Part shown: piece after piece, positions 1 through 64,000 of the stretch
How the letters are laid out: each line of letters starts with the position of its first letter
Position numbering within the stretch: the first letter of the stretch is position 1
IMG/VR virus record: IMGVR_UViG_3300022839_000006
Location: 62,001 to 126,000 of that record
DNA length: 64,000 bases
Strand: one strand, 5' to 3'
The notes under the pieces: generated by a model
Told to the model about the DNA's origin: nothing
The model's input: only the letters and a program-made list of their open reading frames with translations
Database searches by the model: none
Program-made: the position numbers and the translations under genes

Positions 1-336
1 GATGATAGCTATGAAAGAGCGATTGCTGCACGGATGGAAGCAGAGGTAGAAGTTCAAAGGATTGGCCAGAATGCAGAGCGCGAAAAGGTGCAGGCGCAAA
101 TTAAAGTGATTCAAGCAGAGGCAGATGCAGCATCCCGTGTGGCACAAGCGACCGCAGAAGCACAGGCAATCACTCTTCTTGGCAATGCTGAGGCAGAGGC
201 GATCAAAGCAAGGGGCAACGCACTTCGCGATAACCCAAATCTTGTCAGTCTTGTTCAAGCAGAGCGCTGGGACGGCAAGCTACCAACGACAATGTTGCCC
301 GATATTACAGTACCATTCATGAACATGAGTAACTGA
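1..336 (+). CDS. SPFH/band-7 (prohibitin-like) protein, C-terminal part (5'-truncated by window edge)
   Basis: Ala/Glu coiled-coil (AEAEAIKARGNAL) ending NPNLVSLVQAERWDGKLP, the typical SPFH C-terminus; frame is open back to position 1. Confidence 0.85.
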   Translation, partial: DDSYERAIAARMEAEVEVQRIGQNAEREKVQAQIKVIQAEADAASRVAQATAEAQAITLLGNAEAEAIKARGNALRDNPNLVSLVQAERWDGKLPTTMLPDITVPFMNMSN

Positions 337-682
337 TCTTGAACCTTGGCATTGCAATGATTGTCGCGTATATTCCACTCTTCTATTGGATGATACACGA
401 GGCTGTTAGGCAGAAAAAAGATTTGAAAAAGATTCGACGACAACCTCGTGTTGAGGTGATCACCTCGACATATTATTCCTGACGGAGATGCTAATTTGTG
501 CTGTACAAACAACACAAAGAATATTACGATGCAATCTGATCGGCACGTTCTCTTATCTGGAAGATTTCACAACTGAAACATCTTGTGAAATCTTCCAGAC
601 TGGCATCGACGATGTCGTTGTATTTGATTCTGTTGGACAGACTGCTTTTCGAACAAAAAAGACCACACAATAGAGGTGCAAA

Positions 683-1291
683 ATGAACTACAAATTTCCT
701 GAAATTAAAACGCTATCTGATGTTCTCCCTCACGTTGAGGGGAGGTCAGAGTTTGTTGTGGCTGAACGTGTGTTTGGCACTGTAGTCAATTATATGGTTG
801 CAAAGAAAGACACGTTCGATATGAGTGGTCCTGATGATGTGGGTGGTGCGATTCGTCGTGAATGTCGTGGCATCAAATTTGACTTGGATGGAAACATCAT
901 AGCAAGACCCTTCCATAAGTTTTTCAACGTCGGCGAAAGAGAGGAGACACATCCTAACGTGCTGGACTTTTCCGTTGACCACACTGTCTATACAAAGGAA
1001 GACGGTAGCATGGCACATCCCATCATGTTCAACGGCACTGTACGGTGGTGCACCAAGATGGGACTGACAGACGTGTCTGCTTATATGGACACGTTCTGCG
1101 CGAAGAACCCCAAATACAATCAGTTTGCACGTGATTGCATTGCAGATGGCTACACGCCACTTTTTGAGTATGTGGGACCATTTAACAAAGTGGTAATTGA
1201 GCACAAAGAAGAGAATATGGTGTTGCTTGCTGTACGAAATACCATTACAGGCGAATTTGTCAACATAAACAAGGAGAATGCTAAATGGTGA
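683..1291 (+). CDS. rnlA: RNA ligase 1 (T4 Rnl1/RnlA family), N-terminal half
   Basis: RECRGI, RPFHKFFNVGE, motif I KEDGSM, motif III FEYVGP, LLAVRN..TGE; GAGG SD upstream; stops before motifs IV/V. Confidence 0.9.
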   Translation: MNYKFPEIKTLSDVLPHVEGRSEFVVAERVFGTVVNYMVAKKDTFDMSGPDDVGGAIRRECRGIKFDLDGNIIARPFHKFFNVGEREETHPNVLDFSVDHTVYTKEDGSMAHPIMFNGTVRWCTKMGLTDVSAYMDTFCAKNPKYNQFARDCIADGYTPLFEYVGPFNKVVIEHKEENMVLLAVRNTITGEFVNINKENAKW

Positions 1292-1593
1292 ATGTTGGAG
1301 CACAAGGTGAACTGCGGGGATTACACTCTATGGATATATTCGTCTCAAACATTCCTTGCACAACTTCCCGAGAGTGTGTACCAGCACCTACCAATTCGCA
1401 CATAAACCATAGAAGTTGATATACAGTGCGACGAGTCGTTAAAGAAAATCGTGTGAAGACTTATTTTGAACAAATTGCCAACAATCGTAAAAGAGCGTGT
1501 TCTTTGGTCTCGCAACTGTGGACAACACGTCCACAATCAGTTATCGTTACCCATCGGACAATAGGTTTATAGACAAATCCTACTCAACGTTCA

Positions 1594-1638
1594 ACATCAG
1601 ATATCAGTCGTCAACTCAACTCAACTGATATCTGATGT
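1594..1638. repeat. Perfect 15-bp inverted repeat (hairpin) in the rnlA intervening sequence
   Basis: acatcagatatcagt (1594-1608) / actgatatctgatgt (1624-1638); loop region has tcaac x3. Confidence 0.9.
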
Positions 1639-1671
1639 AAGTTAATAGAATTATACATTTAAGAGGGACTC

Positions 1672-2229
1672 ATGGACATCATAGAAAAAATCAAAACGTA
1701 CGACATTCCTGTTGTAGTGTCACATGGTAGGTATACTTCTGCAGAAGCATTGCTCGAATTTACTCGTCCTCTTGAGGGCATCGAGGGGTTTGTCGTTGAC
1801 TTTGACGGCCACAAGGTGAAGGTCAAGGCTGATCAGTATGTCACGCTTCATAGGGTGAAGGACCAGATTCGAACCGAACGTCACATTCTTGAGATCATCA
1901 TTAATGGAAAACTCGACGATGTTCTCCCTATCCTAGACGCAACAGATCGAGTAACCGTTGAAGAATACCAACAGCGTTTTAACGTGGGGTTCGACGCAGT
2001 TGTGAGTCGAATTGAAGGGCTAGTGTTGCTTGCGCGTGCCCTCCACAGTGGCGACAAGAAGGAAGTTGCCATAAAATTTGTGCCAAATCTCCTACACAAA
2101 GAAGATTCAAGTTTCATATTTCGTGTACTTGATGGTAAAGAATTGCGCCCACATATCATCGAGTACGTTCGCAAAAGCGTAGGTAATACTACACGCTACG
2201 ACGCTCTTCTCAAATGGCTACAAATGTAG
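1672..2229 (+). CDS. rnlA: RNA ligase 1, C-terminal half (motifs IV, V and helical C-domain)
   Basis: EGIEGFVV (motif IV), KVKVKADQYVTLH (motif V); own SD-like aagaggga just upstream of ATG. Confidence 0.88.
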   Translation: MDIIEKIKTYDIPVVVSHGRYTSAEALLEFTRPLEGIEGFVVDFDGHKVKVKADQYVTLHRVKDQIRTERHILEIIINGKLDDVLPILDATDRVTVEEYQQRFNVGFDAVVSRIEGLVLLARALHSGDKKEVAIKFVPNLLHKEDSSFIFRVLDGKELRPHIIEYVRKSVGNTTRYDALLKWLQM

Positions 2230-2301
2230 TAGGTTGTACTGACTTGTTAAAGGAAGAGGACAACGTGCAATTACGCATGCTGATTACAAAAGGACTAAAA
2301 C

Positions 2302-3246
2302 ATGACTTTCGTTAAATTTACATCTATTGACAAGTTCGCTGATGCGTGGAAAATGATGCAACGACAAGAAATTGGCCAGATCCAATACCGCTCCAAAATA
2401 AAGCTGCACGGTACAAACGCCGGAGTTCGCATTGAAGGTGGTCAGCCTTTTTATCAAAAGCGTACTACAGACGTTACACCACTTGCAGACAATGCAGGGT
2501 TCGCATCGTTCGCATGTACTGTAGACTGGAAGATTGACGAAGATATTATCATCTACGGCGAGTGGGCCGGAAAAGGCGTTCAAAAATCTGATGCTGTTTC
2601 TTCGATTCCTACAAAGATGTTGTTTGTTTTCGCAGTGAAAAAAGATGAATACATGATCACTGAACCAGCCGCAATTCGTGAGTATGTACCATACCACCCA
2701 CAGATTGTGATTCTACCATGGTTCGACGAACCAACAACACTAGACATCAACGACGTCAGCAGTGCAAAAGCACTTTCAGAACGTCTCAACGTAGACGTGG
2801 AACAGATTGGATCAGAAGACCCATTCATCAAAGAGCGTTTTGGTATCTCAGGTGTTGGTGAAGGTCTTGTCGTCTCGCCATGTTCAGAAACTGGTTCGGT
2901 CCCACTTTGGCTTTACAACACATATACATTCAAGGTCAAATCTGATGCTCACCTTGTACAGAAAACTAAAGGAATCAACTCTTCAATCTACATTGAAATT
3001 CCTGGTTCTGTCAGAGAATTCTGTGATCAATTCGTCACGGACAACCGATGTGAACAGATGGTTCAAGAACACCTTGAAGGCTCCTATACTATGAGAGGAA
3101 TGGGGACATTTCTTAAAACAATCAACGCTGATATTCTGAAAGAAAGCAGAAACGAATTTGCTGAACTTGGTGTAGAATGGAAGATGGTTGCAAAGGAAAT
3201 CAATAAACGTACTGCGAAATGGTTCAAATCTAAAAATACAGTTTGA
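2302..3246 (+). CDS. RNA ligase 2 (Rnl2-like)
   Basis: KLHGTN (motif I), IYGEWAG (III), GEGLVV (IV), FKVK (V). Confidence 0.88.
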   Translation: MTFVKFTSIDKFADAWKMMQRQEIGQIQYRSKIKLHGTNAGVRIEGGQPFYQKRTTDVTPLADNAGFASFACTVDWKIDEDIIIYGEWAGKGVQKSDAVSSIPTKMLFVFAVKKDEYMITEPAAIREYVPYHPQIVILPWFDEPTTLDINDVSSAKALSERLNVDVEQIGSEDPFIKERFGISGVGEGLVVSPCSETGSVPLWLYNTYTFKVKSDAHLVQKTKGINSSIYIEIPGSVREFCDQFVTDNRCEQMVQEHLEGSYTMRGMGTFLKTINADILKESRNEFAELGVEWKMVAKEINKRTAKWFKSKNTV

Positions 3247-3276
3247 CAAATAACGACACAGTGTCAGGAGACAGCC

Positions 3277-3624
3277 GTGAACATTTTCAACTGGATCAAA
3301 TCACTCTTCCAAAACCCTGTAGTGGCTCAACCAATTGATGGGCATGTGGTCTTTGATGGAAGACGTATTGCATGTCTTCCATCAAAGACAGCAGCGGAAG
3401 AATTCATTCGAAATCAATTCCAAGAGGTCGATGTCAAAACGGCCCGTATAAATCTAACTGCCAGAGGCAAATGTCGATCCACTCAGGATGGAAGATGGAA
3501 GGCGTTTAGAAGCAATCTGAAATTGTCAAACAGGAGACGTCAAGATGAAAAAAGAGTTCAAACCAGTAGTGGGTGGACGAGCCAGCATCTGCACATGGGA
3601 AATAGAATTTTATTTCCTAGATAA
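3277..3624 (+). CDS. hypothetical protein
   Basis: GTG start after AGGAG; 3' end overlaps the next ORF, so the end is uncertain. Confidence 0.5.
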   Translation: MNIFNWIKSLFQNPVVAQPIDGHVVFDGRRIACLPSKTAAEEFIRNQFQEVDVKTARINLTARGKCRSTQDGRWKAFRSNLKLSNRRRQDEKRVQTSSGWTSQHLHMGNRILFPR

Positions 3625-3802
3625 ACAGCAAGCGAGATCATTCATCAAACTTCTAATCAAAGACGAAATTGATTTTTCGTTTGAATATGAAAAAGTTCTT
3701 GATCAAGCTGACGAACGGCACTATGTTACAGTAACTGGCTGCTGGGCGGCAAACATGGTTCGGGTTGCTCAGATGGCAGAAGAAGTTGACTATGTTGGAT
3801 AA
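3545..3802 (+). CDS. hypothetical protein
   Basis: 85-aa ORF in a run of co-oriented small genes. Confidence 0.65.
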   Translation: MKKEFKPVVGGRASICTWEIEFYFLDKQQARSFIKLLIKDEIDFSFEYEKVLDQADERHYVTVTGCWAANMVRVAQMAEEVDYVG

Positions 3803-3820
3803 CCAAAAAGGAATATAAAC

Positions 3821-3988
3821 ATGAACAAGGATGCAAAACAGCTGGCCAGAGATATTTATCTACAGGCTCTTAGTAACGCGGCGGGCTTGGCCGATCTTAC
3901 CCAGGAGGTAAGAATACAAATGCTTCAAGAGGCTGCTCAAATATGTATTGATGCTGCTGATGTATTTTACGAAGCAATTGGTGAGTAA
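3821..3988 (+). CDS. small hypothetical protein (55 aa, not in ORF track)
   Basis: Read by eye: MNKDAKQLARDIYLQ...FYEAIGE*; AAGGA SD upstream. Confidence 0.6.
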   Translation: MNKDAKQLARDIYLQALSNAAGLADLTQEVRIQMLQEAAQICIDAADVFYEAIGE

Positions 3989-4141
3989 GAATCATCAAAA
4001 AAATCTGGTGCAATTGGCCAATAAATTATGGCACATACAATCTGAAAGCATGGCACGAAATTGCCAGAGGTGTCGTGTTTCTTCCTCTGGTAATTATAGC
4101 ATTCGCCCTGCTCTACTTTTCAGTGTGTTTGATGACAGGCA

Positions 4142-4480
4142 GTGCTGAAGCTGAACGAATTAGAAAAGATGTGCAGTGACATGATCAAAACAACAAATGG
4201 ACTAAAACGAAATCACGTAGTTGAAGATGTTAATAGTACATCTGGTTTCTGGCCTGCTAGAATCTGGCGAATATTGGACAGCGAGCATGTGATCACAATT
4301 TGCACAGGCCTTCATGTAAAAAAGATGCACGTCTCTGAATTGAGAAAGTCAGAGTATACCGGTAGGTGGATGAGCAATCGCAGCATCCGCGAAAAGACAC
4401 ACTTTCTGGGGATGACTAGACTGAGAGGATTAATTAAAGGCGCTCGGCATTATAATCCCGAACTGATCCCAGAAGAATGA
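4142..4480 (+). CDS. hypothetical protein
   Basis: 112-aa ORF, start uncertain. Confidence 0.5.
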   Translation: MLKLNELEKMCSDMIKTTNGLKRNHVVEDVNSTSGFWPARIWRILDSEHVITICTGLHVKKMHVSELRKSEYTGRWMSNRSIREKTHFLGMTRLRGLIKGARHYNPELIPEE

Positions 4481-4498
4481 AACTGGAGTAACAATGAC

Positions 4499-4702
4499 AT
4501 GAACAGTAGAGTTTATGAAGATCAGGATGGTTTGGAAATTACCACTAAAGATCGATCAATAGAATTTCTGAAATTTGACGGAGGAAAAACGATTCTTGAT
4601 GTGGTGATTCATGACAAGAAACTGCAAAATCCCGTAGTGGTGTGTCTAACATCAGATGAAGCAACCCAATTGAAAAACTGGCTGAATGATCAGGGATTCT
4701 AA
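4499..4702 (+). CDS. hypothetical protein
   Basis: GGAG SD, 67 aa. Confidence 0.65.
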   Translation: MNSRVYEDQDGLEITTKDRSIEFLKFDGGKTILDVVIHDKKLQNPVVVCLTSDEATQLKNWLNDQGF

Positions 4703-4989
4703 ATTTGATAGACAGTTGACACCGAAGTCATTCTGTTATATTTTTATATTATAGAGGAAACACACATGGGGCGACGTGGAATTAGTCAACTGTACAGTCC
4801 CTTGTGATACTGTCCCAAAGTGGGCAACGTACAGGACCTCAAGACAGCAAAGAGCCAAGCATAGCGTGCAAAATACAAGAAATCAAGTCTAGAGATCATG
4901 ACTGCTCTTGTGGCGCATCGCAGCATAAGTCCCTTCCAGTCCCAACCAATCACTAAAATTTTAACACTCATGAAATAGGAGATGTACTA

Positions 4990-5181
4990 ATGTACAATAG
5001 AAGTTTTGATCTAGGATTCGTCGCTGGAATAGTAGGTGCTGTTGTAGTGTGTATGGTTATTATTGTCGTCTTCACTACCCCGACTTCAGAGTGGCAGTCA
5101 AATGCCATCGAACGTGGTTATGCACTGTATTGTCCATCGACTGGTGACTTTGCGTGGAAAGATGAATGTGACGTAAAATGA
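4990..5181 (+). CDS. small membrane-anchored hypothetical protein
   Basis: AGGAG SD; N-terminal hydrophobic helix; overlaps next gene by 4 nt. Confidence 0.7.
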   Translation: MYNRSFDLGFVAGIVGAVVVCMVIIVVFTTPTSEWQSNAIERGYALYCPSTGDFAWKDECDVK

Positions 5182-5537
5182 CTTGGAAATTGTTCCTTGA
5201 TGATATCAGGTTCCCTGCTGATGTCAGATATGATTATGGTCCCTACCGAGATATTGTAATCTGTCGTAGTATGGACGATGCAGTGTGGTGTGTTGAACAA
5301 TATGGTCTCCCTCAATTCATCAGCTTTGACCATGATTTGGCAGACGTTCATTATGAACAGGGCGATGGAGAAAAAACAGGGTTTACATTTGCCAAGTGGC
5401 TATGTGACTATGTCATGGACAACAATCTTCAAATGCCCGAAGATTTTGGTTTTTTTGTACATTCCATGAATCCCGTCGGCGCAGAAAACATCCGTTGTTA
5501 TATGAACAACTTTTTAAAGTACTGGCAACACAAATGA
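5178..5537 (+). CDS. cyclic-phosphate-processing receiver-domain protein
   Basis: LFLDDIR.P, ISFDHDL, KTG..FAKWL and VHSMNPVG motifs. Confidence 0.8.
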   Translation: MTWKLFLDDIRFPADVRYDYGPYRDIVICRSMDDAVWCVEQYGLPQFISFDHDLADVHYEQGDGEKTGFTFAKWLCDYVMDNNLQMPEDFGFFVHSMNPVGAENIRCYMNNFLKYWQHK

Positions 5538-5893
5538 TGAAAATGTATATTGCCTTATTGGATGAATTTCCTGATCATATGACACCCACTCTTGTGGCTC
5601 ATTCGGTGTTGTCTGCACATGATAAATTCTCAGAGAGGCTTATGATTAACGGTCACTCTGGATATTATTATCCTGAATACATAGACTGGTTTGAGAATTC
5701 ATTCAAGAAAGTCACATTACGAGTGAACCAAAAAGAGTTTGACAAGATTGCTGCATTGCCAAATGTTCATTTGGGACACGAGAACACCACACTGGAAGGC
5801 AGAAAGGCCTGTGCCGTAGTTTGTCCCATGCCAAATGAAAACTTGCCCAACGTATTGAAGTATGCTAAACTGTGGAAACCCAAGCACGAATAA
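5534..5893 (+). CDS. peptidyl-tRNA hydrolase II (PTH2)-like protein
   Basis: MKMYIA..D, VAHSVL, WFENSFKKVTLRV pattern; start at 5534 overlaps the previous stop. Confidence 0.65.
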   Translation: MMKMYIALLDEFPDHMTPTLVAHSVLSAHDKFSERLMINGHSGYYYPEYIDWFENSFKKVTLRVNQKEFDKIAALPNVHLGHENTTLEGRKACAVVCPMPNENLPNVLKYAKLWKPKHE

Positions 5894-6063
5894 AGAACAC
5901 TTGTTGAGCAATCTTCAATTCCAGAGTGACTGTTTAGAGAACCCTTTATTGGAAGTAGACTTTAGGCACACTCCATAGACAATCAATAATTACAAACAAG
6001 AGTGTGACATGACACGAGAAAGTATCAAGCGAGTGATTAAATTAATCGAAAACGGAGTAAATA

Positions 6064-6282
6064 TTGATGGTAAATGATGTTGGAAGATTGAACCAAGAAA
6101 TAAAGATTGCACTTGATCAATACATCAAGACTAACGATGTGTCGCACATGGACAAAGTGCTCGAATTAACAAAAGAACGTGCGAAGTCGTTGAAAGCTCG
6201 CGACTTTGAGACTTTCTATGCAGACAAGGTTGTGCGGTTAGATAAGGGAACAAACACAACCGAGAAAAAGAAGGGTCGATGA
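6064..6282 (+). CDS. hypothetical protein
   Basis: GGAG upstream; 72 aa. Confidence 0.55.
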   Translation: MMVNDVGRLNQEIKIALDQYIKTNDVSHMDKVLELTKERAKSLKARDFETFYADKVVRLDKGTNTTEKKKGR

Positions 6283-6349
6283 ATCTTACCATGAATAATT
6301 TTTACGAAGGGAAGATAGAAGCTTACCGGAAAATGCAGGAGTCAATGAC

Positions 6350-6634
6350 GTGGTGAACATTTGGCGCGATTTAAAATCAGATCCACCCGCTGGCAACGAA
6401 TATGCGGTGATTATTTTCCCTTGTAAAAGCGATTGCGGTGTGCTTTACACAATTAGCAATCCCCATTATGCCCGAGGTGAAAACGCACTCGAAGCAGGAT
6501 ACACACATTGGTGCCTGTTTACATTGGCTAGTAACCACGACGAGTGGGAAAAATGGCAAGATGATCTGCTGCCCACTACAGGCGGAGATATCAATTGCGC
6601 CATGGCGCAATTGAAAGACTTCGAGAAGACGTGA
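6350..6634 (+). CDS. hypothetical protein (DUF551-like W..L..DPP...THW pattern)
   Basis: WRDLKSDPP ... YTHW; AGGAG SD. Confidence 0.6.
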   Translation: MVNIWRDLKSDPPAGNEYAVIIFPCKSDCGVLYTISNPHYARGENALEAGYTHWCLFTLASNHDEWEKWQDDLLPTTGGDINCAMAQLKDFEKT

Positions 6635-6770
6635 GTAGTATTCAAACAGATGATCAGAGAACTGATGGATGGGTTTGAGGATAAGATTCAAGCTTTGACA
6701 GATGCTAGATTTGATCACAAACGTGGCACTCGATTAATCTCTTTCCGAATGGATTCTGAATCCATTTCGT

Positions 6771-6992
6771 GTGCATAATTACTGGGACCACAACACAGAC
6801 AGAGAAGATGAAGCATGGGTTTCGTACACAGATCTTTTGGATCTTGATTCGGTCGATAGGATCAAAAAGGAAACACAGATAGCCAGAGAAACTGAAAACA
6901 ATCGCTTGACACTTGAGAAGCTGAAAGCAATCGAGAAAACTGAAAGAGACGACTTGAAGAAACTAATCGACAAATATGGGGTGCCTGAATGA
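6771..6992 (+). CDS. hypothetical protein (may be the 3' part of a frameshifted gene)
   Basis: Coiled C-terminus LKKLIDKYG is common in phage small proteins; poor start context. Confidence 0.45.
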   Translation: MHNYWDHNTDREDEAWVSYTDLLDLDSVDRIKKETQIARETENNRLTLEKLKAIEKTERDDLKKLIDKYGVPE

Positions 6993-7235
6993 GCTATGAC
7001 AGAGGCTGTCCTTGCGGCAGAGAATCGTGCTACGAGAACTGTACGTCAAGTGATTGTTACAGAAAACCACACCAAACATTGTAGCAAGCAAGTAAAGGTG
7101 CATACAACATCCGGCGAACACTTTTATGACGAAAGGGGTGCGCTGGACTCATCATGGCCACATGGCATCTTGAACTATTAATTGGACAATTTAATAGGAT
7201 CAAACTGACTCCATTGTAAATTATTAGGATTAAAC

Positions 7236-7670
7236 ATGAAAACTTTCCAAATCAACCGAGACTCTTGGCACTACAAGCTAAACAAAAACTTCTTTCAAGA
7301 CACTTTGATGGAGAGACAGTGGGAACCCAAACACGCCAGCTTCTGTAAATACTGGTCTGCTACTATGTTCAGAATCGTCGGTGCGGCTATCATGGCGGCT
7401 ATGACAACTATATTGTTATTTTTGATCGCCTTTGCAATCTGGACCGATCCATTGACTGTCCTGAAAGGCGTAATAGTTTTCATCGGGATCTTCGGAGCTG
7501 TACTGAGCATCGCTGTATTGGTAGATTATGTCCAGACTCGGCCAACTGCTATGCCCAACGACGAACCAAAATCCATGATCGCCATGAAATATTATTCCTT
7601 CAAGAATAAAATCTGCCCAATGATCGAATTCAAAGATTCAGAGAAACAATATGAAGGATCGATGGAGTAA
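7236..7670 (+). CDS. membrane hypothetical protein
   Basis: SWHYKL, FCKYW, two TM helices, K.KICPMIEF end; AGGA SD. Confidence 0.8.
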   Translation: MKTFQINRDSWHYKLNKNFFQDTLMERQWEPKHASFCKYWSATMFRIVGAAIMAAMTTILLFLIAFAIWTDPLTVLKGVIVFIGIFGAVLSIAVLVDYVQTRPTAMPNDEPKSMIAMKYYSFKNKICPMIEFKDSEKQYEGSME

Positions 7671-7719
7671 AATTCAAAGGACGGCAAATGCGATCATCAG
7701 AACAGTTTAGGATTGAATA

Positions 7720-8139
7720 ATGAATAGATATGAATTTCAGGACGTAGTGGACTCTATTATGGGCAAGACAGAATACGTTCCTGGTGTTAGAGCAAATTCC
7801 AAAGCTAGAATTAAAGGCAAAGACCCCTATTTCAGTCATTGCTCAAAGATAACTGCTACATGGGAAACTGGCGGAGTGAGTGGGGGTAGCTGTTGGGACG
7901 ATTCCGATCCTGTTGAGTATTCAACCTCTGAACTTGAACCTGATTTTCACCACTTGGATGAGATACTTTCTAAAGTTGCAAGCAACGTCACATTTCTTGA
8001 ATACAAAACTCTCATGAAATTAGTGAAGTACGGTACATATATAGAGAACGAGTATTACGGTAACTGTACATACTACGCGACAAAGACGATTACAATTGAT
8101 GACATCTGGGACTTTCTTGTTGCACAAAAACATGTCTGA
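7720..8139 (+). CDS. hypothetical protein
   Basis: WETGGVSGGSCWD and EYYGN motifs recurrent in phage proteins. Confidence 0.75.
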   Translation: MNRYEFQDVVDSIMGKTEYVPGVRANSKARIKGKDPYFSHCSKITATWETGGVSGGSCWDDSDPVEYSTSELEPDFHHLDEILSKVASNVTFLEYKTLMKLVKYGTYIENEYYGNCTYYATKTITIDDIWDFLVAQKHV

Positions 8140-8533
8140 GATTATCTTGTTCATTGGTCTTCCTGGCTCTGGAAAAACACACGTGTCTGGTAGGATGTGT
8201 TCTGAAATCTTTGATGATATCATTGACCTCGATTTGTTGCCACAACAAATCGAGGTTGACTCCATACTTGGTATATGTGATGTTAATTTCTGTGATGATA
8301 AGATTCTCAGCAATGCTGTTGCGTTTTTCAAGGACAAATATCCCCATTCTCGTGTCAAAAAACATTATTTTGAGAATGCGCCAGACAAATGTAGAGCCAA
8401 CGTTGTTCATCGGAATGACGGAAGAAACGTCGAAGGTACAATAAAGAGGTTTGAAAAAATCTACAACCCGCCTCAAGGCTTCCATGAGGTTTGGGGACAT
8501 GTAAAAGGAAAAGAGGACAAAAAAGGTGATTAA
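8132..8533 (+). CDS. P-loop kinase (AAA_33/polynucleotide-kinase-like)
   Basis: IILFIGLPGSGKT Walker A at N-terminus; C..NV..R lid; likely start 8132. Confidence 0.75.
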   Translation: MSEIILFIGLPGSGKTHVSGRMCSEIFDDIIDLDLLPQQIEVDSILGICDVNFCDDKILSNAVAFFKDKYPHSRVKKHYFENAPDKCRANVVHRNDGRNVEGTIKRFEKIYNPPQGFHEVWGHVKGKEDKKGD

Positions 8534-8882
8534 TGTGGCTGTAGGCACTGTTCCTAAGATTAAAAACATAACGGTTGATTCGTGCAAATGGCCTGATGGG
8601 GCATGTGCTTGCCATGTTGCACAAGAAAATAAGGGTGACGTGTATGGGCGTGTATGGATGCATTGCGAAGAAGGACTGAACTTCTCCAAGGCAAGCATGA
8701 CACGTTTTGTGATGTTCTGTCTTGGAAACAATGTGGAAATTGGAGATCTGTATCCATTCGATGCGAAGTTTCCAAGATGTCAAGTATCTGCTTCTGTTCG
8801 ATTGCGAAAGGATCAATTCGCTAAATTTGAAAGTGAGACAGGCGGAAAGTTGAGACTGCCCGCTAGAACTGTATTGTGTTGA
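8526..8882 (+). CDS. hypothetical protein (Cys-rich)
   Basis: GTG start overlapping previous stop. Confidence 0.6.
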   Translation: MINVAVGTVPKIKNITVDSCKWPDGACACHVAQENKGDVYGRVWMHCEEGLNFSKASMTRFVMFCLGNNVEIGDLYPFDAKFPRCQVSASVRLRKDQFAKFESETGGKLRLPARTVLC

Positions 8883-8945
8883 ATCGTTGTTGACTGCAAG
8901 GCTGTGTTCCTATAACCTAAACATAGGAACACAAAGGAGTCAATC

Positions 8946-9155
8946 ATGCCTGCAGTTACAATTAAGAACATCAACAAAGCTTTGAACGACGCAAATCTCC
9001 CTTTAGAGATTGTAAAGGGTGATGGATACTTCTGGTTCGCAGCAACGGAAAATGCACCAGCTGGGGTTGAAGATAATGTAGGCAGCATCTACTCCAACTA
9101 TCTTCGTGGAATGAGCATAGAAGATTATGTGGAACACGTAAAAGACAGCCAATAA
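8946..9155 (+). CDS. hypothetical protein
   Basis: AAGGAG SD; LEIVKGDGYFWF motif. Confidence 0.75.
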   Translation: MPAVTIKNINKALNDANLPLEIVKGDGYFWFAATENAPAGVEDNVGSIYSNYLRGMSIEDYVEHVKDSQ

Positions 9156-9175
9156 AAACAGATGAAGGAAACACA

Positions 9176-9385
9176 ATGGACTACATTACAACACCAAAGA
9201 CCTCCCAAGAGGCGTATCGACTGATTCACCAGCATGCCGCCATGTGGTTGGCTGGATGTATTGGAAACGGCAGTGCTTGTGATGACTTCTTCCACACAGA
9301 GCTGAAACTTCCAAGTGTTATGAGAGAAATTGAATCGCATACAGACTTGGAGGAGCATCGTCCTCGCTTCGAAGACGGATGTTAA
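9176..9385 (+). CDS. hypothetical protein
   Basis: AAGGA SD; 69 aa. Confidence 0.6.
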   Translation: MDYITTPKTSQEAYRLIHQHAAMWLAGCIGNGSACDDFFHTELKLPSVMREIESHTDLEEHRPRFEDGC

Positions 9386-9386
9386 G

Positions 9387-10019
9387 ATGGAACACCTGAC
9401 ATTTGTAGTTGCAGACATTCACGGACGCTTTGATCTTCTGGAATTGGCACTAAAAGAGATCGACTTACAGGGTGGGAAGAATATAATCTTTACAGGCGAT
9501 TACATTGACCGTGGTCCTCAAAGCCGTGAAGTTGTTGAGCTATTGATTGCAGGCCCTCAAGATAATGATTGTACCTGGTCATTCATCAAGGGCAACCACG
9601 AAGACATGATTCTCCACTGTATAGACGGAACAGACATCGAATGGTGGATTCAACACGGCGGTGACACAACAATCAAATCGTACGGCAGCAATATTCCTGC
9701 CAAACATCTTCAATGGTTTGATGAGATGCCTCGTTTGCTGTGGGATACACATCGAGTATACGTCCATGCAGGAGTGTCTGAATCACATTCACTTGATAAT
9801 CAGCCTGACCAAACAACACAGTGGCATCGTTACGGAAAGAATGAAGATATTGGCTACCACGATAAACACGTAGTTCATGGACACACAATTGGTACAAAGT
9901 TTCTTGTAAACCGTACCAATTTAGATGCAGGATCTTTTCGCACGGGAAGATTGACTGTCGGCGTGTTTGATGACAACAAAGAGGGTGGGCCCATTCGCAC
10001 GATTGGGATCTCTGTCTAA
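9387..10019 (+). CDS. metallophosphoesterase (Ser/Thr protein phosphatase, lambda NinI/PrpA-like)
   Basis: DIHG, GDYIDRG, GNHE, HAG, HGHT motifs; likely start 9387. Confidence 0.92.
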   Translation: MEHLTFVVADIHGRFDLLELALKEIDLQGGKNIIFTGDYIDRGPQSREVVELLIAGPQDNDCTWSFIKGNHEDMILHCIDGTDIEWWIQHGGDTTIKSYGSNIPAKHLQWFDEMPRLLWDTHRVYVHAGVSESHSLDNQPDQTTQWHRYGKNEDIGYHDKHVVHGHTIGTKFLVNRTNLDAGSFRTGRLTVGVFDDNKEGGPIRTIGISV

Positions 10020-10120
10020 AGTTTTAAAAGAGACTGAGACAATCACATTTTGGAGGATAATTATACTATGAACATTGTTACAATTCCACTTGAAAACCAT
10101 AAATAGTATCGAAAGAAGGA

Positions 10121-10435
10121 TTGTTAAACGTGGTATATTCATACATTAAAAGACTCGGCATAGCTATCTCTATTCTACTCAATGTAATTTTTGGCGGAGA
10201 TTCCAACCAGACATTTAGTGCAAGGAATTACGGGTGGAAGAGAGAACAAAAGTTAAATCTTGTCTGGACAATAGACTTACTTTTTCGCGTGTTGTTTAAA
10301 GACGATGACCATTGCCTTCAGTCGTGGGTTTATTGGTATGTGAGAACAAGCTCTTATGAGGTGACGTCCGAAGTTCAAAGAACTCGTAATGACATGCTAG
10401 AAGGATTGAAGAAAATTGATAAAAATTTACGGTAA
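10121..10435 (+). CDS. hypothetical protein
   Basis: LNVIFGGDSNQTFSAR ... ID.LF...DHC pattern of a small phage protein family. Confidence 0.65.
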   Translation: MLNVVYSYIKRLGIAISILLNVIFGGDSNQTFSARNYGWKREQKLNLVWTIDLLFRVLFKDDDHCLQSWVYWYVRTSSYEVTSEVQRTRNDMLEGLKKIDKNLR

Positions 10436-10667
10436 CCAAACTTGTGCGTTTTGTCTACGTGCTAAACGTCTTGCACATTCCTACAATCTGAGGTACGAGT
10501 GGGTAGACACAGACATTGACGAGAATCTCGATGAGCTGAGAAGGCTACGTCCTGGTTTCAAAACAATTCCTCAAATTTGGTGGTATGACAAGTATGTTGG
10601 TGGTTACAATGAGTTTGCCACAGCTGTAGGGGAAACGATAGGTGGTTTTGGCGATGGAAGGCTGTAA
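10416..10667 (+). CDS. glutaredoxin
   Basis: CAFC active site, TIPQI cis-Pro loop, VGGY. Confidence 0.92.
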   Translation: MIKIYGNQTCAFCLRAKRLAHSYNLRYEWVDTDIDENLDELRRLRPGFKTIPQIWWYDKYVGGYNEFATAVGETIGGFGDGRL

Positions 10668-10678
10668 GAGGTCTGAGT

Positions 10679-10933
10679 GTGGCACCGCAGAATCTTGAGA
10701 AAATGCTTGTAATGGTCATGGGCCGTGAAAAGTGTTCCTTGGTTGCAGCTCTCGAGATTGTGTTCGATTATTATTGTGTTAATGGTGATGATGTGTATGA
10801 TGTTGTAGAATTTCTTGAATGTGGTCTTCCTGATCTAGACACAGTGTCACACTTCATGAAAATCTGGACAGGAGAAGAGAGCGATCTCGTGTTAAAAACG
10901 CGCGCTAAAAACGAAAAATTGAGAGGAATTTAA
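10679..10933 (+). CDS. hypothetical protein
   Basis: GAGG SD, GTG start. Confidence 0.6.
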   Translation: MAPQNLEKMLVMVMGREKCSLVAALEIVFDYYCVNGDDVYDVVEFLECGLPDLDTVSHFMKIWTGEESDLVLKTRAKNEKLRGI

Positions 10934-10936
10934 ATA

Positions 10937-11326
10937 ATGAATCTACACGACCATTTAAGACGACAGATGGCCTTCAGTAGGGCTACATATGGACCAGGCG
11001 ATCGCCTAGGCGGAGTAACAGACCATATTACCAAAGAACTAGTCGAAGTTAAAGAGGCAGGTGATCCGCGTGAATGGGTGGATCTTGTACTTCTTTCCCT
11101 TGATGGTTTGTGGAGAAGCCTAGCTTATGACGGTCAAGACCCATACATTGGAATGTATACAAGCGGAGGCAAAAAGGCATTGGAGAACAATTGGGACAAC
11201 ATCCCTGAAATTATTACGTTGCTCATTCAAGAAAAACAATCCAGGAATGAGCAACGAACATGGCCTGATTGGAGAGGTGCTGATCCCACAAAAGCAATTG
11301 AGCGCGATCGATCGATCGAAGGCTGA
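10937..11326 (+). CDS. DUF550-family (MazG-like) dNTP pyrophosphohydrolase
   Basis: S.ATYGPG, DHITKEL.EV, EWVDL..L.LDG.WR, N..R.WPDWR..DP.KAIE. Confidence 0.8.
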   Translation: MNLHDHLRRQMAFSRATYGPGDRLGGVTDHITKELVEVKEAGDPREWVDLVLLSLDGLWRSLAYDGQDPYIGMYTSGGKKALENNWDNIPEIITLLIQEKQSRNEQRTWPDWRGADPTKAIERDRSIEG

Positions 11327-11360
11327 TTAGGTTAATAAATAAGCCTAAAAGGGGACGTTT

Positions 11361-11951
11361 ATGATTCTTGCAGGCATTGATTACAGTATGACATCACCAT
11401 CGATATGTGTTCACGATGGTGCAGAGTGGTCGATTGACAATTGCACCTTCCATTACATCGTTCAAAGAGACAAACACCTCGTGGTTACAAAACAGCTGCG
11501 CGGAAGTCTATATCCTGAATGGTCTTTGCTTGAGCAAAGATTTGACAACTTAGCAAAATGGTCACTTGGTGTTCTCCTTGAACACCAAGTTTCTTCCGTG
11601 ATGATAGAAGGTTATAGCTATGGAAGTAGCTCAAGTAGACTATTCCAAATCGCGGAGAACGGTGGAACACTAAAGCAAGCAATATGGAAAAGTAATATTC
11701 CATTTGCAGTCACACCGCCCACTGTAATTAAAAAATTAGCCACATCTAAAGGAAATTCCAACAAAGAAAAAATGTGGGATTCTTTCATCGAGGAGACCTC
11801 CCTCAATCTGTTCAATATTCTCGGCCAAGAAGAAAAAAAGAATTGGAATCCCGTATCAGACATGGTCGACGCGTACTATTTGGCAAAACACTGCTTCAAC
11901 GAACAGCACCCTCTACCCTTTATCTTAGAGCGTAACTCTATTATCGTCTAA
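11361..11951 (+). CDS. RuvC-like Holliday junction resolvase/endonuclease
   Basis: GIDYS, IEGYSYGS, PTVIKK..T.KGN..K, D..DAY. Confidence 0.85.
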   Translation: MILAGIDYSMTSPSICVHDGAEWSIDNCTFHYIVQRDKHLVVTKQLRGSLYPEWSLLEQRFDNLAKWSLGVLLEHQVSSVMIEGYSYGSSSSRLFQIAENGGTLKQAIWKSNIPFAVTPPTVIKKLATSKGNSNKEKMWDSFIEETSLNLFNILGQEEKKNWNPVSDMVDAYYLAKHCFNEQHPLPFILERNSIIV

Positions 11952-11967
11952 ATGCAAATTAAGTCAA
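11909..11967 (-). promoter_or_regulatory. antisense sigma70-like promoter element (TTGACT-16-GATAAT plus conserved downstream motif)
   Basis: -35 at 11967-11962, -10 at 11945-11940; downstream agagttacgctctaagataaagggtagaggg resembles the element at 35297. Confidence 0.55.
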
Positions 11968-12259
11968 CTGCAAAAAGCGTACAGTCACATTCTTATTTGT
12001 GGTTGACAGCGTCCCCTTTGTAGGGGATGTTTCAAGAGTAGATCAAATAGGATACACGTTGTGCTGATGCTCGATAATGTACTGAATCGCCTGAAAAATC
12101 TTAACGACGTACAATCGGTTAATATGATTGACATTCTTTGACAGATGTACTACCTTTAATGTACAAGGAAATCAATTGTCCAAAATTAACAGCCTCATCG
12201 ACGACCATGTAGGCCATCTGAACACGTGATCTAAATTTTATATTATGGAGGGCTACAAT

Positions 12260-12463
12260 ATGCTAATCAAACGTGTGAGCGTCATTACAGGAGTCGAACG
12301 TCAACAGGACATTCCTGTTGATCCCAATGACGTGGTCTTGTGGGACCTTGGGTTGGGCAGCATTGAAGAGTTGATGCCATACCTGTCCGACAACGACCGA
12401 GACTTTATCCTGTCAGGAATTACAACCACAGAATGGCAGGAGGCGTTTGCTGAGTTTGTGTGA
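12260..12463 (+). CDS. conserved T4-like hypothetical protein
   Basis: R.S..TG...DIPV ... MPYLS...R.FI.SGIT..EW pattern; GGAGG SD. Confidence 0.75.
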   Translation: MLIKRVSVITGVERQQDIPVDPNDVVLWDLGLGSIEELMPYLSDNDRDFILSGITTTEWQEAFAEFV

Positions 12464-12476
12464 GAATGCTCTTACC

Positions 12477-12484
12477 TATAAATA
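12477..12484 (+). promoter_or_regulatory. T4-type late promoter TATAAATA
   Basis: Exact consensus ~35 nt upstream of ORF 12520. Confidence 0.7.
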
Positions 12485-12519
12485 TCAGCAAATGAAATCT
12501 TTATGAAAAGAGGAAATGA

Positions 12520-12732
12520 ATGTCAACAAAAAAGATGCTGTTTCTAGAAAATCCGTATGATGTGGAGACGCTCCTAGAATGCATTAAGATTGCTACAGAA
12601 CATAATCGAGAATTAGTATACATGGACAGATTGGTAGGAATGTTAAGACTCGATCCTGAGGCCGATTTGATTAATCTAAACTACCGTATAATGCACGACT
12701 TGTCACTGTTGAAACTCGAACCTGTCGAATAA
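12520..12732 (+). CDS. hypothetical protein
   Basis: GAGG SD, follows a late promoter. Confidence 0.7.
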   Translation: MSTKKMLFLENPYDVETLLECIKIATEHNRELVYMDRLVGMLRLDPEADLINLNYRIMHDLSLLKLEPVE

Positions 12733-13011
12733 AGGAATACATCATGGGAAGAACTACACCTCAAAAGGTCAGCGCAACTGTACATCGACCTCTACTCGTC
12801 GACAAACGTAGCTTAACAGTGAAAACGCGTGGTTGACCATCACAAAACAGATTCAAGTCGTCTGTTCATTATTGTCCGGACCAACAACTTGAATCGCGGC
12901 ACATCGAAAGATCGCGCAAGTAAAACGTTTGTGGCAAAGTAAGAAAATATTAACCTAGAATGAGTAGAGCATTGACCTTTACTCATTCTTTCACATCTGA
13001 AAGATACTACA

Positions 13012-13389
13012 ATGCTCGATCAATACAGTAACATCGTAAAATTTCCTAATGGCAAAACTGTAAAACCGTCCACACTTCAAACTGAAGATAATATAGTAGA
13101 TCAGATCTTCGAATTAGAATCTCCTTTGGCTAAGGAGATTTCAGACACACTCTTGAATTACATCTTTGGTGAAATGCAGCGGACAGGTGCAGATATTGAT
13201 ATTGACGATGTGTATCCATCATTGACTCTTGTAATGGGGGCGTTGCAGTCTTTCCAACTGAAATTAATGAACATTCACCATTCACATCAAGACTATGCTG
13301 ATAAAATTTACCGCGGTTCTGACGTTGACCTCCATCTGATTACAGCAGATGCTCAATCATTCTATAAAAATGATAACGGAGATGAATAA
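13012..13389 (+). CDS. hypothetical protein
   Basis: NIVKFP N-terminal motif common in phage proteins; abuts rnh. Confidence 0.75.
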   Translation: MLDQYSNIVKFPNGKTVKPSTLQTEDNIVDQIFELESPLAKEISDTLLNYIFGEMQRTGADIDIDDVYPSLTLVMGALQSFQLKLMNIHHSHQDYADKIYRGSDVDLHLITADAQSFYKNDNGDE

Positions 13390-14250
13390 GTGCCAATACT
13401 AATGGACTACAGCCAGGTCATAATCGCGTCGCTATTTGCCAGCATCGGCAATCACACGAACGTAGAGATATCTGAAGATCTGATTCGACACATGTTCCTT
13501 GTGTCGCTACGCCACAACAGAATGAAGTTTGCTCAAACATATGGCGAGTTGGTAATCTGTTGCGATGGCAAGAATTCATGGCGTCGCGAGTTGTTTCCAT
13601 ACTACAAGGCGTCGCGTAGATCTGATCGCGAGAAATCTGAACTAAACTGGAGTGAACTGTTTGGAATCATAAACAACATCAGAGAAGAATTGTCTGACCA
13701 CTTCCCATACAAGGTCATTAACGTCGATCAATGCGAAGCAGACGACATCATCGGCGTTGTCTGTCACGAAAACGGCACACAGTTAAACAACGGCAGTGAA
13801 AAGTATCTGATCCTTTCAGGAGACAAAGACTATATTCAGTTGCAAAAATATGCCAACATCGATCAGTACGACCCTACACGAAAAAAATTCATTCGTCACG
13901 ACAATCCTGATCAATACCTCGTCGAGCACATTCTCAAGGGTGACAGAGGCGATGGCGTTCCAAATGCATTGTCTCCAGACAATTGTCTGGCAATTGGCCA
14001 ACGTCAAAAATCAATGACTGCTATAAAGCTTAGTCTGTTTTCAAAATCGCGTGACAACATGGACGAGGAGACACGAGGACGCTTTGATCGGAACAAGCAG
14101 TTGATCGATCTTGGCGAAACGCCTGAGAATTTTCGTCAAGAGATCATTACCGCGTATAACAAAGAAAAAAACATTGGACGCTCTAAACTCTTCAACTACT
14201 TCATTCAGAAGCAACTCAAACACCTCATGACAGATATACAGGACTATTAA
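13390..14250 (+). CDS. rnh: T4 RNase H (5'-3' exonuclease/flap nuclease)
   Basis: WRR..FPYYKA.R, EADDIIG, SGDKDYIQLQ, KGDRGDGVPN. Confidence 0.95.
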   Translation: MPILMDYSQVIIASLFASIGNHTNVEISEDLIRHMFLVSLRHNRMKFAQTYGELVICCDGKNSWRRELFPYYKASRRSDREKSELNWSELFGIINNIREELSDHFPYKVINVDQCEADDIIGVVCHENGTQLNNGSEKYLILSGDKDYIQLQKYANIDQYDPTRKKFIRHDNPDQYLVEHILKGDRGDGVPNALSPDNCLAIGQRQKSMTAIKLSLFSKSRDNMDEETRGRFDRNKQLIDLGETPENFRQEIITAYNKEKNIGRSKLFNYFIQKQLKHLMTDIQDY

Positions 14251-14251
14251 C

Positions 14252-14689
14252 ATGCTACTATCACTATCAGAAATTGTAAACAAAACAATTAAACTCCCTA
14301 CCAAACAGGAAAAAATTGACTGGCTTCAATCAAATAAAAGCGTTCCACTGTTGACTGTGCTCAACATCATGTATAATAAAGACGTACGGATGTTGATTCC
14401 TGATTCTGCCCCACCGTGGAAGAAGAATGGTTATATTGGTGTAGAAGGGATGCTATACAAAGAGACACGCCGCCTTAAAATCTTCATTGAAGGTGGCGGA
14501 TACGACAACCTTCAACAGACGAAGAGGGAACAATTGTTCATTTCCCTACTTGAAGATGTGGATGACAATGACGCAGACCTTCTGTGTCAAATGATTGCAC
14601 AGAAGTCACTAAAGGGTATGTCACGTACTGTTGTAGCTGAAGCGTTCCCTGAATTAAACTTGAAATCTGAAGTTAAAGAGGATCTATAA
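14252..14689 (+). CDS. conserved T4-like hypothetical protein
   Basis: LY.E.RRL..F..GG...L...KRE.LFI.LLE pattern, typically found next to rnh. Confidence 0.8.
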   Translation: MLLSLSEIVNKTIKLPTKQEKIDWLQSNKSVPLLTVLNIMYNKDVRMLIPDSAPPWKKNGYIGVEGMLYKETRRLKIFIEGGGYDNLQQTKREQLFISLLEDVDDNDADLLCQMIAQKSLKGMSRTVVAEAFPELNLKSEVKEDL

Positions 14690-14690
14690 G

Positions 14691-14852
14691 ATGGCAAAAT
14701 CATTCCGCAAATTCCGTGAAGATTCGTACGGCGATTGGGACGATCAAGACAACGACATCCGCGAAAAGCACAAAAAAATGGAATCGAGACGTGATCAACG
14801 ACGGAAGAAGCTGAGCGAACAGCAGTCAGTAAACGACACAGATGAACAGTGA
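14691..14852 (+). CDS. small charged hypothetical protein (53 aa, not in ORF track)
   Basis: Read by eye: MAKSFRKFREDSYGDWDD...; GAGG SD. Confidence 0.65.
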   Translation: MAKSFRKFREDSYGDWDDQDNDIREKHKKMESRRDQRRKKLSEQQSVNDTDEQ

Positions 14853-15435
14853 ACGAACCATCCTTGTGGATGTTGACGGTGTTCTCTTGAACTGGATCGT
14901 GTCTTTCGAACGATGGATGCGATCTAGAAACTACAAAAAGAAAAACCGATCAATGTATAGGATCGAAGATGTGTATGGTATTACGTCCTCCGACGCACAC
15001 AAAGAGATTGTCAGTTTCCACAACAGTAAATATATTGGATTGCTCCCTTCTTTCAGAGATGCAAGAAAATACGTAAGAAAACTTCACGTGGAGCATGGAT
15101 ACGTCTTTCACTGTGTAACTGCTATTCCTGATTCAGATCACATTAAAAAAATGCGACATCAAAACATTGATGGAATATTCGGTTCGAATGCAATCAAGAA
15201 AATTGACTGTGTCACAAAGAGTACTAACAAGGAGGCGATACTTGCACAGTATGCAGGATCGGGCGCTCCATGGGTCGAAGATTTGTACTCTAATGTCCTC
15301 ACAGGCCAGAAAGTTGGTCTCACACCTTATATAATGGATCATTGGTACAACCGCCAAGCTGAAGAAGAAAAAGGTGTTGTTCGTGTAAAAAACTGGGCCA
15401 ATCTTTACGAACTTATTGTATCTACACATAAATAG
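14842..15435 (+). CDS. HAD-family 5'(3')-deoxyribonucleotidase
   Basis: ILVDVDGVL motif I, WVED motif IV, DHWYN, RVKNW. Confidence 0.85.
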   Translation: MNSERTILVDVDGVLLNWIVSFERWMRSRNYKKKNRSMYRIEDVYGITSSDAHKEIVSFHNSKYIGLLPSFRDARKYVRKLHVEHGYVFHCVTAIPDSDHIKKMRHQNIDGIFGSNAIKKIDCVTKSTNKEAILAQYAGSGAPWVEDLYSNVLTGQKVGLTPYIMDHWYNRQAEEEKGVVRVKNWANLYELIVSTHK

Positions 15436-15469
15436 ATTTGTAAAGATCTGTTGTAATGAGACACAATTG

Positions 15470-15504
15470 AGCGGTTCTTTTACAGAACCGCTTTTCGCTT
15501 TTTT
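15470..15504 (+). terminator. putative intrinsic terminator
   Basis: agcggttct/agaaccgct 9-bp stem followed by T-rich tract. Confidence 0.55.
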
Positions 15505-15513
15505 GGAGGGCAA

Positions 15514-15750
15514 ATGCCAATATATAGTATCATGAACAAAGAAACTGACGATGTTTTTGAAGTAAACATCAAGTTTGCAGAACTGGACAAATATTTGTCC
15601 GACAATCCCACATACAAACAAGTATTCACAAAATTCCCAAGCTTCGGCGATCCTGTACGTTTGGGCCTTAGAAAGCCTGACGATGGCTTTCGCGATGTAT
15701 TGAGAACTGTCCAACATCACCATAAAAAGGATTCAATCAACACATTCTAA
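15514..15750 (+). CDS. conserved T4-like small protein (FmdB-like, MPxY start)
   Basis: MPIY...YL..NP...DPVRLG..KPD.GFRDVL; usual neighbour of phoH. Confidence 0.75.
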   Translation: MPIYSIMNKETDDVFEVNIKFAELDKYLSDNPTYKQVFTKFPSFGDPVRLGLRKPDDGFRDVLRTVQHHHKKDSINTF

Positions 15751-15789
15751 CCACGTCCTTCCGTTTCTTTAACAAAAATAGGAGTTCAC

Positions 15790-16518
15790 ATGTCCATTAG
15801 ACGTATGACCAAAACAAGAAAAAAGCAACACACTAGAGAAGCTAACCAAATACTGAATGTGAAATTTGGCATGAAGCAAATTGCACCTATCACAGACAAC
15901 CAAGACTTGTTGTTTGAAGCGTACGAAGAAGGAAAAAACATCCTTGCAATTGGCTCAGCAGGAACAGGAAAAACGTTCACAGCTCTCTATTTGGCACTTA
16001 AAGACGTTATGGCAAACAATGACTACAAAGAGATTATCATCGTCAGATCATCGGTCCAATCGCGGGAGCAGGGTCACCTGCCAGGCGACGCAAAGGAAAA
16101 GATGGCATATTTCGAGTCACCATACGCTGACATTGTTAATGAGTTGTTTGGACGTGGTGACGCTTATGAAATTATGAAACAAAAGAACACTATTAGGTTT
16201 ATGAGCACGTCGTTTATTCGCGGACTTACGTTTGACGATGCGCTGATTATTGTCGACGAATGTCAGTCATGCACGTACCACGAGCTCGATAGTATCATAA
16301 CGCGTGTGGGCGAAGGATCTCGCATCATTTTCTGCGGTGATGTGAAGCAAGACGACCTGAAAACAGGTGGTAGAGGACGAAATGACGTATCAGGTCTGAA
16401 AGACTTTGTGAAGGTTCTCAACAACATGTCCTCTGTTCAAACCATTGAATTCACCATAAACGATGTGGTTAGATCAGGACTCGTCAAGGAGTACTTGATA
16501 GCTAAAGAAGCAGCCTAA
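15790..16518 (+). CDS. phoH: PhoH-family ATPase
   Basis: GSAGTGKT, GHLPG, FIRGLTF, IVDECQ, GD..Q.DL, VRSGLVK. Confidence 0.95.
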   Translation: MSIRRMTKTRKKQHTREANQILNVKFGMKQIAPITDNQDLLFEAYEEGKNILAIGSAGTGKTFTALYLALKDVMANNDYKEIIIVRSSVQSREQGHLPGDAKEKMAYFESPYADIVNELFGRGDAYEIMKQKNTIRFMSTSFIRGLTFDDALIIVDECQSCTYHELDSIITRVGEGSRIIFCGDVKQDDLKTGGRGRNDVSGLKDFVKVLNNMSSVQTIEFTINDVVRSGLVKEYLIAKEAA

Positions 16519-16523
16519 GCAAC

Positions 16524-16560
16524 CAAGGGGCATGTTTTTCTCTGATTGACATGCCCCTTG
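16524..16560. repeat. 12-bp stem hairpin between phoH and the late promoter
   Basis: caaggggcatgt / acatgccccttg. Confidence 0.7.
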
Positions 16561-16582
16561 TCTCGCATCTACTTCAATTGGG

Positions 16583-16590
16583 TATAAATA
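16583..16590 (+). promoter_or_regulatory. T4-type late promoter TATAAATA
   Basis: Exact consensus upstream of the PAAR gene. Confidence 0.8.
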
Positions 16591-16621
16591 GTTGTGTAGA
16601 CTATAAGAGTGGAACATCATA

Positions 16622-16927
16622 ATGTCAGCAGTAGCAAGAGTCAGTGTGGATAATGTGAACACAGGACACGGATGTGATAGTATCGCGGGGATAGAAGGTC
16701 AACTACAAACCAAGGTTTTTATAAACGGTTCTCCTGCCGCTGTTATGGGCGACGCAATTGCTTCTCACACAATACTATCAGGTGGAAGCTGTGTGCCACA
16801 CAGCGCTGTCATAAATCAAGGATCGTCAAAGGTTTTCTGTCAAGGGATCGCAATCGCAAGAGTGAACGATTCAGCTGATGCAGGTGCCGTCGCAACAGGG
16901 TCACCTACCTGCTCTGCTGGAGGATAA
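16622..16927 (+). CDS. PAAR-domain tail spike tip protein (T4 gp5.4-like)
   Basis: GHGC, VFINGSPAA..GD, H...GSSKVF..G..IARV.D, GSP. Confidence 0.9.
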   Translation: MSAVARVSVDNVNTGHGCDSIAGIEGQLQTKVFINGSPAAVMGDAIASHTILSGGSCVPHSAVINQGSSKVFCQGIAIARVNDSADAGAVATGSPTCSAGG

Positions 16928-16929
16928 CA

Positions 16930-17409
16930 ATGAAATCGTTAAAAGAATACATGACAACGCGTAAATACGTTTGTGTCAATTACACAAAGGAATCGCAGAA
17001 CCGACTCCGGGAATGGGCTCAAAACAATGGGTTTGACCTAAGCATAGGTTTCAACGGTGCAGACCAAGATCCAACAGACTTTAACTTTCACACAACAATA
17101 TTCTATTCCACGAACGACGTTTATCTTAGAAACCAAGAAATGAGCGAGAGTGAGACAGAAGTATTTGTTACAGGCTTTGACATGTTTGGCGACAACAAAG
17201 ATATACCTGTGCTCATTCTTTCGTATTCAGGCGGACTAAAAGACATCCGTGAACATTTCGAAAGACTTGGACTAGAAGATAAGTATCCAAGATACCGACC
17301 ACACATCTCCCTGTCGTATGTAAGGGAACGAAAAGACGTCTCTAAAATGGAGCTACCAGACTTCAGGCCAAAATTTGATAAAATTGCAATACGTGAGATA
17401 AAGGACTAA
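16930..17409 (+). CDS. acb1: 2H phosphodiesterase, Acb1/T4 gp57B-like (putative anti-CBASS)
   Basis: Paired HxT/HxS motifs FHTTIFYS and RPHISLSY with T4 57B-like spacing and size. Confidence 0.78.
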   Translation: MKSLKEYMTTRKYVCVNYTKESQNRLREWAQNNGFDLSIGFNGADQDPTDFNFHTTIFYSTNDVYLRNQEMSESETEVFVTGFDMFGDNKDIPVLILSYSGGLKDIREHFERLGLEDKYPRYRPHISLSYVRERKDVSKMELPDFRPKFDKIAIREIKD

Positions 17410-17412
17410 CTC

Positions 17413-18069
17413 GTGTTTAATCATGAAACTAATTTTGATCTTCCTGAACTAAGTGCTGAATTGACCGAGAAGGGGCGCTTCTACACCACACCTAACGGCG
17501 ACGTGTATCCGTCTGTCACTACAGTTATAGGACACGGCACAGATAAGTCATTTATTCAGAGGTGGAGAGATCGAGTCGGTGACGTTGAGGCTGATAAAGT
17601 GTTGGCACAAGCTAATCGTAGAGGGACTGCTGTACACGAGATATGTGAGCAGTATCTAAAAAACGATCCGCTATACAAAAAAGGTCACATGCCTGTGAAC
17701 ATTGCAAACTTTCTTGATATGAAGCCCCACTTAGACAAACACATTACAACAGTTGGCGGCTTAGAGATTCCCCTTTATTCAGACAAGTTTCGTGTAGCAG
17801 GTAGAGTTGATTGTCTTGCGAAGTGGGACAATGAGTGGGCAATTGTAGACTTCAAAACAAGCAGAAGAGTTAAGAAGCACGAAGAAATTCACGGTTACTT
17901 TATGCAAGCGAGTTGCTATGCATACATGGTTTATGAGCGGACCAACGTCGTGCCGAAGAACATTGTAATTGTCATGTCCGTGGACGATTCTGATTCTTTG
18001 GTGTTCATCGAGAAGGCGAGAGACTGGTTGCCAAAATTTGTTGTCGTTCGCAACTCTGTTGACCTTTAA
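17413..18069 (+). CDS. PD-(D/E)XK exonuclease (Cas4/RecB-like)
   Basis: YPSVTTV, RGTAVH, AGRVD, VDFKTS, Q...YA. Confidence 0.9.
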   Translation: MFNHETNFDLPELSAELTEKGRFYTTPNGDVYPSVTTVIGHGTDKSFIQRWRDRVGDVEADKVLAQANRRGTAVHEICEQYLKNDPLYKKGHMPVNIANFLDMKPHLDKHITTVGGLEIPLYSDKFRVAGRVDCLAKWDNEWAIVDFKTSRRVKKHEEIHGYFMQASCYAYMVYERTNVVPKNIVIVMSVDDSDSLVFIEKARDWLPKFVVVRNSVDL

Positions 18070-18169
18070 CTGAAATCTCTCTACGTTGATCCTATGAATT
18101 GGTGAGTATACGTAACCGCCTTTTCAGCCTTCTGCACACGATTGTTACCATTGTATTTGAAGGAAAACT

Positions 18170-18481
18170 ATGAAAAATAAACTAACAATCATCGTAGAAC
18201 AGAACCTAGGAATCTTTCTTGGTAATCATGCAGGCATTGCAATTTTCAGTTACAGCGACGCGACGCTTGCCACAAAAGCATATGGATTCAGAAGCAAAGA
18301 TGATGCTAAGAAGTACGTTCGGAATTATCTTAAACACATGAAAAACAATGTTGAATATGTTGTTGTTCCGTGTCCACATCGCGAACATTATGTGACAGTA
18401 GTCGATCTAATTAAGGCAGGACATGCGGACCTTGCTGCAGATCTGTTTCTGAACATGTCCGCACATCCTACATTGCAATAA
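18170..18481 (+). CDS. hypothetical protein
   Basis: AAGGA SD, 103 aa. Confidence 0.7.
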   Translation: MKNKLTIIVEQNLGIFLGNHAGIAIFSYSDATLATKAYGFRSKDDAKKYVRNYLKHMKNNVEYVVVPCPHREHYVTVVDLIKAGHADLAADLFLNMSAHPTLQ

Positions 18482-18494
18482 AAGGAGAACACCA

Positions 18495-18842
18495 ATCGCA
18501 CATGTATTTGTTGCTGCGTTATACGCAGCAGGTCTCTATCTTTCTACACACGGTTTTGTAGGTGGTACTTATCTACTGTTTGGACTGCTTAGCATACACG
18601 TTATCGTTCTCGTACTTGCAAGTTCTGTAATGTTGGGAATTTCTCATAGAAAGGCAGAAGGGAAAGCTAAAATACTACCAGGAAATGTGCTGTTAGGTCA
18701 AGTGTTTGTTGGAATTGCAGGTTATCACATGTTTATGATGGGTCACCTGTTGATTGCAGGAGTAATATCCACTACGCTCACAATTGCAGTTGTTGGGGAT
18801 CTTGTACGCATGTTGACAACAAAGGACAAACCAACACAATGA
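18495..18842 (+). CDS. multi-pass membrane hypothetical protein (apparent ATC start)
   Basis: Frame of ORF 18630 is open upstream and hydrophobic; AAGGAG at 18482-18487 lies 7 nt before ATC 18495. Confidence 0.5.
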   Translation: MAHVFVAALYAAGLYLSTHGFVGGTYLLFGLLSIHVIVLVLASSVMLGISHRKAEGKAKILPGNVLLGQVFVGIAGYHMFMMGHLLIAGVISTTLTIAVVGDLVRMLTTKDKPTQ

Positions 18843-19267
18843 CTGTCCCTGTACTCTACATCATAATGAGAACAGATCTCGACTCGATGAATTCAGGCAA
18901 GGCAATGGCCCAAGCGTCCCACGCATCTAATGCGTTTGTAAAGGCTTGCAACAAAGCAATAGAGACAAACACAAACTCTCAACCACTAAGTGACGCTTTT
19001 GAAAAATGGCAGAACGAAACGGCTCAGGGATTTGGTACTGTCCTCGTGTTAGAAGGACAGACGATGAGTAGCATTGAGGATTCAATCGAACTGCTCTATG
19101 GTTACGGACACGTTGCAGGTGTTGTTCACGATCCTACCTATCCAATACTCGATGGATATGCAGTCCACCACATCCCACTCTACACATGTGGATACGTTTT
19201 TATCGAAGACAAAAGCCTACACACAGCCGCCTCTGACATTCTAAAACACTACAATCTACACAAATAA
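18839..19267 (+). CDS. peptidyl-tRNA hydrolase II (PTH2)-like protein
   Basis: YIIMRTDL.SMNSGK.MAQ.SHA, W....GFGTVLVL. Confidence 0.75.
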   Translation: MTVPVLYIIMRTDLDSMNSGKAMAQASHASNAFVKACNKAIETNTNSQPLSDAFEKWQNETAQGFGTVLVLEGQTMSSIEDSIELLYGYGHVAGVVHDPTYPILDGYAVHHIPLYTCGYVFIEDKSLHTAASDILKHYNLHK

Positions 19268-19296
19268 CAATGAAACTGCTTGAAAGGCAATATATT

Positions 19297-19566
19297 ATGA
19301 ACGACGTAACAACAGACACAGCAAACGACACAACATATAGCGTGACAGCGGACGAACTCCGCTCATTCATTGAGCGATATGAGCGTCTTCAGATTGAGAA
19401 GACGGACGTTGGCGATGCTCAGAAAGAGGTGATGGCCGAAGCTAAAGGGCGTGGGTATGACACCAAAGTTCTACGGAAAATCATCGCACTCCGTAAGCGT
19501 AGTAACGGTGACGTTCAAGAAGAAGAGGCCGTACTTGAAATGTACAAAGAAGCGTTGGGAATGTAA
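19297..19566 (+). CDS. gapR: GapR/DUF2312 nucleoid-associated protein
   Basis: ELRSFIERYERL..EK......KEVMAEAKGRGYDTKVLRKIIALRK......EEEAVLEMYKEALGM; likely start 19297. Confidence 0.92.
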   Translation: MNDVTTDTANDTTYSVTADELRSFIERYERLQIEKTDVGDAQKEVMAEAKGRGYDTKVLRKIIALRKRSNGDVQEEEAVLEMYKEALGM

Positions 19567-19577
19567 CCACACAATAC

Positions 19578-19624
19578 ATGCACGCTGAGAAAGGAATGCT
19601 TGTATGTCCTTTCTCAGCGTGTGT
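19578..19624. repeat. 15-bp perfect stem hairpin between gapR and the endonuclease gene
   Basis: cacgctgagaaagga / tcctttctcagcgtg. Confidence 0.8.
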
Positions 19625-19693
19625 TGACCTTATAGTCAATGGGCATATAGTGCAAGAAGTACAAAAATAACACAAGATCAGTCGAGGATAAAA

Positions 19694-21154
19694 ATGTGTA
19701 CAAATAACGAGCTGGTCGCACTTGCAACAAAAATTGTCAAGTTGATAGGGAACGCTAAACAACACAAGGACAAGGTCCTACAAAATATTGATTCTGATCT
19801 ACACGCACGTTTTGTAGAGTCGACAAGCTTCATGCCTGAGGATACCAAACTCTCACAGAGAGTTGCACATGGCCTGACAGGAATCGATCGTATGTTGATA
19901 TGCGTTGTATGTGGTAACACACACATGAGAATATACCCTCCTTCCCAAAGAGATTATTGTTGTAAAGGGTGCTACTTTTCAGACACAAAAGCAATGAAGC
20001 AACGCGTAAGTGTTGTAGATCAAACTGCACGTGTGAAGAAGATGGCACACACCAACAAAGTAAAGTACGGATACGAATTTAATAGTCAAAGACCCGACGT
20101 CAAAAAACTGTTGAGCAAATCTAAATTGGAACGTACCAATCCCGAGGCTGTAGACAGGCTCGCAGATAAGCTGTGGCTTGAAGAACAATACGCTAAACAA
20201 ACCTCCGTTGAAATTTCAAACACTCTAAACGTGCATTACAGCACTGTTCTTTTCCACTTGAGAAAACATGGGATAGAAATAACACCATATGCAAACACGA
20301 GTGCGGTTGAACGTAGTATAAACCAATTCATACTTGACAGTGGTGCACGAACAACAACGTCCACTCGTAACATTCTCACAGGCAACAGAGAGATCGACAT
20401 CTATGTCCCTGAAAAACACCTCGCAATTGAAGTTAATGGGCTATATTGGCATAGTAGCACAGATTTCACCAATTCGGCCAAGCACTTAACCAAGACGGAG
20501 GAGTGTTTGAGTAACGGGATTCGGCTCATACACATATCTGACGAAAAGTGGTTCACGAAGCCAGATGTTGTAAAGTCTATGCTGTTGAATAGACTCGGCA
20601 TGTCTCAGACACGAATACATGCAAGACAATGTACGGTCAGGTCTGTAGATCCGTCTACATCCAACGAATTTATTAACAGAAACCACATCAATGGCACAGC
20701 AAACGCAAACAAGAAGTATGGTCTATATCACAATGATGTGTTGGTATTGGTAATGACGTTTAGTAAATCACGGTATTCTAAGATGCACGAGTGGGAGTTA
20801 ATAAGGTTGTGTTCTGCTCACAATACGGTTATTGTAGGAGGAGCATCTAAAGTATTTCAACACTTCATTAGAGAGCAGTCGCCTATCAGCATTATGACTT
20901 ATGCTGATAGGCAATATGGAGAGGGACACGCATATCCAAAACTTGGCTTTAAATTTTCTCACATTACCAAGCCAGGATATTCCTGGACAGATGGCAATAA
21001 AACTTACAATAGAATCAACTTTCAAAAACACAAACTCCACAAACTACTAGATGTCTATAGTGACAGCCTGACAGAAAGAGAAAACATGATTAACAACGGA
21101 TATCGTTTATATTTCGATTGCGGTCACAATGTTTATGAGTGGAGCCAACAATAA
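19694..21154 (+). mobile_element. Hef-like free-standing homing endonuclease (Vsr/DUF559-type nuclease plus C-terminal GNAT/Mom-like region)
   Basis: CxxC zinc motif, HTH-like segment, EIDIY.P...LAIE.NGLYWHS, GIRLIHI, then NH..G, WELIRLC, GGASK, TYADR. Confidence 0.78.
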
Positions 21155-21178
21155 AAAAGGCGGACCGAAGCCCGCCTT
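21153..21178 (-). terminator. intrinsic terminator of gp23 with C(UUCG)G tetraloop
   Basis: Minus strand aaggcgggc-ttcg-gtccgcctt followed by a T run, just downstream of the capsid gene. Confidence 0.9.
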
Positions 21179-21215
21179 AATTGATCTGGTTTGTTCCAGA
21201 TTCTTTTGGTGTTTA

Positions 21216-22517
21216 TTAGAACAGGTTGTTAACAACCACTTTGCGGTAGTACTCGTTCGTTGCAGACTGCAGACGACCAAGTCCTTGAGCGCTACCTTCT
21301 GCAAAAGGATTCGCGACCATGCCGTAGCGTGTCTTGAAGCCGATTTTTGGTTGGAAGCTATTCTCACCGATTGCACGCACCATCTGAAGCGGAACATATG
21401 GGCAGTAGAAGATTCCCGCATCAAATGAAGAGGAGCCTTTGTAGCCGACTACAAGGTAGTTGTTGCCTGCATATGGATCGATGTATACGCGGTAACGACC
21501 ATTAAGAACACCTGCGAAAGTATTGCCTGTGTCATCAACTTGTAGGTTGTTGCTGTTAAGTGCTGGTGTATAATCAAGTACGCCTGCCATCTGAAGTGCG
21601 GAAGCAACATCAGAAGAACAAATTACCAGATTGCCTTTGCCGCGACGAGTAGCTTTTGCAATTGCGTTTGCTTCCGTCTCGATTTGGAACATCAGACCCT
21701 TGAACTTCTCAACAGACCAGCGACCGTTTGCATCGACATCAAGGTCGAACACACCTGGCGTTGCTGTTCTTTGAGCTCCGACGACTGCGTTAGTAAAGAT
21801 TGTACGTACAACTTCACGGTTGATTTCAACAAGAATCTCGCTCGAAAGAATGTTTGCGAGTTCTGTTTCTGCGTCAAGACCGTGAACAGCACGAAGATCC
21901 TGTGCAAGTTCAGTGGTGTATTCCGCTTTCAGTGCGCGTGTTTTTGCTTCAACAGCAACTTTTTCAATTGAGAAAGCCATTTCTGCGAAGGGTGTTGCAC
22001 CACCTGCAGCACCAAGTGCTTCTGCAGCTGCTGTGTTCATGCCCGTACCGAAGTCTGCGTTACCTGGAAGGCCTGCTGTGTTGGCTGTACCAGTACCACC
22101 AAAGGCGGTGTTGGCTTCGTTGTAGAATGCTTCGTCGCCTGCTTGTGATGCATACTTGGAGCGCATTGCAAAGATCAGGCCAGTTGGACCTGTCATTGGC
22201 TGTACGCCACAAATGTCGTATGCAATCAAATTTGGCATTGCACGACGAACCAGGCTGATAAGTACTGGGTCATAACCAGCGACTGGACCTGCAGCAGCTG
22301 CTCCGGCAGAGAAGCCACCAGTCCCAGCATCGTTGGCTGGCGATTCATTGAGCAATGAAGTCATTGTAACGCCCGTACGATCTTCTGCAAGTGCCTTCTC
22401 AGTGTTCTCAAGAATTGTTGCAGTCACGCCACGACGGTACTTGTCTTTGATTGATTCGAACTGATCGTGGTCCAGAATCGGTGCCCACTTTTCTGTTAGA
22501 AGATTATGTTGACTCAT
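21216..22517 (-). CDS. gp23: major capsid protein
   Basis: DPVLISLVRRAMPNLIAYDICGVQPMTGPTGLIFAMR, FQPKIGFKTRYG. Confidence 0.98.
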   Translation of the reverse strand: MSQHNLLTEKWAPILDHDQFESIKDKYRRGVTATILENTEKALAEDRTGVTMTSLLNESPANDAGTGGFSAGAAAAGPVAGYDPVLISLVRRAMPNLIAYDICGVQPMTGPTGLIFAMRSKYASQAGDEAFYNEANTAFGGTGTANTAGLPGNADFGTGMNTAAAEALGAAGGATPFAEMAFSIEKVAVEAKTRALKAEYTTELAQDLRAVHGLDAETELANILSSEILVEINREVVRTIFTNAVVGAQRTATPGVFDLDVDANGRWSVEKFKGLMFQIETEANAIAKATRRGKGNLVICSSDVASALQMAGVLDYTPALNSNNLQVDDTGNTFAGVLNGRYRVYIDPYAGNNYLVVGYKGSSSFDAGIFYCPYVPLQMVRAIGENSFQPKIGFKTRYGMVANPFAEGSAQGLGRLQSATNEYYRKVVVNNLF

Positions 22518-22564
22518 CTCTTAGTCTCCTTATTGAGTTGTTATTCGTATTATAGCTTTATTTA

Positions 22565-23617
22565 TTATTTAAAGTTTTTCATGGCTGATGCGTAGGCATT
22601 GATCGAATCATACTGCGAAATCTTCTTTGGTGCTGATTCTTCAAGAGTCGGTGCACTGTTTTCTTCATCGAGGCTTTCGCTGATTACAGTATCTTTCTTT
22701 ACTTTAAAGAAAGATTCTTTGAGAGTTTTCAGGTTTTCTGTATAAGCTACGTGATCTGAATTGTCAAGTTTTTCAGAAAGTACGCGAAGGCGCTCTACTT
22801 GTGCTACAGACAGTCCTTCGACCATTGTTTCAAAAATCTGTGCTCCACGAAGTGTTTTGATCTCTTCTTCGAGGTCAAGACGATCGTTGATTGCACGGCT
22901 TGCTGTTGCTTTCATCGTGGAAAGCTCTTCTTCAAGACCTGCAACAATGTCGATTGTTTCTTCATCGATCTCTACATTGTGATCGTAAAACAGCTCTTTG
23001 AGACCGATCATCAGCGATTCAGCCATCTCTACTTTGATGCCTGATTCAACAGCAACAGTGTTTTCTTCCATCCACTCTTTAACAACATAATCAAGATAAC
23101 CGTCAAGATTTTCAACAATGTCGTCTAGTGATTCGGACAGTGCGGCGTCAAACTGCTCTTTAAGATCAGCCTCAACAGCCTCAACAACGCTGGCAGACTT
23201 TGCTGTTGCAGCTTCGTGAACAGCAGCTTCGAACACAAGCGTTGCTTTACCTTTAAAATCTTCAGAAAGGTCAAGACCTTCGAACAGGTCAGAAAGGTCA
23301 AAAGACTCGCCCATGCCCGCTTTCATCTTTTCAGACTTCATCGTCTTGCTGTGCATGGCTTCATCCGTGTCGTCCTCGTCATCCATGTCATCCCCGTCAT
23401 CCATGTCATCCATCTCAGATTTCATTGCTTCGACAGCAACAAGAGGCTTGTTTGTCTTTTTTGTTACACCATCGGTAACTGTTTCCGCATCTGGGTCTAC
23501 TTGTTGCATTACATCTGCTGAACTGCGCTTAGCTTTGCCACCAGCCGCATTGACAGGAGCTTCAACCGAAGATACTCCGTCGGCAGACATTACTTTTTCT
23601 TCTAGGTTATTTGCCAT
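22565..23617 (-). CDS. gp22: prohead core scaffold protein
   Basis: LSEDFK.KA..VFEAAV, YL.YVV.EWMEEN..AVE.GIK; position upstream of gp23. Confidence 0.92.
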   Translation of the reverse strand: MANNLEEKVMSADGVSSVEAPVNAAGGKAKRSSADVMQQVDPDAETVTDGVTKKTNKPLVAVEAMKSEMDDMDDGDDMDDEDDTDEAMHSKTMKSEKMKAGMGESFDLSDLFEGLDLSEDFKGKATLVFEAAVHEAATAKSASVVEAVEADLKEQFDAALSESLDDIVENLDGYLDYVVKEWMEENTVAVESGIKVEMAESLMIGLKELFYDHNVEIDEETIDIVAGLEEELSTMKATASRAINDRLDLEEEIKTLRGAQIFETMVEGLSVAQVERLRVLSEKLDNSDHVAYTENLKTLKESFFKVKKDTVISESLDEENSAPTLEESAPKKISQYDSINAYASAMKNFK

Positions 23618-23651
23618 AGTAGATTTTTCCTTTTTGTTTATAGATCACGAT

Positions 23652-23659
23652 TATTTATA
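23652..23659 (-). promoter_or_regulatory. T4-type late promoter TATAAATA
   Basis: Exact consensus upstream of gp22. Confidence 0.85.
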
Positions 23660-23724
23660 ATATTTTATTTCTCAAGGTTATTTATCAAGATGAGAATTTC
23701 TATTTAAAACAAAATTCCCAACTG

Positions 23725-24486
23725 TTACTTTCTTAGTGTGGACATGTAGCTTTCAAACATCTTCAAAGCTTTATGCTCGTCAATTTTTTTAGAGGGCTTG
23801 TTAAACGATTCTTTGATTGTCATTATTGCGTCTTCGAGCATTTGAAGGCGGTCCATTGCTTGATTAAATAGCAGCGCATCAATAGACTGAACCACAGCTT
23901 CTTCAACAATTGGCTCGTCAAAAGCTCCTTGGTTCCATGTAGACGTCGCCATGTCAAAAAAGTACTGAGTGTTCTCCATAATTCCCTTTACAAAGCAGTT
24001 GGGCCCGCTGGGATCTGTCACAATGTCAACAGTTGCTAAATGGAAATCGCCTTGAACTTCCATGATTCCTTCTTTCGATTGCTTTACAGAACCTAGGCCA
24101 CGCGTCGATACGCCAATCTTCACACCTTCATCGATGAACGTCTTTACAATATTGCCCATTGGTGTGCCAAGAATTTTTGCTTTTCCAATAAAGTTGGAAC
24201 CATCACGACCCATTTCTATGATAAGATGTGATGCACGGTCACCGTTGATCTGAGGTCCGTCTGGATGGCCAAGCTCGCCTAATGCACGCTTAGTTTTAAC
24301 AAATTGCTCATTGTAGCGGTTCATTTCTTTTTCAAGAATATTAGATGGATACATGCGGCCGTTTCTATTCTTAATGTCACCTTGCATGAAGATGCCTTCG
24401 ATGTAATGTGACTTGTTGCCACTCTCATTAGCCTCAACAAGAACAGCAATGTCTTCGTTGAATACCTCTGTCATCAGTAATGCCAT
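23725..24486 (-). CDS. gp21: prohead protease
   Basis: IEGIFMQ..IKNRNGR.YP, ALGELGHP, GVSTRGLGS, DIVTDPS. Confidence 0.97.
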   Translation of the reverse strand: MALLMTEVFNEDIAVLVEANESGNKSHYIEGIFMQGDIKNRNGRMYPSNILEKEMNRYNEQFVKTKRALGELGHPDGPQINGDRASHLIIEMGRDGSNFIGKAKILGTPMGNIVKTFIDEGVKIGVSTRGLGSVKQSKEGIMEVQGDFHLATVDIVTDPSGPNCFVKGIMENTQYFFDMATSTWNQGAFDEPIVEEAVVQSIDALLFNQAMDRLQMLEDAIMTIKESFNKPSKKIDEHKALKMFESYMSTLRK

Positions 24487-24529
24487 GTCGGTTGCTCCAG
24501 TTTGCTTTTGTTTCTTCTATTTATCAATT

Positions 24530-24769
24530 TTACGATTTGTACGAAACGGGAGTGCACAAGATACTAGTAGAACCGGATATTGTGTTTTCTGGTATCTTTT
24601 CAACGAAAGTCACAGAACCTGCCGGTGCAGTAAAAGAAGCCACATCGCTGTTAGCGTCTGCAATAGTTATGACTGACACAGAGTTTGCATATATGCGAAT
24701 CAATCGCCCATTATAAACAGTGTCCGCAGTCGTGACGGACATTTCAATCGCCAGAGGTTTTACAATCAT
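24530..24769 (-). CDS. small hypothetical late protein
   Basis: Overlaps upstream stop; head-gene cluster position. Confidence 0.7.
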
Positions 24770-25467
24770 GATTCTAAGACCTCTTTTGCAAACTTCAAAA
24801 TGTCTCGGAATCCTCTTTTGTCTTTCATTGCTGTCTTCATCATTGATTTCTTGTTTGATGAACTCAACTCGTCGAACATCTGGTTGAGCATCTTGGTCTC
24901 AGGTTCTTTAAGCGTTACAGAAGATCCGTCGCCAAGCTGCACATTGCCTGTTTTAAACGCTTCGTTGGTCCCTTCAGAGACATCTTCGTGTCTGTCTGTT
25001 TTTTGTTTGTTCACTGCACGCGTGACAACTTTTCTACGATTTTTCAAATAATCATCGGAGCTGTCCACATCACCGTCATTGTCAATGTCATCATCTTCTT
25101 TTCCGACGGCATCGAGTGCTTCTTTCATTGCCTTGGAGATTGCCTTGGAGATTGCCTTCCGACGGTTGTGCAAATAATCATCAGAGCTATCTACGTCACC
25201 GTCATTGTCAATATCTTTGTCCTTGCGATTATCAAAGTCTTTTTTGAGCGCATCTTGATCGACCTTGTCCAGCTTTTCATATACAGCCTTGTCTTGCCCT
25301 GCCGCATAATCAGCGAGACGCTTAGCCTTTTTCATTACTGAAGAGTGTTGACTCTCTTCAGACTCGGGATGATCTAAGATGTTGAATGTGTGCTTGGCCT
25401 TGAAATCAATTTCGTCTACTGATGTTGGTTGGGCCACTTCTGCGATAAGTTTCTTGAACGATTTCAC
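24766..25467 (-). CDS. prohead core/internal head protein with duplicated [15 protein letters not shown] motif
   Basis: MKSFK start, highly charged, between portal and protease. Confidence 0.7.
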
Positions 25468-27170
25468 CGTGCTTTTCTCCGCTTTTCTTTATAATGTTGA
25501 AATGTGTTTTTATTATTTATCTGAAGCGATTCTTCTGATGGAGGAGTATCTTGTTCTCCATCACTGTCGTCCGTTTCGGAGTCTGCATCATCATCCACTT
25601 CATCGTCCACTTCATCATTATCCACTTCATCGTCGCTACCACGATCGTCCATATCATCAGGATCGCGATAGAGACCTGCTGCGCGCTCAGCAGCAATTTG
25701 AGCTTGCATCTCCATCGTTTCGGTTTCTGACATGAATAGAACATTTTTCTGAACCCATTGACGAGAGAAGTACTTGCCAACTTGCTCTTCCATTTCTCTT
25801 ATCGTACCGATCTTTTCTTTTAGAATCTCCATCTCCTTGAGCTCTTCAAAGTAGCTATCTTTCATGAAGTCGTAACGAACTTCGTCTTTAATGTCCTTCC
25901 ATTCGTCGGGCGTTAATACACCTTTCAATATGAGCTGTTTTTCAAGTATAATATCGAATAAGATGGAGAAGCGGGTACGAAGACGTCGAACGAACTTTCC
26001 GAAGCGCATTTCGTCGCGTGTCATTTCCGACACTCGACCAAACGAATAACTATTTTCAGATTCCAATCTGGATACAGGAACACCAAGCGATTTGTAGAGT
26101 TTTTTCTGAAAGTATGCTAAGTTGTCGTTATCGCCGAGTGACGCACCACCAGGAAGCGAGTCTACTTCAGTGCTACGATTTCCTTCTCTTCTTGGAAACC
26201 AAAAGTCTTCTGTCATAGTCATAAACTTACGACTGTCGCTCATTTCGCCAGTACTTGAATTGTACTGAAGTTTATTCTTGTGTCTTGCCATCATATCAGC
26301 TAGGTATTGCTCTGCCTTTGCTTTTGGCAAGTTGCCCACATCGACGTAGAATATTCTACGCTCTGGTGCGCGAGTCAACGTGTAGATTACAGTAGCATCT
26401 TCTAGTACTCTTAGCTGATTGAGTGGCTTAATTGCACGGTGTAGGTGTGATAAAACAAGTGACTGATTTTCATTCATCAGACCTGATGTAACACGTGCAA
26501 TTGAGTCTTTTGCAATTTTATATCCGTTTGTCACTTGACTGCTTGCAGAACCGCCCGAGGACGAAACGCCAAAGCCGCCATCTGAATACATAAAATATTC
26601 TGACTTAATTCTTTTCAGTGGGAGACCGGTCTGTCTATCTGCTGTACTGGAATCGTTTTCACGAATTAGTCGTACTTTACGAGGATCGAGATATCTAAGC
26701 TCCTGAATTCCCTTTCTGAGATTGCTCTCATCAATTATAATATGATAATTAATTCTACCATCCACAAAAAATCTTTGAAAAATGTCGTAACCTTGGTTCG
26801 AAAAGTCGAGTAGGTGAAGAACATTTTCAAACTCTTCTAAAATTGCGCTCTTTACCTTATCAGGCAGTTCAACACCATCTAGTACAATTGTAACTACTTT
26901 TTGATTTGCCGAAACAGAGATTGATTCGTTTACAACCTCGTCTACGGCTTGTTGAACTTCAGGCTGTAATGCCATGGATCTATACCTAGTCACAAGTTCC
27001 GATTCGTTTTTGGCTGTTCCTTCAATGTCAAGGAAATATCCATACGACCCGCCGGTAGCAGTTGCTTCTACGTTAACCGCGCCGTCATCGTTTTGCGGAG
27101 CTGCAAACGATGACGGCTGGTATTCGTCTTTATTATTGCGCTTAATTTCAAAGCCAAATAATTTTGCCAT
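25464..27170 (-). CDS. gp20: portal protein
   Basis: [47 protein letters not shown]. Confidence 0.98.
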
Positions 27171-27186
27171 AGTATAAAGTCCCTTA

Positions 27187-27723
27187 TTAGGTTACAGGGT
27201 TTCCAGTAGTTCCGCCAACGACAGTCCACAGGTCATATTGGAACGTAGTGGTAAACTCTTCAATAGTGTCAGTTGTTTCCCAGGACAGTGCAATGTCGCT
27301 AACTGCGACGGGGTAGATCCCTTGGAAGTTATATATACGCAGTGTAGCACCATCTTTGCCGTACTGTGTAATAATAGCATCTGATTTATAATCCTGTGGC
27401 AATGCTCTTGAATTTGCCACATGACTGTTGATTGCGTTTGACCAAGCTTCCAGTGCATTGCGCACTGCAAAGTCTTCGTCGTTGATGATTGTTACTGTCC
27501 AATCTTCGAAGGTTCTATCACCTGCATATTTAATCTGGCGACCAAAGTATGGAACTGTGTAGGACCCAAGGTTAGATGAAGGAATAGCAGCAGTTTTAGC
27601 CATGAATGGCACTTTAAAATCTGCTACGCCCAAGACTGGATTTGCAATTTGTACTTGGAAGAGGGTGGGACGTGCTCCACCCCCCACTAACTGCGATTTA
27701 AATTCATTGACTGAGAATGACAT
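27187..27723 (-). CDS. gp19: tail tube protein
   Basis: GGARP.LF, AGDRTFEDWTVTIINDEDF. Confidence 0.97.
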   Translation of the reverse strand: MSFSVNEFKSQLVGGGARPTLFQVQIANPVLGVADFKVPFMAKTAAIPSSNLGSYTVPYFGRQIKYAGDRTFEDWTVTIINDEDFAVRNALEAWSNAINSHVANSRALPQDYKSDAIITQYGKDGATLRIYNFQGIYPVAVSDIALSWETTDTIEEFTTTFQYDLWTVVGGTTGNPVT

Positions 27724-27747
27724 GTTAATTGTTCTCCTTGTTATATC

Positions 27748-27755
27748 TATTTATA
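27748..27755 (-). promoter_or_regulatory. T4-type late promoter TATAAATA
   Basis: Exact consensus upstream of gp19. Confidence 0.85.
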
Positions 27756-29621
27756 TCAGAACTGTTGACCGACAATTTCGTCAAATTCGACACCAGTTCT
27801 AGTTGCAACAAATGTCAGTTCGATGAAGTTGATTGATCTTGCAGGTTTGATAAAGATATTCGAGCGGAATTTATTGGCATCAATAACGTCAGCCGTGTTT
27901 ACCGTAGCATCAGAAACAACACGATAGTCGATAATGCCGCGACGGCCTTGAATATCACGGAGGAACGGATCCACAATCTGGCGGAATTGGTTCTGTGTGA
28001 ACTCATCATTGAACTCGAAAAGGAATTGTGCAGAAATTGTTGCAATTGCCTTTTCTACTGTAATGAATAGACGACGTACGTTAATCCGCGTGAATGCACT
28101 TCCAGTTGCGGTGCCTAGACCTGTCTTGTCGCCGAATAGAATTGTCCCCTGACCTGATTGTGCAATCACTGGGTTAACATCACGGCCGTAAAGTTGATCA
28201 CGCTGTGCTTTAGTTGGATTGAATGCAAGCTTGATAACATTGCGTACCCGTCCCTTACGGTAACCAGCTGGTGATTCCCACGATTCGACACGAGCACAAA
28301 GGCCTGCCATATCACCGTTTAGTGGAGTCCAGCGATACTGGTCATTGTACTTATCATAACGGTACTTATAACCACTGTCCATAAACCAATATGACGAATT
28401 CTGCATGGACGTTCTAAAGCCTATAACATTGTTCATTTTGTCCTGTTCGGAAGCAACACCAACAACATCAGTAATTTCTGGCGATATAAATGCAATGCAA
28501 TCTTTACGATATTCAGCAACATTTGAAACGATGTAGTTTGCAAGGTTAGAACCACTTACTGCTTTGCCTTGGAGAAGAAAGGAAATATCAATGTCATTTG
28601 CTTCTCTGTATAGGTCATAACCGAAAGCAATTGTACCAAGCGATACTAGGCTTTCTGATAGACTGTCGACACCAAGTGCAAAGGTCAGATATTCACGCTG
28701 CGCGGTAACAACACCAGTAGTAACGTCACCAATATTATCTTCGCCTGCTTCAATGTATGCAGATCTTTCTTCGATGTACGATCTATAAAAGATGTTCGTG
28801 CCGTCAGTTGTTTTAGTACCAGATTTAATTGCTAGGTTTTCAAACTTTTCAAGTATTTGACCAGCAGTGCCTGATACCAAGCCTGTTCTGTCAGTTACAA
28901 TGATGTGCATCTTACTAGCTTCTGGAGCTTCACCGAACGCGTCGGCATACGCCCAACGGCGCGTAACATCAGTAGGAATGTTCACCATTGTGAATCGCTC
29001 TCTAAAGATGAACGAGTGCACATATTCAAATTCAGAACCAGAAGTCGGTGTGGTGCTAAGAGTTTCAAGAGCAAGGATTTCCATGTCCTGGTAACCACTT
29101 GACGTGTCAATGCGTAGAACATCGCCTATCTTTACATTAATATCAACAAGAGCTTGGTCTGTTGTTATATCTAATGTTTGCTCTCTGAATGTGATGTCAT
29201 ATGTAGTTGCAATGCTAAACACATCTTCTGCGAAGCCACTTTCACCAATTTCGGATGTGGTGATATATGAAATTTCAATGCCGTTTGCGATGGTACCTGG
29301 GTATTTCGCCTTAAAAACAACATCGTCTGCTATATTTGAAACAGTTGCTGTACTAGCAGTATCATCTACTACACGGGTCACGTATAGAGCATTTGAATAC
29401 GAGAGGTAATCAGCAGCGGTAAAGAATGTTTCCGCATTGTGATCTGTAGGTTGGCCGAAAACATTAGCAAGTTCTATTTCTGAAGAGATTAGAACTCTTT
29501 CGTTTACAGGACCCCAGCGGAACACACCTGCGATTGCAGCTGGTAGCGTGGTGATTGCGGGAATTGTGGTAGTAAGATCAACTTCTCTTACCGTTACTGA
29601 TGGACTTACAGAAAAAACCAT
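27756..29621 (-). CDS. gp18: tail sheath protein
   Basis: SPSV.VRE.DLT, YDKYND.YRW.PLNGD.AG, RINVRRLF, FIKPARSINFI.L.FVATRTG. Confidence 0.98.
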   Translation of the reverse strand: MVFSVSPSVTVREVDLTTTIPAITTLPAAIAGVFRWGPVNERVLISSEIELANVFGQPTDHNAETFFTAADYLSYSNALYVTRVVDDTASTATVSNIADDVVFKAKYPGTIANGIEISYITTSEIGESGFAEDVFSIATTYDITFREQTLDITTDQALVDINVKIGDVLRIDTSSGYQDMEILALETLSTTPTSGSEFEYVHSFIFRERFTMVNIPTDVTRRWAYADAFGEAPEASKMHIIVTDRTGLVSGTAGQILEKFENLAIKSGTKTTDGTNIFYRSYIEERSAYIEAGEDNIGDVTTGVVTAQREYLTFALGVDSLSESLVSLGTIAFGYDLYREANDIDISFLLQGKAVSGSNLANYIVSNVAEYRKDCIAFISPEITDVVGVASEQDKMNNVIGFRTSMQNSSYWFMDSGYKYRYDKYNDQYRWTPLNGDMAGLCARVESWESPAGYRKGRVRNVIKLAFNPTKAQRDQLYGRDVNPVIAQSGQGTILFGDKTGLGTATGSAFTRINVRRLFITVEKAIATISAQFLFEFNDEFTQNQFRQIVDPFLRDIQGRRGIIDYRVVSDATVNTADVIDANKFRSNIFIKPARSINFIELTFVATRTGVEFDEIVGQQF

Positions 29622-29705
29622 TTGTTTTGTTCTCCTTTGACATAATAGCTTTATTGAACTAGTTTCACTTTAATCCTATTTATTATAATTGAGTTCTCAC
29701 ACAAT

Positions 29706-30851
29706 CTAGAGCCAGCTGTTGTACCGTACAGGCATATCATCTTCTTCTAGCTCGTCACCTATACTTACAAAGCCGAAAGGGAGTAATTCTTCCTCTATTT
29801 GTTCTTCGCTCTTTTCACGCAATTTCATCATTGTGTTGATGTCAGTCAGGTCTTTGAAGTAACCTTGATCAGTTAACCACGAAAACAGAACCAGGGTCAT
29901 AACAAGATCATCGTGTGAGCCAGATTCTGCCTCATATGATAGACCCTTCTTAGAGAATTTGGAAAGCTCTTGAATGGTGTTGAAATCTGGAACGAGCAAT
30001 TGGTTCTGCTCGATTAACATTTTTAGAATTGAACAGCCGATAGATTTTACTGATTTTGTTGTTCTGATACCTCGATCTACATTCTTACCAAAACCGCCAG
30101 AGACTCTTTTTCCCGACCGGCCTCCATTTTCTGTCATGACAAGATTTTCATATCCATAGTCAAGGAAAAGAATGTCTGATACCTGACCACCTATGTCATT
30201 GACCTCGACCATAACATGTGCTTCATTATAAAGCGTCGCAACTCTAAATATAGTAGCGGCATAATCAACAGGGCCAGTAAAATTATCTCTAAATGTACAC
30301 ACTTGCTTGTACGGCATTTGAGTTATGTCCAGAACAGAGAAAGCAGAATAATCCAAACCTTTGCCACGAGAAACATCAACTACCATTGCATATGTATGAC
30401 CAGTAACAACAGGGTCATACTGAAGCAGGCCCTCACTTTGAGTCACTGGTTTTGAATGTGCCATTTCTTTGAGTTTCTGTCCTGCGATCAAAGTACCAGA
30501 GCTGCCAAGGAATTCGCAGTTATGAGATACCATATTATTAGTATAATATTTGTGGCCGTTGCTCACTTCAAGCGCGTCGTATACATCCGCAGTTTCATTC
30601 TTATCTATAGAAAGAGTTGCTACTCTCGAATAGCCGCTCTTCGTTTTCAATCTCGATCCTATATATAAATTCTGCGCTTGTATAAACCCTGCTTCAGTCT
30701 CTATTTTATGATCCAGCGTACATTCTAATAGATTGCCGATTTCATCTACAATGGTTACTATACCGGTAGTGGTTTTTTTATACACACCGTGAAAATCCGC
30801 CCATCCACTGTCCGTTAGTATTTCATACTGGGTGTTGTTCTTTTTCGTCAT
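29706..30851 (-). CDS. gp17: terminase large subunit C-extein (nuclease domain) preceded by split-intein IntC
   Basis: ...VSHN/CEFLGSSGTLI junction; VDVSRGKGLDYSAF, EVNDIG, HDDLVM. Confidence 0.95.
   Translation of the reverse strand: MTKKNNTQYEILTDSGWADFHGVYKKTTTGIVTIVDEIGNLLECTLDHKIETEAGFIQAQNLYIGSRLKTKSGYSRVATLSIDKNETADVYDALEVSNGHKYYTNNMVSHNCEFLGSSGTLIAGQKLKEMAHSKPVTQSEGLLQYDPVVTGHTYAMVVDVSRGKGLDYSAFSVLDITQMPYKQVCTFRDNFTGPVDYAATIFRVATLYNEAHVMVEVNDIGGQVSDILFLDYGYENLVMTENGGRSGKRVSGGFGKNVDRGIRTTKSVKSIGCSILKMLIEQNQLLVPDFNTIQELSKFSKKGLSYEAESGSHDDLVMTLVLFSWLTDQGYFKDLTDINTMMKLREKSEEQIEEELLPFGFVSIGDELEEDDMPVRYNSWL
30519..30851 (-). mobile_element. split intein C-fragment (111 aa)
   Basis: Block B LECTLDH (TxxH), block F VYD..EV, block G SHN followed by Cys+1. 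Confidence 0.92.
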
Positions 30852-31035
30852 GGTAGGTCCTTTGTGGGAATGCCTTTTCTCTATGGTGTTGTTCTTATAG
30901 CAGCCGGCACCACATCACATGTTTCAGCGCGCCACAGAACGAGAAGCGGACTTCTCGTTAAATCTCCTTTATTCTTTCTTCTGGAGTCGTTCGCCGCGAT
31001 TTGTACACGTGTGTTTTCTCATCTCCATCCTATTT

Positions 31036-31043
31036 TATTTATA
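31036..31043 (-). promoter_or_regulatory. T4-type late promoter between the two terL halves
   Basis: Exact TATAAATA 11 nt after the N-half stop. Confidence 0.8.
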
Positions 31044-31054
31044 AATCAAGGAAT

Positions 31055-31942
31055 TCACAAGTGCAAATTTTCATAAAGTTCTTCTATGAAGATCGTTTTT
31101 ATCTCGCCTGTTTCTTTGTCTCTTATGGTGATTTGAGTGTTGCCCTTCACGCAGCAATATTCTTGCGCAAACTTGTCTTGGTCGTGATCAAGAGCTTCGA
31201 GAGTTTCCTGTTTCCAAGCTTCACCTCTGCCTGGGACATCATTCCACATAACACGTACAAACTCATATCCGTTGGTGCCTTCCTCTGCACCTTTACAGGT
31301 TTTCCAATAGTGGTTAATGCCATTTGGAGTTGAAGTCATTAATAATTTTGTTGTCTCGCCGGACGAAATTGTAGGATAAACAGAGGCGAAGAATTCATCG
31401 TACCCTTCGATAAACGCGACCTCGTCGAGATACAGAAACGAGATTGACTTGCCTCGAATTGCACTTGATGACGTAGTGCCTGCATATATCTTACAACCGT
31501 TTTCTAATTCTATAGAGCCTTTGTTCCACTCCTCTACGCCTTGCTGTAGCCACCTAGGGAGCGCCTCGTACGCAAGCTGAATTCTATTGAGAACTTCTCT
31601 TGCAGAGTCACCTTTATTTGCAAGGATTGCTGCTGTCTTATATTCGTTAAATAGAATATAGTGTAGAATCACGGCTGCGGCAGTTGTGGTTTTGCCACTT
31701 TGCCTTGCTGTCAACACCGCAACTCTTCTATTATCTGTAATTTTACGGACAATTTCCTCTTGGTAACCGTACATTTCAAACGGTATAAGCCCTTTGTCTA
31801 CGTGCACAATTTTTATATATGTCTTGGCAAAATATACCGGATCGTTGGCACATTTCATGTACTCTTGTAGTAATTCCGGCGTCCATTCAATTGCGGTACC
31901 AGACTTCTTGAGGTGTTGGTTTCCAAGATAACCTTCTGTCAT
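31055..31942 (-). CDS. gp17: terminase large subunit N-extein (ATPase domain) plus IntN
   Basis: YLGN..LK, RQSGKTT Walker A, YLDE.AF Walker B, STPNG. Confidence 0.96.
   Translation of the reverse strand: MTEGYLGNQHLKKSGTAIEWTPELLQEYMKCANDPVYFAKTYIKIVHVDKGLIPFEMYGYQEEIVRKITDNRRVAVLTARQSGKTTTAAAVILHYILFNEYKTAAILANKGDSAREVLNRIQLAYEALPRWLQQGVEEWNKGSIELENGCKIYAGTTSSSAIRGKSISFLYLDEVAFIEGYDEFFASVYPTISSGETTKLLMTSTPNGINHYWKTCKGAEEGTNGYEFVRVMWNDVPGRGEAWKQETLEALDHDQDKFAQEYCCVKGNTQITIRDKETGEIKTIFIEELYENLHL
31058..31153 (-). mobile_element. split intein N-fragment (32 aa)
   Basis: Block A CVKGNTQITIRD...IEELY directly after extein FAQEYC, then stop. Confidence 0.9.
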
Positions 31943-31991
31943 TATAATGCCTGCAGCGATCTTATAATATGTTCTGAGTTACAGCATTTCA

Positions 31992-32462
31992 TTAGGTTTC
32001 ACCTTTCATCATCCTCAACAGGTCAGCAGTAGATATTATCAAATTGTTATTTGTAACATTCGTCTGAGCTTGTTCTTTAGATCCAGTTAGTTCTTCTCTT
32101 TGATACTTTTTCTTCATAGACATATCTACAAAGTCTTTGTTTGCATCAAGAAGCGTTTTCATCAGGCCGGATGCAACTTCAAACGCTCTTGGAGACTCTG
32201 ATTGCTTAGCAAGCTCAATCATTTCTTTAAGAGATTCGTCGCCCTTCTCTATAATATTTTTGATGTTTGATCTTGCCTGTTCGATGTCTCTATATGTCTC
32301 GTCCGCTTCTACATTGACAGGAACCACTATGTTGGAGGTGTCATCAATCAATATAGGCAGTACGTCTGAGTCGTCAGTAGGTGCGGAGCGCTCGTCAGCT
32401 AGAGCATCACCCATTGGCCTTAGTCCAAGTGCAGCATCTATTGGGTTCTCATTCATCTTCAT
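31992..32462 (-). CDS. gp16: terminase small subunit
   Basis: ELAKQSESPRAFEV, NVTNNNL..STADL. Confidence 0.92.
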   Translation of the reverse strand: MKMNENPIDAALGLRPMGDALADERSAPTDDSDVLPILIDDTSNIVVPVNVEADETYRDIEQARSNIKNIIEKGDESLKEMIELAKQSESPRAFEVASGLMKTLLDANKDFVDMSMKKKYQREELTGSKEQAQTNVTNNNLIISTADLLRMMKGET

Positions 32463-33249
32463 AGTCCTTCACCAATGGCACCACACCCCAGTCGTCATCG
32501 ATATTTATTTCATCGTATGCAATTGTTTCGTTGATGTCGGTAGTAGGTGCGCCTGCAACTGTCAGTCCTGGTTGGACTGTTACCTGACCAGAAGTTGCAA
32601 CTTCTGGTGTTACGTCGTTGTGTGTTCTAACATCGACAAATTTTACAACACCACGAGATCTCTCCGGACCAAAAAACCAACCCTTCATTGTAAATGAAAG
32701 TGTCCACATGAGCGAACGTCTCGTTTCGAAGTCTGCTTCATATAGGTCTTCTAGGGAAACAGAATTTAATATCAAAGGAATATCAATTGCTGGGAGATCG
32801 TCAATAATTCTTGCGCTAAACGTGTATTCTGGCTTGAAGAACGGAAGCAATTGTTCCAAGATTTTTGTGCCATCCTCTGCGTGCTTGGTCATAATGTAAA
32901 GAGTAAATTCTAAATTGTACGGAGCAGGAGAATACATGAACGTAGTGTCGGTTGAAGTTGATCTCAGTTTATTCAACGAATTGGTTTTACGCTGACCATC
33001 AAAAGACATGGAATTAATTTCAAACGCCATGCGAGGAAGTGATATTGCTTGTGGTCGATTCAGTCCTGGATCTTGTGTTACTCTAGCAAGAAATTTCTGG
33101 AACGGGCCATAGGCAATAGGTACTACCATAAATTGCTCTTCTTCATTGCCATTATTATCTCTTGTAACAGAGATTTTATTAAAAAGAGATCCAAATAATG
33201 CAATGTAACGGCGAGTAGAACCGTTATAGAAGTGATTTACAATTGACAT
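32449..33249 (-). CDS. gp15: tail sheath stabiliser/terminator
   Basis: FY....R.Y...FG.LFN, VP.AYGP.QKFL.R, LPRM.FE, QLLPFF.P. Confidence 0.95.
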   Translation of the reverse strand: MSIVNHFYNGSTRRYIALFGSLFNKISVTRDNNGNEEEQFMVVPIAYGPFQKFLARVTQDPGLNRPQAISLPRMAFEINSMSFDGQRKTNSLNKLRSTSTDTTFMYSPAPYNLEFTLYIMTKHAEDGTKILEQLLPFFKPEYTFSARIIDDLPAIDIPLILNSVSLEDLYEADFETRRSLMWTLSFTMKGWFFGPERSRGVVKFVDVRTHNDVTPEVATSGQVTVQPGLTVAGAPTTDINETIAYDEINIDDDWGVVPLVKDYEDE

Positions 33250-33268
33250 GTTATTATCCTATATCTTA

Positions 33269-34525
33269 TTAAAGACTTGCTATTCTTGCCTGAAAGTCTA
33301 CAAAATCAGCACTATCTGCAACCAGAGTCTTTAAATCAGTTACGCTGATAGAAGCGCCCGATTGTATTGAAGTGTCGGGGAACGTCAAATTGCCATCAAC
33401 TCCAAATTTCCAAACAGCATCAGCGACGTCTACGGTCCAATCAATTGCAGTGTCAACACTTGCAACTATTTTTCCTTTTGAACCATCAACCATCAAATCA
33501 TTACTTGTCGAATATACAGACCCGTTTAACGTTGACTGGATGCCTGAAGGAGACAGTGTCCACGTGTTTTCGTCAGTCTTAATCAGAAAAGCAATCGACT
33601 GTGAGTCTAACGGGTAATCAACGTTGCCATATTCATCTGTGACTGGAACGATTTGTGTTTCTAAAGTTAGAACTGTACTTGAATTACTATATTGTTTCAA
33701 TCTGAGCGATGAAGGGGCTACATCTCCTACAACCAACGTGTAGAATGTTCCTACTGGGCAATCGTTTTCTGTGTTGTCTGTAAGTATAACATGCGTGTTG
33801 TAGAAATAAATGATATTACCACCTTCTTCTGCATTTAACTCGTGTCCGCTATATTGACCTATGTAAGATGTATTATAATTTCCAAATGCTCCTGTCCATG
33901 CAGTAGGTTGGTATGTCCCGTCCGGGAAGGTTACACCTATTGAAGCATTAACTAAAATTTCTGCTCTATTGTAACCAAATGTGCCGACTTCAACTGCCCA
34001 CTGCGTAAATTTTACTTTATAATACTTATCATTTATCGTGTCGTGCATTACCAGGTCGGCTTTAAGAACATTAGCATCAACAGCGTGCTTTAACGCTTCT
34101 GTAAAATCGGTATAGTATCTATTTTTAACAGTGTCCAAGTTGTCATAGCCATCTGCGTTCCACTCGGTGCCCAGTGGGCTATTTCTAACCACCTGATCAT
34201 AACCAGCTTCTAATTCTGAATTGTAAATAGCGCCGGTGGCAGAGTTTCGCTTGATGGTGATGCCAGTGCCGATTGCATCACCAAGAGAAACATCCACTAC
34301 ATTGGAAAAGGATGTAGTGGTCCCCAAGCCATATCTTCCAGTCAATATAATGTGGTCTGCGTTTGATGTCAGATATCCCGTGTCGTTATCTAGTTGGCTA
34401 ACAGCAGTAACGAGGCCTCCATATGTTTCGGTAAAGTTTTGATTTATTTTTCCGAATGCATTTCTTAGAGTATCACCAGAGCCATCGTTGGCAACAGCTC
34501 CTAGATTTATTGTTTGTTTAGTCAT
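33269..34525 (-). CDS. virion structural protein with gp9/gp10-type N-terminal attachment motif
   Basis: KQTINLG..ANDGSGDTLR.AF.KIN.NF.E; TFPD.T.Q motifs. Confidence 0.75.
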   Translation of the reverse strand: MTKQTINLGAVANDGSGDTLRNAFGKINQNFTETYGGLVTAVSQLDNDTGYLTSNADHIILTGRYGLGTTTSFSNVVDVSLGDAIGTGITIKRNSATGAIYNSELEAGYDQVVRNSPLGTEWNADGYDNLDTVKNRYYTDFTEALKHAVDANVLKADLVMHDTINDKYYKVKFTQWAVEVGTFGYNRAEILVNASIGVTFPDGTYQPTAWTGAFGNYNTSYIGQYSGHELNAEEGGNIIYFYNTHVILTDNTENDCPVGTFYTLVVGDVAPSSLRLKQYSNSSTVLTLETQIVPVTDEYGNVDYPLDSQSIAFLIKTDENTWTLSPSGIQSTLNGSVYSTSNDLMVDGSKGKIVASVDTAIDWTVDVADAVWKFGVDGNLTFPDTSIQSGASISVTDLKTLVADSADFVDFQARIASL

Positions 34526-34534
34526 GATATCCTC

Positions 34535-35278
34535 TTAATTTATATCTGCTGTTAAACTGGCAGAGTCCGCTGTTAAACTGGTAGAATCTGCGGTAACTGC
34601 ATTGTTGTTTGCTGGTCTACGAATCACTTCGCTGAACGGATCTATTTCCGAGAAGTCTATAATATCATCTGCTTCTTCTTCGAAGAAGATATTCTTTGCA
34701 ATTGGGTCACTGTCATTGAGGCCAGTAAGTGTAGTGATAGTATCTGTTCTAATGCTATCAAAGAAACCGTCAATAGAAGGCGAGCCGGTTTCAAACCGCT
34801 CTCCAGAAAATTCAAACAGCTCACATTTCATATCAAAAACTTGTAATGCGCCAGTCTGGTAGAACACCGATTCGTGTTCAACAAATGCAATTTCAAAGAA
34901 CTTGCTATTAAGTGGCAAATATATAAGATCGCCTTCTTTAGGCCTCTCAATGAGAGGATTTGATCTTGTAATATATCGCTCAAAAGTTCTACGGGCAATT
35001 GTAAATGTTGCCTGATCTCGTATCTGCAAACCAAATTTACTTAGGAAGTCGCCTTCGCCTTGGAAGCCATCTACAGATTTAACATACATTTCAGCAGAAT
35101 ATGCAGCTGTGAAGATCGACAAGTCATCTTCGTTTAAAATCTGATCTACAGCTTGAAGAGACCTGGCAATATACACCATATCCAGTCCGTGAATCTGGAT
35201 GGATTCGATGACTAGATCATCGATGAGACTTTGCTCATTGAAGTTGTCATAGTTCCGAAAAAATACATTAGTCGCCAT
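34535..35278 (-). CDS. gp14: neck protein
   Basis: EQ.LI.DLV.ESI, GF.GEGD.LSKFGL, RPKEGDLIY.P. Confidence 0.95.
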   Translation of the reverse strand: MATNVFFRNYDNFNEQSLIDDLVIESIQIHGLDMVYIARSLQAVDQILNEDDLSIFTAAYSAEMYVKSVDGFQGEGDFLSKFGLQIRDQATFTIARRTFERYITRSNPLIERPKEGDLIYLPLNSKFFEIAFVEHESVFYQTGALQVFDMKCELFEFSGERFETGSPSIDGFFDSIRTDTITTLTGLNDSDPIAKNIFFEEEADDIIDFSEIDPFSEVIRRPANNNAVTADSTSLTADSASLTADIN

Positions 35279-35296
35279 ATCTTGTGCACTTTTTTG

Positions 35297-35360
35297 TTGA
35301 CATGTTTTCTATGTGTGGTATAATGGATTTATCCTCTATAGAATAAAGAGTAGGGGGGCG
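35297..35360 (+). promoter_or_regulatory. antisense sigma70 consensus promoter element
   Basis: TTGACA(35297)-16-TATAAT(35319) with extended TG, followed by ggatttatcctctatagaataaagagtagggggg; faces the gp13 3' end. Confidence 0.75.
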
Positions 35361-35368
35361 GATGAGGG

Positions 35369-36112
35369 TCATCCGATGAAGTTGAACACAAGTGGTTGCA
35401 GTGTATTAATTGCTTGTTCTTCAAGGCGAAGTCTCTCTTCACGTGCATCACTTAGGATTTGTGCTCCGTTGAATGTCACACCGCCGACAAGTTGCATATT
35501 TTCAAATTTTGTAAGGTTAAAGCCCCACTGTTCTTTTACAAGAGTGGTTGCATAATTCTGTAACCATCTGTCTCTCCAGAAGTCCGAATATAGCGTATCA
35601 TCTATAATGTCATATGCTTCCATGATAATAACCATTCCAGGGTAAAATTTCTTAGCATCAATATCAATAAAAAGTTTATCTACGTGTCTGTTATATCTGA
35701 TTAGAGGCGTGCCTACGAGCATTTCCTGAATAAACTCTAAATGTTGCATTGACATGACGTAATTTGTCAAGTTATATCCTGTGACGTCCGACAAATTATT
35801 CAACACGAACTGATACGACACATTAAACATGCCAGCCCCAGTAGATATTGAACTTGACAGATTAAAGATTCTTGTAACCCCAAGTAGTCTAGGAGATACA
35901 GAGATATAACCATTATCAATGTCTTCTTGTGTCATTGCATGCTTGAGATATATAAGTTGCGAGCCGTCGTAGTGGTAATCTCTAAAAAAACTAATTGCTT
36001 CATCAACACGATCGTCGACCTGCTCATCAGAGACGTTCACCTGAATAACAGGAGCACCGATTTTGCGAAGCAAATATTCTTTAAATTCTTCTCTGTTGCT
36101 TGGCTGAGCCAT
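35369..36112 (-). CDS. gp13: neck protein
   Basis: YLLRK.GAPVIQVNV.DEQ..DR.DEA, QWG.NL.KF..MQL.GGVT.NG; likely start MAQPS at 36112. Confidence 0.95.
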   Translation of the reverse strand: MAQPSNREEFKEYLLRKIGAPVIQVNVSDEQVDDRVDEAISFFRDYHYDGSQLIYLKHAMTQEDIDNGYISVSPRLLGVTRIFNLSSSISTGAGMFNVSYQFVLNNLSDVTGYNLTNYVMSMQHLEFIQEMLVGTPLIRYNRHVDKLFIDIDAKKFYPGMVIIMEAYDIIDDTLYSDFWRDRWLQNYATTLVKEQWGFNLTKFENMQLVGGVTFNGAQILSDAREERLRLEEQAINTLQPLVFNFIG

Positions 36113-36133
36113 TGTCCACACCCCTTTTTATTG

Positions 36134-36141
36134 TATTTATA
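36134..36141 (-). promoter_or_regulatory. T4-type late promoter TATAAATA
   Basis: Exact consensus upstream of gp13. Confidence 0.85.
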
Positions 36142-36150
36142 CAAAAGGTG

Positions 36151-36720
36151 TTATGTCGCTGAAGCATCTAGAAACAGCACTTGATCTTCCTTATAGTATT
36201 CAAGTAACACTTCAATAAAAGCGGGATCTGAAAGCAACTCATTAACATAAGGCTCGACTTTGAGCTTATGTTCATTTTCTATTGTAGAGTTGTATTTTTT
36301 CACGTCATTGATGCCCAATGCTTTAGATATATTGAGTTTGAAGTTTTTATCCATCGCAATGTATGTTGGGTTGGTAAGGTCTCTACAGAAATATGAAAGT
36401 GGCTGGTGATGAAGGTCGCCTATTGATTTGAAGTTCTTCCAATTTTTCCTTTCAAACCAAGCAGCAAAATTGTCAAATTTAAAGTTGTTATATTGCAAAT
36501 GGTGGTAGCAGACTTCAATAGTAGAACCTTTCCACCTTTCCACCACATCTCGAACAACAATTATTGCTTCATAATCGTATATTGAATCTCTTATATAATT
36601 GCCATTTTTCCAACCCATTCTCATTAGATCGTGCGAAACGCTTTTGGATGCATTCTTAGGTATATCTAACCACATCTTCCTTTCAGTGTGGTTAAGATAG
36701 CAATTGCCTGGAAAGTTCAT
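36151..36720 (-). CDS. sulfotransferase (Sulfotransfer_2-like)
   Basis: 5'-PSB-like IPKNASKS, 3'-PB-like VRD..ERW.GS, H..P..Y, terminal YY.ED. Confidence 0.72.
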   Translation of the reverse strand: MNFPGNCYLNHTERKMWLDIPKNASKSVSHDLMRMGWKNGNYIRDSIYDYEAIIVVRDVVERWKGSTIEVCYHHLQYNNFKFDNFAAWFERKNWKNFKSIGDLHHQPLSYFCRDLTNPTYIAMDKNFKLNISKALGINDVKKYNSTIENEHKLKVEPYVNELLSDPAFIEVLLEYYKEDQVLFLDASAT

Positions 36721-37424
36721 AACCCGAAGTTAGCCTTTACTGAATCGTGAACTGCGATGTAATCTGGACCAATAAAATCTTCGTCGGTCAGACTATACTC
36801 GTGGAACTCAACGTTGTCTGGTTTCAGCTTTCCTAATGTAAAACCAAGTGGTTGTAGGAACTTATAACTATCAATCAACATCCATTTAGTCAACACACAT
36901 ATAAAACTATATTCAAACTGTATTACTTTTACTTTTCCTTCTTTGAGTGTATTTTCAAACCCTTTAAACACTTTACCTTCAGCACCTTCAGTGTCAATTT
37001 TTAGATAATCAATTTGCTGAATTTGTCTACTTTCAACATACTGATCGCCTGTCATTGTGAGGCCTGTTCTGATCTCGCTATCATCAAGTTGCAAGTCAAG
37101 AATTGAAGTGCTGAGTGCGTCATAAGAAGCTTTATATCTCATGGGGATTGAGCCAGCGGAATCAGACAAACCGAAACTGTTTGGGATCATCTTGTCGTCG
37201 AGTTCAATGTTGGAAAGCATTCTTCGGTATGTATCTGGTATTACCTCGAACATATGAATATCAGCGTCCGCTTGATATTGTCTTGTCATGTTAGTCCACT
37301 CGCCGATATTTGAACCAACGTCAAAAATGGTTTTAAACTGATTTTTAAATCTTTCTTGGATCCAAGTCTCGCCGTGCTCTTGAAATTCTCTCGTTGCGTA
37401 GGATCTATCGTATACGTGTGTCAT
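36717..37424 (-). CDS. FkbM-family SAM methyltransferase
   Basis: IFDVGSNIGEW, FE..P, IDYLKIDTEGAE..V..G, IQFEY. Confidence 0.92.
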   Translation of the reverse strand: MTHVYDRSYATREFQEHGETWIQERFKNQFKTIFDVGSNIGEWTNMTRQYQADADIHMFEVIPDTYRRMLSNIELDDKMIPNSFGLSDSAGSIPMRYKASYDALSTSILDLQLDDSEIRTGLTMTGDQYVESRQIQQIDYLKIDTEGAEGKVFKGFENTLKEGKVKVIQFEYSFICVLTKWMLIDSYKFLQPLGFTLGKLKPDNVEFHEYSLTDEDFIGPDYIAVHDSVKANFGL

Positions 37425-40141
37425 TATCTAAAAACCCTTGTATCATTATGTGTTACGGATACTGTATTTTCTTTTTCAACTGTTTGTGACTCGACTGGCT
37501 GCTCTGTCTTTTCGACCACAGCAATTTGCTCATTCAATTTGAAGGTGTGATTTCCTATGTGTTCGCACTTAATCGAAGTGTCTGCCCAAATCTTAAATCC
37601 TAGGTCTCTTGCTTTTTTGCAAAAGTAAACGTCCTCAGAAACGGTGTTGATATGTTCAAGAGCTGACGTGTAATAAAAATGTGGGTATTCCATTGTGCGT
37701 ATTACATTTGCTTTTACTAGACATGCACCGAAACCACATCCAGCAATTTCAACAACACCTCTGTCTTTGAGCATCTCGTAAGGAATGTTAGTCATACCGC
37801 CAGACGGCGTGTCCATATACAATTCAACTGTATGGGTATTTGTGATTCGTTGTATGTACAATCCAGAGATTACATCCACATCAGCAGACAACATTCTTAC
37901 GAGTGCATCTTCAGGTAGTACTATATCACTGTCTACCGAAAAGAGATAATCATATCTCTTTGTCCATTCAGCAATTAAATTTCGAATCTGGTCGATTTGA
38001 TATCCATAAGCATACTGAAAGTCTACTTTGTATCCTTCTGGGACGGTCATATTATATATTGACTTCATAGTTTCAGGCTCTATGTATCTATTAGTTGGTA
38101 TTGCTAATAGTATTGTTTTCACTGTTGCATCCTTTTTATCTTTTTCGTATGAAAGATTGGCATTTTTATTCTGCTCGTCTCCACTTACCTTATAATCATT
38201 GAGTGGGTTTGCATCGTTATAATTGCAGACTATTTCCTTATTACAATAGATCTTTTCTGGTTCTATTCTTTCTATCAGTTCATAGAAAAGAGGGTTGTCG
38301 TGCCCTGATTTCATCCACTCTCCATTCACTTTGAATTTTTCGACATCAAGAGTGGGAAAATATTCTCCCAAGCATGTCCTGAGATGCGTATACGGAATTT
38401 TCCAGTTGAAGTGATGATCTCTATAAGATCTCGTTTTCTTTACTTCAATGGGATAATCTTGAGCTATCAGAGGTATGTTATCTGCAACGGACCACATTGA
38501 CCCGTAAGTAAATTCATAGCCCTGACCATAAAGGTCGTTGTAGTAATGGAAGATTGTATTGTTATTTATAAGCCAATCGTCACCGTCTAACAACATCACA
38601 ATGTCGTCTGGTTTGCAACCACTCACCGCTTTGATCTGATTTGCGATGGCACCTTCATTTTCTTCATTTCTAATCAACTGAAATTTTGATTTTAGATTGT
38701 GTGAAAGAGAGTTGATTGTCTGTTGTGCTATTTCGAACGAGTTGTCGTCCGAGCAATCGTCAATTAAAATGTGTGTATAGTTGTCATAATCCTGCTGGGC
38801 AATTGAAAGAATATTCTTCTGAATGTACTTTTCAGCGTTCCAAAACGGAGATATTACTGAAATTCTTTTCTGGTTGTTGAACGATCTATACTCTTTTCTG
38901 ACTGGCATTTCGCTAGTTCTTCCGAACACGCGAGAAACCTTGTCGTTGATGCGAGTGACATTTTGATAGTCTTCAACGGAGAGAAACTCGTCATTGATCT
39001 TATATAAGAATTGCTTCCATTGAAGAGCAACTGTATCCCATCCGTAAACATCCTTGATGACATCGCAGTAATTTTGCTTCTGTTGATGAGCATATGGGTT
39101 ATTATAGGCATTAAAGAATGTAGCAAGAAACTTTTTAACCTGTTCTTCTTTGTTGATGTGAGGAAAAAGATTGTTAGGCTCAATTGCATAATCAATTTGA
39201 TAGCACGCAAGATCAATTGCTGTTTCTTCAAGTGCGCCAAATCGTGTTGTTACGATAGGAGTTCTATACAGTAGAGATTCAAGCGACGATATGCCGAATG
39301 TTTCTGGGAAAGCACCTGGGTACAGCATCATATATGCGTTTGCAAGTATTCCTGCAATTTCGTGCTGAGGGATTACCCCAGTAAATGTGACACCTAAATC
39401 TTTTAGATCTTGACTGTTTGTTAGTTCAGAAACTGTATTTTCCTGAGCATCAGGCTCGGCACCTTCTCTGAAACGGTAATACCCACCGATAATGGTCAAC
39501 CTTGCTTCTGGGATATGTTTCTTAATCTCTGGCCAAATATGTTGTACTAGAGGCAACATTCCCTTAGTTGCAGATGCATTGTAAACAAAATGGTTCTTGT
39601 CTTTTTTTGATATGTCAACTTCAGGAATGTGACAGACAGCGCCGTTGCGAGTTTGAAAGATTGACTTCTTGAGAACTTCATAATTTCTCTTTTTACCGTG
39701 TGCGCAAGTAAGAATATACGAGGTGTGCCAATCAGAAAGAGTAAATATGTGGTCAATTTTACCAGAAATTACAAGGTCTTCTACCAGCTGATCGCCTTCT
39801 ATAAAGGTATCATGAAGCCAGAGTAACCTCTTGTTAGCAGTATGTATGAATGGGTAGTCGTTATTTACAAATGGCTCGACAGTTCTCGAAACTATGACCG
39901 AATCGTAGGTTTCATTGTGCGACTTTGCATCTTTGTTGTCGATGTATCGAACGTTATCATACGTACCAGCTTGAGAACGGGAAGAGTCATCACAGTTGTT
40001 AAAAACCGTGACGTGAAACCCTAGTTCTGCTAGTTCTTTTGAAATCAGTGTTACAGCGGACTCTGAGCCCCCAAGACCTTGTTTTGATAGTGTAGTGCCA
40101 TCATAACATAAGCCGATCTTGTCAATAAGTGCTATTTTCAT
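37424..40141 (-). CDS. three-domain glycosyltransferase (GT4-like GT-B + GT2 + GT2-like GT-A)
   Basis: GLGGSE and YP..FPETFGISSLE (GT4); ISVI.P..N...IDDCS.D and LDGDD (GT2); VDSDI, GCGFG, SED.YFC, CEHIG (GT-A). Confidence 0.9.
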   Translation of the reverse strand: MKIALIDKIGLCYDGTTLSKQGLGGSESAVTLISKELAELGFHVTVFNNCDDSSRSQAGTYDNVRYIDNKDAKSHNETYDSVIVSRTVEPFVNNDYPFIHTANKRLLWLHDTFIEGDQLVEDLVISGKIDHIFTLSDWHTSYILTCAHGKKRNYEVLKKSIFQTRNGAVCHIPEVDISKKDKNHFVYNASATKGMLPLVQHIWPEIKKHIPEARLTIIGGYYRFREGAEPDAQENTVSELTNSQDLKDLGVTFTGVIPQHEIAGILANAYMMLYPGAFPETFGISSLESLLYRTPIVTTRFGALEETAIDLACYQIDYAIEPNNLFPHINKEEQVKKFLATFFNAYNNPYAHQQKQNYCDVIKDVYGWDTVALQWKQFLYKINDEFLSVEDYQNVTRINDKVSRVFGRTSEMPVRKEYRSFNNQKRISVISPFWNAEKYIQKNILSIAQQDYDNYTHILIDDCSDDNSFEIAQQTINSLSHNLKSKFQLIRNEENEGAIANQIKAVSGCKPDDIVMLLDGDDWLINNNTIFHYYNDLYGQGYEFTYGSMWSVADNIPLIAQDYPIEVKKTRSYRDHHFNWKIPYTHLRTCLGEYFPTLDVEKFKVNGEWMKSGHDNPLFYELIERIEPEKIYCNKEIVCNYNDANPLNDYKVSGDEQNKNANLSYEKDKKDATVKTILLAIPTNRYIEPETMKSIYNMTVPEGYKVDFQYAYGYQIDQIRNLIAEWTKRYDYLFSVDSDIVLPEDALVRMLSADVDVISGLYIQRITNTHTVELYMDTPSGGMTNIPYEMLKDRGVVEIAGCGFGACLVKANVIRTMEYPHFYYTSALEHINTVSEDVYFCKKARDLGFKIWADTSIKCEHIGNHTFKLNEQIAVVEKTEQPVESQTVEKENTVSVTHNDTRVFR

Positions 40142-40175
40142 TTTATATCCATCATGTAGAATTTAAGGTATTGGT

Positions 40176-41936
40176 TTATTTATCCTTGCTCAATTTCCTT
40201 ACCGCGTCAACCAATATTGCAATCAGAGGTATGTAAGAGACCGACTTGACACCATTTTCGTTTGTTGTTACTAAATCTGGCACAATCTGCTCTAGTTCTT
40301 GTGCAATAACACCGTAGCTTTTCTTCTTGTTGTCTTTCCAATTAAAGGAGTATGTGCCAATTTGATTAATAATACCAAGACTGTCTATATCAGAATTGAA
40401 ATTCTCTTTATAATTTGCATCAGATAGAGAGTTAAATTCAGTAGCATTTAATGTGCCAGTTGAAGGATTAAAATACAATTTATCTGAAGCAACGTATACT
40501 ACCTGCGCAACTCCGCTACTAGATCCAACGAAACCTAAAAATCTGGTTGCATCAGTAGTTTCGTTGGTTATAGTAATACTTGAACCTTCTGCAGCAGGAC
40601 CTTGACTTCCGGTAAATCCTAAGTCACCTTTGGATCCGGTAAATCCTGCCCCTTGTGAGCCGACATAGCCAGTGTCACCTTTGGATCCGGTAAATCCTAC
40701 GTCACCTTTGGATCCAGTAAACCCAGCTGTGCCTTGACTTCCAGTAAAACCAAAGTCTCCCTTGGAACCAACAAAGCCAGTATCACCTCGACTGCCAGTG
40801 TAACCAATTGAACCTGCATAGCCTAGGTCACCTTTGGATCCAACAAAACCAGTAAATCCTAGTGACCCGGTGTAACCAATTGAACCAGCATAACCCAAAT
40901 CGCCTTTGGACCCAGCATATCCTACGTCACCTTGCGATCCAGAATAACCCAAAACACCTTTACTGCCAGTAAATCCAAAAGATCCAGTGTATCCTACATC
41001 GCCTTTGGATCCAGAATAACCAGTTGTACCTTGACTTCCGACATAACCAATTGAACCAGCATAACCCAAATCACCTTTGGATCCATCAAAACCAGTTGTA
41101 CCTTGGCTACCGACATAACCAATCGAACCGACATAACCCAAATCGCCTTTGGATCCATCAAAACCAGTTGTACCTTGGCTACCAGTAAATCCTTGCGACC
41201 CAGTGTAACCAATCGAACCGACATAACCCAAATCGCCTTTGGATCCATCAAAACCAGTTGTACCTTGGCTACCAGTAAATCCTGCCCCTTGGGAACCAGC
41301 ATAACCCAAATCGCCTTTGGACCCATCAAAACCAGTTGTACCTTGGCTACCAGTAAATCCTAGCGACCCAGTGTAACCAATCGACCCAGTAAACCCTAGT
41401 TGGCCGCGCGACCCAGAAAAGCCTATCAAGCCCTGTGATCCTGCGAAACCTATACTGCCCTGTGATCCTGCGAAACCTATACTGCCCTGCGAACCCGCGT
41501 ATCCCCGAGAACCTATATCGCCTTTCGAACCTGTGAAGCCGAGAGGACCTGTGAAGCCAGTCTCGCCTTTTGAGCCTGTAAAGCCAACAGAGGCGGCCTC
41601 TCCTGCTACACCTTGAATGCCTTGGGACCCAGAAAAGCCTAACGAACCAGTGTAACCCAGTTCGCCTTGGGATCCTGCAAAGCCAAGTGATCCAGTAAAG
41701 CCGAGAGAACCTGTGAAGCCTATCTCGCCTTTTGAGCCTGTATAGCCAACAGCAGCATATGCGCCCGCTACACCTTGAGATCCAGTAAAACCTCTACTAC
41801 CAGAAAAGCCACTGTTGCCTTTAGATCCGTCAAAGCCGCTGGTGCCCTGTGAACCTGTGTACCCTCTATTTCCTACAGTATTTACTGCTATTCTAGGACC
41901 TACGGTGGTGCTAGGTATCACGATTAAATCGCTCAA
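40176..41936 (-). CDS. collagen-like fibre protein with C-terminal S74 intramolecular chaperone
   Basis: Long (G-F/Y-T/A/V/S/D-G-S-X)n run; SD..YKEN, YGVIAQELE..VP.LV, V.Y..L. Confidence 0.88.
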   Translation of the reverse strand: MSDLIVIPSTTVGPRIAVNTVGNRGYTGSQGTSGFDGSKGNSGFSGSRGFTGSQGVAGAYAAVGYTGSKGEIGFTGSLGFTGSLGFAGSQGELGYTGSLGFSGSQGIQGVAGEAASVGFTGSKGETGFTGPLGFTGSKGDIGSRGYAGSQGSIGFAGSQGSIGFAGSQGLIGFSGSRGQLGFTGSIGYTGSLGFTGSQGTTGFDGSKGDLGYAGSQGAGFTGSQGTTGFDGSKGDLGYVGSIGYTGSQGFTGSQGTTGFDGSKGDLGYVGSIGYVGSQGTTGFDGSKGDLGYAGSIGYVGSQGTTGYSGSKGDVGYTGSFGFTGSKGVLGYSGSQGDVGYAGSKGDLGYAGSIGYTGSLGFTGFVGSKGDLGYAGSIGYTGSRGDTGFVGSKGDFGFTGSQGTAGFTGSKGDVGFTGSKGDTGYVGSQGAGFTGSKGDLGFTGSQGPAAEGSSITITNETTDATRFLGFVGSSSGVAQVVYVASDKLYFNPSTGTLNATEFNSLSDANYKENFNSDIDSLGIINQIGTYSFNWKDNKKKSYGVIAQELEQIVPDLVTTNENGVKSVSYIPLIAILVDAVRKLSKDK

Positions 41937-41940
41937 TTTC

Positions 41941-42279
41941 CTACTCCGGTCTTGTGATAGTTGGGATTATGTGGACAGTGCCTTCCAGTAACTTTTTCAC
42001 ATTTCCATTTTGATTGGTATAAATTACATCGTACTGGTATTTACCAGGTTCTAGATCGGCGGTCTTTTCAGCTCCAATGAAAATGTCTAAATCTACTGTT
42101 TCACCACCGCCATTTTCTTGTATTGTAACTGAGGCATCAAACAACTTAGCAGATGAATAAACTTTTCTTGCACTAGAGTAGAAAGCTAAACCTTCTGTGG
42201 TGTTTTCATCTAGTGTAATCTGAAGACGAAGTAGAAAATCAATTCCCTGATCTACATAGAGATTTGCTCTTGTTGTCAT
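41941..42279 (-). CDS. small structural protein (T4-like, ANL.VDQG.DF motif)
   Basis: RANLYVDQG.DF, T..L..GKY.YDV, LEG.V.I.P.IT. Confidence 0.75.
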   Translation of the reverse strand: MTTRANLYVDQGIDFLLRLQITLDENTTEGLAFYSSARKVYSSAKLFDASVTIQENGGGETVDLDIFIGAEKTADLEPGKYQYDVIYTNQNGNVKKLLEGTVHIIPTITRPE

Positions 42280-42310
42280 TGTGGAAACCTTCTACTCTTG
42301 TTGTTAATCC

Positions 42311-42318
42311 TATTTATA
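42311..42318 (-). promoter_or_regulatory. T4-type late promoter heading the collagen-GT-MTase-sulfotransferase unit
   Basis: Exact TATAAATA upstream of ORF 41941-42279; downstream genes abut or overlap through 36151. Confidence 0.8.
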
Positions 42319-42593
42319 ACAAATAGCATATCTGTTATCCAGCACGTACGTATGTTTATATAGATATTCAGGAAAAGTAATAATGTTAAGTTTTGCAGAA
42401 GTGCAACATCCATGAAACTTCTTGTATTGCCTGTTCACATATTAAAGATACATGATTTATTGAATGTCGTGCTTTCTGATGCTACGCCATTCTCGTGCAC
42501 AGAATTTAAAAACAACATTTGTGTTGTGGCAAATACAATACTGTTTATTAAATAGGTTTGCAGTAATGTGTAAAACCTACTTCAGTGGCAAGA

Positions 42594-42851
42594 TTACAAA
42601 AGATAATTTACTGTGTCTGGATCAGTCCAGTTGGGATTCAGCGTAAAGTCTGTGCCGTCATAAAAGTACTTGCCACCTGTCCAATCTTCCGGGCCAGTGA
42701 CACCTTCATGTAAGACTGTGTCCTCACTGCGGCAGTCACCGATGATAAACTCGGCAGGATCACCAACAGTAATTTTGTCAGCTTCGATCAGCAGTGGTTT
42801 GTCATCTTCAAATAGGTAGAGGGACAGGTTGTCTTTGGTGAGCGTTTTCAT
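42594..42851 (-). CDS. small fibre-associated protein (possible assembly chaperone)
   Basis: V..P.DW.G.KY.YDG..F.LNP.W pattern; directly after the propeller gene. Confidence 0.7.
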   Translation of the reverse strand: MKTLTKDNLSLYLFEDDKPLLIEADKITVGDPAEFIIGDCRSEDTVLHEGVTGPEDWTGGKYFYDGTDFTLNPNWTDPDTVNYLL

Positions 42852-42857
42852 TTGTGT

Positions 42858-44468
42858 TTATCCTTTTATAATGATTTTAGTGGTGGCTACAGCAACCCCT
42901 GCATAGACATTTGGGTTGCCTGGAGTTTGAGCTAAGGCGCCGGTACCGGTCACGAAGTATTGCTGCGCCGTTACCAAGCCTGACTGTGACTCATTTACCG
43001 AACCGCCAATTTGCACAGTAGCTGTGGCAGCATCAGCGTAGGCTCCAGCAGAAAAGCCAATGTAGTTCTCAGTGGTCAGATTTGTTCCTACAGCGTCTAG
43101 GCTATCAATTGAAATAGCAGTACCGAAGTTAGAGTTGCCGAAGTCTCTGTAAGCAATGGCAACTTTGTTTGAGTTGCTGTCAAAAGTTGCCAAGGGGGTG
43201 AAGGTACTTGCACTTTCAAACACGACAGGAGTGCCAAAGCTGATTGAAGTCCCACTGACAGTCCCTACAACGGCAGTGCCGAAGCCAGAGTTGGCTTCGT
43301 CTCTATAGGCAATGACGACCTTGTTGTTGAAACTGTCAAAAGTGATTGTGATGTTGGTGGTATCGGCACTTGCAAACACGACAGTAGTACCAAAGCTAAT
43401 TGAAGTTCCACTGACAGTACCTACTCTGGCAGTGCCGAAGCTGGAGCTGCCTCTATAGGCAATGACGACCTTGTTGTTGAAACTGTCAAAAGTGGCTGAG
43501 ATATGGTATGTGTATGCACTATTGAACACGACAGCAGTGCCAAAGCTGATTGAGGTTCCACTGACAGTACCTACTACAGCAGTGCCGAAGCCAGAGTTGC
43601 CGCTGTCTCTATAAGCAATGACGACTTTGTTTGAGTTGCTGTCAAAAGTGGCTGAGATAAGGGCGGTATTTGCACTTTCAAACACGACAGGAGTGCCGAA
43701 GCTAATTGAAGTTCCACTGACAGTACCTACTCTGGCAGTGCCGAAGCTGGAGTTGCCGGCGTCTGAATAAGCAATGACAACCTTATTGTTGGAACTGTCA
43801 AAGGTGGCTGAGATGTTGGTAGCATTTGCACTCTCGAACACGACATGAGTGCCGAAGCTGATTGAAGTCCCACTGACAGTTCCTACAACGGCAGTGCCGA
43901 ATTGAGAGTTGCCGTTGTCTCTATAAGCAATGACGACCTTGTTTGAGTTGCTGTCAAAGGTGGCCGCGGTATAGGTGGCACTTGCACTCTCGAACACGAC
44001 AGGAGTGCCGAAGCTGATTGAGGTTCCGCTGACAGTACCTACAACGGCAGTGCCGAAGCCGGAGTTGCCGTAGTCTGTATAAGCAACGACAACCTTATTG
44101 TTGAAACTGTCAAAAGTGGCTGACATCCAGTCGGTAGTTGCACTATTGAACACGACAGCTTCAGAAGAACTAAGACCAACCGCACTCACAGTACCATCTG
44201 CGTTAATAACTACAGGCACGCCATTTGGCAGTGTACCAGAGGCGATTGCTTGCAATGTCGGACCGGTCGATCCGCCAATTGATCCCCACTCAACCCCACC
44301 AAATCCTTCAAATGTAGCGGCTGTGCTGTTGTATCTTAGTTGTCCAATGACGCCCACAGGTCTTTCAAGATCAGTACCTACTGGAACCTTAATTGCAGTG
44401 GTTCCTGCTAAATCTATGTATGCAGTCTGATCGTTTATGATCGTGGTGCCTTGTATTTTGATTGCCAT
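42858..44468 (-). CDS. putative receptor-binding protein A, 7 x 52-aa repeat beta-propeller
   Basis: N-terminal P.GT..ERP....GQLRYN....FEG fibre motif; seven SATFDS.NNKVVIAY..GNS.FGTAVVGTVSGTSISFGT repeats. Confidence 0.8.
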   Translation of the reverse strand: MAIKIQGTTIINDQTAYIDLAGTTAIKVPVGTDLERPVGVIGQLRYNSTAATFEGFGGVEWGSIGGSTGPTLQAIASGTLPNGVPVVINADGTVSAVGLSSSEAVVFNSATTDWMSATFDSFNNKVVVAYTDYGNSGFGTAVVGTVSGTSISFGTPVVFESASATYTAATFDSNSNKVVIAYRDNGNSQFGTAVVGTVSGTSISFGTHVVFESANATNISATFDSSNNKVVIAYSDAGNSSFGTARVGTVSGTSISFGTPVVFESANTALISATFDSNSNKVVIAYRDSGNSGFGTAVVGTVSGTSISFGTAVVFNSAYTYHISATFDSFNNKVVIAYRGSSSFGTARVGTVSGTSISFGTTVVFASADTTNITITFDSFNNKVVIAYRDEANSGFGTAVVGTVSGTSISFGTPVVFESASTFTPLATFDSNSNKVAIAYRDFGNSNFGTAISIDSLDAVGTNLTTENYIGFSAGAYADAATATVQIGGSVNESQSGLVTAQQYFVTGTGALAQTPGNPNVYAGVAVATTKIIIKG

Positions 44469-44559
44469 CTTCGCTTCCCCTTGTGGATACTCGGCTATTA
44501 TTTGTAATTTTCACTATAATCATTATATGTATTGTATTTTCGTACTTCAGTGTTACTTG

Positions 44560-44567
44560 TATTTATA
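44560..44567 (-). promoter_or_regulatory. T4-type late promoter TATAAATA
   Basis: Exact consensus upstream of propeller A. Confidence 0.75.
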
Positions 44568-44620
44568 AAGGATAGACATTTAATTGTGTGAGCAAAGTAC
44601 ACTTAAAATAGCATCACTGT

Positions 44621-44712
44621 CAGTGATTTTGTCACTTTCAATTAGTAGTGTCTTAGTGTCTTAGTGTCTTCAAAAGGTAGAGGGATAAATTATCTTTAGT
44701 AAGTGTTTTTAT
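44621..44712 (-). pseudogene. decayed copy of the 5' part of the 85-aa gene (42594-42851)
   Basis: Aligns by eye with ~42768-42851 (aggtagaggga, attttgtca); ATG changed to ATA; tcttagtg slippage repeat. Confidence 0.75.
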
Positions 44713-44717
44713 TTGGT

Positions 44718-46337
44718 TTATCTTTTCACTATGAGTTTTGTAGAGGATACAGCAACACCCGCATAGACTTCAGGGTTGCTCGGAGTTTCAGCTAAGGTGC
44801 CATTACCGGTCACGAAGTATTGCTGTCCGGCTGTCAAGCCTAATTGAACACCGTTGATCGCACCGATAAGCTGCACAGTAGCTGTGGTAGCATCAGCGTA
44901 GGCTCCAGCAGAAAAGCCAATATAGTTCTCAGTGGTCAGATTTGTTCCTGCAGCGCTTAGACTATCAATTGAAATAGCAGTGCCGAAGCCGGAGTTGCCG
45001 TCGTCTCTATAAGCAATGACAACCTTGTTTGAGTTACTGTCAAAGGTGGCTGAGATAAAGTAGGTAGTTGCACTTTCAAACACGACAGGAGTGCCGAAGC
45101 TGATTGAAGTCCCACTGACAGTCCCTACAACGGCAGTGCCGAAGCTGGAATTGCCCACGTCTCTATAAGCAATGACGACTTTGTTGTTGAAACTGTCAAA
45201 AGTGGCTGAGATCCGGTCGGTACCTGCACTCGCGAACACGACAGGAGTGCCGAAGCTGATTGAAGTCCCACTGACAGTTCCTACAATGGCAGTGCCGAAG
45301 TAAGAATTGCCGTTGTCTGAATAAGCAATGACGACCTTGTTTGAGTTGCTGTCAAAAGTGGCCGAGATGTAGTTGGCAGTTGCACTCTCGAACACGACAG
45401 TAGTGCCGAAGCTGATTGAAGTCCCACTGACAGTTCCTACGACAGCAGTGCCGAAGCCAGAGTTGCCGTCGTCTCTATAAGCAATGACAACCTTGTTTGA
45501 GTTACTGTCAAAGGTGGCTGAGATAAAGTAGGTACTTGCACTCTCGAACACGACAGCAGTGCCGAAGCTGATTGAAGTCCCATTGACAGTTCCTACGACA
45601 GCAGTGCCGAATCGAGAGTTGTTGCCTTCGTCTCTATAAGCAATGACAACCTTATTGTTGAAACTGTCAAAGGTGGCCGAGATGTGGCTGGTAGTTGCAC
45701 TCTCGAACACGACAGTAGTGCCGAAGCTGATTGAAGTCCCACTGACAGTTCCTACGACAGCAGTGCCGAATCGAGAGTTGCCCACGTCTGTATAAGCAAT
45801 GACAACCTTATTGTTGAAACTGTCAAAAGTGGATAAGATGTAGTTGGTAGGTACACTCGCGAACACGACAGGAGTGCCGAAGCTGATTGAAGTCCCACTG
45901 ACAGTTCCTACGACAGCAGTGCCGAAGCCGGAGTTGTATGAGTCATAATAAGCAACGACAACCTTATTGTTGAAACTGTCAAAGGTGTCCGAGATCCAGC
46001 TGGTACCTGCACTCTCGAACACGACAGCTTCAGAAGAACTAAGACCAACCGCACTCACAGTACCATCTGCGTTAATAACTACAGGCACTCCATTTGGCAG
46101 TGTACCAGATGCAATTGCTTCTAATGTTGGGTTGGCCGATCCGCCAATTGATCCCCAGCCAGCCCCACCAAATCCTTCAAATGCAGCCGCGGTGCTGTTG
46201 TATCGTATCTGTCCAGTGACACCCGCAGGTCTTTCAAGATCAGCACCTACCGGAACCTTAATTGCAGTGGTTCCTGCTAAATCTATGTATGCAGTCTGAT
46301 CGTTTATGATCGTGGTGCCTTGTATTTTGATTGCCAT
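44718..46337 (-). CDS. putative receptor-binding protein B, 7 x 52-aa repeat beta-propeller (paralog of A)
   Basis: Same N-terminus MAIKIQGTTIINDQTAYIDLAGTTAIKVPVG and same repeat framework. Confidence 0.8.
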   Translation of the reverse strand: MAIKIQGTTIINDQTAYIDLAGTTAIKVPVGADLERPAGVTGQIRYNSTAAAFEGFGGAGWGSIGGSANPTLEAIASGTLPNGVPVVINADGTVSAVGLSSSEAVVFESAGTSWISDTFDSFNNKVVVAYYDSYNSGFGTAVVGTVSGTSISFGTPVVFASVPTNYILSTFDSFNNKVVIAYTDVGNSRFGTAVVGTVSGTSISFGTTVVFESATTSHISATFDSFNNKVVIAYRDEGNNSRFGTAVVGTVNGTSISFGTAVVFESASTYFISATFDSNSNKVVIAYRDDGNSGFGTAVVGTVSGTSISFGTTVVFESATANYISATFDSNSNKVVIAYSDNGNSYFGTAIVGTVSGTSISFGTPVVFASAGTDRISATFDSFNNKVVIAYRDVGNSSFGTAVVGTVSGTSISFGTPVVFESATTYFISATFDSNSNKVVIAYRDDGNSGFGTAISIDSLSAAGTNLTTENYIGFSAGAYADATTATVQLIGAINGVQLGLTAGQQYFVTGNGTLAETPSNPEVYAGVAVSSTKLIVKR

Positions 46338-46373
46338 CTTCGCTTCCCCTTATGGATACTCGGCTATTTGGTT

Positions 46374-47999
46374 CTATTTATACTTCGTGGTTTCTATATT
46401 CTCTACGCGATCTGACAGTGTTTTAAAGCCGTCAATTAAGATGGCAATTAAAGGAATGTAATTCACATACTTCTTACCGGATGTATTTGTCACCAATTCA
46501 GGCAGTATTTGCTCAAGTTGCTGAGCAATTACACCGTAGCTTCTAACACCAGTTTCTTTCCAATCGAATGATATTGTTTCAATGCTATTAAGTATTGCAT
46601 TTGAATTGTAGATTTTATTTGGGTTATCTTTAAGTGTAATATCAGAGAGTGAATTGAATTCAGTAGCGTTTAGTGTTCCAGTCGAAGGGTTGTAGAATAA
46701 TTTTGTAGATGAAACAAACAGATCATCCGTGGCACCAGAAGTATTGTTTACAAACGTAATGTATCTCGTGTTGTCAGTTGCAACATCATCAGTTATTACA
46801 AGATCTGCTCCAGCGCCAGCACTTCCAGTAAATCCAACATTTCCCTGCGAACCTGTGAAGCCATTTGAACCAGAATATCCACTAGAACCACTAAAGCCAT
46901 CTTCTCCTTTTGATCCGGCAAAGCCTTGTGGGCCGACATCACTTACATTAATAACCCCTGCCATACTTGCGTGTATAGAACACTGGTAATATAGAGTACT
47001 TGGGGCATTGTATGGCAATCTAACGATCACTATCCCATTTTCAGCGCCATTATTAGTAACACCGTCATTATATTGACTGCCAGTACCGGTTACTTGTGCT
47101 GTCTTAATGTAAAACGGATGTCCCGGAGCTGCGACGTTGAAAGCATACGTAAACCCACGAATGAGATTCAAGGTCGGCTGAGATGCACCGTCAATGATAT
47201 AATTCGAAGAACCATTATTAGTTACTGTATATTCTCTTCTGCCTTCTATTCCAGCTGATCCTGTAAAACCTTGTGAACCTGTGAAGCCAAAAGATCCAGC
47301 AAACCCAGTTTCACCTTGGGAACCGGAGTAACCCAAGGAACCAGTAAAACCTACATCTCCTTGTGAACCAGTAAACCCAGTATCAGCCGCTTCGCCCGCA
47401 ACACCTTGCGAACCAGAATACCCCATATCACCTTTAGACCCGTCAAAGCCAGTTGTGCCTCGACTGCCTGTAAAACCAAACGAGCCAGTAAAACCAACAA
47501 GGCCCTGTGAACCCGTGTAACCCAATTCACCTTGTACACCCTGCGAGCCAGTATACCCAAAAGAACCAGTATACCCTACATCTCCTTGAGAGCCAGTATA
47601 ACCTTGAGAGCCAGTATAGCCGACGAAGCCGCCCTGTCCAGTCGAACCAGTAAACCCTTTACTTCCGGAATAACCTCGCGAGCCTGCATAACCCAAATCT
47701 CCTTGAGAGCCAGTAAAGCCAAACGAACCAGTAAAACCAACAATACCCTGAGAACCCGTATATCCTTGGGATCCATCAAATCCTGTAATACCTTGAGAGC
47801 CAACAAATCCAGTTTCGCCTTGAGAGCCAGTATAACCTTGAGAACCTGTATAGCCTTGAGAACCCGTATAACCTATAGAAGCAGCTTCGCCGGGAACACC
47901 TTGTGAACCTACGAAGCCAGCGCCTTGACTTCCCGTAAAGCCCCGAGAACCGTCAAACCCCTTATATGAACCACTTATAAAACTACTTAAAACTGTCAT
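46374..47999 (-). CDS. collagen-like fibre protein with inserted cupredoxin-like domain and S74 chaperone
   Basis: GFTGSQ repeats; GHPF...LYYQCSIHASM; SDITLKDN, YGVIAQ. Confidence 0.85.
   Translation of the reverse strand: MTVLSSFISGSYKGFDGSRGFTGSQGAGFVGSQGVPGEAASIGYTGSQGYTGSQGYTGSQGETGFVGSQGITGFDGSQGYTGSQGIVGFTGSFGFTGSQGDLGYAGSRGYSGSKGFTGSTGQGGFVGYTGSQGYTGSQGDVGYTGSFGYTGSQGVQGELGYTGSQGLVGFTGSFGFTGSRGTTGFDGSKGDMGYSGSQGVAGEAADTGFTGSQGDVGFTGSLGYSGSQGETGFAGSFGFTGSQGFTGSAGIEGRREYTVTNNGSSNYIIDGASQPTLNLIRGFTYAFNVAAPGHPFYIKTAQVTGTGSQYNDGVTNNGAENGIVIVRLPYNAPSTLYYQCSIHASMAGVINVSDVGPQGFAGSKGEDGFSGSSGYSGSNGFTGSQGNVGFTGSAGAGADLVITDDVATDNTRYITFVNNTSGATDDLFVSSTKLFYNPSTGTLNATEFNSLSDITLKDNPNKIYNSNAILNSIETISFDWKETGVRSYGVIAQQLEQILPELVTNTSGKKYVNYIPLIAILIDGFKTLSDRVENIETTKYK
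46375..46382 (-). promoter_or_regulatory. T4-type late promoter TATAAATA
   Basis: Exact consensus overlapping the upstream stop, ahead of propeller B. Confidence 0.75.
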
Positions 48000-48012
48000 T
48001 TACTTTACCTTG

Positions 48013-50052
48013 TTATACTAGGAAATTTCCGGTATTTGTTGATGGATACTCTCTAGTGTTATTTATATTCCCCCAGATTATGCGAACTGCGCCGGAGCTG
48101 CCGCCGTAGCCTGTGCCACCCAATGTAGTAGATGGTACGATGTTACTGTTCCATCCACTGCCGCCTTGCCCGCCACCGCCTGCAAATATCGGACCAACTG
48201 AGCCATTCCTTATAGCCCCACTGCCACTGACCGCACCAGATGTACCTTCTGCTATAATTCCAACCCGACCTCCATCGGATACGCTACCGGCTCTGTTTCC
48301 TCCAGCACCGCCGCCGCCAGTTCCAGCAGCCGCGACTGTTGGGCCAGGTGCATATCCTGCACCCGCGCCGCCGTCACCAGAATAACCGGCAGCGCCTCCA
48401 CCACCGCTGGGACTTCCGCCCAGTTCCTGGGTGGAGTGCTGTCCACCGTTGCCACCGTTGCCACCGCCAAGTCTTCCAGTACCACTAGACAAAATACTAC
48501 CAGAACCGTCAGGACCAATTGTACCGTATACGCCACCGCCTTCACCGCCACCTGCACCCAATAACGACGTGCCAGAAAAACTATCTCGTCTTATATAAGT
48601 AGACAGTCCGTCATTACCATGATTACCTTTGCCTATGCCAGCACCTGAACCAGTTCGATTGGCGCCACCAGAACCTACAGTAATGTAAAGAATCTCGCCA
48701 GGAGTGACACTGAATGTTCCATATGCGAGTGCACCGCCACCGCCACCACCACCACCGGACGTAGCATTTGTTGAAGTTCCTTTATTTACGCCACTGGCAC
48801 CACTACCACCGCCGCCTATAGCAACAGCAGACAACTCTGATATTCCCAAAGGCACAACAAACTCATATAGCGACTCGGTTTGCGAAGAACTCAATTGACC
48901 ATAATACACCTCTTCTGGCAGTGCTTTATTTTCTATTGTTACCTCATGTGAAACTGATCTTGTTTGGTTTCCGGCACTGTCGGTCGCGGCCAGTGTTATT
49001 CTGAAAATTTCAGCATCAGGTTCTACAACATAAACTGCGTATATACCGCTAAATGTAGCAGTAAGATCCCAGGTCGCCAAAAATTCGGAAGTGCTCAAAT
49101 CCCACGGTGTAAGCAATTTATATACGTGTACTTTACCAGAGTCATCAGACAAATACATTTTTGTGCCTAATAGTGGGTCCACAAACACATCAGACACACT
49201 AAATCCTACAGTAAGTGTATGTGAGAGAGTCCAGTTGTTGCATTGGTTTGCGACTCCGCTGTACTCCAACACTACAGTAGGTGATAGACTCGAGACGAAT
49301 GCCCTTGTACCATCACGGCTTACGGCAATCCCTGATGGAAGAGAAGTAGCAGCAGAAATATCGAGAGTTCTTGCAGGTGCGTCTGGAAAAAGTGGACTCC
49401 ATGCTGGAATATCATCTTGCAATATGGTCTGAATATCGCGATCTACTTGGAATAGTATTGTTCCTGTTTCATCTATCCACATCCCTTGATGGTTGCCGCC
49501 GGTACTCCCATAACTTCCTGTGACTGCGGTAGGATTTATTGTGCTGAGATTCCACTGATCTACGCTAGGGGCTGCAGTCAATGAATACTCTCTAAACTGA
49601 TCGTTCGTCGCATCTTGTAGCCACATTTTACTACCATCAGGCTTAAAAAACATGCCTAAGTTAGAACTTGATTCTACCTCGTTGTATGTTTCTTGTAATA
49701 CAGGGGAAGAAAGTTTTCTATCTGTTGAATATCTTTTGACAGTTTTGGATCCTAAACCAGAATCTCCTAGGACAAAAATAAGAGTATCATCATTTTGAGT
49801 TGTCGTTGTGGACAATTGAGCAGAATTGTTTGTCAAAGAAAACTGACCAGACAATGACGAAGTAATATCATTGCTATTAATACCATCGATGGTGTAATTT
49901 ACTGTAGTGCCATTTGCAAGAACTATGCCCTCGGCATCAAGTGTTATTGTAAATCCATTGCCTTCAGAAACCAATGCGGTAGAGCTTAATAAATTAAACC
50001 TTACCGACGCCAAGAAATTTGCCAATACCATGTGTAAATTGCCTATTGACAT
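48013..50052 (-). CDS. virion structural protein (Ig-like + propeller-like + glycine-rich domains)
   Basis: FFKPDGSKMW...WNLST and L.TPWDLST repeats; C-terminal GGGG-rich domain ending GAVRIIWG; likely start 50052. Confidence 0.72.
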   Translation of the reverse strand: MSIGNLHMVLANFLASVRFNLLSSTALVSEGNGFTITLDAEGIVLANGTTVNYTIDGINSNDITSSLSGQFSLTNNSAQLSTTTTQNDDTLIFVLGDSGLGSKTVKRYSTDRKLSSPVLQETYNEVESSSNLGMFFKPDGSKMWLQDATNDQFREYSLTAAPSVDQWNLSTINPTAVTGSYGSTGGNHQGMWIDETGTILFQVDRDIQTILQDDIPAWSPLFPDAPARTLDISAATSLPSGIAVSRDGTRAFVSSLSPTVVLEYSGVANQCNNWTLSHTLTVGFSVSDVFVDPLLGTKMYLSDDSGKVHVYKLLTPWDLSTSEFLATWDLTATFSGIYAVYVVEPDAEIFRITLAATDSAGNQTRSVSHEVTIENKALPEEVYYGQLSSSQTESLYEFVVPLGISELSAVAIGGGGSGASGVNKGTSTNATSGGGGGGGGALAYGTFSVTPGEILYITVGSGGANRTGSGAGIGKGNHGNDGLSTYIRRDSFSGTSLLGAGGGEGGGVYGTIGPDGSGSILSSGTGRLGGGNGGNGGQHSTQELGGSPSGGGGAAGYSGDGGAGAGYAPGPTVAAAGTGGGGAGGNRAGSVSDGGRVGIIAEGTSGAVSGSGAIRNGSVGPIFAGGGGQGGSGWNSNIVPSTTLGGTGYGGSSGAVRIIWGNINNTREYPSTNTGNFLV

Positions 50053-51980
50053 TAGAATATAGCCCCACCCACAACACACTTATTAGTATCAACAAACAAC
50101 ACAGTACATATTCCTCTTGTAGCTAAGGTAACAGAAGACACGTTGGTATTTACACCGGATATATATGCAGTAGCAACAGAGCATGTAATTGTTGCATTTC
50201 CTGTAGTATCGTTATAGATGGTAATTACATCGCCAGGCGAAAACACGCTATTTGGAATTGTAATACTTCCACCAGTTCCTATCGAAACGTATTCGCCTTT
50301 GTCTGCAATCGCTAAGGTATATGATGTCGTTTTATCTGTGCCTGCACTTGGTACTGTATTTACACCTTGCGAGCCTGTAAAGCCGATGGACCCCTGTGAA
50401 CCTGCAAAGCCTGTAGAGCCTGTATTACCGCTTGAGCCTTGAGAACCTGAAAATCCACGAGAACCTGTGAAGCCTGCAACAGTACTTGCCTCACCTGCAG
50501 GTCCCTGAGATCCGGAAAACCCACGAGAACCTGTAAAGCCTGTATCAGCTACAGCTCCTTCTATTCCTTGTGCACCACGGGAACCTGTAAAACCTATATC
50601 GCCTTTTGAACCTGTATAACCAATTGCGTCAGCTGCGCCCGGAATACCTTGCGAGCCTGTATACCCAAGATCGCCCCCAGATCCTGTATAACCAATTGTG
50701 CCGAAAGAACCTTGCTCTCCTTGAGAGCCAGTGTATCCGATTGCTTCTGCTGCCCCAGGGACACCTTGCGAACCTGTATAACCAACTGCGTCAGCTGCGC
50801 CTGGAATACCACGGGAACCTGTAAAACCTACATCGCCTTTCGATCCTGTATAACCAATTGCATCAGCTGCGCCTGGAACACCTTGTGAACCAGTAAAGCC
50901 GATGTTGCCCCTAGATCCATCATATCCTGTGCCAGCAGAGCCTGTAAATCCAACAGGGCCCTGGTTTCCGACGTTGGCATAAAGCTGCCAAGTAGATCCG
51001 TCCCATGCAAAATCTACACGGACATTAGGAAGATCAATAACAAGGTCTTGAGCAGAACCTTCAATTGTGTTGCCATTGCCATCTACAATTAAGTTGAAAG
51101 TCTGAAAACTACTTCCGTCTGCAATCGTTATGACACTGCCTTCTTCTGGGTTGAGAGGAAAAAATATCGTAAATGTGCCGCCGCTAGTATCTGCAATAAT
51201 ACCATCTTGGTTGATCGCTGTGTAGTTTGATGTCTTTCTTGCCCAATTAAGAGTAGCATTCAGTCCAGCAGATCCTGTAAAGCCAAAAGATCCTGCAAAT
51301 CCCTGTGAGCCTGTGAAGCCACGGGAGCCATCATATCCACGAGATCCTGTAAAACCAATAGCACCGAAAGATCCAACAGATCCTGTAAAGCCTTGAGAGC
51401 CAGTAAAGCCAAACGAACCAGTGAAACCACGAGATCCTGTAAAACCACGAGATCCTGTAAAACCACGAGATCCTGAAAAGCCCCGAGATCCATCAAATCC
51501 TGTTGAGCCTGAGAAACCTTGTGAACCTGTGTATCCAAACGAGCCCGTATAGCCAATAGAACCTGTAAAACCGGTTGGGCCCAAGATAGGTCCTATCACG
51601 TTGAATTCAGATCCGTTCCACACGTAAAGAATTGCTTCATCTTCTACAAAGTATGCTGTGTTTGTCTCGTTGCCTACAGTAGGAAGGTCATTGGCAGTGG
51701 GTACTGCGTCTTCGAACGTAAAGCCCTCTCCTCTTTCGCCGCGAGAACCTGTGAAACCACGAGAACCTGTAAAACCAAACGAACCTGTGAAGCCGCGGGA
51801 ACCTGTGAAACCAGAACTAACAGGCAGCCAAATATATCCATCCGATGCGTAAATTACATCATCATCGCCATAAACCATTGCTCCACGGTATACGGCCGGG
51901 TCCAGACCGATCGGTGTTGGTTGAGGCAACCCGTGTGACAGAAGCTGCGTTCTACCTCGTGTTGTTTTAAACGACATCAT
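50052..51980 (-). CDS. collagen-like fibre protein with interspersed beta domains
   Basis: GFTGSR/Q repeats alternating with globular inserts (ADTSGG.FTI..P..P, LATRG.CT.LF). Confidence 0.85.
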   Translation of the reverse strand: MMSFKTTRGRTQLLSHGLPQPTPIGLDPAVYRGAMVYGDDDVIYASDGYIWLPVSSGFTGSRGFTGSFGFTGSRGFTGSRGERGEGFTFEDAVPTANDLPTVGNETNTAYFVEDEAILYVWNGSEFNVIGPILGPTGFTGSIGYTGSFGYTGSQGFSGSTGFDGSRGFSGSRGFTGSRGFTGSRGFTGSFGFTGSQGFTGSVGSFGAIGFTGSRGYDGSRGFTGSQGFAGSFGFTGSAGLNATLNWARKTSNYTAINQDGIIADTSGGTFTIFFPLNPEEGSVITIADGSSFQTFNLIVDGNGNTIEGSAQDLVIDLPNVRVDFAWDGSTWQLYANVGNQGPVGFTGSAGTGYDGSRGNIGFTGSQGVPGAADAIGYTGSKGDVGFTGSRGIPGAADAVGYTGSQGVPGAAEAIGYTGSQGEQGSFGTIGYTGSGGDLGYTGSQGIPGAADAIGYTGSKGDIGFTGSRGAQGIEGAVADTGFTGSRGFSGSQGPAGEASTVAGFTGSRGFSGSQGSSGNTGSTGFAGSQGSIGFTGSQGVNTVPSAGTDKTTSYTLAIADKGEYVSIGTGGSITIPNSVFSPGDVITIYNDTTGNATITCSVATAYISGVNTNVSSVTLATRGICTVLFVDTNKCVVGGAIF

Positions 51981-52413
51981 CTTGCTCCGCTTGTCCTACG
52001 GTATATGAAATTGTTATGTCGATTGCACCATTGACAGATGCAAGAACATCCAACGTATCTCCCCTAAAGATGAACTGACCGTTCAGTGGAATTGGTATCA
52101 TGTCATTTACTGGAATCGGCACATCCTTCATAACAAAGAAATATGTCCCTGTATTGTTGCCCAAGTCTTCTTGATTTTCTCTGTAGATGCGAATACTCAC
52201 TGTTGCGGTTGCTGCTGAAAAGTTAGAAATAAGAAGAGGGCTGATAATTTCCCCGACGCCAGGAACAATATCAACTCCGCCACCGAATGACTGTTGCGGA
52301 ACTTCGTATGAAGGAACTTCAATAATTGAAACCCAGTCTGTAGTAAGTGTTGTACTAAAAGCAACGGGTTTCGCGTCTGGAGCTTGACTTGTGATAATTA
52401 GCTGTGTTGTCAT
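51967..52413 (-). CDS. small structural protein
   Basis: Beta-rich 148 aa, overlapping both neighbours. Confidence 0.7.
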   Translation of the reverse strand: MTTQLIITSQAPDAKPVAFSTTLTTDWVSIIEVPSYEVPQQSFGGGVDIVPGVGEIISPLLISNFSAATATVSIRIYRENQEDLGNNTGTYFFVMKDVPIPVNDMIPIPLNGQFIFRGDTLDVLASVNGAIDITISYTVGQAEQDDVV

Positions 52414-55337
52414 AGTGTTGTCCTACTGTTAGCGGCTCTTCTAGCCAATCTTCTTACTGATGATGTGAAGGGGCGACCTTCAAGTCGCCCGGTTCTTCCG
52501 TTAATTTTCAAACCTCTCGCAAAATACTGGTTATTAAGTTCGTCAGCACCTGACCAACGGACTCTACCAAGATCTTCTTGGAGAACAGAACCGCTTGCTG
52601 CAAGCGGAGTTCCCACTCTTCTGAAGTTCAACGGAAGAGCGTTCGTGTTAACACCAGCGCCAGCAAGGTTGAACTGATGACCAATAGATTCAATTAGACT
52701 TCCGAATTGTAATTTTTTAGGTTTCAATAGTGTTGTTTTAAGTAATATAAACAACTCGTCCAGCATAACGAGTTCTGGCGTTGTCAATGTCACGTTATTT
52801 ACTATATATTCTTCTATTTTTCCATATGCAAATACAAACGAATCTAAGACTGATGTGTTGTTCGGACCGTCATTTATCCATGCAGAACCGCTCCAGTAAT
52901 ATATATTTCCTTCATAGTAATTATTAACTGTCACTGCAACAATATATGCATCATTTACATTAGGCAGAAGAACACTTTCGTCAAGAGAAGCAATGCTGAA
53001 AAGACTTTTAATATATGTCAAGCCATCTGTTACTGGGTTGAATACTCTGAAAACATGATCTCCCTTATAATCGAAAAATCCAGCTGCATAGTTTCGAATT
53101 GGTGATTGATTGCCAGATTGGAAGTCATACACAAGAGAAGTTATAAGATTCCCGGTATCCCTTCTAGTAAAGATTTCATCAATGAAGTTATATTCAAGAT
53201 TGATATAAACTGCTGTGTCAATTTTAATTTTCTCTGCGTCAGCCTCGATCAGTTCTTTACTTTCGATGAAGTTGGATGCAACCCAATCGAAATCTGGTTC
53301 AAATCCAAGTGCAAGTGCGCCAAGAGTATTTTGTTTAATTACAGTTGATATAATACCTGTTAGCCGTGCACATAGCAGAGCTTCTACGTCCGATGCAACA
53401 TTGCCTGATATTACCTGAGTAGGTAATGTGCCAACAACCGCAAGTGCACATTGGCTGCCTAGGTATTCGATAGCTGCGGCAGTGGATGCTCTCTGATCAG
53501 CGGGCAATTGACTCGAAGATCCAAGAAAATAAGCTTGTGCATTGACTATAGAAGCAAGGTTGCCACCGTAGTTTAAATCGTGTGAAAGCGCATCAATGAT
53601 GTACCCAGTATCTCTAACACACGTGGCTGTGTTATACGATATAGAAGGATGATTCGTACCAATCCAACTTATTACGCTATCTATAATCAGAGATCTGTTT
53701 GCTAGCAATTGAGTTCTTGCACTTACTTGATTTGGCACACCAGAATCTGCGAAAGTGAGGACATTTGCATTTGCACTTCCGTTTACTAATATGTCAAGCG
53801 TTTCATCAAAAGAAGCGTTTGATCTTGTTATGCTTGGAGCATCAGTTAGAAGTGCAGCAACTGCATTCCTAGCATATACAATTCCACCAACAGTTTCCTC
53901 TAACTGATCAGTAATTACAAGGGCGGACATTGCTCTTCTGTATGATATACCATTTACTATTGACCAATAGTTCGTATCAAGAGTAATATCTCTTCCCACA
54001 CCATCTAGTATATAACCAATGTCTCTTTTGCACTTAGTTGAATCATAACCTTGGTAGCCTAGATCAGAAACAAGCGCGTCCCATACATAATCAGTGATGT
54101 CGTCTTTAATTGCCGTTATGTCAGCAGCGGCCTGTTCGCCTACGACCATAAGGTCTGTGTCTGACACCTCGAAAGGATCTACTACAAACGTCGAACCTTT
54201 CGAGCGCATTGATATGTCGCCGAATTGAGTGCCTGAGTTGTTTAATGTAACCTGGCCGCCATTGAGTGCGAAGAATGCACATCTCTGGAATATTGTGATA
54301 GAACCAATTCCGTTAATACCAGCGCCATTCTTAGCAACATATCCTAGCCCGTTTGGCGAGCGAGGAGTAGCACCAAAAGCAAGCATGTATGGGAATATTG
54401 AATTTTGATTTAATACTGATCTGTCTGCAAGAAGCATGCCGCCGCCACGGCCGACCAATGAGTTAGGATGGTCAGTACCGCCAAGATCACTAATTCCGCC
54501 TAGACTGTTTGTTGGATTTAAAGGGGCAGCAATTGTTTTGCGTCTATAGTTTGAAATTTGACTACTATCTCTTATATAAGGAGATCGAAGAATAAGAGCA
54601 CCAGGTCTATATGCTACTGCAAATCCCTTAGTAGGGTTATCAAAACTGTCAACTTGCTGGCCTATAAATGCAAACCCTTGCACATAGCATCCAGATCCAA
54701 CTAGGAAGACATTGTTTACTTCATAACCTTCTTGCATAATGATATTTGTTGCGTACTGGCCGTTTGTGGAGACGACAGAGCAGTCGTCTGGTAACGCCAA
54801 ATTGCCTTTTGTGTAGTAACTACCTGGAAGTACAGATATTGCTACAGGAGTCAAGCTACGCTGTGCTGCAGCAAAGCCATCTTCAAGTGTGTTGTAGGGC
54901 TTCATGTAACTTCCGTTGGCGGAAGTTGCGGAATATCCATCAGCTGAAATGTACACTTTTGTAGTTTTCTTGAATTCGTCAGCAATGCTAGCTGTCAAGT
55001 CAGCCCAAGAAAAAGATACAATGGTATCGGCTGACTGGTCTTTTAGCAGGAAATGATCATCTTCAGCAACAGTATCGGTTAGGACAGGAAGATTTGAAAA
55101 TGTCGGGTTTAAAATATCAATAACATCGAATGACGAGTTTCTTATGGTAACATTAGATATGTCACCGCCTGTAATATTAATATCAGAAAAATCTTCTTGC
55201 TGTATAGCGTTTACAAGTTCTTTTCGTGTAATGTTCTTAGTACCAAGATCACCAGCTTCTACATCAACTGTAACAAACAAATCGTTGGTTTTTGTTTGAA
55301 TACCGGCCTTTGGTAATAACTCAGAGATTTTTGACAT
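52410..55337 (-). CDS. large virion structural protein (beta-helix-like region plus helical C.RD.GY repeats)
   Basis: KISEL start, PY.T...A..PG.Y, RSPYI, KCKRDIGY and TCVRDTGY repeats. Confidence 0.75.
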   Translation of the reverse strand: MSKISELLPKAGIQTKTNDLFVTVDVEAGDLGTKNITRKELVNAIQQEDFSDINITGGDISNVTIRNSSFDVIDILNPTFSNLPVLTDTVAEDDHFLLKDQSADTIVSFSWADLTASIADEFKKTTKVYISADGYSATSANGSYMKPYNTLEDGFAAAQRSLTPVAISVLPGSYYTKGNLALPDDCSVVSTNGQYATNIIMQEGYEVNNVFLVGSGCYVQGFAFIGQQVDSFDNPTKGFAVAYRPGALILRSPYIRDSSQISNYRRKTIAAPLNPTNSLGGISDLGGTDHPNSLVGRGGGMLLADRSVLNQNSIFPYMLAFGATPRSPNGLGYVAKNGAGINGIGSITIFQRCAFFALNGGQVTLNNSGTQFGDISMRSKGSTFVVDPFEVSDTDLMVVGEQAAADITAIKDDITDYVWDALVSDLGYQGYDSTKCKRDIGYILDGVGRDITLDTNYWSIVNGISYRRAMSALVITDQLEETVGGIVYARNAVAALLTDAPSITRSNASFDETLDILVNGSANANVLTFADSGVPNQVSARTQLLANRSLIIDSVISWIGTNHPSISYNTATCVRDTGYIIDALSHDLNYGGNLASIVNAQAYFLGSSSQLPADQRASTAAAIEYLGSQCALAVVGTLPTQVISGNVASDVEALLCARLTGIISTVIKQNTLGALALGFEPDFDWVASNFIESKELIEADAEKIKIDTAVYINLEYNFIDEIFTRRDTGNLITSLVYDFQSGNQSPIRNYAAGFFDYKGDHVFRVFNPVTDGLTYIKSLFSIASLDESVLLPNVNDAYIVAVTVNNYYEGNIYYWSGSAWINDGPNNTSVLDSFVFAYGKIEEYIVNNVTLTTPELVMLDELFILLKTTLLKPKKLQFGSLIESIGHQFNLAGAGVNTNALPLNFRRVGTPLAASGSVLQEDLGRVRWSGADELNNQYFARGLKINGRTGRLEGRPFTSSVRRLARRAANSRTTL

Positions 55338-55477
55338 AGTCTGCCTTTTCCATGTGGTGTTATTTGATTCTATTTATACTTTTTGAGTTGACAGAAATGT
55401 GTTGACCTAGTCTGCCTTATCCATGCGGTGTCATTTGATTCTATTTATACGTTTGAGTTGACAGAAATGTGTTGACA
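55331..55477. repeat. ~70-bp tandem duplication, each copy with a late promoter (TATAAATA at 55371-55378 and 55442-55449, - strand)
   Basis: ttgac.tagtctgcctt.tccatg.ggtgt.atttgattctatttatac...tttgagttgacagaaatgtg occurs twice. Confidence 0.92.
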
Positions 55478-55530
55478 TGCTTCAAAGTGAGTGGTATAAT
55501 GGATTTATCCCCTATAATATGATAGAGTGT
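55472..55530 (+). promoter_or_regulatory. antisense sigma70 consensus promoter element
   Basis: TTGACA(55472)-17-TATAAT(55495), then ggatttatcc.ctata as at 35297. Confidence 0.78.
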
Positions 55531-55563
55531 GTGTAGGTCCGTTGTAGTGGAATTCTTAGAGAT

Positions 55564-57000
55564 TTAAGGGAATGTAGGATCGACAGGTGCAGTTGGTGAC
55601 AACTGTGTCTTTGTTCCACTTCCGTTAAGTGGAACTGTAAGAGTAGCATTTTTTGAGAAAGTATAAGAGTTGCCATTAAACGATATTTCCGCGTAGCCCT
55701 GCCTTGCAGGCGCACCCGAATATCTAAAGTCGTGACCTTGTCCACCAGCGCCCAGTTTAATTTTTATTGTGTCGCCTATGTTGACATTAATCGTGCCCGA
55801 CACGATTTTACCTGCCTCGCCGCCACGTCCTCCATTGCCACTGGAATCAAAAGTACTAGGGCTGTCACCACCACCACCGCCGCCCCCAGATCCCCAAGCG
55901 CCAGCTCCAGGTGAACTGCCCCTTTGTTTTAAGCCACCGCGTCTACCGCCCGTGTTTGGAAACCAACCAGATTTTCCATCCATTTGGGTAAGATCATTAT
56001 AGCTATTCGCAAATGATCGACCAGCTGTTCCTCCCGCGGCAGTTTTCTTTACTGTGTTGTTAATCGCAAAGGTAGAACTTCCGCCAGGAGCAGGATATAT
56101 GCCAGCGCCAGCGCCACCGTCATCTTCTCTGCCAGCACCTCCACCACCACCGCCTCCTATAATTTTATAGGTTACAGTATAAAAAGTAGGCAGTGCTGGT
56201 CGTACTGCAATAAATACATTTGCTGATCTACTAACTGATTGAGTTACGTTGCCTGCATATGTGGCGGTAACAGTAGTATTTGTTGCAAGCAATTGGTAAT
56301 TAGTGGTTGATGTAGCACCACTTCCTGAATATGTTGGAGATACAGATCTCGTGCCAGTTGAAGATACGGTCCCAATTCCTACTAATTCAACTTTGGTCGC
56401 ACCTGTAACACTCCACGATAGAGTAGCACTGTCACCTGAATATATAGTGGCAGGGCTTCTAGAAAATGTGATGCTGGGTGCAACAGGAGGTGTGATAGAT
56501 TCATCAAGTATCACAACAGTAGATGATGTTGATACTATAGTACCAGATACCGAGCCAGTTCTTAGTTGAATATTAAATGACTGAGTGCCCTCTGTTAACA
56601 GATCCTTTTTAAGTGTCCTTGTAAATTGTGCAGCGTTGTTAACAATAGTAATAGAACCCGTTAGAGCAGAATCAGTAAAATCTGCTGCTGTTGCAGAACC
56701 AGATGTTGACCAATACAATTTGGTGCCGTCTACTATAGCGGTAGTTCTGACTTGGAAAGTTGCAGTGGAACCTTCTGGGATTGAACCTGCCGAAGTCACA
56801 ACACTAAACGATTCGTTTACTGAACCATAAAAATTAGAGAAAAGAATTCTGCCAGATGTTGGTATATTAATATTTTCTGTGCCACTAGGAACACGGACAC
56901 CGCTGCGATAGTATTCACTTACATCATGAGGTGCAGTTCCGCCAAACTCTGCTACTACGTCCGCGCTTAAACCCAGAGCTCCAGCCGATTTAATTACCAT
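55564..57000 (-). CDS. glycine-rich fibre tip/adhesin-like structural protein
   Basis: G.L.LS.DV.AEFGG..PH..SEYYR N-terminus, Ig-like domains, GGGGG-rich C-domain. Confidence 0.75.
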   Translation of the reverse strand: MVIKSAGALGLSADVVAEFGGTAPHDVSEYYRSGVRVPSGTENINIPTSGRILFSNFYGSVNESFSVVTSAGSIPEGSTATFQVRTTAIVDGTKLYWSTSGSATAADFTDSALTGSITIVNNAAQFTRTLKKDLLTEGTQSFNIQLRTGSVSGTIVSTSSTVVILDESITPPVAPSITFSRSPATIYSGDSATLSWSVTGATKVELVGIGTVSSTGTRSVSPTYSGSGATSTTNYQLLATNTTVTATYAGNVTQSVSRSANVFIAVRPALPTFYTVTYKIIGGGGGGGAGREDDGGAGAGIYPAPGGSSTFAINNTVKKTAAGGTAGRSFANSYNDLTQMDGKSGWFPNTGGRRGGLKQRGSSPGAGAWGSGGGGGGGDSPSTFDSSGNGGRGGEAGKIVSGTINVNIGDTIKIKLGAGGQGHDFRYSGAPARQGYAEISFNGNSYTFSKNATLTVPLNGSGTKTQLSPTAPVDPTFP

Positions 57001-58042
57001 TTTTAAAAACTTCTATTTCTTGCTTTAACTCTTTGATCGCTTCTATCAAGAGGCCTACAATATTTCCGTATGCTACAGATTTATAGTCTCCATTGTCAAC
57101 AACAACTTCAGGTATTACTTTTTCAACTTCTTGTGCAATGACACCCATGCCGTTCTTGTCATCTTTTGTAAAATAGACTCCTCTTAGCTTTAAGACTTTT
57201 TCTAACGCTGAATCTATTGTTACGACGTTACTCTTTAGGCGAATATCAGAGAACGCAGTCACGTCACCAGAAGCCAAAATACTGCCATTGACTGTCAATG
57301 CTTGAGTTGGATTTGAGTTGTTGATTCCTACTCTTGCAGTTGCACCAATCCAAGTCACTCCACTTATTGCAACATTCCCAGTACCATTTCCTACTAGTAG
57401 CTTGTTTGCTTGAAGAGTTGCAAGTCCTGTCCCGCCACGCACCACGGGCAAAGCTCCGGCAGTGATCTTGTCCGCATCAAGATCGGGTATTCTTGCCACG
57501 TCGAATGTTCCTGTGCCAATAGCATTGGGATCAATGTTGGTTATGAGAGACCCGTCGCCTTGGAGCTTTGCTACAGTAAGAGTTCCATTCTGATCTAATC
57601 TTAGCTGGGGGTCTACTCCAACTCCAGTTCTTATTACAAATGGTGTCGAAGCGTTAGCTGTTTCAAGAGCTACGTTCCACGTAGTGACTGCACCGTTTGT
57701 AAGTCTTATTATAGGTCGAAAGCCAGAACTTGCAATCACGTCTAAAAGGTTTTCTTGGGATCCTGGTCCGTTAATTCTAAGAGGCGAGTTTACATCAATG
57801 GAAAGTTCTGCGTCAGTTTCACGAGTTATCGAACTTAATGCAACGTCTGATATTGTAGAAAAATCTGCAACAAAAGCACCTGCGGAAAATTCTCCATCAA
57901 TTGCAACATTGCCTATTCTTGGAACTGGGGTTCCTGCTGTTACAACAAGAGCACTATCATTTATTACGCTAATAACCTCATTGGTTCGGTTTAACCAAAC
58001 CTGAAAGGTGTCTGATATTACGATTGGGTCTACAGTTGACAT
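56990..58042 (-). CDS. tail fibre protein with S74 intramolecular chaperone
   Basis: DTF..W..RTN; TAFSDIRLKSN, GVIAQEVEKV.PE.V, SVAYGN.VGLLIEAIKEL. Confidence 0.88.
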   Translation of the reverse strand: MSTVDPIVISDTFQVWLNRTNEVISVINDSALVVTAGTPVPRIGNVAIDGEFSAGAFVADFSTISDVALSSITRETDAELSIDVNSPLRINGPGSQENLLDVIASSGFRPIIRLTNGAVTTWNVALETANASTPFVIRTGVGVDPQLRLDQNGTLTVAKLQGDGSLITNIDPNAIGTGTFDVARIPDLDADKITAGALPVVRGGTGLATLQANKLLVGNGTGNVAISGVTWIGATARVGINNSNPTQALTVNGSILASGDVTAFSDIRLKSNVVTIDSALEKVLKLRGVYFTKDDKNGMGVIAQEVEKVIPEVVVDNGDYKSVAYGNIVGLLIEAIKELKQEIEVFKNGN

Positions 58043-58046
58043 TTAA

Positions 58047-58223
58047 TTACCTATTCTCTAGTCTTATAACAGTTTCGCTCAATCTATTTATACACTCTGT
58101 CAAAGACTTCACTTCTAGTCTCAGATCTGTTAGTTCCTTTGCCCGATTTCTTTCTGCCTGGTACTTTTTTAATTCTTGTAGATTTGTTTCGACGATTGCT
58201 TTTGAAAAATTATCTCTTATCAT
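58047..58223 (-). CDS. small coiled-coil late protein (58 aa, not in ORF track)
   Basis: Read by eye: MIRDNFSKAIVETN...RLENR*; overlaps upstream stop; contains TATAAATA at 58085-58092. Confidence 0.7.
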   Translation of the reverse strand: MIRDNFSKAIVETNLQELKKYQAERNRAKELTDLRLEVKSLTECINRLSETVIRLENR

Positions 58224-61200
58224 TGGAAGGAAATCCCTCTATAATCTAGTACCTTTGGCACTCGAGCAACATCGTCCGAAAGTAAATCAATCCGAATCGA
58301 GAACGATCTAAACGAATAGTATGTGCCAGTGGAATTTGTATATGTTGTAATGCCAGCGAGTTTTTCTGTTTCTGGTATTTCAAATACAAATTCCTTATAA
58401 TCATTCACGTTTGATGTGCTAGAGAATAGTGTAGAACCTTCAATTTTGTCCAATTCGAACCATTCGTTGTTACGCAACGAAACAGGGTCATCGCCATTCT
58501 TTACTTTCAGGTAAACCTTAATGTCAGAACCTATCGGTCTGTATCCTGTGAGATACAATCTAAAGTCTTCTGCATCAAATCCTTCTTGTAATTCCACTCT
58601 TTTGGATATGTACTTAGAAGTAGTTTCGACAGTGTCTGTTATATTATAGACATATGCAAATATCTTGGCAGTTTCAATGTCAACAAGCGGGGTGGTTGTT
58701 GCAATGGAATCTTTCTCAAGTGTGAGAACTACACGCAAGTTCTTGTCGTTTGTGATATCATTTGATTTACTATAAACAACACAACCCTTTTCGTTGAATG
58801 CTTTTTTGTCTGCAAAGCTGAACTCACTTGTATAAGCAGCATTTCCAGGCGCAGCAGGGTCTATCGCCTTCACTGCAGTTCTAACATTCGTATTTGTGTC
58901 AGTTATTCTATTGACCATAGCCTGTATGTAGCTCAATTCAATGTTATCAACTGAAACAATTGAAGCAGTTGCTCCGCTATCAATGCCGTATATAATCCCA
59001 GCAGATGCAAATATTCTTGTGTCTCTTGCAGACGAATCTTCAAGAACTAAGAAGTCTGGCTTTCTGGTATTAAAATAATTGATTTTTCCTGCAACTACTG
59101 GTCTTGAATTTATGGTACCTGCAAACTTTGGAAGCTTGTCTACAATAATTTGGGTAGAATTTGTGACAGATACGACCCGCAGAAGATCTTTTTCTCCTGA
59201 AGTGTGTTCAACATACACATAATCGCCTGCGCTGTAATTATTTAGAGCAGAACCTGTAACTACATTTGTTGTTACGTTGAGAACTAACTGATATGTGGTA
59301 CCTGCCGCAGCAGTGAACACGTATGCAAGTTCGTTGTTAGCAAATCCACCTACAGTATTTTGAATGGAGAAGAATTCTGCGTTATCAGTTTCTAATTCGA
59401 CAGTACCCTGGTCAACATTGAAGTTGTAGCGATAAAGATCAAACCTGATATCCTCATCCTGATACGAGTTCCATGAGCGGTTGTTTGTCGACGTAAACAG
59501 AACACCGTCACCCCAATCCGAATTTACAGCAGTTCCTGTTAAGAGGTCAGTGCCTCCTACTTTCTGTGTAAAGATTAGGTAGTCTGGGTCTGCTGCGTCT
59601 GGCATTACAACTATTGCGTATTCTTTTTCGGTGTCTAGTCTTACAGGAGCCTCGAAGATTATAGAAGTTACGACTGATGCGTCATTGGATATGTTCACTT
59701 GGGATGCTCTTAGGTGTATCTTTGAAAAAGGAAGTATTTCAAAGCTAGGATATCCGTTTTCTACTTCTCTTATCATCACAGTAATGCCATTAGTGGCACT
59801 TTTTCTGCTAAAGTAAAGATCGAGTCTTCCTAGGTATAGGCAATCCGCCCCTTGTGTCATGGTATCTTTAACAAAGAAGGTCTGTGCGAGAGGATCTCTT
59901 GGTGGGTCGCGGTCATCTCTTTCGCTTCTTTGTATTACCGGTGGAACTGGCGGTATGTTTCTTATAGTAACCGAGTTTGTGGTCGTGACAGAGCGCGTGC
60001 TCTTAATGTCAAACTCTGGTTTTCTTGTAGACATCGTTAGCCCAGTTTTTTCAATGCTGAAGTTATATGCGTTGAATTTCAGTCTTCCTGCTGATGCAGC
60101 AGCGCTTTCTATATCTTCGAATGTGCCGACGTCTGCAATTACTAATTCTCTTTCGCCAATGATAAACGTATTGCCTGGGATTTTAAATATAGCAAACAAT
60201 TCTCCGTTACTGTTTGTTGTAACGGAGGTTCCAAATTTTCCTGCTCTACGGACTCTATCACCTGAAGTTGCTCCAGAGATATCACTGCGTAGCGTTCCAG
60301 GCGCAATGAAGTCATCTACAATTTTTTCGTCAAAGAAGAAGAAGTGTTGCGTGTTCGGTCTTAGACCATACATTTCGACAGAAAGCTCAATCGATTTGAT
60401 GTAAGGCTTGTATTGGAAATTGGTAACAAAGTCGCCTACAAATTCCTCTTGTGCAGGTCCACTAGCAACATTTAATTCTTTAAATATGTTTTTGAATGTG
60501 TCGGTTGTAGTAGTTGTAATCTGCCTACCTGCCGCAGCATTTCCAGTTTCAGACACCTTGTTCGTCGATTTGATCTTTTTCTTTTTCGAGGACGTGAGAG
60601 GCACGAATTCGCTTATTGCCTCAGCAAATTCAGCAAATGGCGACACAAGATCGATTGCGTATGTCTTTGGAGTCGTTACAGTGTCATACGCAACATCGTA
60701 TTCTGGGGTAAGGTAACCAGTGCCTTTGTAGCTATAGAAATTGCTTGTACAGGTTCTAACATTTGTTGCATACTGCTGTCTCAAAAACCGAACATACTGG
60801 TTTGAACTTAGCGTAGCAGTTTTGTTGTCTACATCAAACGATTGGGTATCAGTAAATCCTTTCACCTTCAAGTTCAAAGGGAATTGTCTAAAGCTTGGGT
60901 ATAGAGCATTTTCAGTAAAGTCAACAGAAGAGTTGAATGTGGGATCGCTGACGTCAGCAATTGACAGGTCGTTAAACGGATCCACTACGATTCCATTTTT
61001 AAATCTGTTCAAGCCGTTTTCATCTTGAATTAGCAAATCACGTGTTGCATTTTCTAGCGCAGTAAGCTGCGTGTAGTATGTGATTTGATCAAGTTGCGAA
61101 GAAATTTTATCAATGTCTTGCATAGTGTATGTTTTTGTAGTTTTTCTCGTGAGCTGCAACGTCTCGTTTCTGCGACCCAATCTTGCAGCAAGTTCAGAGG

Positions 61201-63688
61201 ACAGCAAAGGATATCCAGGAACTGTTATTTCAGCAATAATAGAATTTTCGCTCTTGTCAATTGCGTTGGCGGAATTGCCAGTAACGTCGCCAACAATATA
61301 TTTGAAGCGACCATAAGAGTTGCCCACAATATAATCTACTCTGCTTCCGTAGTATTCAATGTCAACAGAAGCGCTAGTATTAAATGCAGGAACCACGTGA
61401 TTTATGTCTATATCAAATAACTGTGTTGCGCTTGTTGGTAGAGAGACACCTGGTGCTAGCGTAGTAGCACCCCCAACAGTTGCGGAATAACTAGCAGTCG
61501 CTAGTCTATAAGGTCTAAAGTCTATTGACGATTTTAAATCAAAAACGTCTCCGTTTTCTGTCTCGAAATACGAGACGTATTCTTGGTCAATGTTAACATA
61601 GCTATCTACTGTAAAGAAGTTAATATCAGAGCTTACATCTACTTTGAATGTTCTTACTTTTATAGTCAACGCTGCGTTGTTAGCAGGTAAAGTGCGGCCA
61701 GGTATCTTTTCGATGTATGAGTGGTCATAGAAATTGTCTTTTTGGTTTTTTACTAAGCGGAAGCTACTAGTAAAATCTTTATTCGAAGAGTCTACTATGC
61801 TAATAATCTCAGCTACATCAGGGAGACCTAACGTATATTTTGATATGTCTGCATCTGTTTTGTATGTGGTTTTTACATACACATCAAGTAGTTGTTTCAC
61901 TCTTTGTTCAGCACTTGTAAGTTTTGCGTTATAATAAACTGTTACGTTTTGCGTGCCTGCAGATGTTGTAATAACAAGGTTGGATCCTACAATGGCAGTA
62001 TTTGTAATTGTCGAAGCAGTATTATTGTTACTTTGTATTACAAGAACATCTCTTAGTGTTTCCGCATCAAACACTTCATCGACCGCTGGTTCTACTGTTA
62101 TGGTACCAGCCGAAGAAGGTGCAACTTTACTTTTTCTAATGCTGAACGACATGTCTGAAAGTGATTTTACAAAAGATTTGTTTGCATCAAAGATTAGTTT
62201 TGATTCGGACGAATTGATGATTTTTGGCGTTATCTGAATTTGCCCATTAGTAGAACCTTCTTTCACGTAGCCAACATTTTCAAATGCTTGACCTGTGTTC
62301 ATACGAATGGCATATAGATATACCCTGTCTCTCGTGTAGTTTTTAACAATAGCGGAACCAATTGCAACAAGTGACGAGTTCAAAAGTGAAACGTTGGCCA
62401 TGGTGCCTATCGTGACACTACCAGTTGCTGCTATGACTTTACAGAAGCCGCCGTAATTGAAGTTTACTGGTTGGCTGTTAATGTCGAATGTTACAGTATT
62501 TGCATTTGGAACTTCGAATATTCTTTTTGAATCGTTTGCAATGCGATATCCTTTTGAATATGCGATTCCTTCGCCCATTTCAACAAAGAATGTGTCTGTT
62601 GCATCGTTCTTTACAATTTCAAATTGAAATTTGTTCTTCGTAAAGTCACCGTTTGTTTCGTACGTTCTACGTGCAAGCTCTTTAGCAATCGAATTAAATT
62701 CAGAGACGTTTCTTGTTTCGACTGCGTATCCATTTTCATATCTACGAAGAATGAAAAACTCAGCATCAGCTTCTGCTGCTACTGTATTCAGTGCAATCAA
62801 TCTTGGGACGAGTAGCAATCTGTCCGCACCGGGGGCGTTCTCGTTCGCTGAGCCGTTTGCGTTATCAAGCAGTGAAGTGTCCTGTTGGGAGTTAACGATT
62901 GACTCATCAACTGCGTAACCCACCGATGTGTTATTAGGCTGAATTGCAAAGGGGTCTTCTTCATCAACTTCAGACAAATATTTACTAACAATGACTGTTT
63001 GATCATCAACGAATAGGAAGTGCCCACGCTGGAACACAATACCTTCGGATGAGTTAAGACCGAACGACTTTCCGATTGGGCTAGAGAAACCTGCAACTGA
63101 AGTGCTTGCTACAATGCCGTTGTCTATAGTTGTTTCGCTCGATACGCCCTCGACAACTTGTGTTCTAAGGATGTATTCTCTTACTGAAAGTGAATCGTTA
63201 GGTTCATACACTTTCTTTTCAATGCCTTCTACTTCAACGGTGTTTAGATATACCATGAAGAACGTGTTAAGGTCTGGTGCTCTACTTTGAAAACCACTTG
63301 TTCCTTGAATAATAAGAGACTTGAGACCCGAACTGTCTTCTATCTCGAAGTAATATTCATCAACCGTGCCGTCAATCTGAACTACAGTACGCTCGATAAA
63401 ATCTTCTGGTCTTGCTCTTCCTCCACCACCAGCAAGTAGAATACTATCTACAACTTTTGCATATTGAAGGTTGCGAATCTCTGTGAATGTGCAGCCCTTA
63501 ATGATTGAACCTTCTTTATAGATATTCTCCCCAAACTGTTCAATTTGGTTTTGAAGCGTTGTTTGTAGCTGAGTCAATTCTCTCGCTTGAACCGCAAAGC
63601 CAGGCTTAAAAAGCACTCTATAATATTTGTTGGCAATATCATAGTCGTCAAAGTACGGTGCAATATTCAGATCTGTTTTGATACTCAT
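58220..63688 (-). CDS. large baseplate/structural protein (DUF4815/VrlC-like)
   Basis: LN..PYFDD, RVLFKPG..VQARELTQLQ..LQNQIE.FG, APGADR, RF.NG..VDPF, DPLAQTF. Confidence 0.9.
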   Translation of the reverse strand: MSIKTDLNIAPYFDDYDIANKYYRVLFKPGFAVQARELTQLQTTLQNQIEQFGENIYKEGSIIKGCTFTEIRNLQYAKVVDSILLAGGGGRARPEDFIERTVVQIDGTVDEYYFEIEDSSGLKSLIIQGTSGFQSRAPDLNTFFMVYLNTVEVEGIEKKVYEPNDSLSVREYILRTQVVEGVSSETTIDNGIVASTSVAGFSSPIGKSFGLNSSEGIVFQRGHFLFVDDQTVIVSKYLSEVDEEDPFAIQPNNTSVGYAVDESIVNSQQDTSLLDNANGSANENAPGADRLLLVPRLIALNTVAAEADAEFFILRRYENGYAVETRNVSEFNSIAKELARRTYETNGDFTKNKFQFEIVKNDATDTFFVEMGEGIAYSKGYRIANDSKRIFEVPNANTVTFDINSQPVNFNYGGFCKVIAATGSVTIGTMANVSLLNSSLVAIGSAIVKNYTRDRVYLYAIRMNTGQAFENVGYVKEGSTNGQIQITPKIINSSESKLIFDANKSFVKSLSDMSFSIRKSKVAPSSAGTITVEPAVDEVFDAETLRDVLVIQSNNNTASTITNTAIVGSNLVITTSAGTQNVTVYYNAKLTSAEQRVKQLLDVYVKTTYKTDADISKYTLGLPDVAEIISIVDSSNKDFTSSFRLVKNQKDNFYDHSYIEKIPGRTLPANNAALTIKVRTFKVDVSSDINFFTVDSYVNIDQEYVSYFETENGDVFDLKSSIDFRPYRLATASYSATVGGATTLAPGVSLPTSATQLFDIDINHVVPAFNTSASVDIEYYGSRVDYIVGNSYGRFKYIVGDVTGNSANAIDKSENSIIAEITVPGYPLLSSELAARLGRRNETLQLTRKTTKTYTMQDIDKISSQLDQITYYTQLTALENATRDLLIQDENGLNRFKNGIVVDPFNDLSIADVSDPTFNSSVDFTENALYPSFRQFPLNLKVKGFTDTQSFDVDNKTATLSSNQYVRFLRQQYATNVRTCTSNFYSYKGTGYLTPEYDVAYDTVTTPKTYAIDLVSPFAEFAEAISEFVPLTSSKKKKIKSTNKVSETGNAAAGRQITTTTTDTFKNIFKELNVASGPAQEEFVGDFVTNFQYKPYIKSIELSVEMYGLRPNTQHFFFFDEKIVDDFIAPGTLRSDISGATSGDRVRRAGKFGTSVTTNSNGELFAIFKIPGNTFIIGERELVIADVGTFEDIESAAASAGRLKFNAYNFSIEKTGLTMSTRKPEFDIKSTRSVTTTNSVTIRNIPPVPPVIQRSERDDRDPPRDPLAQTFFVKDTMTQGADCLYLGRLDLYFSRKSATNGITVMIREVENGYPSFEILPFSKIHLRASQVNISNDASVVTSIIFEAPVRLDTEKEYAIVVMPDAADPDYLIFTQKVGGTDLLTGTAVNSDWGDGVLFTSTNNRSWNSYQDEDIRFDLYRYNFNVDQGTVELETDNAEFFSIQNTVGGFANNELAYVFTAAAGTTYQLVLNVTTNVVTGSALNNYSAGDYVYVEHTSGEKDLLRVVSVTNSTQIIVDKLPKFAGTINSRPVVAGKINYFNTRKPDFLVLEDSSARDTRIFASAGIIYGIDSGATASIVSVDNIELSYIQAMVNRITDTNTNVRTAVKAIDPAAPGNAAYTSEFSFADKKAFNEKGCVVYSKSNDITNDKNLRVVLTLEKDSIATTTPLVDIETAKIFAYVYNITDTVETTSKYISKRVELQEGFDAEDFRLYLTGYRPIGSDIKVYLKVKNGDDPVSLRNNEWFELDKIEGSTLFSSTSNVNDYKEFVFEIPETEKLAGITTYTNSTGTYYSFRSFSIRIDLLSDDVARVPKVLDYRGISFQ

Positions 63689-63703
63689 GGTGTGCTTTTA
63701 TCC

Positions 63704-64000
63704 TTAGAAGTCTATGATTAAACGTATTTGCTCAGCTTTGTCTTCTGTTCTATCAATTGGTGTCGAATCCGCAATAAATAAAACATCTCCGCTATCACCA
63801 ACATACGGTGAATATTCAATAGTATTTATACCAAAACTTGTAGAGTTGATTGTTAGTGGAAGTGAATCCACAAAACTTTCAGAATAAGGGCCTTTGTAGT
63901 CCGAAAGATATATTGTATTTTCTGCTGCAATCACTTGATGCACGATGCCTTGAACCGGTTCTTGTGTTACAGTAGAACCAACATCTATGCCTACAGATCC
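63704..64000 (-). CDS. baseplate wedge protein gp8-like, C-terminal end (truncated by window edge)
   Basis: SGDVLFI....PI.R..D..E.IRLIIDF terminus; frame open to 64000. Confidence 0.75.
   Translation of the reverse strand, partial: GSVGIDVGSTVTQEPVQGIVHQVIAAENTIYLSDYKGPYSESFVDSLPLTINSTSFGINTIEYSPYVGDSGDVLFIADSTPIDRTEDKAEQIRLIIDF

Follow-up and report, generated by a model that had tools for sequence, protein, structure and literature searches.

INTRODUCTION

In C. difficile, sgtA lies directly 5' of the collagen-like gene bclA3, and SgtA O-glycosylates Thr in G-P-T repeats; the residue modified in G-x-T repeats is the one at the Y position, where the enzyme also tolerates Ser (PMC7157674). 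Bacillus BclA likewise forms collagen-like spore filaments, and its glycosylation is thought to help helix hydration (PMC8968730). In Mimivirus, the lysyl hydroxylase/glucosyltransferase L230 and the glucosyltransferase R699 modify viral collagen-like proteins (PMC9546862). In the chlorovirus PBCV-1, A111/114R (a fusion of three glycosyltransferases, GTs) and A064R (GT-GT-methyltransferase) build capsid glycans (PMC7826918).

Among phages, the capsid and tail tube of mycobacteriophages are glycosylated (Freeman et al. 2023, as cited in PMC12619734). In the sections of PMC12619734 that treat them, GTs encoded in the structural gene region act on virion proteins, the targets being C-termini of capsid and tail-tube subunits in siphoviruses of Gram-positive hosts, and no link to collagen, methyltransferase or sulfotransferase is drawn. 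In pelagimyophages, the region from VrlC to gp13/14 has been named the "host recognition cluster", and pelagimyophages and cyanomyophages carry there, bounded by VrlC on one side and the neck genes on the other, an island of variable content with tail fibres, collagen-repeat proteins and GTs (sections of PMC7029224 on this cluster). In the same sections, Zaragoza-Solas et al. 2020 emphasise GT8 enzymes and O-chain modification of the host; they mention neither a GT4-GT2-GTA(-FkbM) fusion nor how well it is conserved, nor that it accompanies collagens built of six-residue repeats (hexads).

Here, we describe a locus in a 64,000-nucleotide stretch of viral DNA (the window). The locus belongs to an uncultured T4-like aquatic myovirus and forms the end of its fibre cluster (VrlC to gp13) that lies nearest the neck. 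As in C. difficile, a gene with GT-A domains adjoins a collagen-like gene, a likeness drawn from the published description; SgtA-BclA3 differs in being bacterial, in its single GT-A domain adding GlcNAc and in its proline-containing G-P-T repeats, and the locus as described has no methyltransferase or sulfotransferase partner. As in Mimivirus, one virus encodes both collagen-like proteins and GTs (PMC9546862), whereas Mimivirus and LH3-type enzymes act on hydroxylysine, the Mimivirus host is a eukaryote, and a search of the window turned up no lysyl hydroxylase. The GT-GT-GT(-FkbM) enzymes recall those of PBCV-1, which are likewise soluble and multi-domain and which build and methyl-cap a virion-protein glycan in the cytoplasm (PMC7826918). 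PBCV-1, however, is a giant algal virus whose glycans are N-linked, sit on its major capsid protein and are not sulfated, and its enzymes are set apart, by description, by other domain families in another order. In the mycobacteriophages named above, the GT genes are reportedly separate. The system proposed here would be a further form of virion glycosylation encoded by a virus.

RESULTS

Fibre and enzyme genes look like one late operon

The annotated features, all on the minus strand, are as follows.

42311-42318, minus: T4-type late promoter motif TATAAATA, 32 nt 5' of the 112-aa gene
41941-42279, minus: 112-aa small protein, probably a fibre-adaptor or collar-like beta-sandwich (phrog_1084, 4e-15)
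40176-41936, minus: collagen-like fibre, 586 aa (Pfam Collagen 2e-62, Peptidase_S74 1e-13)
37424-40141, minus: GT905 fusion, 905 aa, three GT domains
38942-40141, minus: GT905 domain 1, residues ~1-400, GT-B fold, GT4-type (Pfam Glycos_transf_1 / Glyco_trans_1_4)
38222-38941, minus: GT905 domain 2, residues ~400-640, GT2-type GT-A (Pfam Glycos_transf_2)
37424-38224, minus: GT905 domain 3, residues ~640-905, A197-like GT-A (profile vs PDB 2c0n, E 1e-5)
36717-37424, minus: FkbM-family SAM methyltransferase, 235 aa (Pfam Methyltransf_21, 3e-13)
36151-36720, minus: probable PAPS-dependent sulfotransferase, minimal form, 189 aa (Pfam Sulfotransfer_2)
36134-36141, minus: second TATAAATA late promoter motif, heading gp13
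35369-36121, minus: gp13 neck protein (phrog_211, 6e-38)
46374-47999, minus: second hexad collagen fibre, 541 aa, with S74 chaperone and a non-collagen insert
50052-51980, minus: third hexad collagen-like protein, 642 aa, without S74 domain
58220-63688, minus: VrlC baseplate protein, bounding the fibre ("host recognition") cluster on its far side (DUF4815)

Read down from the first TATAAATA, the order is the 112-aa protein, the collagen-like fibre, the 905-aa GT, the FkbM methyltransferase, the probable sulfotransferase, the second TATAAATA and gp13, and the five-gene run and gp13 share one strand. Along the run, gaps of 4 nt and 34 nt are followed by overlaps of 1 nt (methyltransferase start and GT stop) and 4 nt (sulfotransferase and methyltransferase genes). 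The five genes look like one T4-type late operon within the fibre/neck module. A preliminary description had placed a late promoter at the head of this abutting or overlapping run and a new one before gp13; motif positions, gene order and strand are confirmed. Across the window, TATAAATA occurs 15 times against 2.7 expected, and none of 100 shuffles reached at least 15 copies. Of the 15 copies, 13 are minus-strand, and nearly all of these sit 13-190 nt 5' of structural genes; one copy lies within the GT gene (38563-38570).

The 112-aa protein also matches phrog_3304 (L-shaped tail fibre assembly, 2e-7) and, weakly, Pfam LtfC-like, and its homologues accompany GT and collagen in other phages. 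gp13, whose true start is probably the ATG at 36112 since homologue alignments begin at residue 4, closes the enzyme unit and opens the conserved neck genes gp13-gp14-gp15, of which gp14 and gp15 have Pfam matches. Along its entire length, VrlC is 35% identical to its annotated counterpart in Sinorhizobium phage phiM7.

This anatomy bears on whether the GTs might glycosylate modified bases of the phage DNA. DNA-glycosylating phage GTs are well known (as cited in passages of PMC12619734 and PMC7029224), but such hypermodification is very improbable here, given the late motifs and the structural-module site. In addition, no hydroxymethylase-type gene is among 25 of the 30 Pfam families in the rest of the window, similarity to T4 alpha- or beta-glucosyltransferase is not reported among the Pfam or PDB matches, and three GT domains with O-methyl and sulfo enzymes suit a glycan builder.

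Collagen-like fibres share a nearly proline-free hexad

The 586-aa fibre begins at a TTG start with GGAG in front and contains 139 G-X-Y triplets, including 47-49 G-[FY]-x-G-S-x hexads; if triple-helical, it would be an estimated ~120 nm long. Its C-terminus is a self-cleaving Peptidase_S74 intramolecular chaperone. As the preliminary description had noted, all three window collagens are nearly proline-free and use a G-(F/Y)-T-G-S-X hexad. Their Pro content is <2%, and within the triplets X is S, F or Y and Y is T or Q. Together they hold 120 G-[FY]-x-G-S-x hexads, 60% of them with Thr at position 3. Hexads per collagen gene number 47, 33 and 35, compared with 18, 13 and 14 after triplet shuffling, and no shuffle came near. 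Among collagens, Lys at hexad position 6 varies from 0 to 86%, whereas Thr and Ser are constant.

Three GT domains, a methyltransferase and a probable sulfotransferase

The catalytic motifs are retained in all three GT905 domains. In domain 1, Glycos_transf_1 / Glyco_trans_1_4 matches cover residues 188-312, and an E-x7-E (E280...E288) is invariant in a 20-sequence alignment. In domain 2, Glycos_transf_2 matches residues 428-582 (E 2e-19 to 9e-19), D519-x-D521-D522 is invariant in the same alignment, and the PDB sequence matches are 5tze/5tz8 "Glycosyl transferase", GalT1 and heparosan synthase. The original assignment as GT4+GT2+GT2 is thus upheld by Pfam for domains 1 and 2; domain 3, for which Pfam GT2 is not called, is instead an A197-like GT-A.

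Domain 3, a divergent GT-A, has an invariant D-S-D (DxD), E-D and H. The structural check proposed in the preliminary description gave an AF2 model (pLDDT 82.5) whose Foldseek matches are A197 (9e-13), COLGALT1 (2.5e-9), R699 (1.8e-8) and LH3 (7e-8), with E values ~100-fold better than for other GT-A enzymes. The collagen hydroxylysine GTs, namely Mimivirus R699 and human LH3 and COLGALT1, therefore rank next after A197, a fold-level resemblance with a TM of about 0.5 and 10-14% identity. STIV A197 (PDB 2c0n) is the closest solved relative, by profile (E 1e-5) and by fold (E 9e-13), and is likewise a small, DxD-containing viral GT-A; unlike domain 3, it is a stand-alone 197-aa protein of an archaeal virus. 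We know of no proven acceptor for STIV A197. Domain 3 homologues occur as separate genes in three lineages (L024, L020, L067).

The methyltransferase, described earlier as FkbM-type, is borne out by its Methyltransf_21 match and is joined to the GT C-terminus in most homologues. For the 189-aa protein, sequence supports a sulfotransferase moderately: the Sulfotransfer_2 match is of moderate strength (25.4 bits, cut-off 22) and covers the profile's C-terminal half, while IPKNASKS, VRDxxxRWxGS and HH104-105 are kept in 19 homologues. Its AF2 model (pLDDT 89.7) has heparan-sulfate 3-O-sulfotransferases as all of its best 13 Foldseek matches, which are weak (E 0.1-2).

No clear transmembrane segment was found in the GT, methyltransferase or sulfotransferase by 19-residue hydropathy; the peak across the enzymes (1.62, borderline) lies inside domain 3 and is taken to be a core strand. 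These observations weigh on the idea that the enzymes act off the virion, either on a small molecule or in making a methylated/sulfated oligo- or polysaccharide that is free or lipid-linked. The enzyme set by itself dictates no protein acceptor, and chloroviruses make extracellular polysaccharides (abstract of a chlorovirus review). Nevertheless, since processive synthase features and membrane domains are not found, the structural-module position is fixed and late motifs are present, we consider such a product improbable.

The GT is conserved beside hexad collagens across phages

GT homologues, grouped at 90% identity, form 48 lineages placed between fibre genes and gp13/gp14/gp15, 270-370 kb jumbo relatives included. 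The full fusion occurs among 185,579 species genomes in 3 MAG contigs only, two of which have flanks long enough for annotation and carry the matching fibre module and the third of which is a 2.9-kb fragment; by this search, the fusion appears confined to phages. In distant relatives, GT identity is 55-64% versus 22-42% for gp13. Since their neck proteins have diverged so far, these phages presumably infect different hosts, and such GT conservation is unexpected if the enzyme served strain-specific host O-antigens.

The GT also keeps company with one kind of fibre. A collagen-only query returned hexad collagens with the GT as immediate divergent neighbour in 10 lineages, whereas none of 8 non-hexad collagens has this GT as immediate neighbour. 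In total, a hexad collagen immediately adjoins the GT in 13 lineages, 10 of which share a promoter region with it, and in divergent pairs (L105, L113/115, L120/122/123) the GT strand bears its own TATAAATA. The divergently arranged lineages form a deep basal grade on the GT tree; therefore, the two genes have stayed neighbours through long divergence. On the other side, the co-directional and divergent arrangements may go back to a single inversion. Judged from these genomes, the link between the GT and G-[F/Y]-T-G-S-x collagens appears real and reaches well beyond the window genome.

The co-occurrence that the preliminary description proposed to check holds in part: as raw lineage tallies that ignore kinship, 23 of 32 informative lineages have a hexad collagen within 6.5 kb of the GT, but about a third lack one within 6-10 kb. 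Conversely, the L107 hexad-collagen locus has no GT within 10 kb, nor have those of L104, L117, L118 and L119, which are partly informative. Methylophilaceae phage P19250A (39 kb) has a related Pro-free G-Y/F-S collagen and no annotated GT; therefore, such helices do not strictly require a phage GT.

In the large co-directional clade, the GT's immediate neighbour is usually not a collagen but a Gly-rich fibre protein (320-400 aa, PF21722-like) that precedes it. The enzymes might thus act on another virion target, such as Gly-rich fibre-tip proteins, the 536/539-aa repeat proteins, or capsid or tail subunits, with collagen adjacency a by-product of fibre-module location; in mycobacteriophages, it is the capsid and tail tube that are known to be modified (as cited in PMC12619734). 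We consider this unlikely, given the 13 immediate pairings, most with a common promoter region, and the resemblance of domain 3 to collagen GTs.

It counts against fibre glycosylation that bacterial O-polysaccharide synthesis, too, typically involves multi-domain GTs ending in a methyltransferase; this domain set resembles the ABC-transporter type. The enzymes could therefore modify or build host surface polysaccharide (O-chain or capsule), which would block superinfection or keep progeny off debris. GTs of the pelagimyophage VrlC-gp14 cluster have been read as O-chain modifiers (PMC7029224, section on the cluster), nucleotide-sugar genes (epimerase/dehydratase, cytidylyltransferase/mannose-6-P isomerase) are found in the corresponding slot of relatives, and cassette content differs among relatives, as in surface-glycan loci. 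Against this stand the late motifs, also on the GT strand of divergent arrangements, the GT conservation across presumably different hosts, the failure to find cellular copies of the fusion, the tight adjoining of one fibre-gene kind, and the lack of a clear membrane segment and, in the loci, of flippase, polymerase and initiating-transferase genes. Late timing and position had been taken to argue against both DNA modification and O-antigen conversion; the late motifs agree, and the O-antigen reading is weakened to a doubtful but appreciable possibility.

Proposed fibre glycosylation

The GT-collagen pairing recurs in many related phages, so the phage may well sugar-coat its own fibres, a reading to which we give about an even chance; the earlier interpretation is partly supported overall. 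Fibre glycosylation is favoured because the GT is phage-only, is better conserved than neck proteins among distant relatives and keeps the fibre/neck border (48 lineages), because a collagen-only search returns an adjacent GT in divergent layout, often with its own TATAAATA, because of the late-operon anatomy and the TATAAATA enrichment before structural genes, because domain 3 resembles collagen GTs in fold and the enzymes look soluble, and because SgtA-BclA3, PBCV-1 and the mycobacteriophages offer precedents.

In this reading, the GT domains would work in the host cytoplasm late in infection. The three would attach sugars in sequence, so that the phage's fibre chains come to carry a short O-linked oligosaccharide; the likeliest acceptors within the G-[F/Y]-T-G-S-x hexads are Thr at position 3, Ser at position 5, or both. 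The methyltransferase would cap a sugar hydroxyl using host SAM, and the sulfotransferase would put on sulfate from host PAPS. The fibre would then trimerise starting at its C-terminal chaperone and be mounted on the virion, where the glycan may hydrate and stabilise the helix as a substitute for hydroxyproline, provide shielding or aid adhesion.

Pfam GT25 has no match in the window GT protein. Also in favour of fibre glycosylation, a GT25 domain (COLGALT1 family) is inserted in one GT variant (L047), and in cyanophage S-CAM7 a GT25 gene lies directly 5' of a collagen-like tail fibre.

The collagen-like fibre and glycosyltransferase genes lie in one putative late gene run

Five consecutive minus-strand genes at the border of the fibre and neck modules are headed by the late promoter motif TATAAATA, and a second copy follows the run and heads gp13. 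This arrangement agrees with the late operon proposed in the preliminary description. The features are listed below together with the other collagen-like genes and VrlC.

Features of the fibre/neck region (coordinates, strand, description)
36134-36141 (-): second TATAAATA, heads gp13
downstream of gp13: gp14, gp9/10-like protein and gp15
36151-36720 (-): probable sulfotransferase gene, 189 aa; 4-nt overlap with the 235-aa gene
36717-37424 (-): FkbM methyltransferase gene, 235 aa; 1-nt overlap with the 905-aa gene
37424-40141 (-): three-domain glycosyltransferase (GT) gene, 905 aa; 34-nt gap from the 586-aa gene
40176-41936 (-): collagen-like fibre gene, 586 aa; 4 nt after the 112-aa gene; TTG start preceded by GGAG
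41941-42279 (-): 112-aa gene, first of the five-gene run
42311-42318 (-): late promoter motif TATAAATA, 32 nt 5' of the 112-aa gene
46374-47999 (-): second collagen-like gene, 541 aa; 89 triplets
50052-51980 (-): third collagen-like gene; 103 triplets
58220-63688 (-): VrlC, 1822 aa; 35% identical along its entire length to the protein annotated as VrlC in phage phiM7

The motif occurs 15 times in the window, compared with 2.7 occurrences expected from shuffles. The structural-gene strand holds thirteen of the 15 copies, nearly all of them 13-190 nt 5' of gene starts, which is the layout of T4-type late units (TATAAATA as a -10 element shortly 5' of structural genes, with no -35 element). Scanning the five-gene run for terminators and sigma-70 promoters gave no convincing candidate. 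One copy, an exact TATAAATA, falls inside the GT gene (38563-38570, -), 5' of the part encoding domain 3, and may be a chance occurrence or an internal late promoter; some relatives encode domain 3 as a gene of its own.

Otherwise, the window holds the usual T4-like core genes (portal, gp23, scaffold, prohead protease, terminase, sheath, and tube), and its sequence is identical to that of a 208-kb IMG/VR contig. The layout is that of the "host recognition cluster" of pelagimyophages (PMC7029224), a variable island, with fibre and collagen genes between VrlC and the GT cassette, and the cassette abutting gp13/gp14. A tandem pair of paralogous genes (42858-44468 and 44718-46337, both -) encodes proteins of 536 and 539 aa that are 81% identical, and each gene is preceded by its own TATAAATA. 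They contain about seven ~48-aa repeats and belong to no Pfam family; a 1535-aa relative lies between gp14 and gp15 in the related loci L003/L022. The products of the early region (1-21200, +) include an Acb1-type anti-CBASS protein, a PF04447 dATP/dGTP pyrophosphohydrolase, a GapR-like DNA-binding protein, a cREC_REC domain protein, PhoH, and a T4-type RNA ligase.

The fibres carry an ordered, proline-free hexad

All three collagen-like genes encode long unbroken G-X-Y repeats (139 triplets in the 586-aa fibre) and match PF01391 (Pfam E 2e-62 for the 586-aa fibre, 5e-40 for 46374-47999, and 7e-44 for 50052-51980). The 586-aa fibre ends in a C-terminal Peptidase_S74 intramolecular chaperone, and one of the other two genes also encodes this trimerising domain; the triple helix itself is predicted. 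Proline stays below 2% in all three collagens, which together contain 120 G-[F/Y]-x-G-S-x hexads; position 3 is Thr in 60% of these, and position 6 is Q, K, or R. Since we count 47, 33, and 35 hexads per gene, compared with 18, 13, and 14 when the triplets are shuffled, the hexad order goes far beyond triplet composition. The almost proline-free Thr/Ser hexad collagens of the preliminary description are thus confirmed.

Among the compared collagens, the hydroxyl residues that stay constant are Thr (hexad position 3) and Ser (position 5), whereas Lys at position 6 ranges from 0 to 86% and is not conserved. Hexad composition did not differ between collagens with and without a GT in the locus.

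Two further collagen-like proteins deserve mention. The 541-aa collagen has a non-collagen insert (46944-47234, -; residues about 256-352) with His ... Cys-x2-His-x2-Met, which by eye recalls a type-1 copper (cupredoxin) site; this candidate was dropped, as a PDB sequence search gave no match and Pfam gave only a sub-threshold hit to an unrelated family. Methylophilaceae phage P19250A (L071, KX815270.1; 19533-23138) encodes a 1201-aa proline-free collagen-like protein with 280 G-[Y/F/I]-S triplets, misannotated as "tail length tape-measure protein" and located downstream of the real tape measure.

The glycosyltransferase combines three catalytic domains

In sequence alignments, the GT comprises three domains, all with their catalytic motifs kept: a GT4-type GT-B domain with an invariant E-x7-E (E280 and E288 in 20 homologues), a GT2 (GT-A) domain with an invariant D-x-D-D (D519, D521, and D522), and a divergent GT-A domain, missed by Pfam, with an invariant D-S-D (40 sequences) and E-D. 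The enzyme had been read as GT4+GT2+GT2, and the first two assignments hold: domain 1 scores 36.5 and 40.9 bits against Glycos_transf_1-type Pfam profiles (cut-offs 26.4 and 27), and domain 2 scores 68.5 bits against Glycos_transf_2 (cut-off 23.3). Domain 3, however, reaches no Pfam GT cut-off, GT2 included, and is an A197-like viral GT-A by profile, fold, and conserved DxD.

Specifically, a profile of 40 domain-3 homologues retrieves STIV A197 (E 1e-5). The AlphaFold model of domain 3, a check proposed earlier for the GT domains, has a mean confidence (pLDDT) of 82.5 and a GT-A fold. Its leading Foldseek match in the PDB is again A197 (E 8.8e-13, TM 0.71 on the target), followed by human collagen galactosyltransferase COLGALT1 (E 2.5e-9), Mimivirus collagen glucosyltransferase R699 (E 1.8e-8), and the GT domain of lysyl hydroxylase LH3 (E 7e-8); the best non-collagen GT-A follows at E of about 1e-6. 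The likeness to collagen hydroxylysine GTs is one of fold only (E 2.5e-9 to 1e-7, 10-14% identity), and Pfam finds no GT25 or LH-type GT domain in the window GT, which places it outside these enzymes by sequence. A hydropathy scan of the GT, methyltransferase, and sulfotransferase gave no clear membrane segment; the peak, a borderline one, falls inside GT domain 3.

A methyltransferase and a probable sulfotransferase follow the glycosyltransferase

The proposed FkbM methyltransferase is well supported: the 235-aa protein scores 50.7 bits against Methyltransf_21 (PF05050; cut-off 22.7), and the SAM-binding glycine motif is visible as DVGSNIGEW. In most homologues, an FkbM domain is fused to the GT C-terminus.

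The sulfotransferase assignment fared less clearly. In its favour, the 189-aa protein exceeds the Sulfotransfer_2 cut-off narrowly (25.4 versus 22 bits, matching profile positions 128-249 of 252 alone), and 19 homologues keep IPKNASKS and VRDxxxRWxGS, which by eye resemble 5'-phosphosulfate and 3'-phosphate motifs. On the other hand, single-sequence and profile searches of the PDB found no match. The structure model is confident, and its top 13 Foldseek matches are all heparan-sulfate 3-O-sulfotransferases, but they are weak (E 0.1-2, TM 0.38-0.42). Altogether, Pfam, the conserved motifs, and the weak fold matches point to a probable PAPS-dependent sulfotransferase. Relatives also encode Sulfotransfer_3 enzymes, whose best PDB matches are protein-tyrosine sulfotransferases (E about 2e-3), mainly over the N-terminal part, which we take to be the PAPS-binding region; tyrosine sulfation by these enzymes is a lead only.

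The glycosyltransferase is phage-specific and holds a fixed position

Among 50,697 isolated phage genomes, megablast found nothing matching the region, and the closest GT relative in isolates reaches at most about 36% identity; the clade is therefore uncultured, with no annotated reference. Metagenomes, in turn, yielded more than 1,800 GT homologues in the first search alone. Variants add a further GT2, GT25 (in one variant, L047), CmcI-like methyltransferase, or Methyltransf_24 domain. In about 70 viral loci, the GT lies directly 5' of gp13-gp14-gp15 and 3' of fibre genes, and it keeps this border position in relatives of 270-370 kb. Such virus-encoded GTs within a structural, late module are what a virion glycosylation system would show, the glycan itself being predicted. 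The GT remains 55-64% identical where gp13 is down to 22-42%.

Among 185,579 species genomes, the full GT fusion occurs on three MAG contigs only; two have flanks, which carry the same phage fibre module, while the other is a fragment of 2.9 kb, and a cellular origin of the fusion was rejected on these grounds. The contigs (L137, L138, and L139) are in MAGs of Cellvibrionaceae, Gammaproteobacteria NAT245, and Luminiphilus. L137 and L138 look like phage contigs, as they also include the other parts of the T4-like fibre/neck module (gp13, hexad collagens, and the 112-aa protein beside the GT, plus VrlC in L137), whereas L139 is the GT fragment only. Marine Gammaproteobacteria, for instance Cellvibrionaceae or Luminiphilus, may be the hosts, judging from the MAG bins.

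Some relatives without the GT carry Sulfotransfer_3, NAD-dependent epimerases, cytidylyltransferase/mannose-6-phosphate isomerase, and 2OG-Fe(II) oxygenases in the same slot. The slot 5' of the GT or gp13 holds variable cassettes (L079:2516-6253, L087:4068-8518, L080:830-1636, L095:2852-6429, and L146:1-9981) with Sulfotransfer_3, prolyl-hydroxylase-type and DUF6445 2OG-Fe(II) oxygenases, kelch-like proteins, an NAD epimerase, and a cytidylyltransferase/mannose-6-P isomerase fusion. Homing-endonuclease-type genes (GIY-YIG, NUMOD3) lie between the GT and neck genes in L077:2271-3146 and L146:16505-17371.

The glycosyltransferase is paired with hexad collagens

We searched viral contigs with the collagen part alone, which retrieves hexad collagens irrespective of the GT. 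In 10 lineages found in this way, the GT is the immediate, divergently transcribed neighbour of the hexad collagen, and in two further lineages it lies one gene or 7.5 kb away. A homologue of the 112-aa protein usually flanks the GT on the side away from the collagen, and several divergent pairs have TATAAATA on both strands of the shared intergenic region. The GT tree places the divergent lineages in a deep basal grade and the co-directional ones in a single clade; therefore, the two arrangements may differ by one inversion. Judging from these loci, the adjacency of GT and collagen is kept through long divergence. In the co-directional clade, the gene nearest the GT is usually a Gly-rich fibre protein.

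The co-occurrence anticipated in the preliminary description holds when viewed from the collagens: the GT accompanies 11 of the 13 hexad lineages with adequate flanks and none of the eight non-hexad collagens (Fisher p = 2e-4, phylogeny ignored). Viewed from the GT it is looser, with a hexad collagen within 6.5 kb in only 23 of 32 informative GT lineages. Moreover, lineage L107 has hexad collagens and no GT within 10 kb. The proline-free G-Y/F-S collagen of P19250A likewise has no annotated GT.

Fibre glycosylation and its alternatives

The most economical reading is that the GT, methyltransferase, and sulfotransferase work late in infection and modify the fibres of the phage itself; we give fibre glycosylation an even chance of being correct. 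On this reading, a short O-linked glycan would be assembled by the three GT domains and then finished by the methyltransferase and sulfotransferase. Because the Thr and Ser hydroxyls are constant and Lys at position 6 is not (0 to 86%), linkage to Thr or Ser seems likelier than the hydroxylysine route of COLGALT1, LH3, and R699, despite the resemblance of domain 3 to these folds. Although 2OG-Fe(II) oxygenases lie beside the GT in relatives L079, L087, and L146, the 64-kb window (of about 208 kb) contains no homologue of them, which also makes the hydroxylysine route less likely.

Alternatively, the cassette could remodel the host envelope, and host O-chain modification is indeed how the GTs of the VrlC-neck slot are interpreted in PMC7029224. 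This fits poorly with the late motifs, with the conservation of the GT across divergent phages, with the lack of cellular copies of the fusion, and with its pairing to one type of fibre gene, and we consider it unlikely. A virion target other than the collagen fibre is more improbable still, and any option beyond these three would come as a real surprise.

Each element of the putative fibre-glycosylation system has a precedent: SgtA adjoins the collagen-like BclA3 in C. difficile (PMC7157674), Mimivirus has collagen-modifying enzymes (PMC9546862), PBCV-1 has multi-domain GT and methyltransferase proteins (PMC7826918), and mycobacteriophage virions are glycosylated, according to work cited in PMC12619734. 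A full-text literature search found no report of tail fibres glycosylated by phage-encoded enzymes in T4-like phages. The gene content of the VrlC-neck slot, in general terms, and virus-encoded virion glycosylation are thus already known. What appears to be new is the phage-specific GT4-GT2-GTA(-FkbM) fusion, its recurrent partnership with sulfotransferases, and its conserved pairing with proline-free hexad collagen. We tentatively suggest, at somewhat less than even confidence, that a large, globally distributed clade of uncultured T4-like phages has its own post-translational pathway of collagen modification, in which the GT4-GT2-GTA(-methyltransferase) protein and sulfotransferases of two unrelated families, with 2OG-Fe(II) oxygenases in some relatives, would turn proline-free G-[F/Y]-T-G-S-x fibres into methylated, sulfated glyco-collagen.

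If so, this would be the first bacteriophage system for glycosylating collagen and a prokaryotic-virus counterpart to the hydroxyproline/hydroxylysine-glycan chemistry of animals and mimiviruses, with variable enzyme modules tuning fibre surface chemistry and thereby host range or adhesion. It would also offer a compact soluble enzyme set for bacterial production of recombinant collagens that are glycosylated and free of proline, as well as a natural case in which to test whether Thr/Ser O-glycans substitute for hydroxyproline in long triple helices. Were the fibres glycosylated, the receptor-binding apparatus of very abundant aquatic phages would be a glycoprotein whose surface chemistry is set by the phage; "auxiliary" GTs of marine and freshwater myophages, now taken as host O-antigen modifiers, would have to be reread; models of host range and adsorption for the clade would change; and so would expectations in virion proteomics, as modified peptides escape standard searches.

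A comparable gene neighbourhood is seen in Synechococcus phage S-CAM7 (L072, KU686213.1). Its "adenylylsulfate kinase" beside a collagen-like fibre was considered as support for sulfation and discarded, as Pfam identifies a class I methyltransferase and the annotation looks wrong. At 5985-17586, this phage carries GDP-fucose synthesis genes, GT11, a GT8-like gene, a methyltransferase, LicD, and GT25 directly 5' of a Thr-rich collagen-like tail fibre gene.

What the first reader, a model, noticed from the sequence alone, without database searches (positions are those of the whole stretch)
42858..46337. Twin 7-bladed propeller genes with codon-level hypervariable loops (NNT/NNC pattern) on a near-identical DNA framework
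Seen: two tandem paralogs each carry seven ~156-nt repeats with a nearly invariant framework at DNA level. Variation concentrates in two loops. In the loop after Ser-Ala (AGT GCA; GCC or GTA once each), the first variable codon ends in T in 13 of 14 blades (act, agt, aat, gat, ggt, cct; one tac). The third ends in C in 14 of 14 (gac, acc, gcc, tac, ttc, agc, aac; seven amino acids). The two variable codons in the D-x-G-N-S-x-F loop are also mostly NNC. Codon positions 1-2 change while the wobble base stays fixed, the opposite of neutral drift. Established: diversity-generating retroelements produce this pattern by mutating adenines in AAY codons; strong diversifying selection on recently amplified repeats can also produce it. 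Inference: an antibody-like receptor-binding scaffold diversified by blade shuffling or gene conversion among 14 cassettes, possibly with a mutagenic template elsewhere. No RT or template repeat is visible in this window.
Basis: partly seen in the sequence, partly recalled or inferred. Interest (0 to 1): 0.82.

Follow-up and report, generated by a model that had tools for sequence, protein, structure and literature searches.

The report
Phage propeller fibre genes with hypervariable loops
Two neighbouring genes of a T4-like phage from a salt lake each encode a seven-bladed propeller, probably a host-recognition protein, whose blades are kept alike by DNA exchange while a few loop residues change very fast; no reverse-transcriptase mutator is involved.

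Summary
Two minus-strand genes (44718-46337, 42858-44468) each carry seven repeats of about 156 nt. Loop codon 7 is NNT in 13/14 blades and codon 9 is NNC in 14/14; adding a sister phage gives 22/23 and 23/23.

The fixed wobble base is not special. In the two phages, 14 of 36 framework codon columns also have an invariant wobble. Across 83 related genes, loop wobble diversity tracks framework wobble diversity, while loop positions 1-2 are near saturation even in the youngest arrays. Other lineages fix a different wobble base.

A DGR is not supported:
- No blade copy lies outside the two genes in the window, and two framework k-mers occur nowhere else on the 208-kb contig.
- Every ORF of 280 aa or more in the window is accounted for, and none is a reverse transcriptase.
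- Variation is not adenine-specific.
- Silent framework polymorphisms are shuffled among blades.

The best reading is a large, uncharacterised family of virion proteins (6,882 clusters). Each has an N-terminal structural module, a 7-bladed propeller and a conserved C-terminus, and usually a conserved ~80-aa gene just downstream. The genes lie in the tail-fibre island. They evolve by concerted evolution plus diversifying selection on about six loop positions per blade. The closest analogue is the fungal HET-D/E WD40 repeats.

The parts
44718..46337 (-). Upstream propeller gene U (539 aa): N-terminal module, 7 blades, C-terminal domain
   Evidence: ORF. AlphaFold model with 7 blades of 4 strands and pLDDT above 90 for residues 105-455. 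Foldseek hits to 7-bladed propellers.
42858..44468 (-). Downstream paralogue D (536 aa), same architecture. One blade is 2 codons shorter.
   Evidence: Framework wobble identity U vs D is 0.79 at the same blade position and 0.76 at different positions.
46026..46337 (-). N-terminal ~104-aa module of U, probably the part that attaches to the virion
   Evidence: PHROG matches: phrog_6005 'virion structural protein' (E = 3.5e-12) and a baseplate wedge family (3e-5). Amino-acid sequence identical to the sister phage over the first 88 codons. Poorly modelled, pLDDT below 50.
44973..46025 (-). Seven blades of U (each 52-53 codons). Hypervariable codons are 7, 9, 10 (first loop) and 27, 29, 34 (D-x-G-N-S-x-F loop) of each blade.
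43113..44156 (-). Seven blades of D
44721..44975 (-). C-terminal ~85-aa domain of U, conserved across the family. Function unknown.
   Evidence: Family consensus. No significant Pfam hit; weak PHROG hit to phrog_4368, function unknown. Low pLDDT.
42594..42851 (-). 85-aa gene 6 nt downstream of D. Conserved partner of propeller genes and a candidate assembly chaperone or adaptor.
   Evidence: Homologues lie within about 10 nt downstream of a propeller gene in most of the 58 loci (of 78) that carry one. No Pfam or PHROG assignment. The distant homologue in Lentibacter phage ICBM2 is followed by an annotated tail assembly chaperone.
44603..44717 (-). Decayed copy of the start of the 85-aa gene, just after the stop of U. 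ATG has become ATA and an 8-nt repeat is inserted.
   Evidence: It shows that the duplicated unit was [propeller gene + small gene].

Best explanation
U and D are tandem paralogues of a very large, uncharacterised family of tailed-phage virion proteins. They most likely sit on the tail or baseplate as host-recognition (receptor-binding) proteins.

Each protein has three parts: an N-terminal structural module, a 7-bladed beta-propeller, and a conserved C-terminal domain. A conserved ~80-aa gene usually follows.

Each blade has a strongly constrained framework and about six exposed positions in two loops. By canonical propeller topology, both loops should lie on the same face.

Diversity does not come from a mutator. 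It comes from two ordinary processes.
- Frequent homologous exchange (gene conversion or unequal crossing-over), probably in short tracts. It acts among the 14 blades, between the two genes and between co-infecting relatives. It keeps the framework alike and reshuffles existing loop variants.
- Diversifying selection, which retains amino-acid differences at the loop positions.

The NNT/NNC pattern is a by-product. All blades of this lineage share recent ancestry, so silent third positions are still mostly unchanged, while positions 1-2 of the loop codons have turned over many times.

Shown: the anatomy, the fold, family-wide hypervariable columns, concerted evolution, excess amino-acid-changing differences, the absence of any blade copy that could serve as a DGR template repeat (TR), and non-adenine-specific variation.
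Inferred: virion location, receptor binding, and loops on one face.
For: Fold. The AlphaFold model has 7 x 4 strands with high confidence. The best PDB matches are 7-bladed propellers (Ciao1 target-normalised TM 0.73, Sec12, integrin alpha) and 6-bladed sialidases, at 8-16% identity.

Context. The window is a T4-like cyanomyovirus-type genome with gp23, gp20, sheath, gp15, gp14 and PhoH. The genes lie between the DUF4815 giant protein and the gp14 neck gene, among collagen-like/S74 fibres and other tail-fibre genes. If the DUF4815 protein is the VrlC gene (my reading, untested), this is the 'host recognition cluster' of PMC7029224. The N-terminal module hits virion-structural PHROGs.

Family. 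There are 6,882 clusters at 50% identity. All Atlas neighbours by sequence features are viral. In 78 IMG/VR loci there are 145 propeller ORFs, mostly with 7 blades and often in tandem.

Concerted evolution. Framework wobble identity is 0.64 between different blades of one gene, against 0.45 between same-position blades of different genes. For U and D it is 0.80 and 0.74, against 0.39-0.40.

Shuffling.
- The sister phage L001 is 94-100% identical per 100-nt bin in the flanks but about 84% in the repeats.
- There is no positional orthology of blades between the two phages.
- 15 framework polymorphisms are shared by the two phages.
- 528 of 741 site pairs show all four gametes, and linkage is lost within about 10 nt.

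Selection. Framework pN/pS is 0.04. At columns 7 and 9 it is 4.6-7.3. Loop positions 1-2 have diversity of about 0.56 even in the youngest arrays, where framework wobble diversity is 0.19.

Wobble is ordinary. The Spearman correlation between loop wobble and framework wobble diversity is 0.79 over 83 genes. Invariance fractions are similar. Other lineages fix NNT instead of NNC at column 9.

No constant hypermutation. Identical propeller genes were recovered from 5 samples in one lineage and 3 samples in another.
Against: - No experiment or virion proteomics places the protein on the particle.
- No cultured phage has a close homologue. The best is 29% identity, a hypothetical protein of Lentibacter phage ICBM2.
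- All sequences are short-read metagenome assemblies of repeats, so some apparent mosaicism could be assembly chimerism. Independent Logan contigs break inside the arrays.
- pN at the loop codons is near saturation. pN/pS for the five-column set in the window is only 1.5, so part of the signal could be relaxed constraint.
- Gene conversion violates the assumptions of simple pN/pS comparisons.
Confidence: 0.7

Rival explanations
1. A diversity-generating retroelement, or another template-driven mutator, rewrites the loop codons from a template carrying AAT/AAC. This would give the NNT/NNC pattern.
For: The position-wise consensus of columns 7 and 9 is AAT and AAC. NNT/NNC holds in 22/23 and 23/23 blades of two phages. 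About 144 kb of the genome outside the window was not screened for a reverse transcriptase.
Against: - No 15th blade copy is in the 64-kb window on either strand.
- Two framework k-mers occur only inside U and D on the whole 208,230-bp contig.
- No template-like copy was recognised in 637 kb of flanks of 78 related loci.
- Every ORF of 280 aa or more in the window is assigned to another function or is a fibre gene.
- 19 of 38 consensus-A positions are invariant, including AGT Ser just before the loop. Strongly variable sites fall on all four bases.
- C/T silent polymorphisms in the framework differ among blades and are shuffled. A single template cannot produce that.
- Column 10 varies at all three positions. 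A template adenine at its wobble would permit stop codons (the stop-codon point is my inference).
- The pattern is lineage-specific, not family-wide.
- Identical alleles recur across samples.
Confidence: 0.03
2. The loops are simply unconstrained. Variation there is neutral drift in surface loops of a structural or enzymatic propeller, with no diversifying selection and no recognition role.
For: pN/pS for the five hypervariable columns in the window is only 1.5, and it is about 1.0-1.2 for the semi-variable columns. The fold also resembles sialidases and lectins.
Against: - Loop positions 1-2 reach about 0.56 diversity in arrays whose silent framework sites are at 0.19.
- Columns 7 and 9 give pN/pS of 4.6-7.3.
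- Gene conversion that homogenises the neighbouring framework codons should also erase neutral loop differences, yet they persist.
- The same few columns are hypervariable in 742 distinct blades, and they alternate with conserved residues (columns 7, 9 and 27, 29) as expected for one exposed side of a strand.
- No sialidase, lectin or other enzyme family is detected by Pfam.
Confidence: 0.15
3. Much of the blade mosaicism, and part of the twin-gene structure, is an artefact of short-read metagenome assembly across near-identical repeats from co-occurring strains.
For: Independent Logan contigs of the likely source sample break repeatedly inside the arrays, and many pieces fit two places. The sister contig ends inside the second paralogue.
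Against: - Both ORFs are intact, with exactly 7 blades as in 112 of 145 family ORFs.
- The same two-gene layout occurs in the sister contig and in many loci.
- 49 Logan pieces match the window at 99% or more.
- The family-wide statistics rest on 83 distinct genes from independent assemblies.
- Chimerism cannot create the column-specific codon pattern.
Confidence: 0.07

Closest known systems
Fungal HET-D/HET-E (HNWD/NWD) WD40 repeat domains of NOD-like receptors, i.e. repeats with 'high internal conservation' (Paoletti et al. 2007, PMC1805685; PMC2873952; PMC4986451)
   Same: Both are beta-propeller repeats kept near-identical by concerted evolution within and between paralogous genes. [quoted passage not shown] The same pattern is measured here.
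   Different: The protein family is unrelated: no WD40 Pfam match, 52-aa blades, and no NACHT/NLR architecture. This is a phage virion-type protein, not a cellular immune receptor. No RIP-like process applies. Blade number is almost fixed at 7 (or 13-14), whereas the fungal repeat number is highly variable.
Phage receptor-binding proteins with propeller domains: Staphylococcus phage phi11 Gp45 (five-bladed, GlcNAc of teichoic acid), PRD1 P2, and PhiKZ gp131C (seven-bladed, PDB 4GBF), as reviewed in PMC4901313
   Same: All are phage proteins with a propeller at the host-facing periphery. Gp45 has the same three-part order: an N-terminal attachment stem, a propeller platform, and a C-terminal domain.
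   Different: There is no detectable sequence similarity to any PDB chain, and none of these is among the 50 best fold matches listed. No repeat homogenisation or hypervariable-loop pattern came up for those proteins in the passages I read. The oligomeric state here is unknown.
Diversity-generating retroelements (Bordetella phage BPP-1 Mtd/Brt)
   Same: Both serve rapid diversification of a phage host-recognition protein at a few codons on a fixed scaffold, and both give NNY-type codons.
   Different: No template repeat was found, no reverse transcriptase was found in the window, variation is not adenine-specific, and the fold is a propeller rather than a C-type-lectin fold. There are 14 variable units rather than one C-terminal variable region.

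Membership tests
Diversity-generating retroelement (DGR) | Template repeat (TR): a second, near-identical, non-coding or separate copy of the variable region | tested here: not met
   The nhmmer blade profile finds 14 copies and no 15th in the 64-kb window. Two framework k-mers occur only in U and D on the 208,230-bp contig. No template-like copy was recognised in the flanks of 78 related loci.
Diversity-generating retroelement (DGR) | Reverse transcriptase gene nearby | tested here: not met
   All ORFs of 280 aa or more in the window are assigned to other functions or are fibre genes. The remaining ~144 kb of the genome could not be read with these tools.
Diversity-generating retroelement (DGR) | Substitutions restricted to positions that are adenine in the template | tested here: not met
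   19 of 38 consensus-A positions are invariant. Strongly variable sites number A 13, C 7, G 8, T 11. C/T silent polymorphisms are present in the framework.
Diversity-generating retroelement (DGR) | Variable region at the C-terminus of a C-type-lectin or Ig-fold target, followed by an IMH element | tested here: not met
   The variable sites lie in 14 internal propeller blades. An IMH element was not searched for.
Beta-propeller fold (7-bladed) | Seven 4-stranded antiparallel sheets arranged around an axis | tested here: met
   The AlphaFold model has 7 repeats of 4 strands with pLDDT above 90. Foldseek probability is 1.00 to Ciao1, Sec12, integrin alpha and sialidases, with target-normalised TM up to 0.73.
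Named propeller sequence families (WD40, Kelch, FG-GAP, BNR/Asp-box, SGL) | Significant match to the family's Pfam model | tested here: not met
   No Pfam-A family matches either protein at E <= 0.01. Sporadic precomputed labels on homologues (PF18050, PF08450) are inconsistent.
Concertedly evolving hypervariable repeat propellers (fungal HNWD type), as a mode of evolution | Repeats within a gene or lineage are more alike at silent sites than positionally equivalent repeats of other genes | tested here: met
   0.64 against 0.45 family-wide. U 0.80 and D 0.74 against 0.39-0.40.
Concertedly evolving hypervariable repeat propellers (fungal HNWD type), as a mode of evolution | A few codons per repeat with an excess of non-synonymous change | tested here: met
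   pN/pS is 4.6-7.3 at columns 7 and 9, and 1.4-3.9 for the five hypervariable columns, against 0.04 in the framework. Loop positions 1-2 are near saturation in young arrays. The estimates are not recombination-aware.
Concertedly evolving hypervariable repeat propellers (fungal HNWD type), as a mode of evolution | Selected residues cluster on the interaction face of the propeller | not testable with these tools
   Model coordinates are not returned. Strand order places the columns 27-34 loop, and probably columns 7-10, on the same face. This is inference only.
Phage tail fibre / receptor-binding protein | Present in the virion at the tail or baseplate and binds a host surface receptor | not testable with these tools
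   Support is indirect only: position in the tail-fibre island, the N-terminal virion-structural PHROG match, the conserved small downstream gene, and the fibre-plus-chaperone context of the distant ICBM2 homologue.

The most novel reading that the evidence does not exclude
The 14 blades (and the up to 28 or more in relatives with three or four tandem genes) might work as a programmed cassette system. In that reading, a phage-encoded or host recombination function actively drives short-tract conversion among blades during each infection. A single burst would then contain many loop combinations. This would be a recombinational, RT-independent counterpart of DGRs, comparable to pilin or VlsE antigenic variation, but in a virus.
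Probability: 0.08. Interest if true: 0.85.

Novelty: new variant of a known kind. Interest (0 to 1): 0.55.

Why it matters
How uncultured aquatic phages recognise hosts is largely unknown, and most of their fibre genes have no annotation.

This family is very large (6,882 clusters at 50% identity) and is viral wherever its taxonomy is recorded. It has no close homologue (at most 29% identity) in about 50,000 deposited phage records. It still has a simple, predictable anatomy: a rigid propeller with about six variable positions per blade.

If it is a receptor-binding protein, the loop positions are a readable specificity code. Such a code could help link uncultured phages to hosts, and the propeller is a natural scaffold for engineered binders.

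It also shows that phages can diversify a recognition surface quickly without a retroelement, in the same way as fungal immune receptors. Finally, it is a caution for sequence scanning: an NNY pattern on a repeat framework is not in itself evidence of a DGR.

Tried and rejected
- Pfam on the whole proteins and on the N- and C-terminal pieces gave nothing significant.
- The PDB sequence search gave nothing.
- Megablast of the region against 50,697 phage records gave no match. tblastn found only three distant hits below 30% identity.
- Reads. Only Logan contigs, not raw reads, were available for the salt-lake runs. They are fragmented in the repeats, so within-population variation at the loop codons could not be measured. 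Differences across samples, over the whole 5-kb stretch, are ordinary transitions with no adenine bias.
- I considered amino-acid or codon-usage bias as the cause of NNT/NNC. I rejected it because the same amino acids use opposite wobble bases at the two columns, and the genome uses both.
- I considered whether loop wobbles are more conserved than framework wobbles, which would hint at a mechanism. I rejected it: they are invariant in 29-43% of young arrays, against 51% for framework wobbles.
- I considered in-situ point mutation since the split from the sister phage. I rejected it because silent framework sites in the repeats also differ (3-5 of 36 codons per blade) at polymorphisms shared by both phages, and blades show no positional orthology.
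- Literature searches found no description of this family.
- I did not screen the ORFs in the flanks of related loci for reverse transcriptase.
Full report
**What is there**

The finding covers two tandem genes on the minus strand: U (44718..46337, 539 aa) and D (42858..44468, 536 aa). Tandem Repeats Finder reports a 156-nt period with 6.7 copies in each. A DNA profile of the blades finds exactly 14 copies in the 64-kb window and nothing else on either strand.

Each protein has three parts. There is a ~104-aa N-terminal part, seven repeats of 50-53 aa, and a ~85-aa C-terminal part. The repeat framework reads VVFESA-x-T-x-x-ISATFDS-x-x-NKVVIAYRD-x-GNS-x-FGTAVVGTVSGTSISFGT.

- Column 7 is NNT in 13/14 blades and column 9 is NNC in 14/14, with seven amino acids each.
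- The preceding Ala codon is GCA 12, GTA 1, GCC 1.
- The two variable codons of the D-x-G-N-S-x-F loop are NNC in 8/13 and 11/14 blades.

This is not codon usage. The same residues (Asn, Asp, Ser, Thr, Phe, Tyr) take T-ending codons at column 7 and C-ending codons at column 9. With the sister phage included, Fisher p = 6e-12. Other long genes of the window use both endings freely.

**Genomic setting**

The window is a T4-like myovirus of the cyanomyovirus type. It carries the major capsid protein (about 72% nt identity to Synechococcus phage S-CAM7), portal, sheath, gp15, the gp14 neck protein, prohead protease, PhoH and a split large terminase. It is part of IMGVR_UViG_3300022839_000006, a 208,230-bp contig. 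The runs that hold it are salt-lake metagenomes.

U and D lie between the giant DUF4815 protein (58220..63688) and the gp14 neck gene. Around them are collagen-like fibres with S74 chaperone domains (40176..41936, 46374..47999), several other tail-fibre-like genes and a large glycosyltransferase. I take the DUF4815 protein to be the VrlC homologue; no call tested that. On that reading, this is the position of the 'host recognition cluster' described for T4-like marine myophages, between VrlC and gp14 (PMC7029224).

**Fold**

An AlphaFold2 model of U, built with 47 homologues, has pLDDT above 90 for residues 105-455, with seven repeats of four strands each. The N- and C-terminal parts are poorly modelled.

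Foldseek against the PDB returns generic propellers: Ciao1 WD40 (target-normalised TM 0.73), Sec12, integrin alpha and sialidases, at 8-16% identity. Against viral models it returns uncharacterised phage proteins. There is no Pfam family and no PDB sequence relative. So the propeller is confirmed, but it belongs to no named propeller family.

**Family**

An exhaustive HMMER search finds 6,882 clusters at 50% identity, of which 2,446 have E <= 1e-30. Lengths run from about 430 to 4,874 aa. All Atlas neighbours by sequence features are viral 'hypothetical proteins'.

Among 50,697 deposited phage records, only three hits below 30% identity exist. Two of them are records of one phage, Lentibacter phage ICBM2. 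There the homologue sits in a row of tail-protein and tail-assembly-chaperone pairs.

In 78 IMG/VR loci I found 145 propeller ORFs. 112 have 7 blades and a few have 13-14. Often two to four stand in tandem.

A homologue of the 85-aa ORF that follows D (42594..42851) occurs in 58 of the 78 loci. In most of them it lies within about 10 nt downstream of a propeller gene.

Just after the stop of U there is a decayed copy of the start of that small gene, with ATG changed to ATA and an 8-nt repeat inserted. The twin therefore arose by duplication of a [propeller + small gene] unit.

The N-terminal module matches virion-structural and baseplate PHROGs.

**Is the wobble pattern a mutational signature?**

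No. Four results bear on this.

First, within the 23 blades of the window and its sister phage, 14 of 36 framework codon columns also have an invariant third base. Of the five most variable codons, two have a fixed wobble (columns 7 and 9) and three do not (columns 10, 29, 34). That is the same proportion as in the framework.

Second, across 861 blades of the family, columns 7 and 9 use all four wobble bases.

Third, I compared 83 distinct genes.
- Wobble diversity of the loop codons tracks wobble diversity of the framework (Spearman 0.79).
- Diversity at loop positions 1-2 is already about 0.56 in the youngest arrays, where framework wobble diversity is 0.19. It hardly rises after that.
- In young arrays, loop wobbles are invariant in 29-43% of genes and framework wobbles in 51%.

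Fourth, other lineages show the same picture with a different fixed base. L003, L004 and L024 have NNT at column 9, while L010 and L058 have NNC.

So the third base is an ordinary silent site that still records the recent common ancestry of the blades. What is unusual is the speed of change at positions 1-2.

**Concerted evolution and shuffling**

At framework wobble sites, different blades of one gene are 0.64 identical. Blades at the same position in different genes are 0.45 identical, the same as blades at different positions. For U and D the within-gene values are 0.80 and 0.74, against 0.39-0.40 to other genes. U against D gives 0.79 (same position) and 0.76 (different positions). The 7-blade architecture is shared across the sampled family, so this is homogenisation rather than repeated re-amplification.

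A sister phage (L001, a 263,791-bp JGI contig with the same gene order) is mostly 94-100% identical to the window per 100-nt bin in the flanks. Inside the repeats it is only about 84% identical.
- Every blade carries different loops.
- No blade of U is closer to its positional counterpart than to other blades.
- Silent framework codons differ at 3-5 of 36 per blade.
- 15 framework polymorphisms are shared by both phages.

Among informative sites, 528 of 741 pairs show all four gametes, and linkage is lost within about 10 nt. U4 and U7 are 95% identical, which points to a recent internal conversion.

Together this indicates exchange of standing variation, probably in short tracts, among blades, between the two genes and between phages. 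It does not fit in-situ point mutation.

**Selection**

By Nei-Gojobori counting over all blade pairs:
- The framework has pS 0.26-0.29 and pN 0.01, a ratio of 0.04.
- Columns 7 and 9 have pN 0.55 and pS 0.08-0.12, a ratio of 4.6-7.3.
- The five-column hypervariable set has a ratio of 1.4-3.9.

The same columns (7, 9, 10, 27, 29, and then 11 and 33) have the highest entropy in 742 distinct blades. They alternate with conserved residues, as expected for one exposed side of a strand.

These estimates are crude, because the sites are near saturation and recombination is present. Still, loop differences persist next to framework codons that are being homogenised, and that argues for selection that maintains diversity.

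**DGR test**

- No extra blade copy is in the window.
- Two framework k-mers of 18 and 24 nt occur on the entire 208-kb contig only inside U and D.
- No template-like copy was recognised in 637 kb of flanks of related loci.
- Every ORF of 280 aa or more in the window is otherwise accounted for.
- Half of the consensus adenines are invariant, and variable sites fall on all four bases.
- C/T silent polymorphisms among blades cannot come from a single template.
- Identical propeller alleles were assembled from five samples in one lineage and three samples in another. This speaks against continuous hypermutation, though these are consensus assemblies.

The unscreened 144 kb of the genome is the only remaining gap.

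**Topology of the variable positions**

This part is inference. In the model each repeat has four strands: columns 1-16, 21-28, 34-43 and 46-49. With four antiparallel strands per blade, the loops at columns 29-33 and 50-54 lie on one face, and those at columns 17-20 and 44-45 on the other.

Columns 7-10 sit in the middle of the long first strand. I read this as the crossing from the outer edge to the central strand on the same face as the columns 27-34 loop. That is the usual ligand face of propellers.

**Comparison with known systems**

As a mode of evolution, this closely parallels the WD40 domains of the fungal het-d/het-e (HNWD) family. There, repeats evolve in concert within and between loci, units are reshuffled, and four codons per repeat on the interaction surface are under diversifying selection (PMC1805685). 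The proteins themselves are unrelated.

As a phage part, the nearest analogues are propeller-bearing receptor-binding proteins. These are phi11 Gp45 (with the same stem-propeller-C-terminal order), PRD1 P2 and PhiKZ gp131C (PMC4901313). None shows sequence similarity to U or D.

DGRs are the nearest functional analogue, but the defining features that could be tested were not met.

**Caveats**

All sequences are short-read assemblies of repeats. Independent Logan contigs from the likely source sample confirm many segments at 99% or more, but they break inside the arrays. Joints between equivalent N-terminal points of D and U in other samples may be copy-number variants or other strains. Virion location and receptor binding rest on context only.

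**Verdict**

The other half, a DGR-like mutator with the fixed wobble as its signature, does not hold.

The object is a new, very large and unstudied phage protein family. It uses a known evolutionary strategy in a setting where I found no description of it in the papers searched.

Noticed in passing
window 44603-44717 (-), with the 8-nt repeat TAGTGTCT x3 at 44646-44670: A decayed copy of the start of the 85-aa gene lies just after the stop of U. ATG has become ATA and an 8-nt tandem repeat is inserted. Contigs from other salt-lake samples carry 5-nt and 2-nt deletions in that repeat.
   Followed up: partly
window 42594-42851 (-); 58 related loci, e.g. L003:1567-1809 and L024:11253-11495: A ~80-aa gene with no family assignment occurs in 58 of 78 loci, in most of them within about 10 nt downstream of a propeller gene. 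It is a candidate dedicated chaperone or adaptor.
   Followed up: partly
window 29706-30851 and 31055-31942 (-): The large terminase subunit is split into two ORFs about 200 nt apart. This could be an intron, a frameshift or an assembly error. I did not examine it.
   Followed up: no
window 19694-21154 (+): A 486-aa HNH/homing-endonuclease-like gene (phrog_3339, E = 6e-105) abuts the 3' end of the major capsid gene on the opposite strand.
   Followed up: no
window 44266/46134 and 46138/44268 (contig joints in runs X4 and X3): Contigs from other samples join equivalent N-terminal points of D and U, skipping 1867 nt or going back 1871 nt. This is what unequal crossing-over between the paralogues would give (one-gene or three-gene variants). 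They could also come from other strains.
   Followed up: no
L019:443-4754; L044:789-7627; L050:4258 onward: Relatives carry three or four tandem propeller genes, some overlapping by 16 nt, and some have 13-14-blade double propellers. Homologous domains also occur inside giant proteins of up to 4,874 aa.
   Followed up: partly
window 40176-41936 and 46374-47999 (-): Collagen-like (G-x-x triplet) fibre genes with C-terminal S74 chaperone domains flank the propeller pair. They carry their own internal tandem repeats (periods 18, 27, 72-168 nt), so they may evolve by similar repeat dynamics.
   Followed up: no
window 36717-40141 (-): A 905-aa multi-domain glycosyltransferase and an FkbM-type methyltransferase sit inside the tail-fibre island, as reported for the host-recognition clusters of marine T4-like phages.
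   Followed up: no
L001:11866-12390: The 263,791-bp sister contig ends inside the second propeller paralogue. The repeat array is probably what broke that assembly.
   Followed up: no
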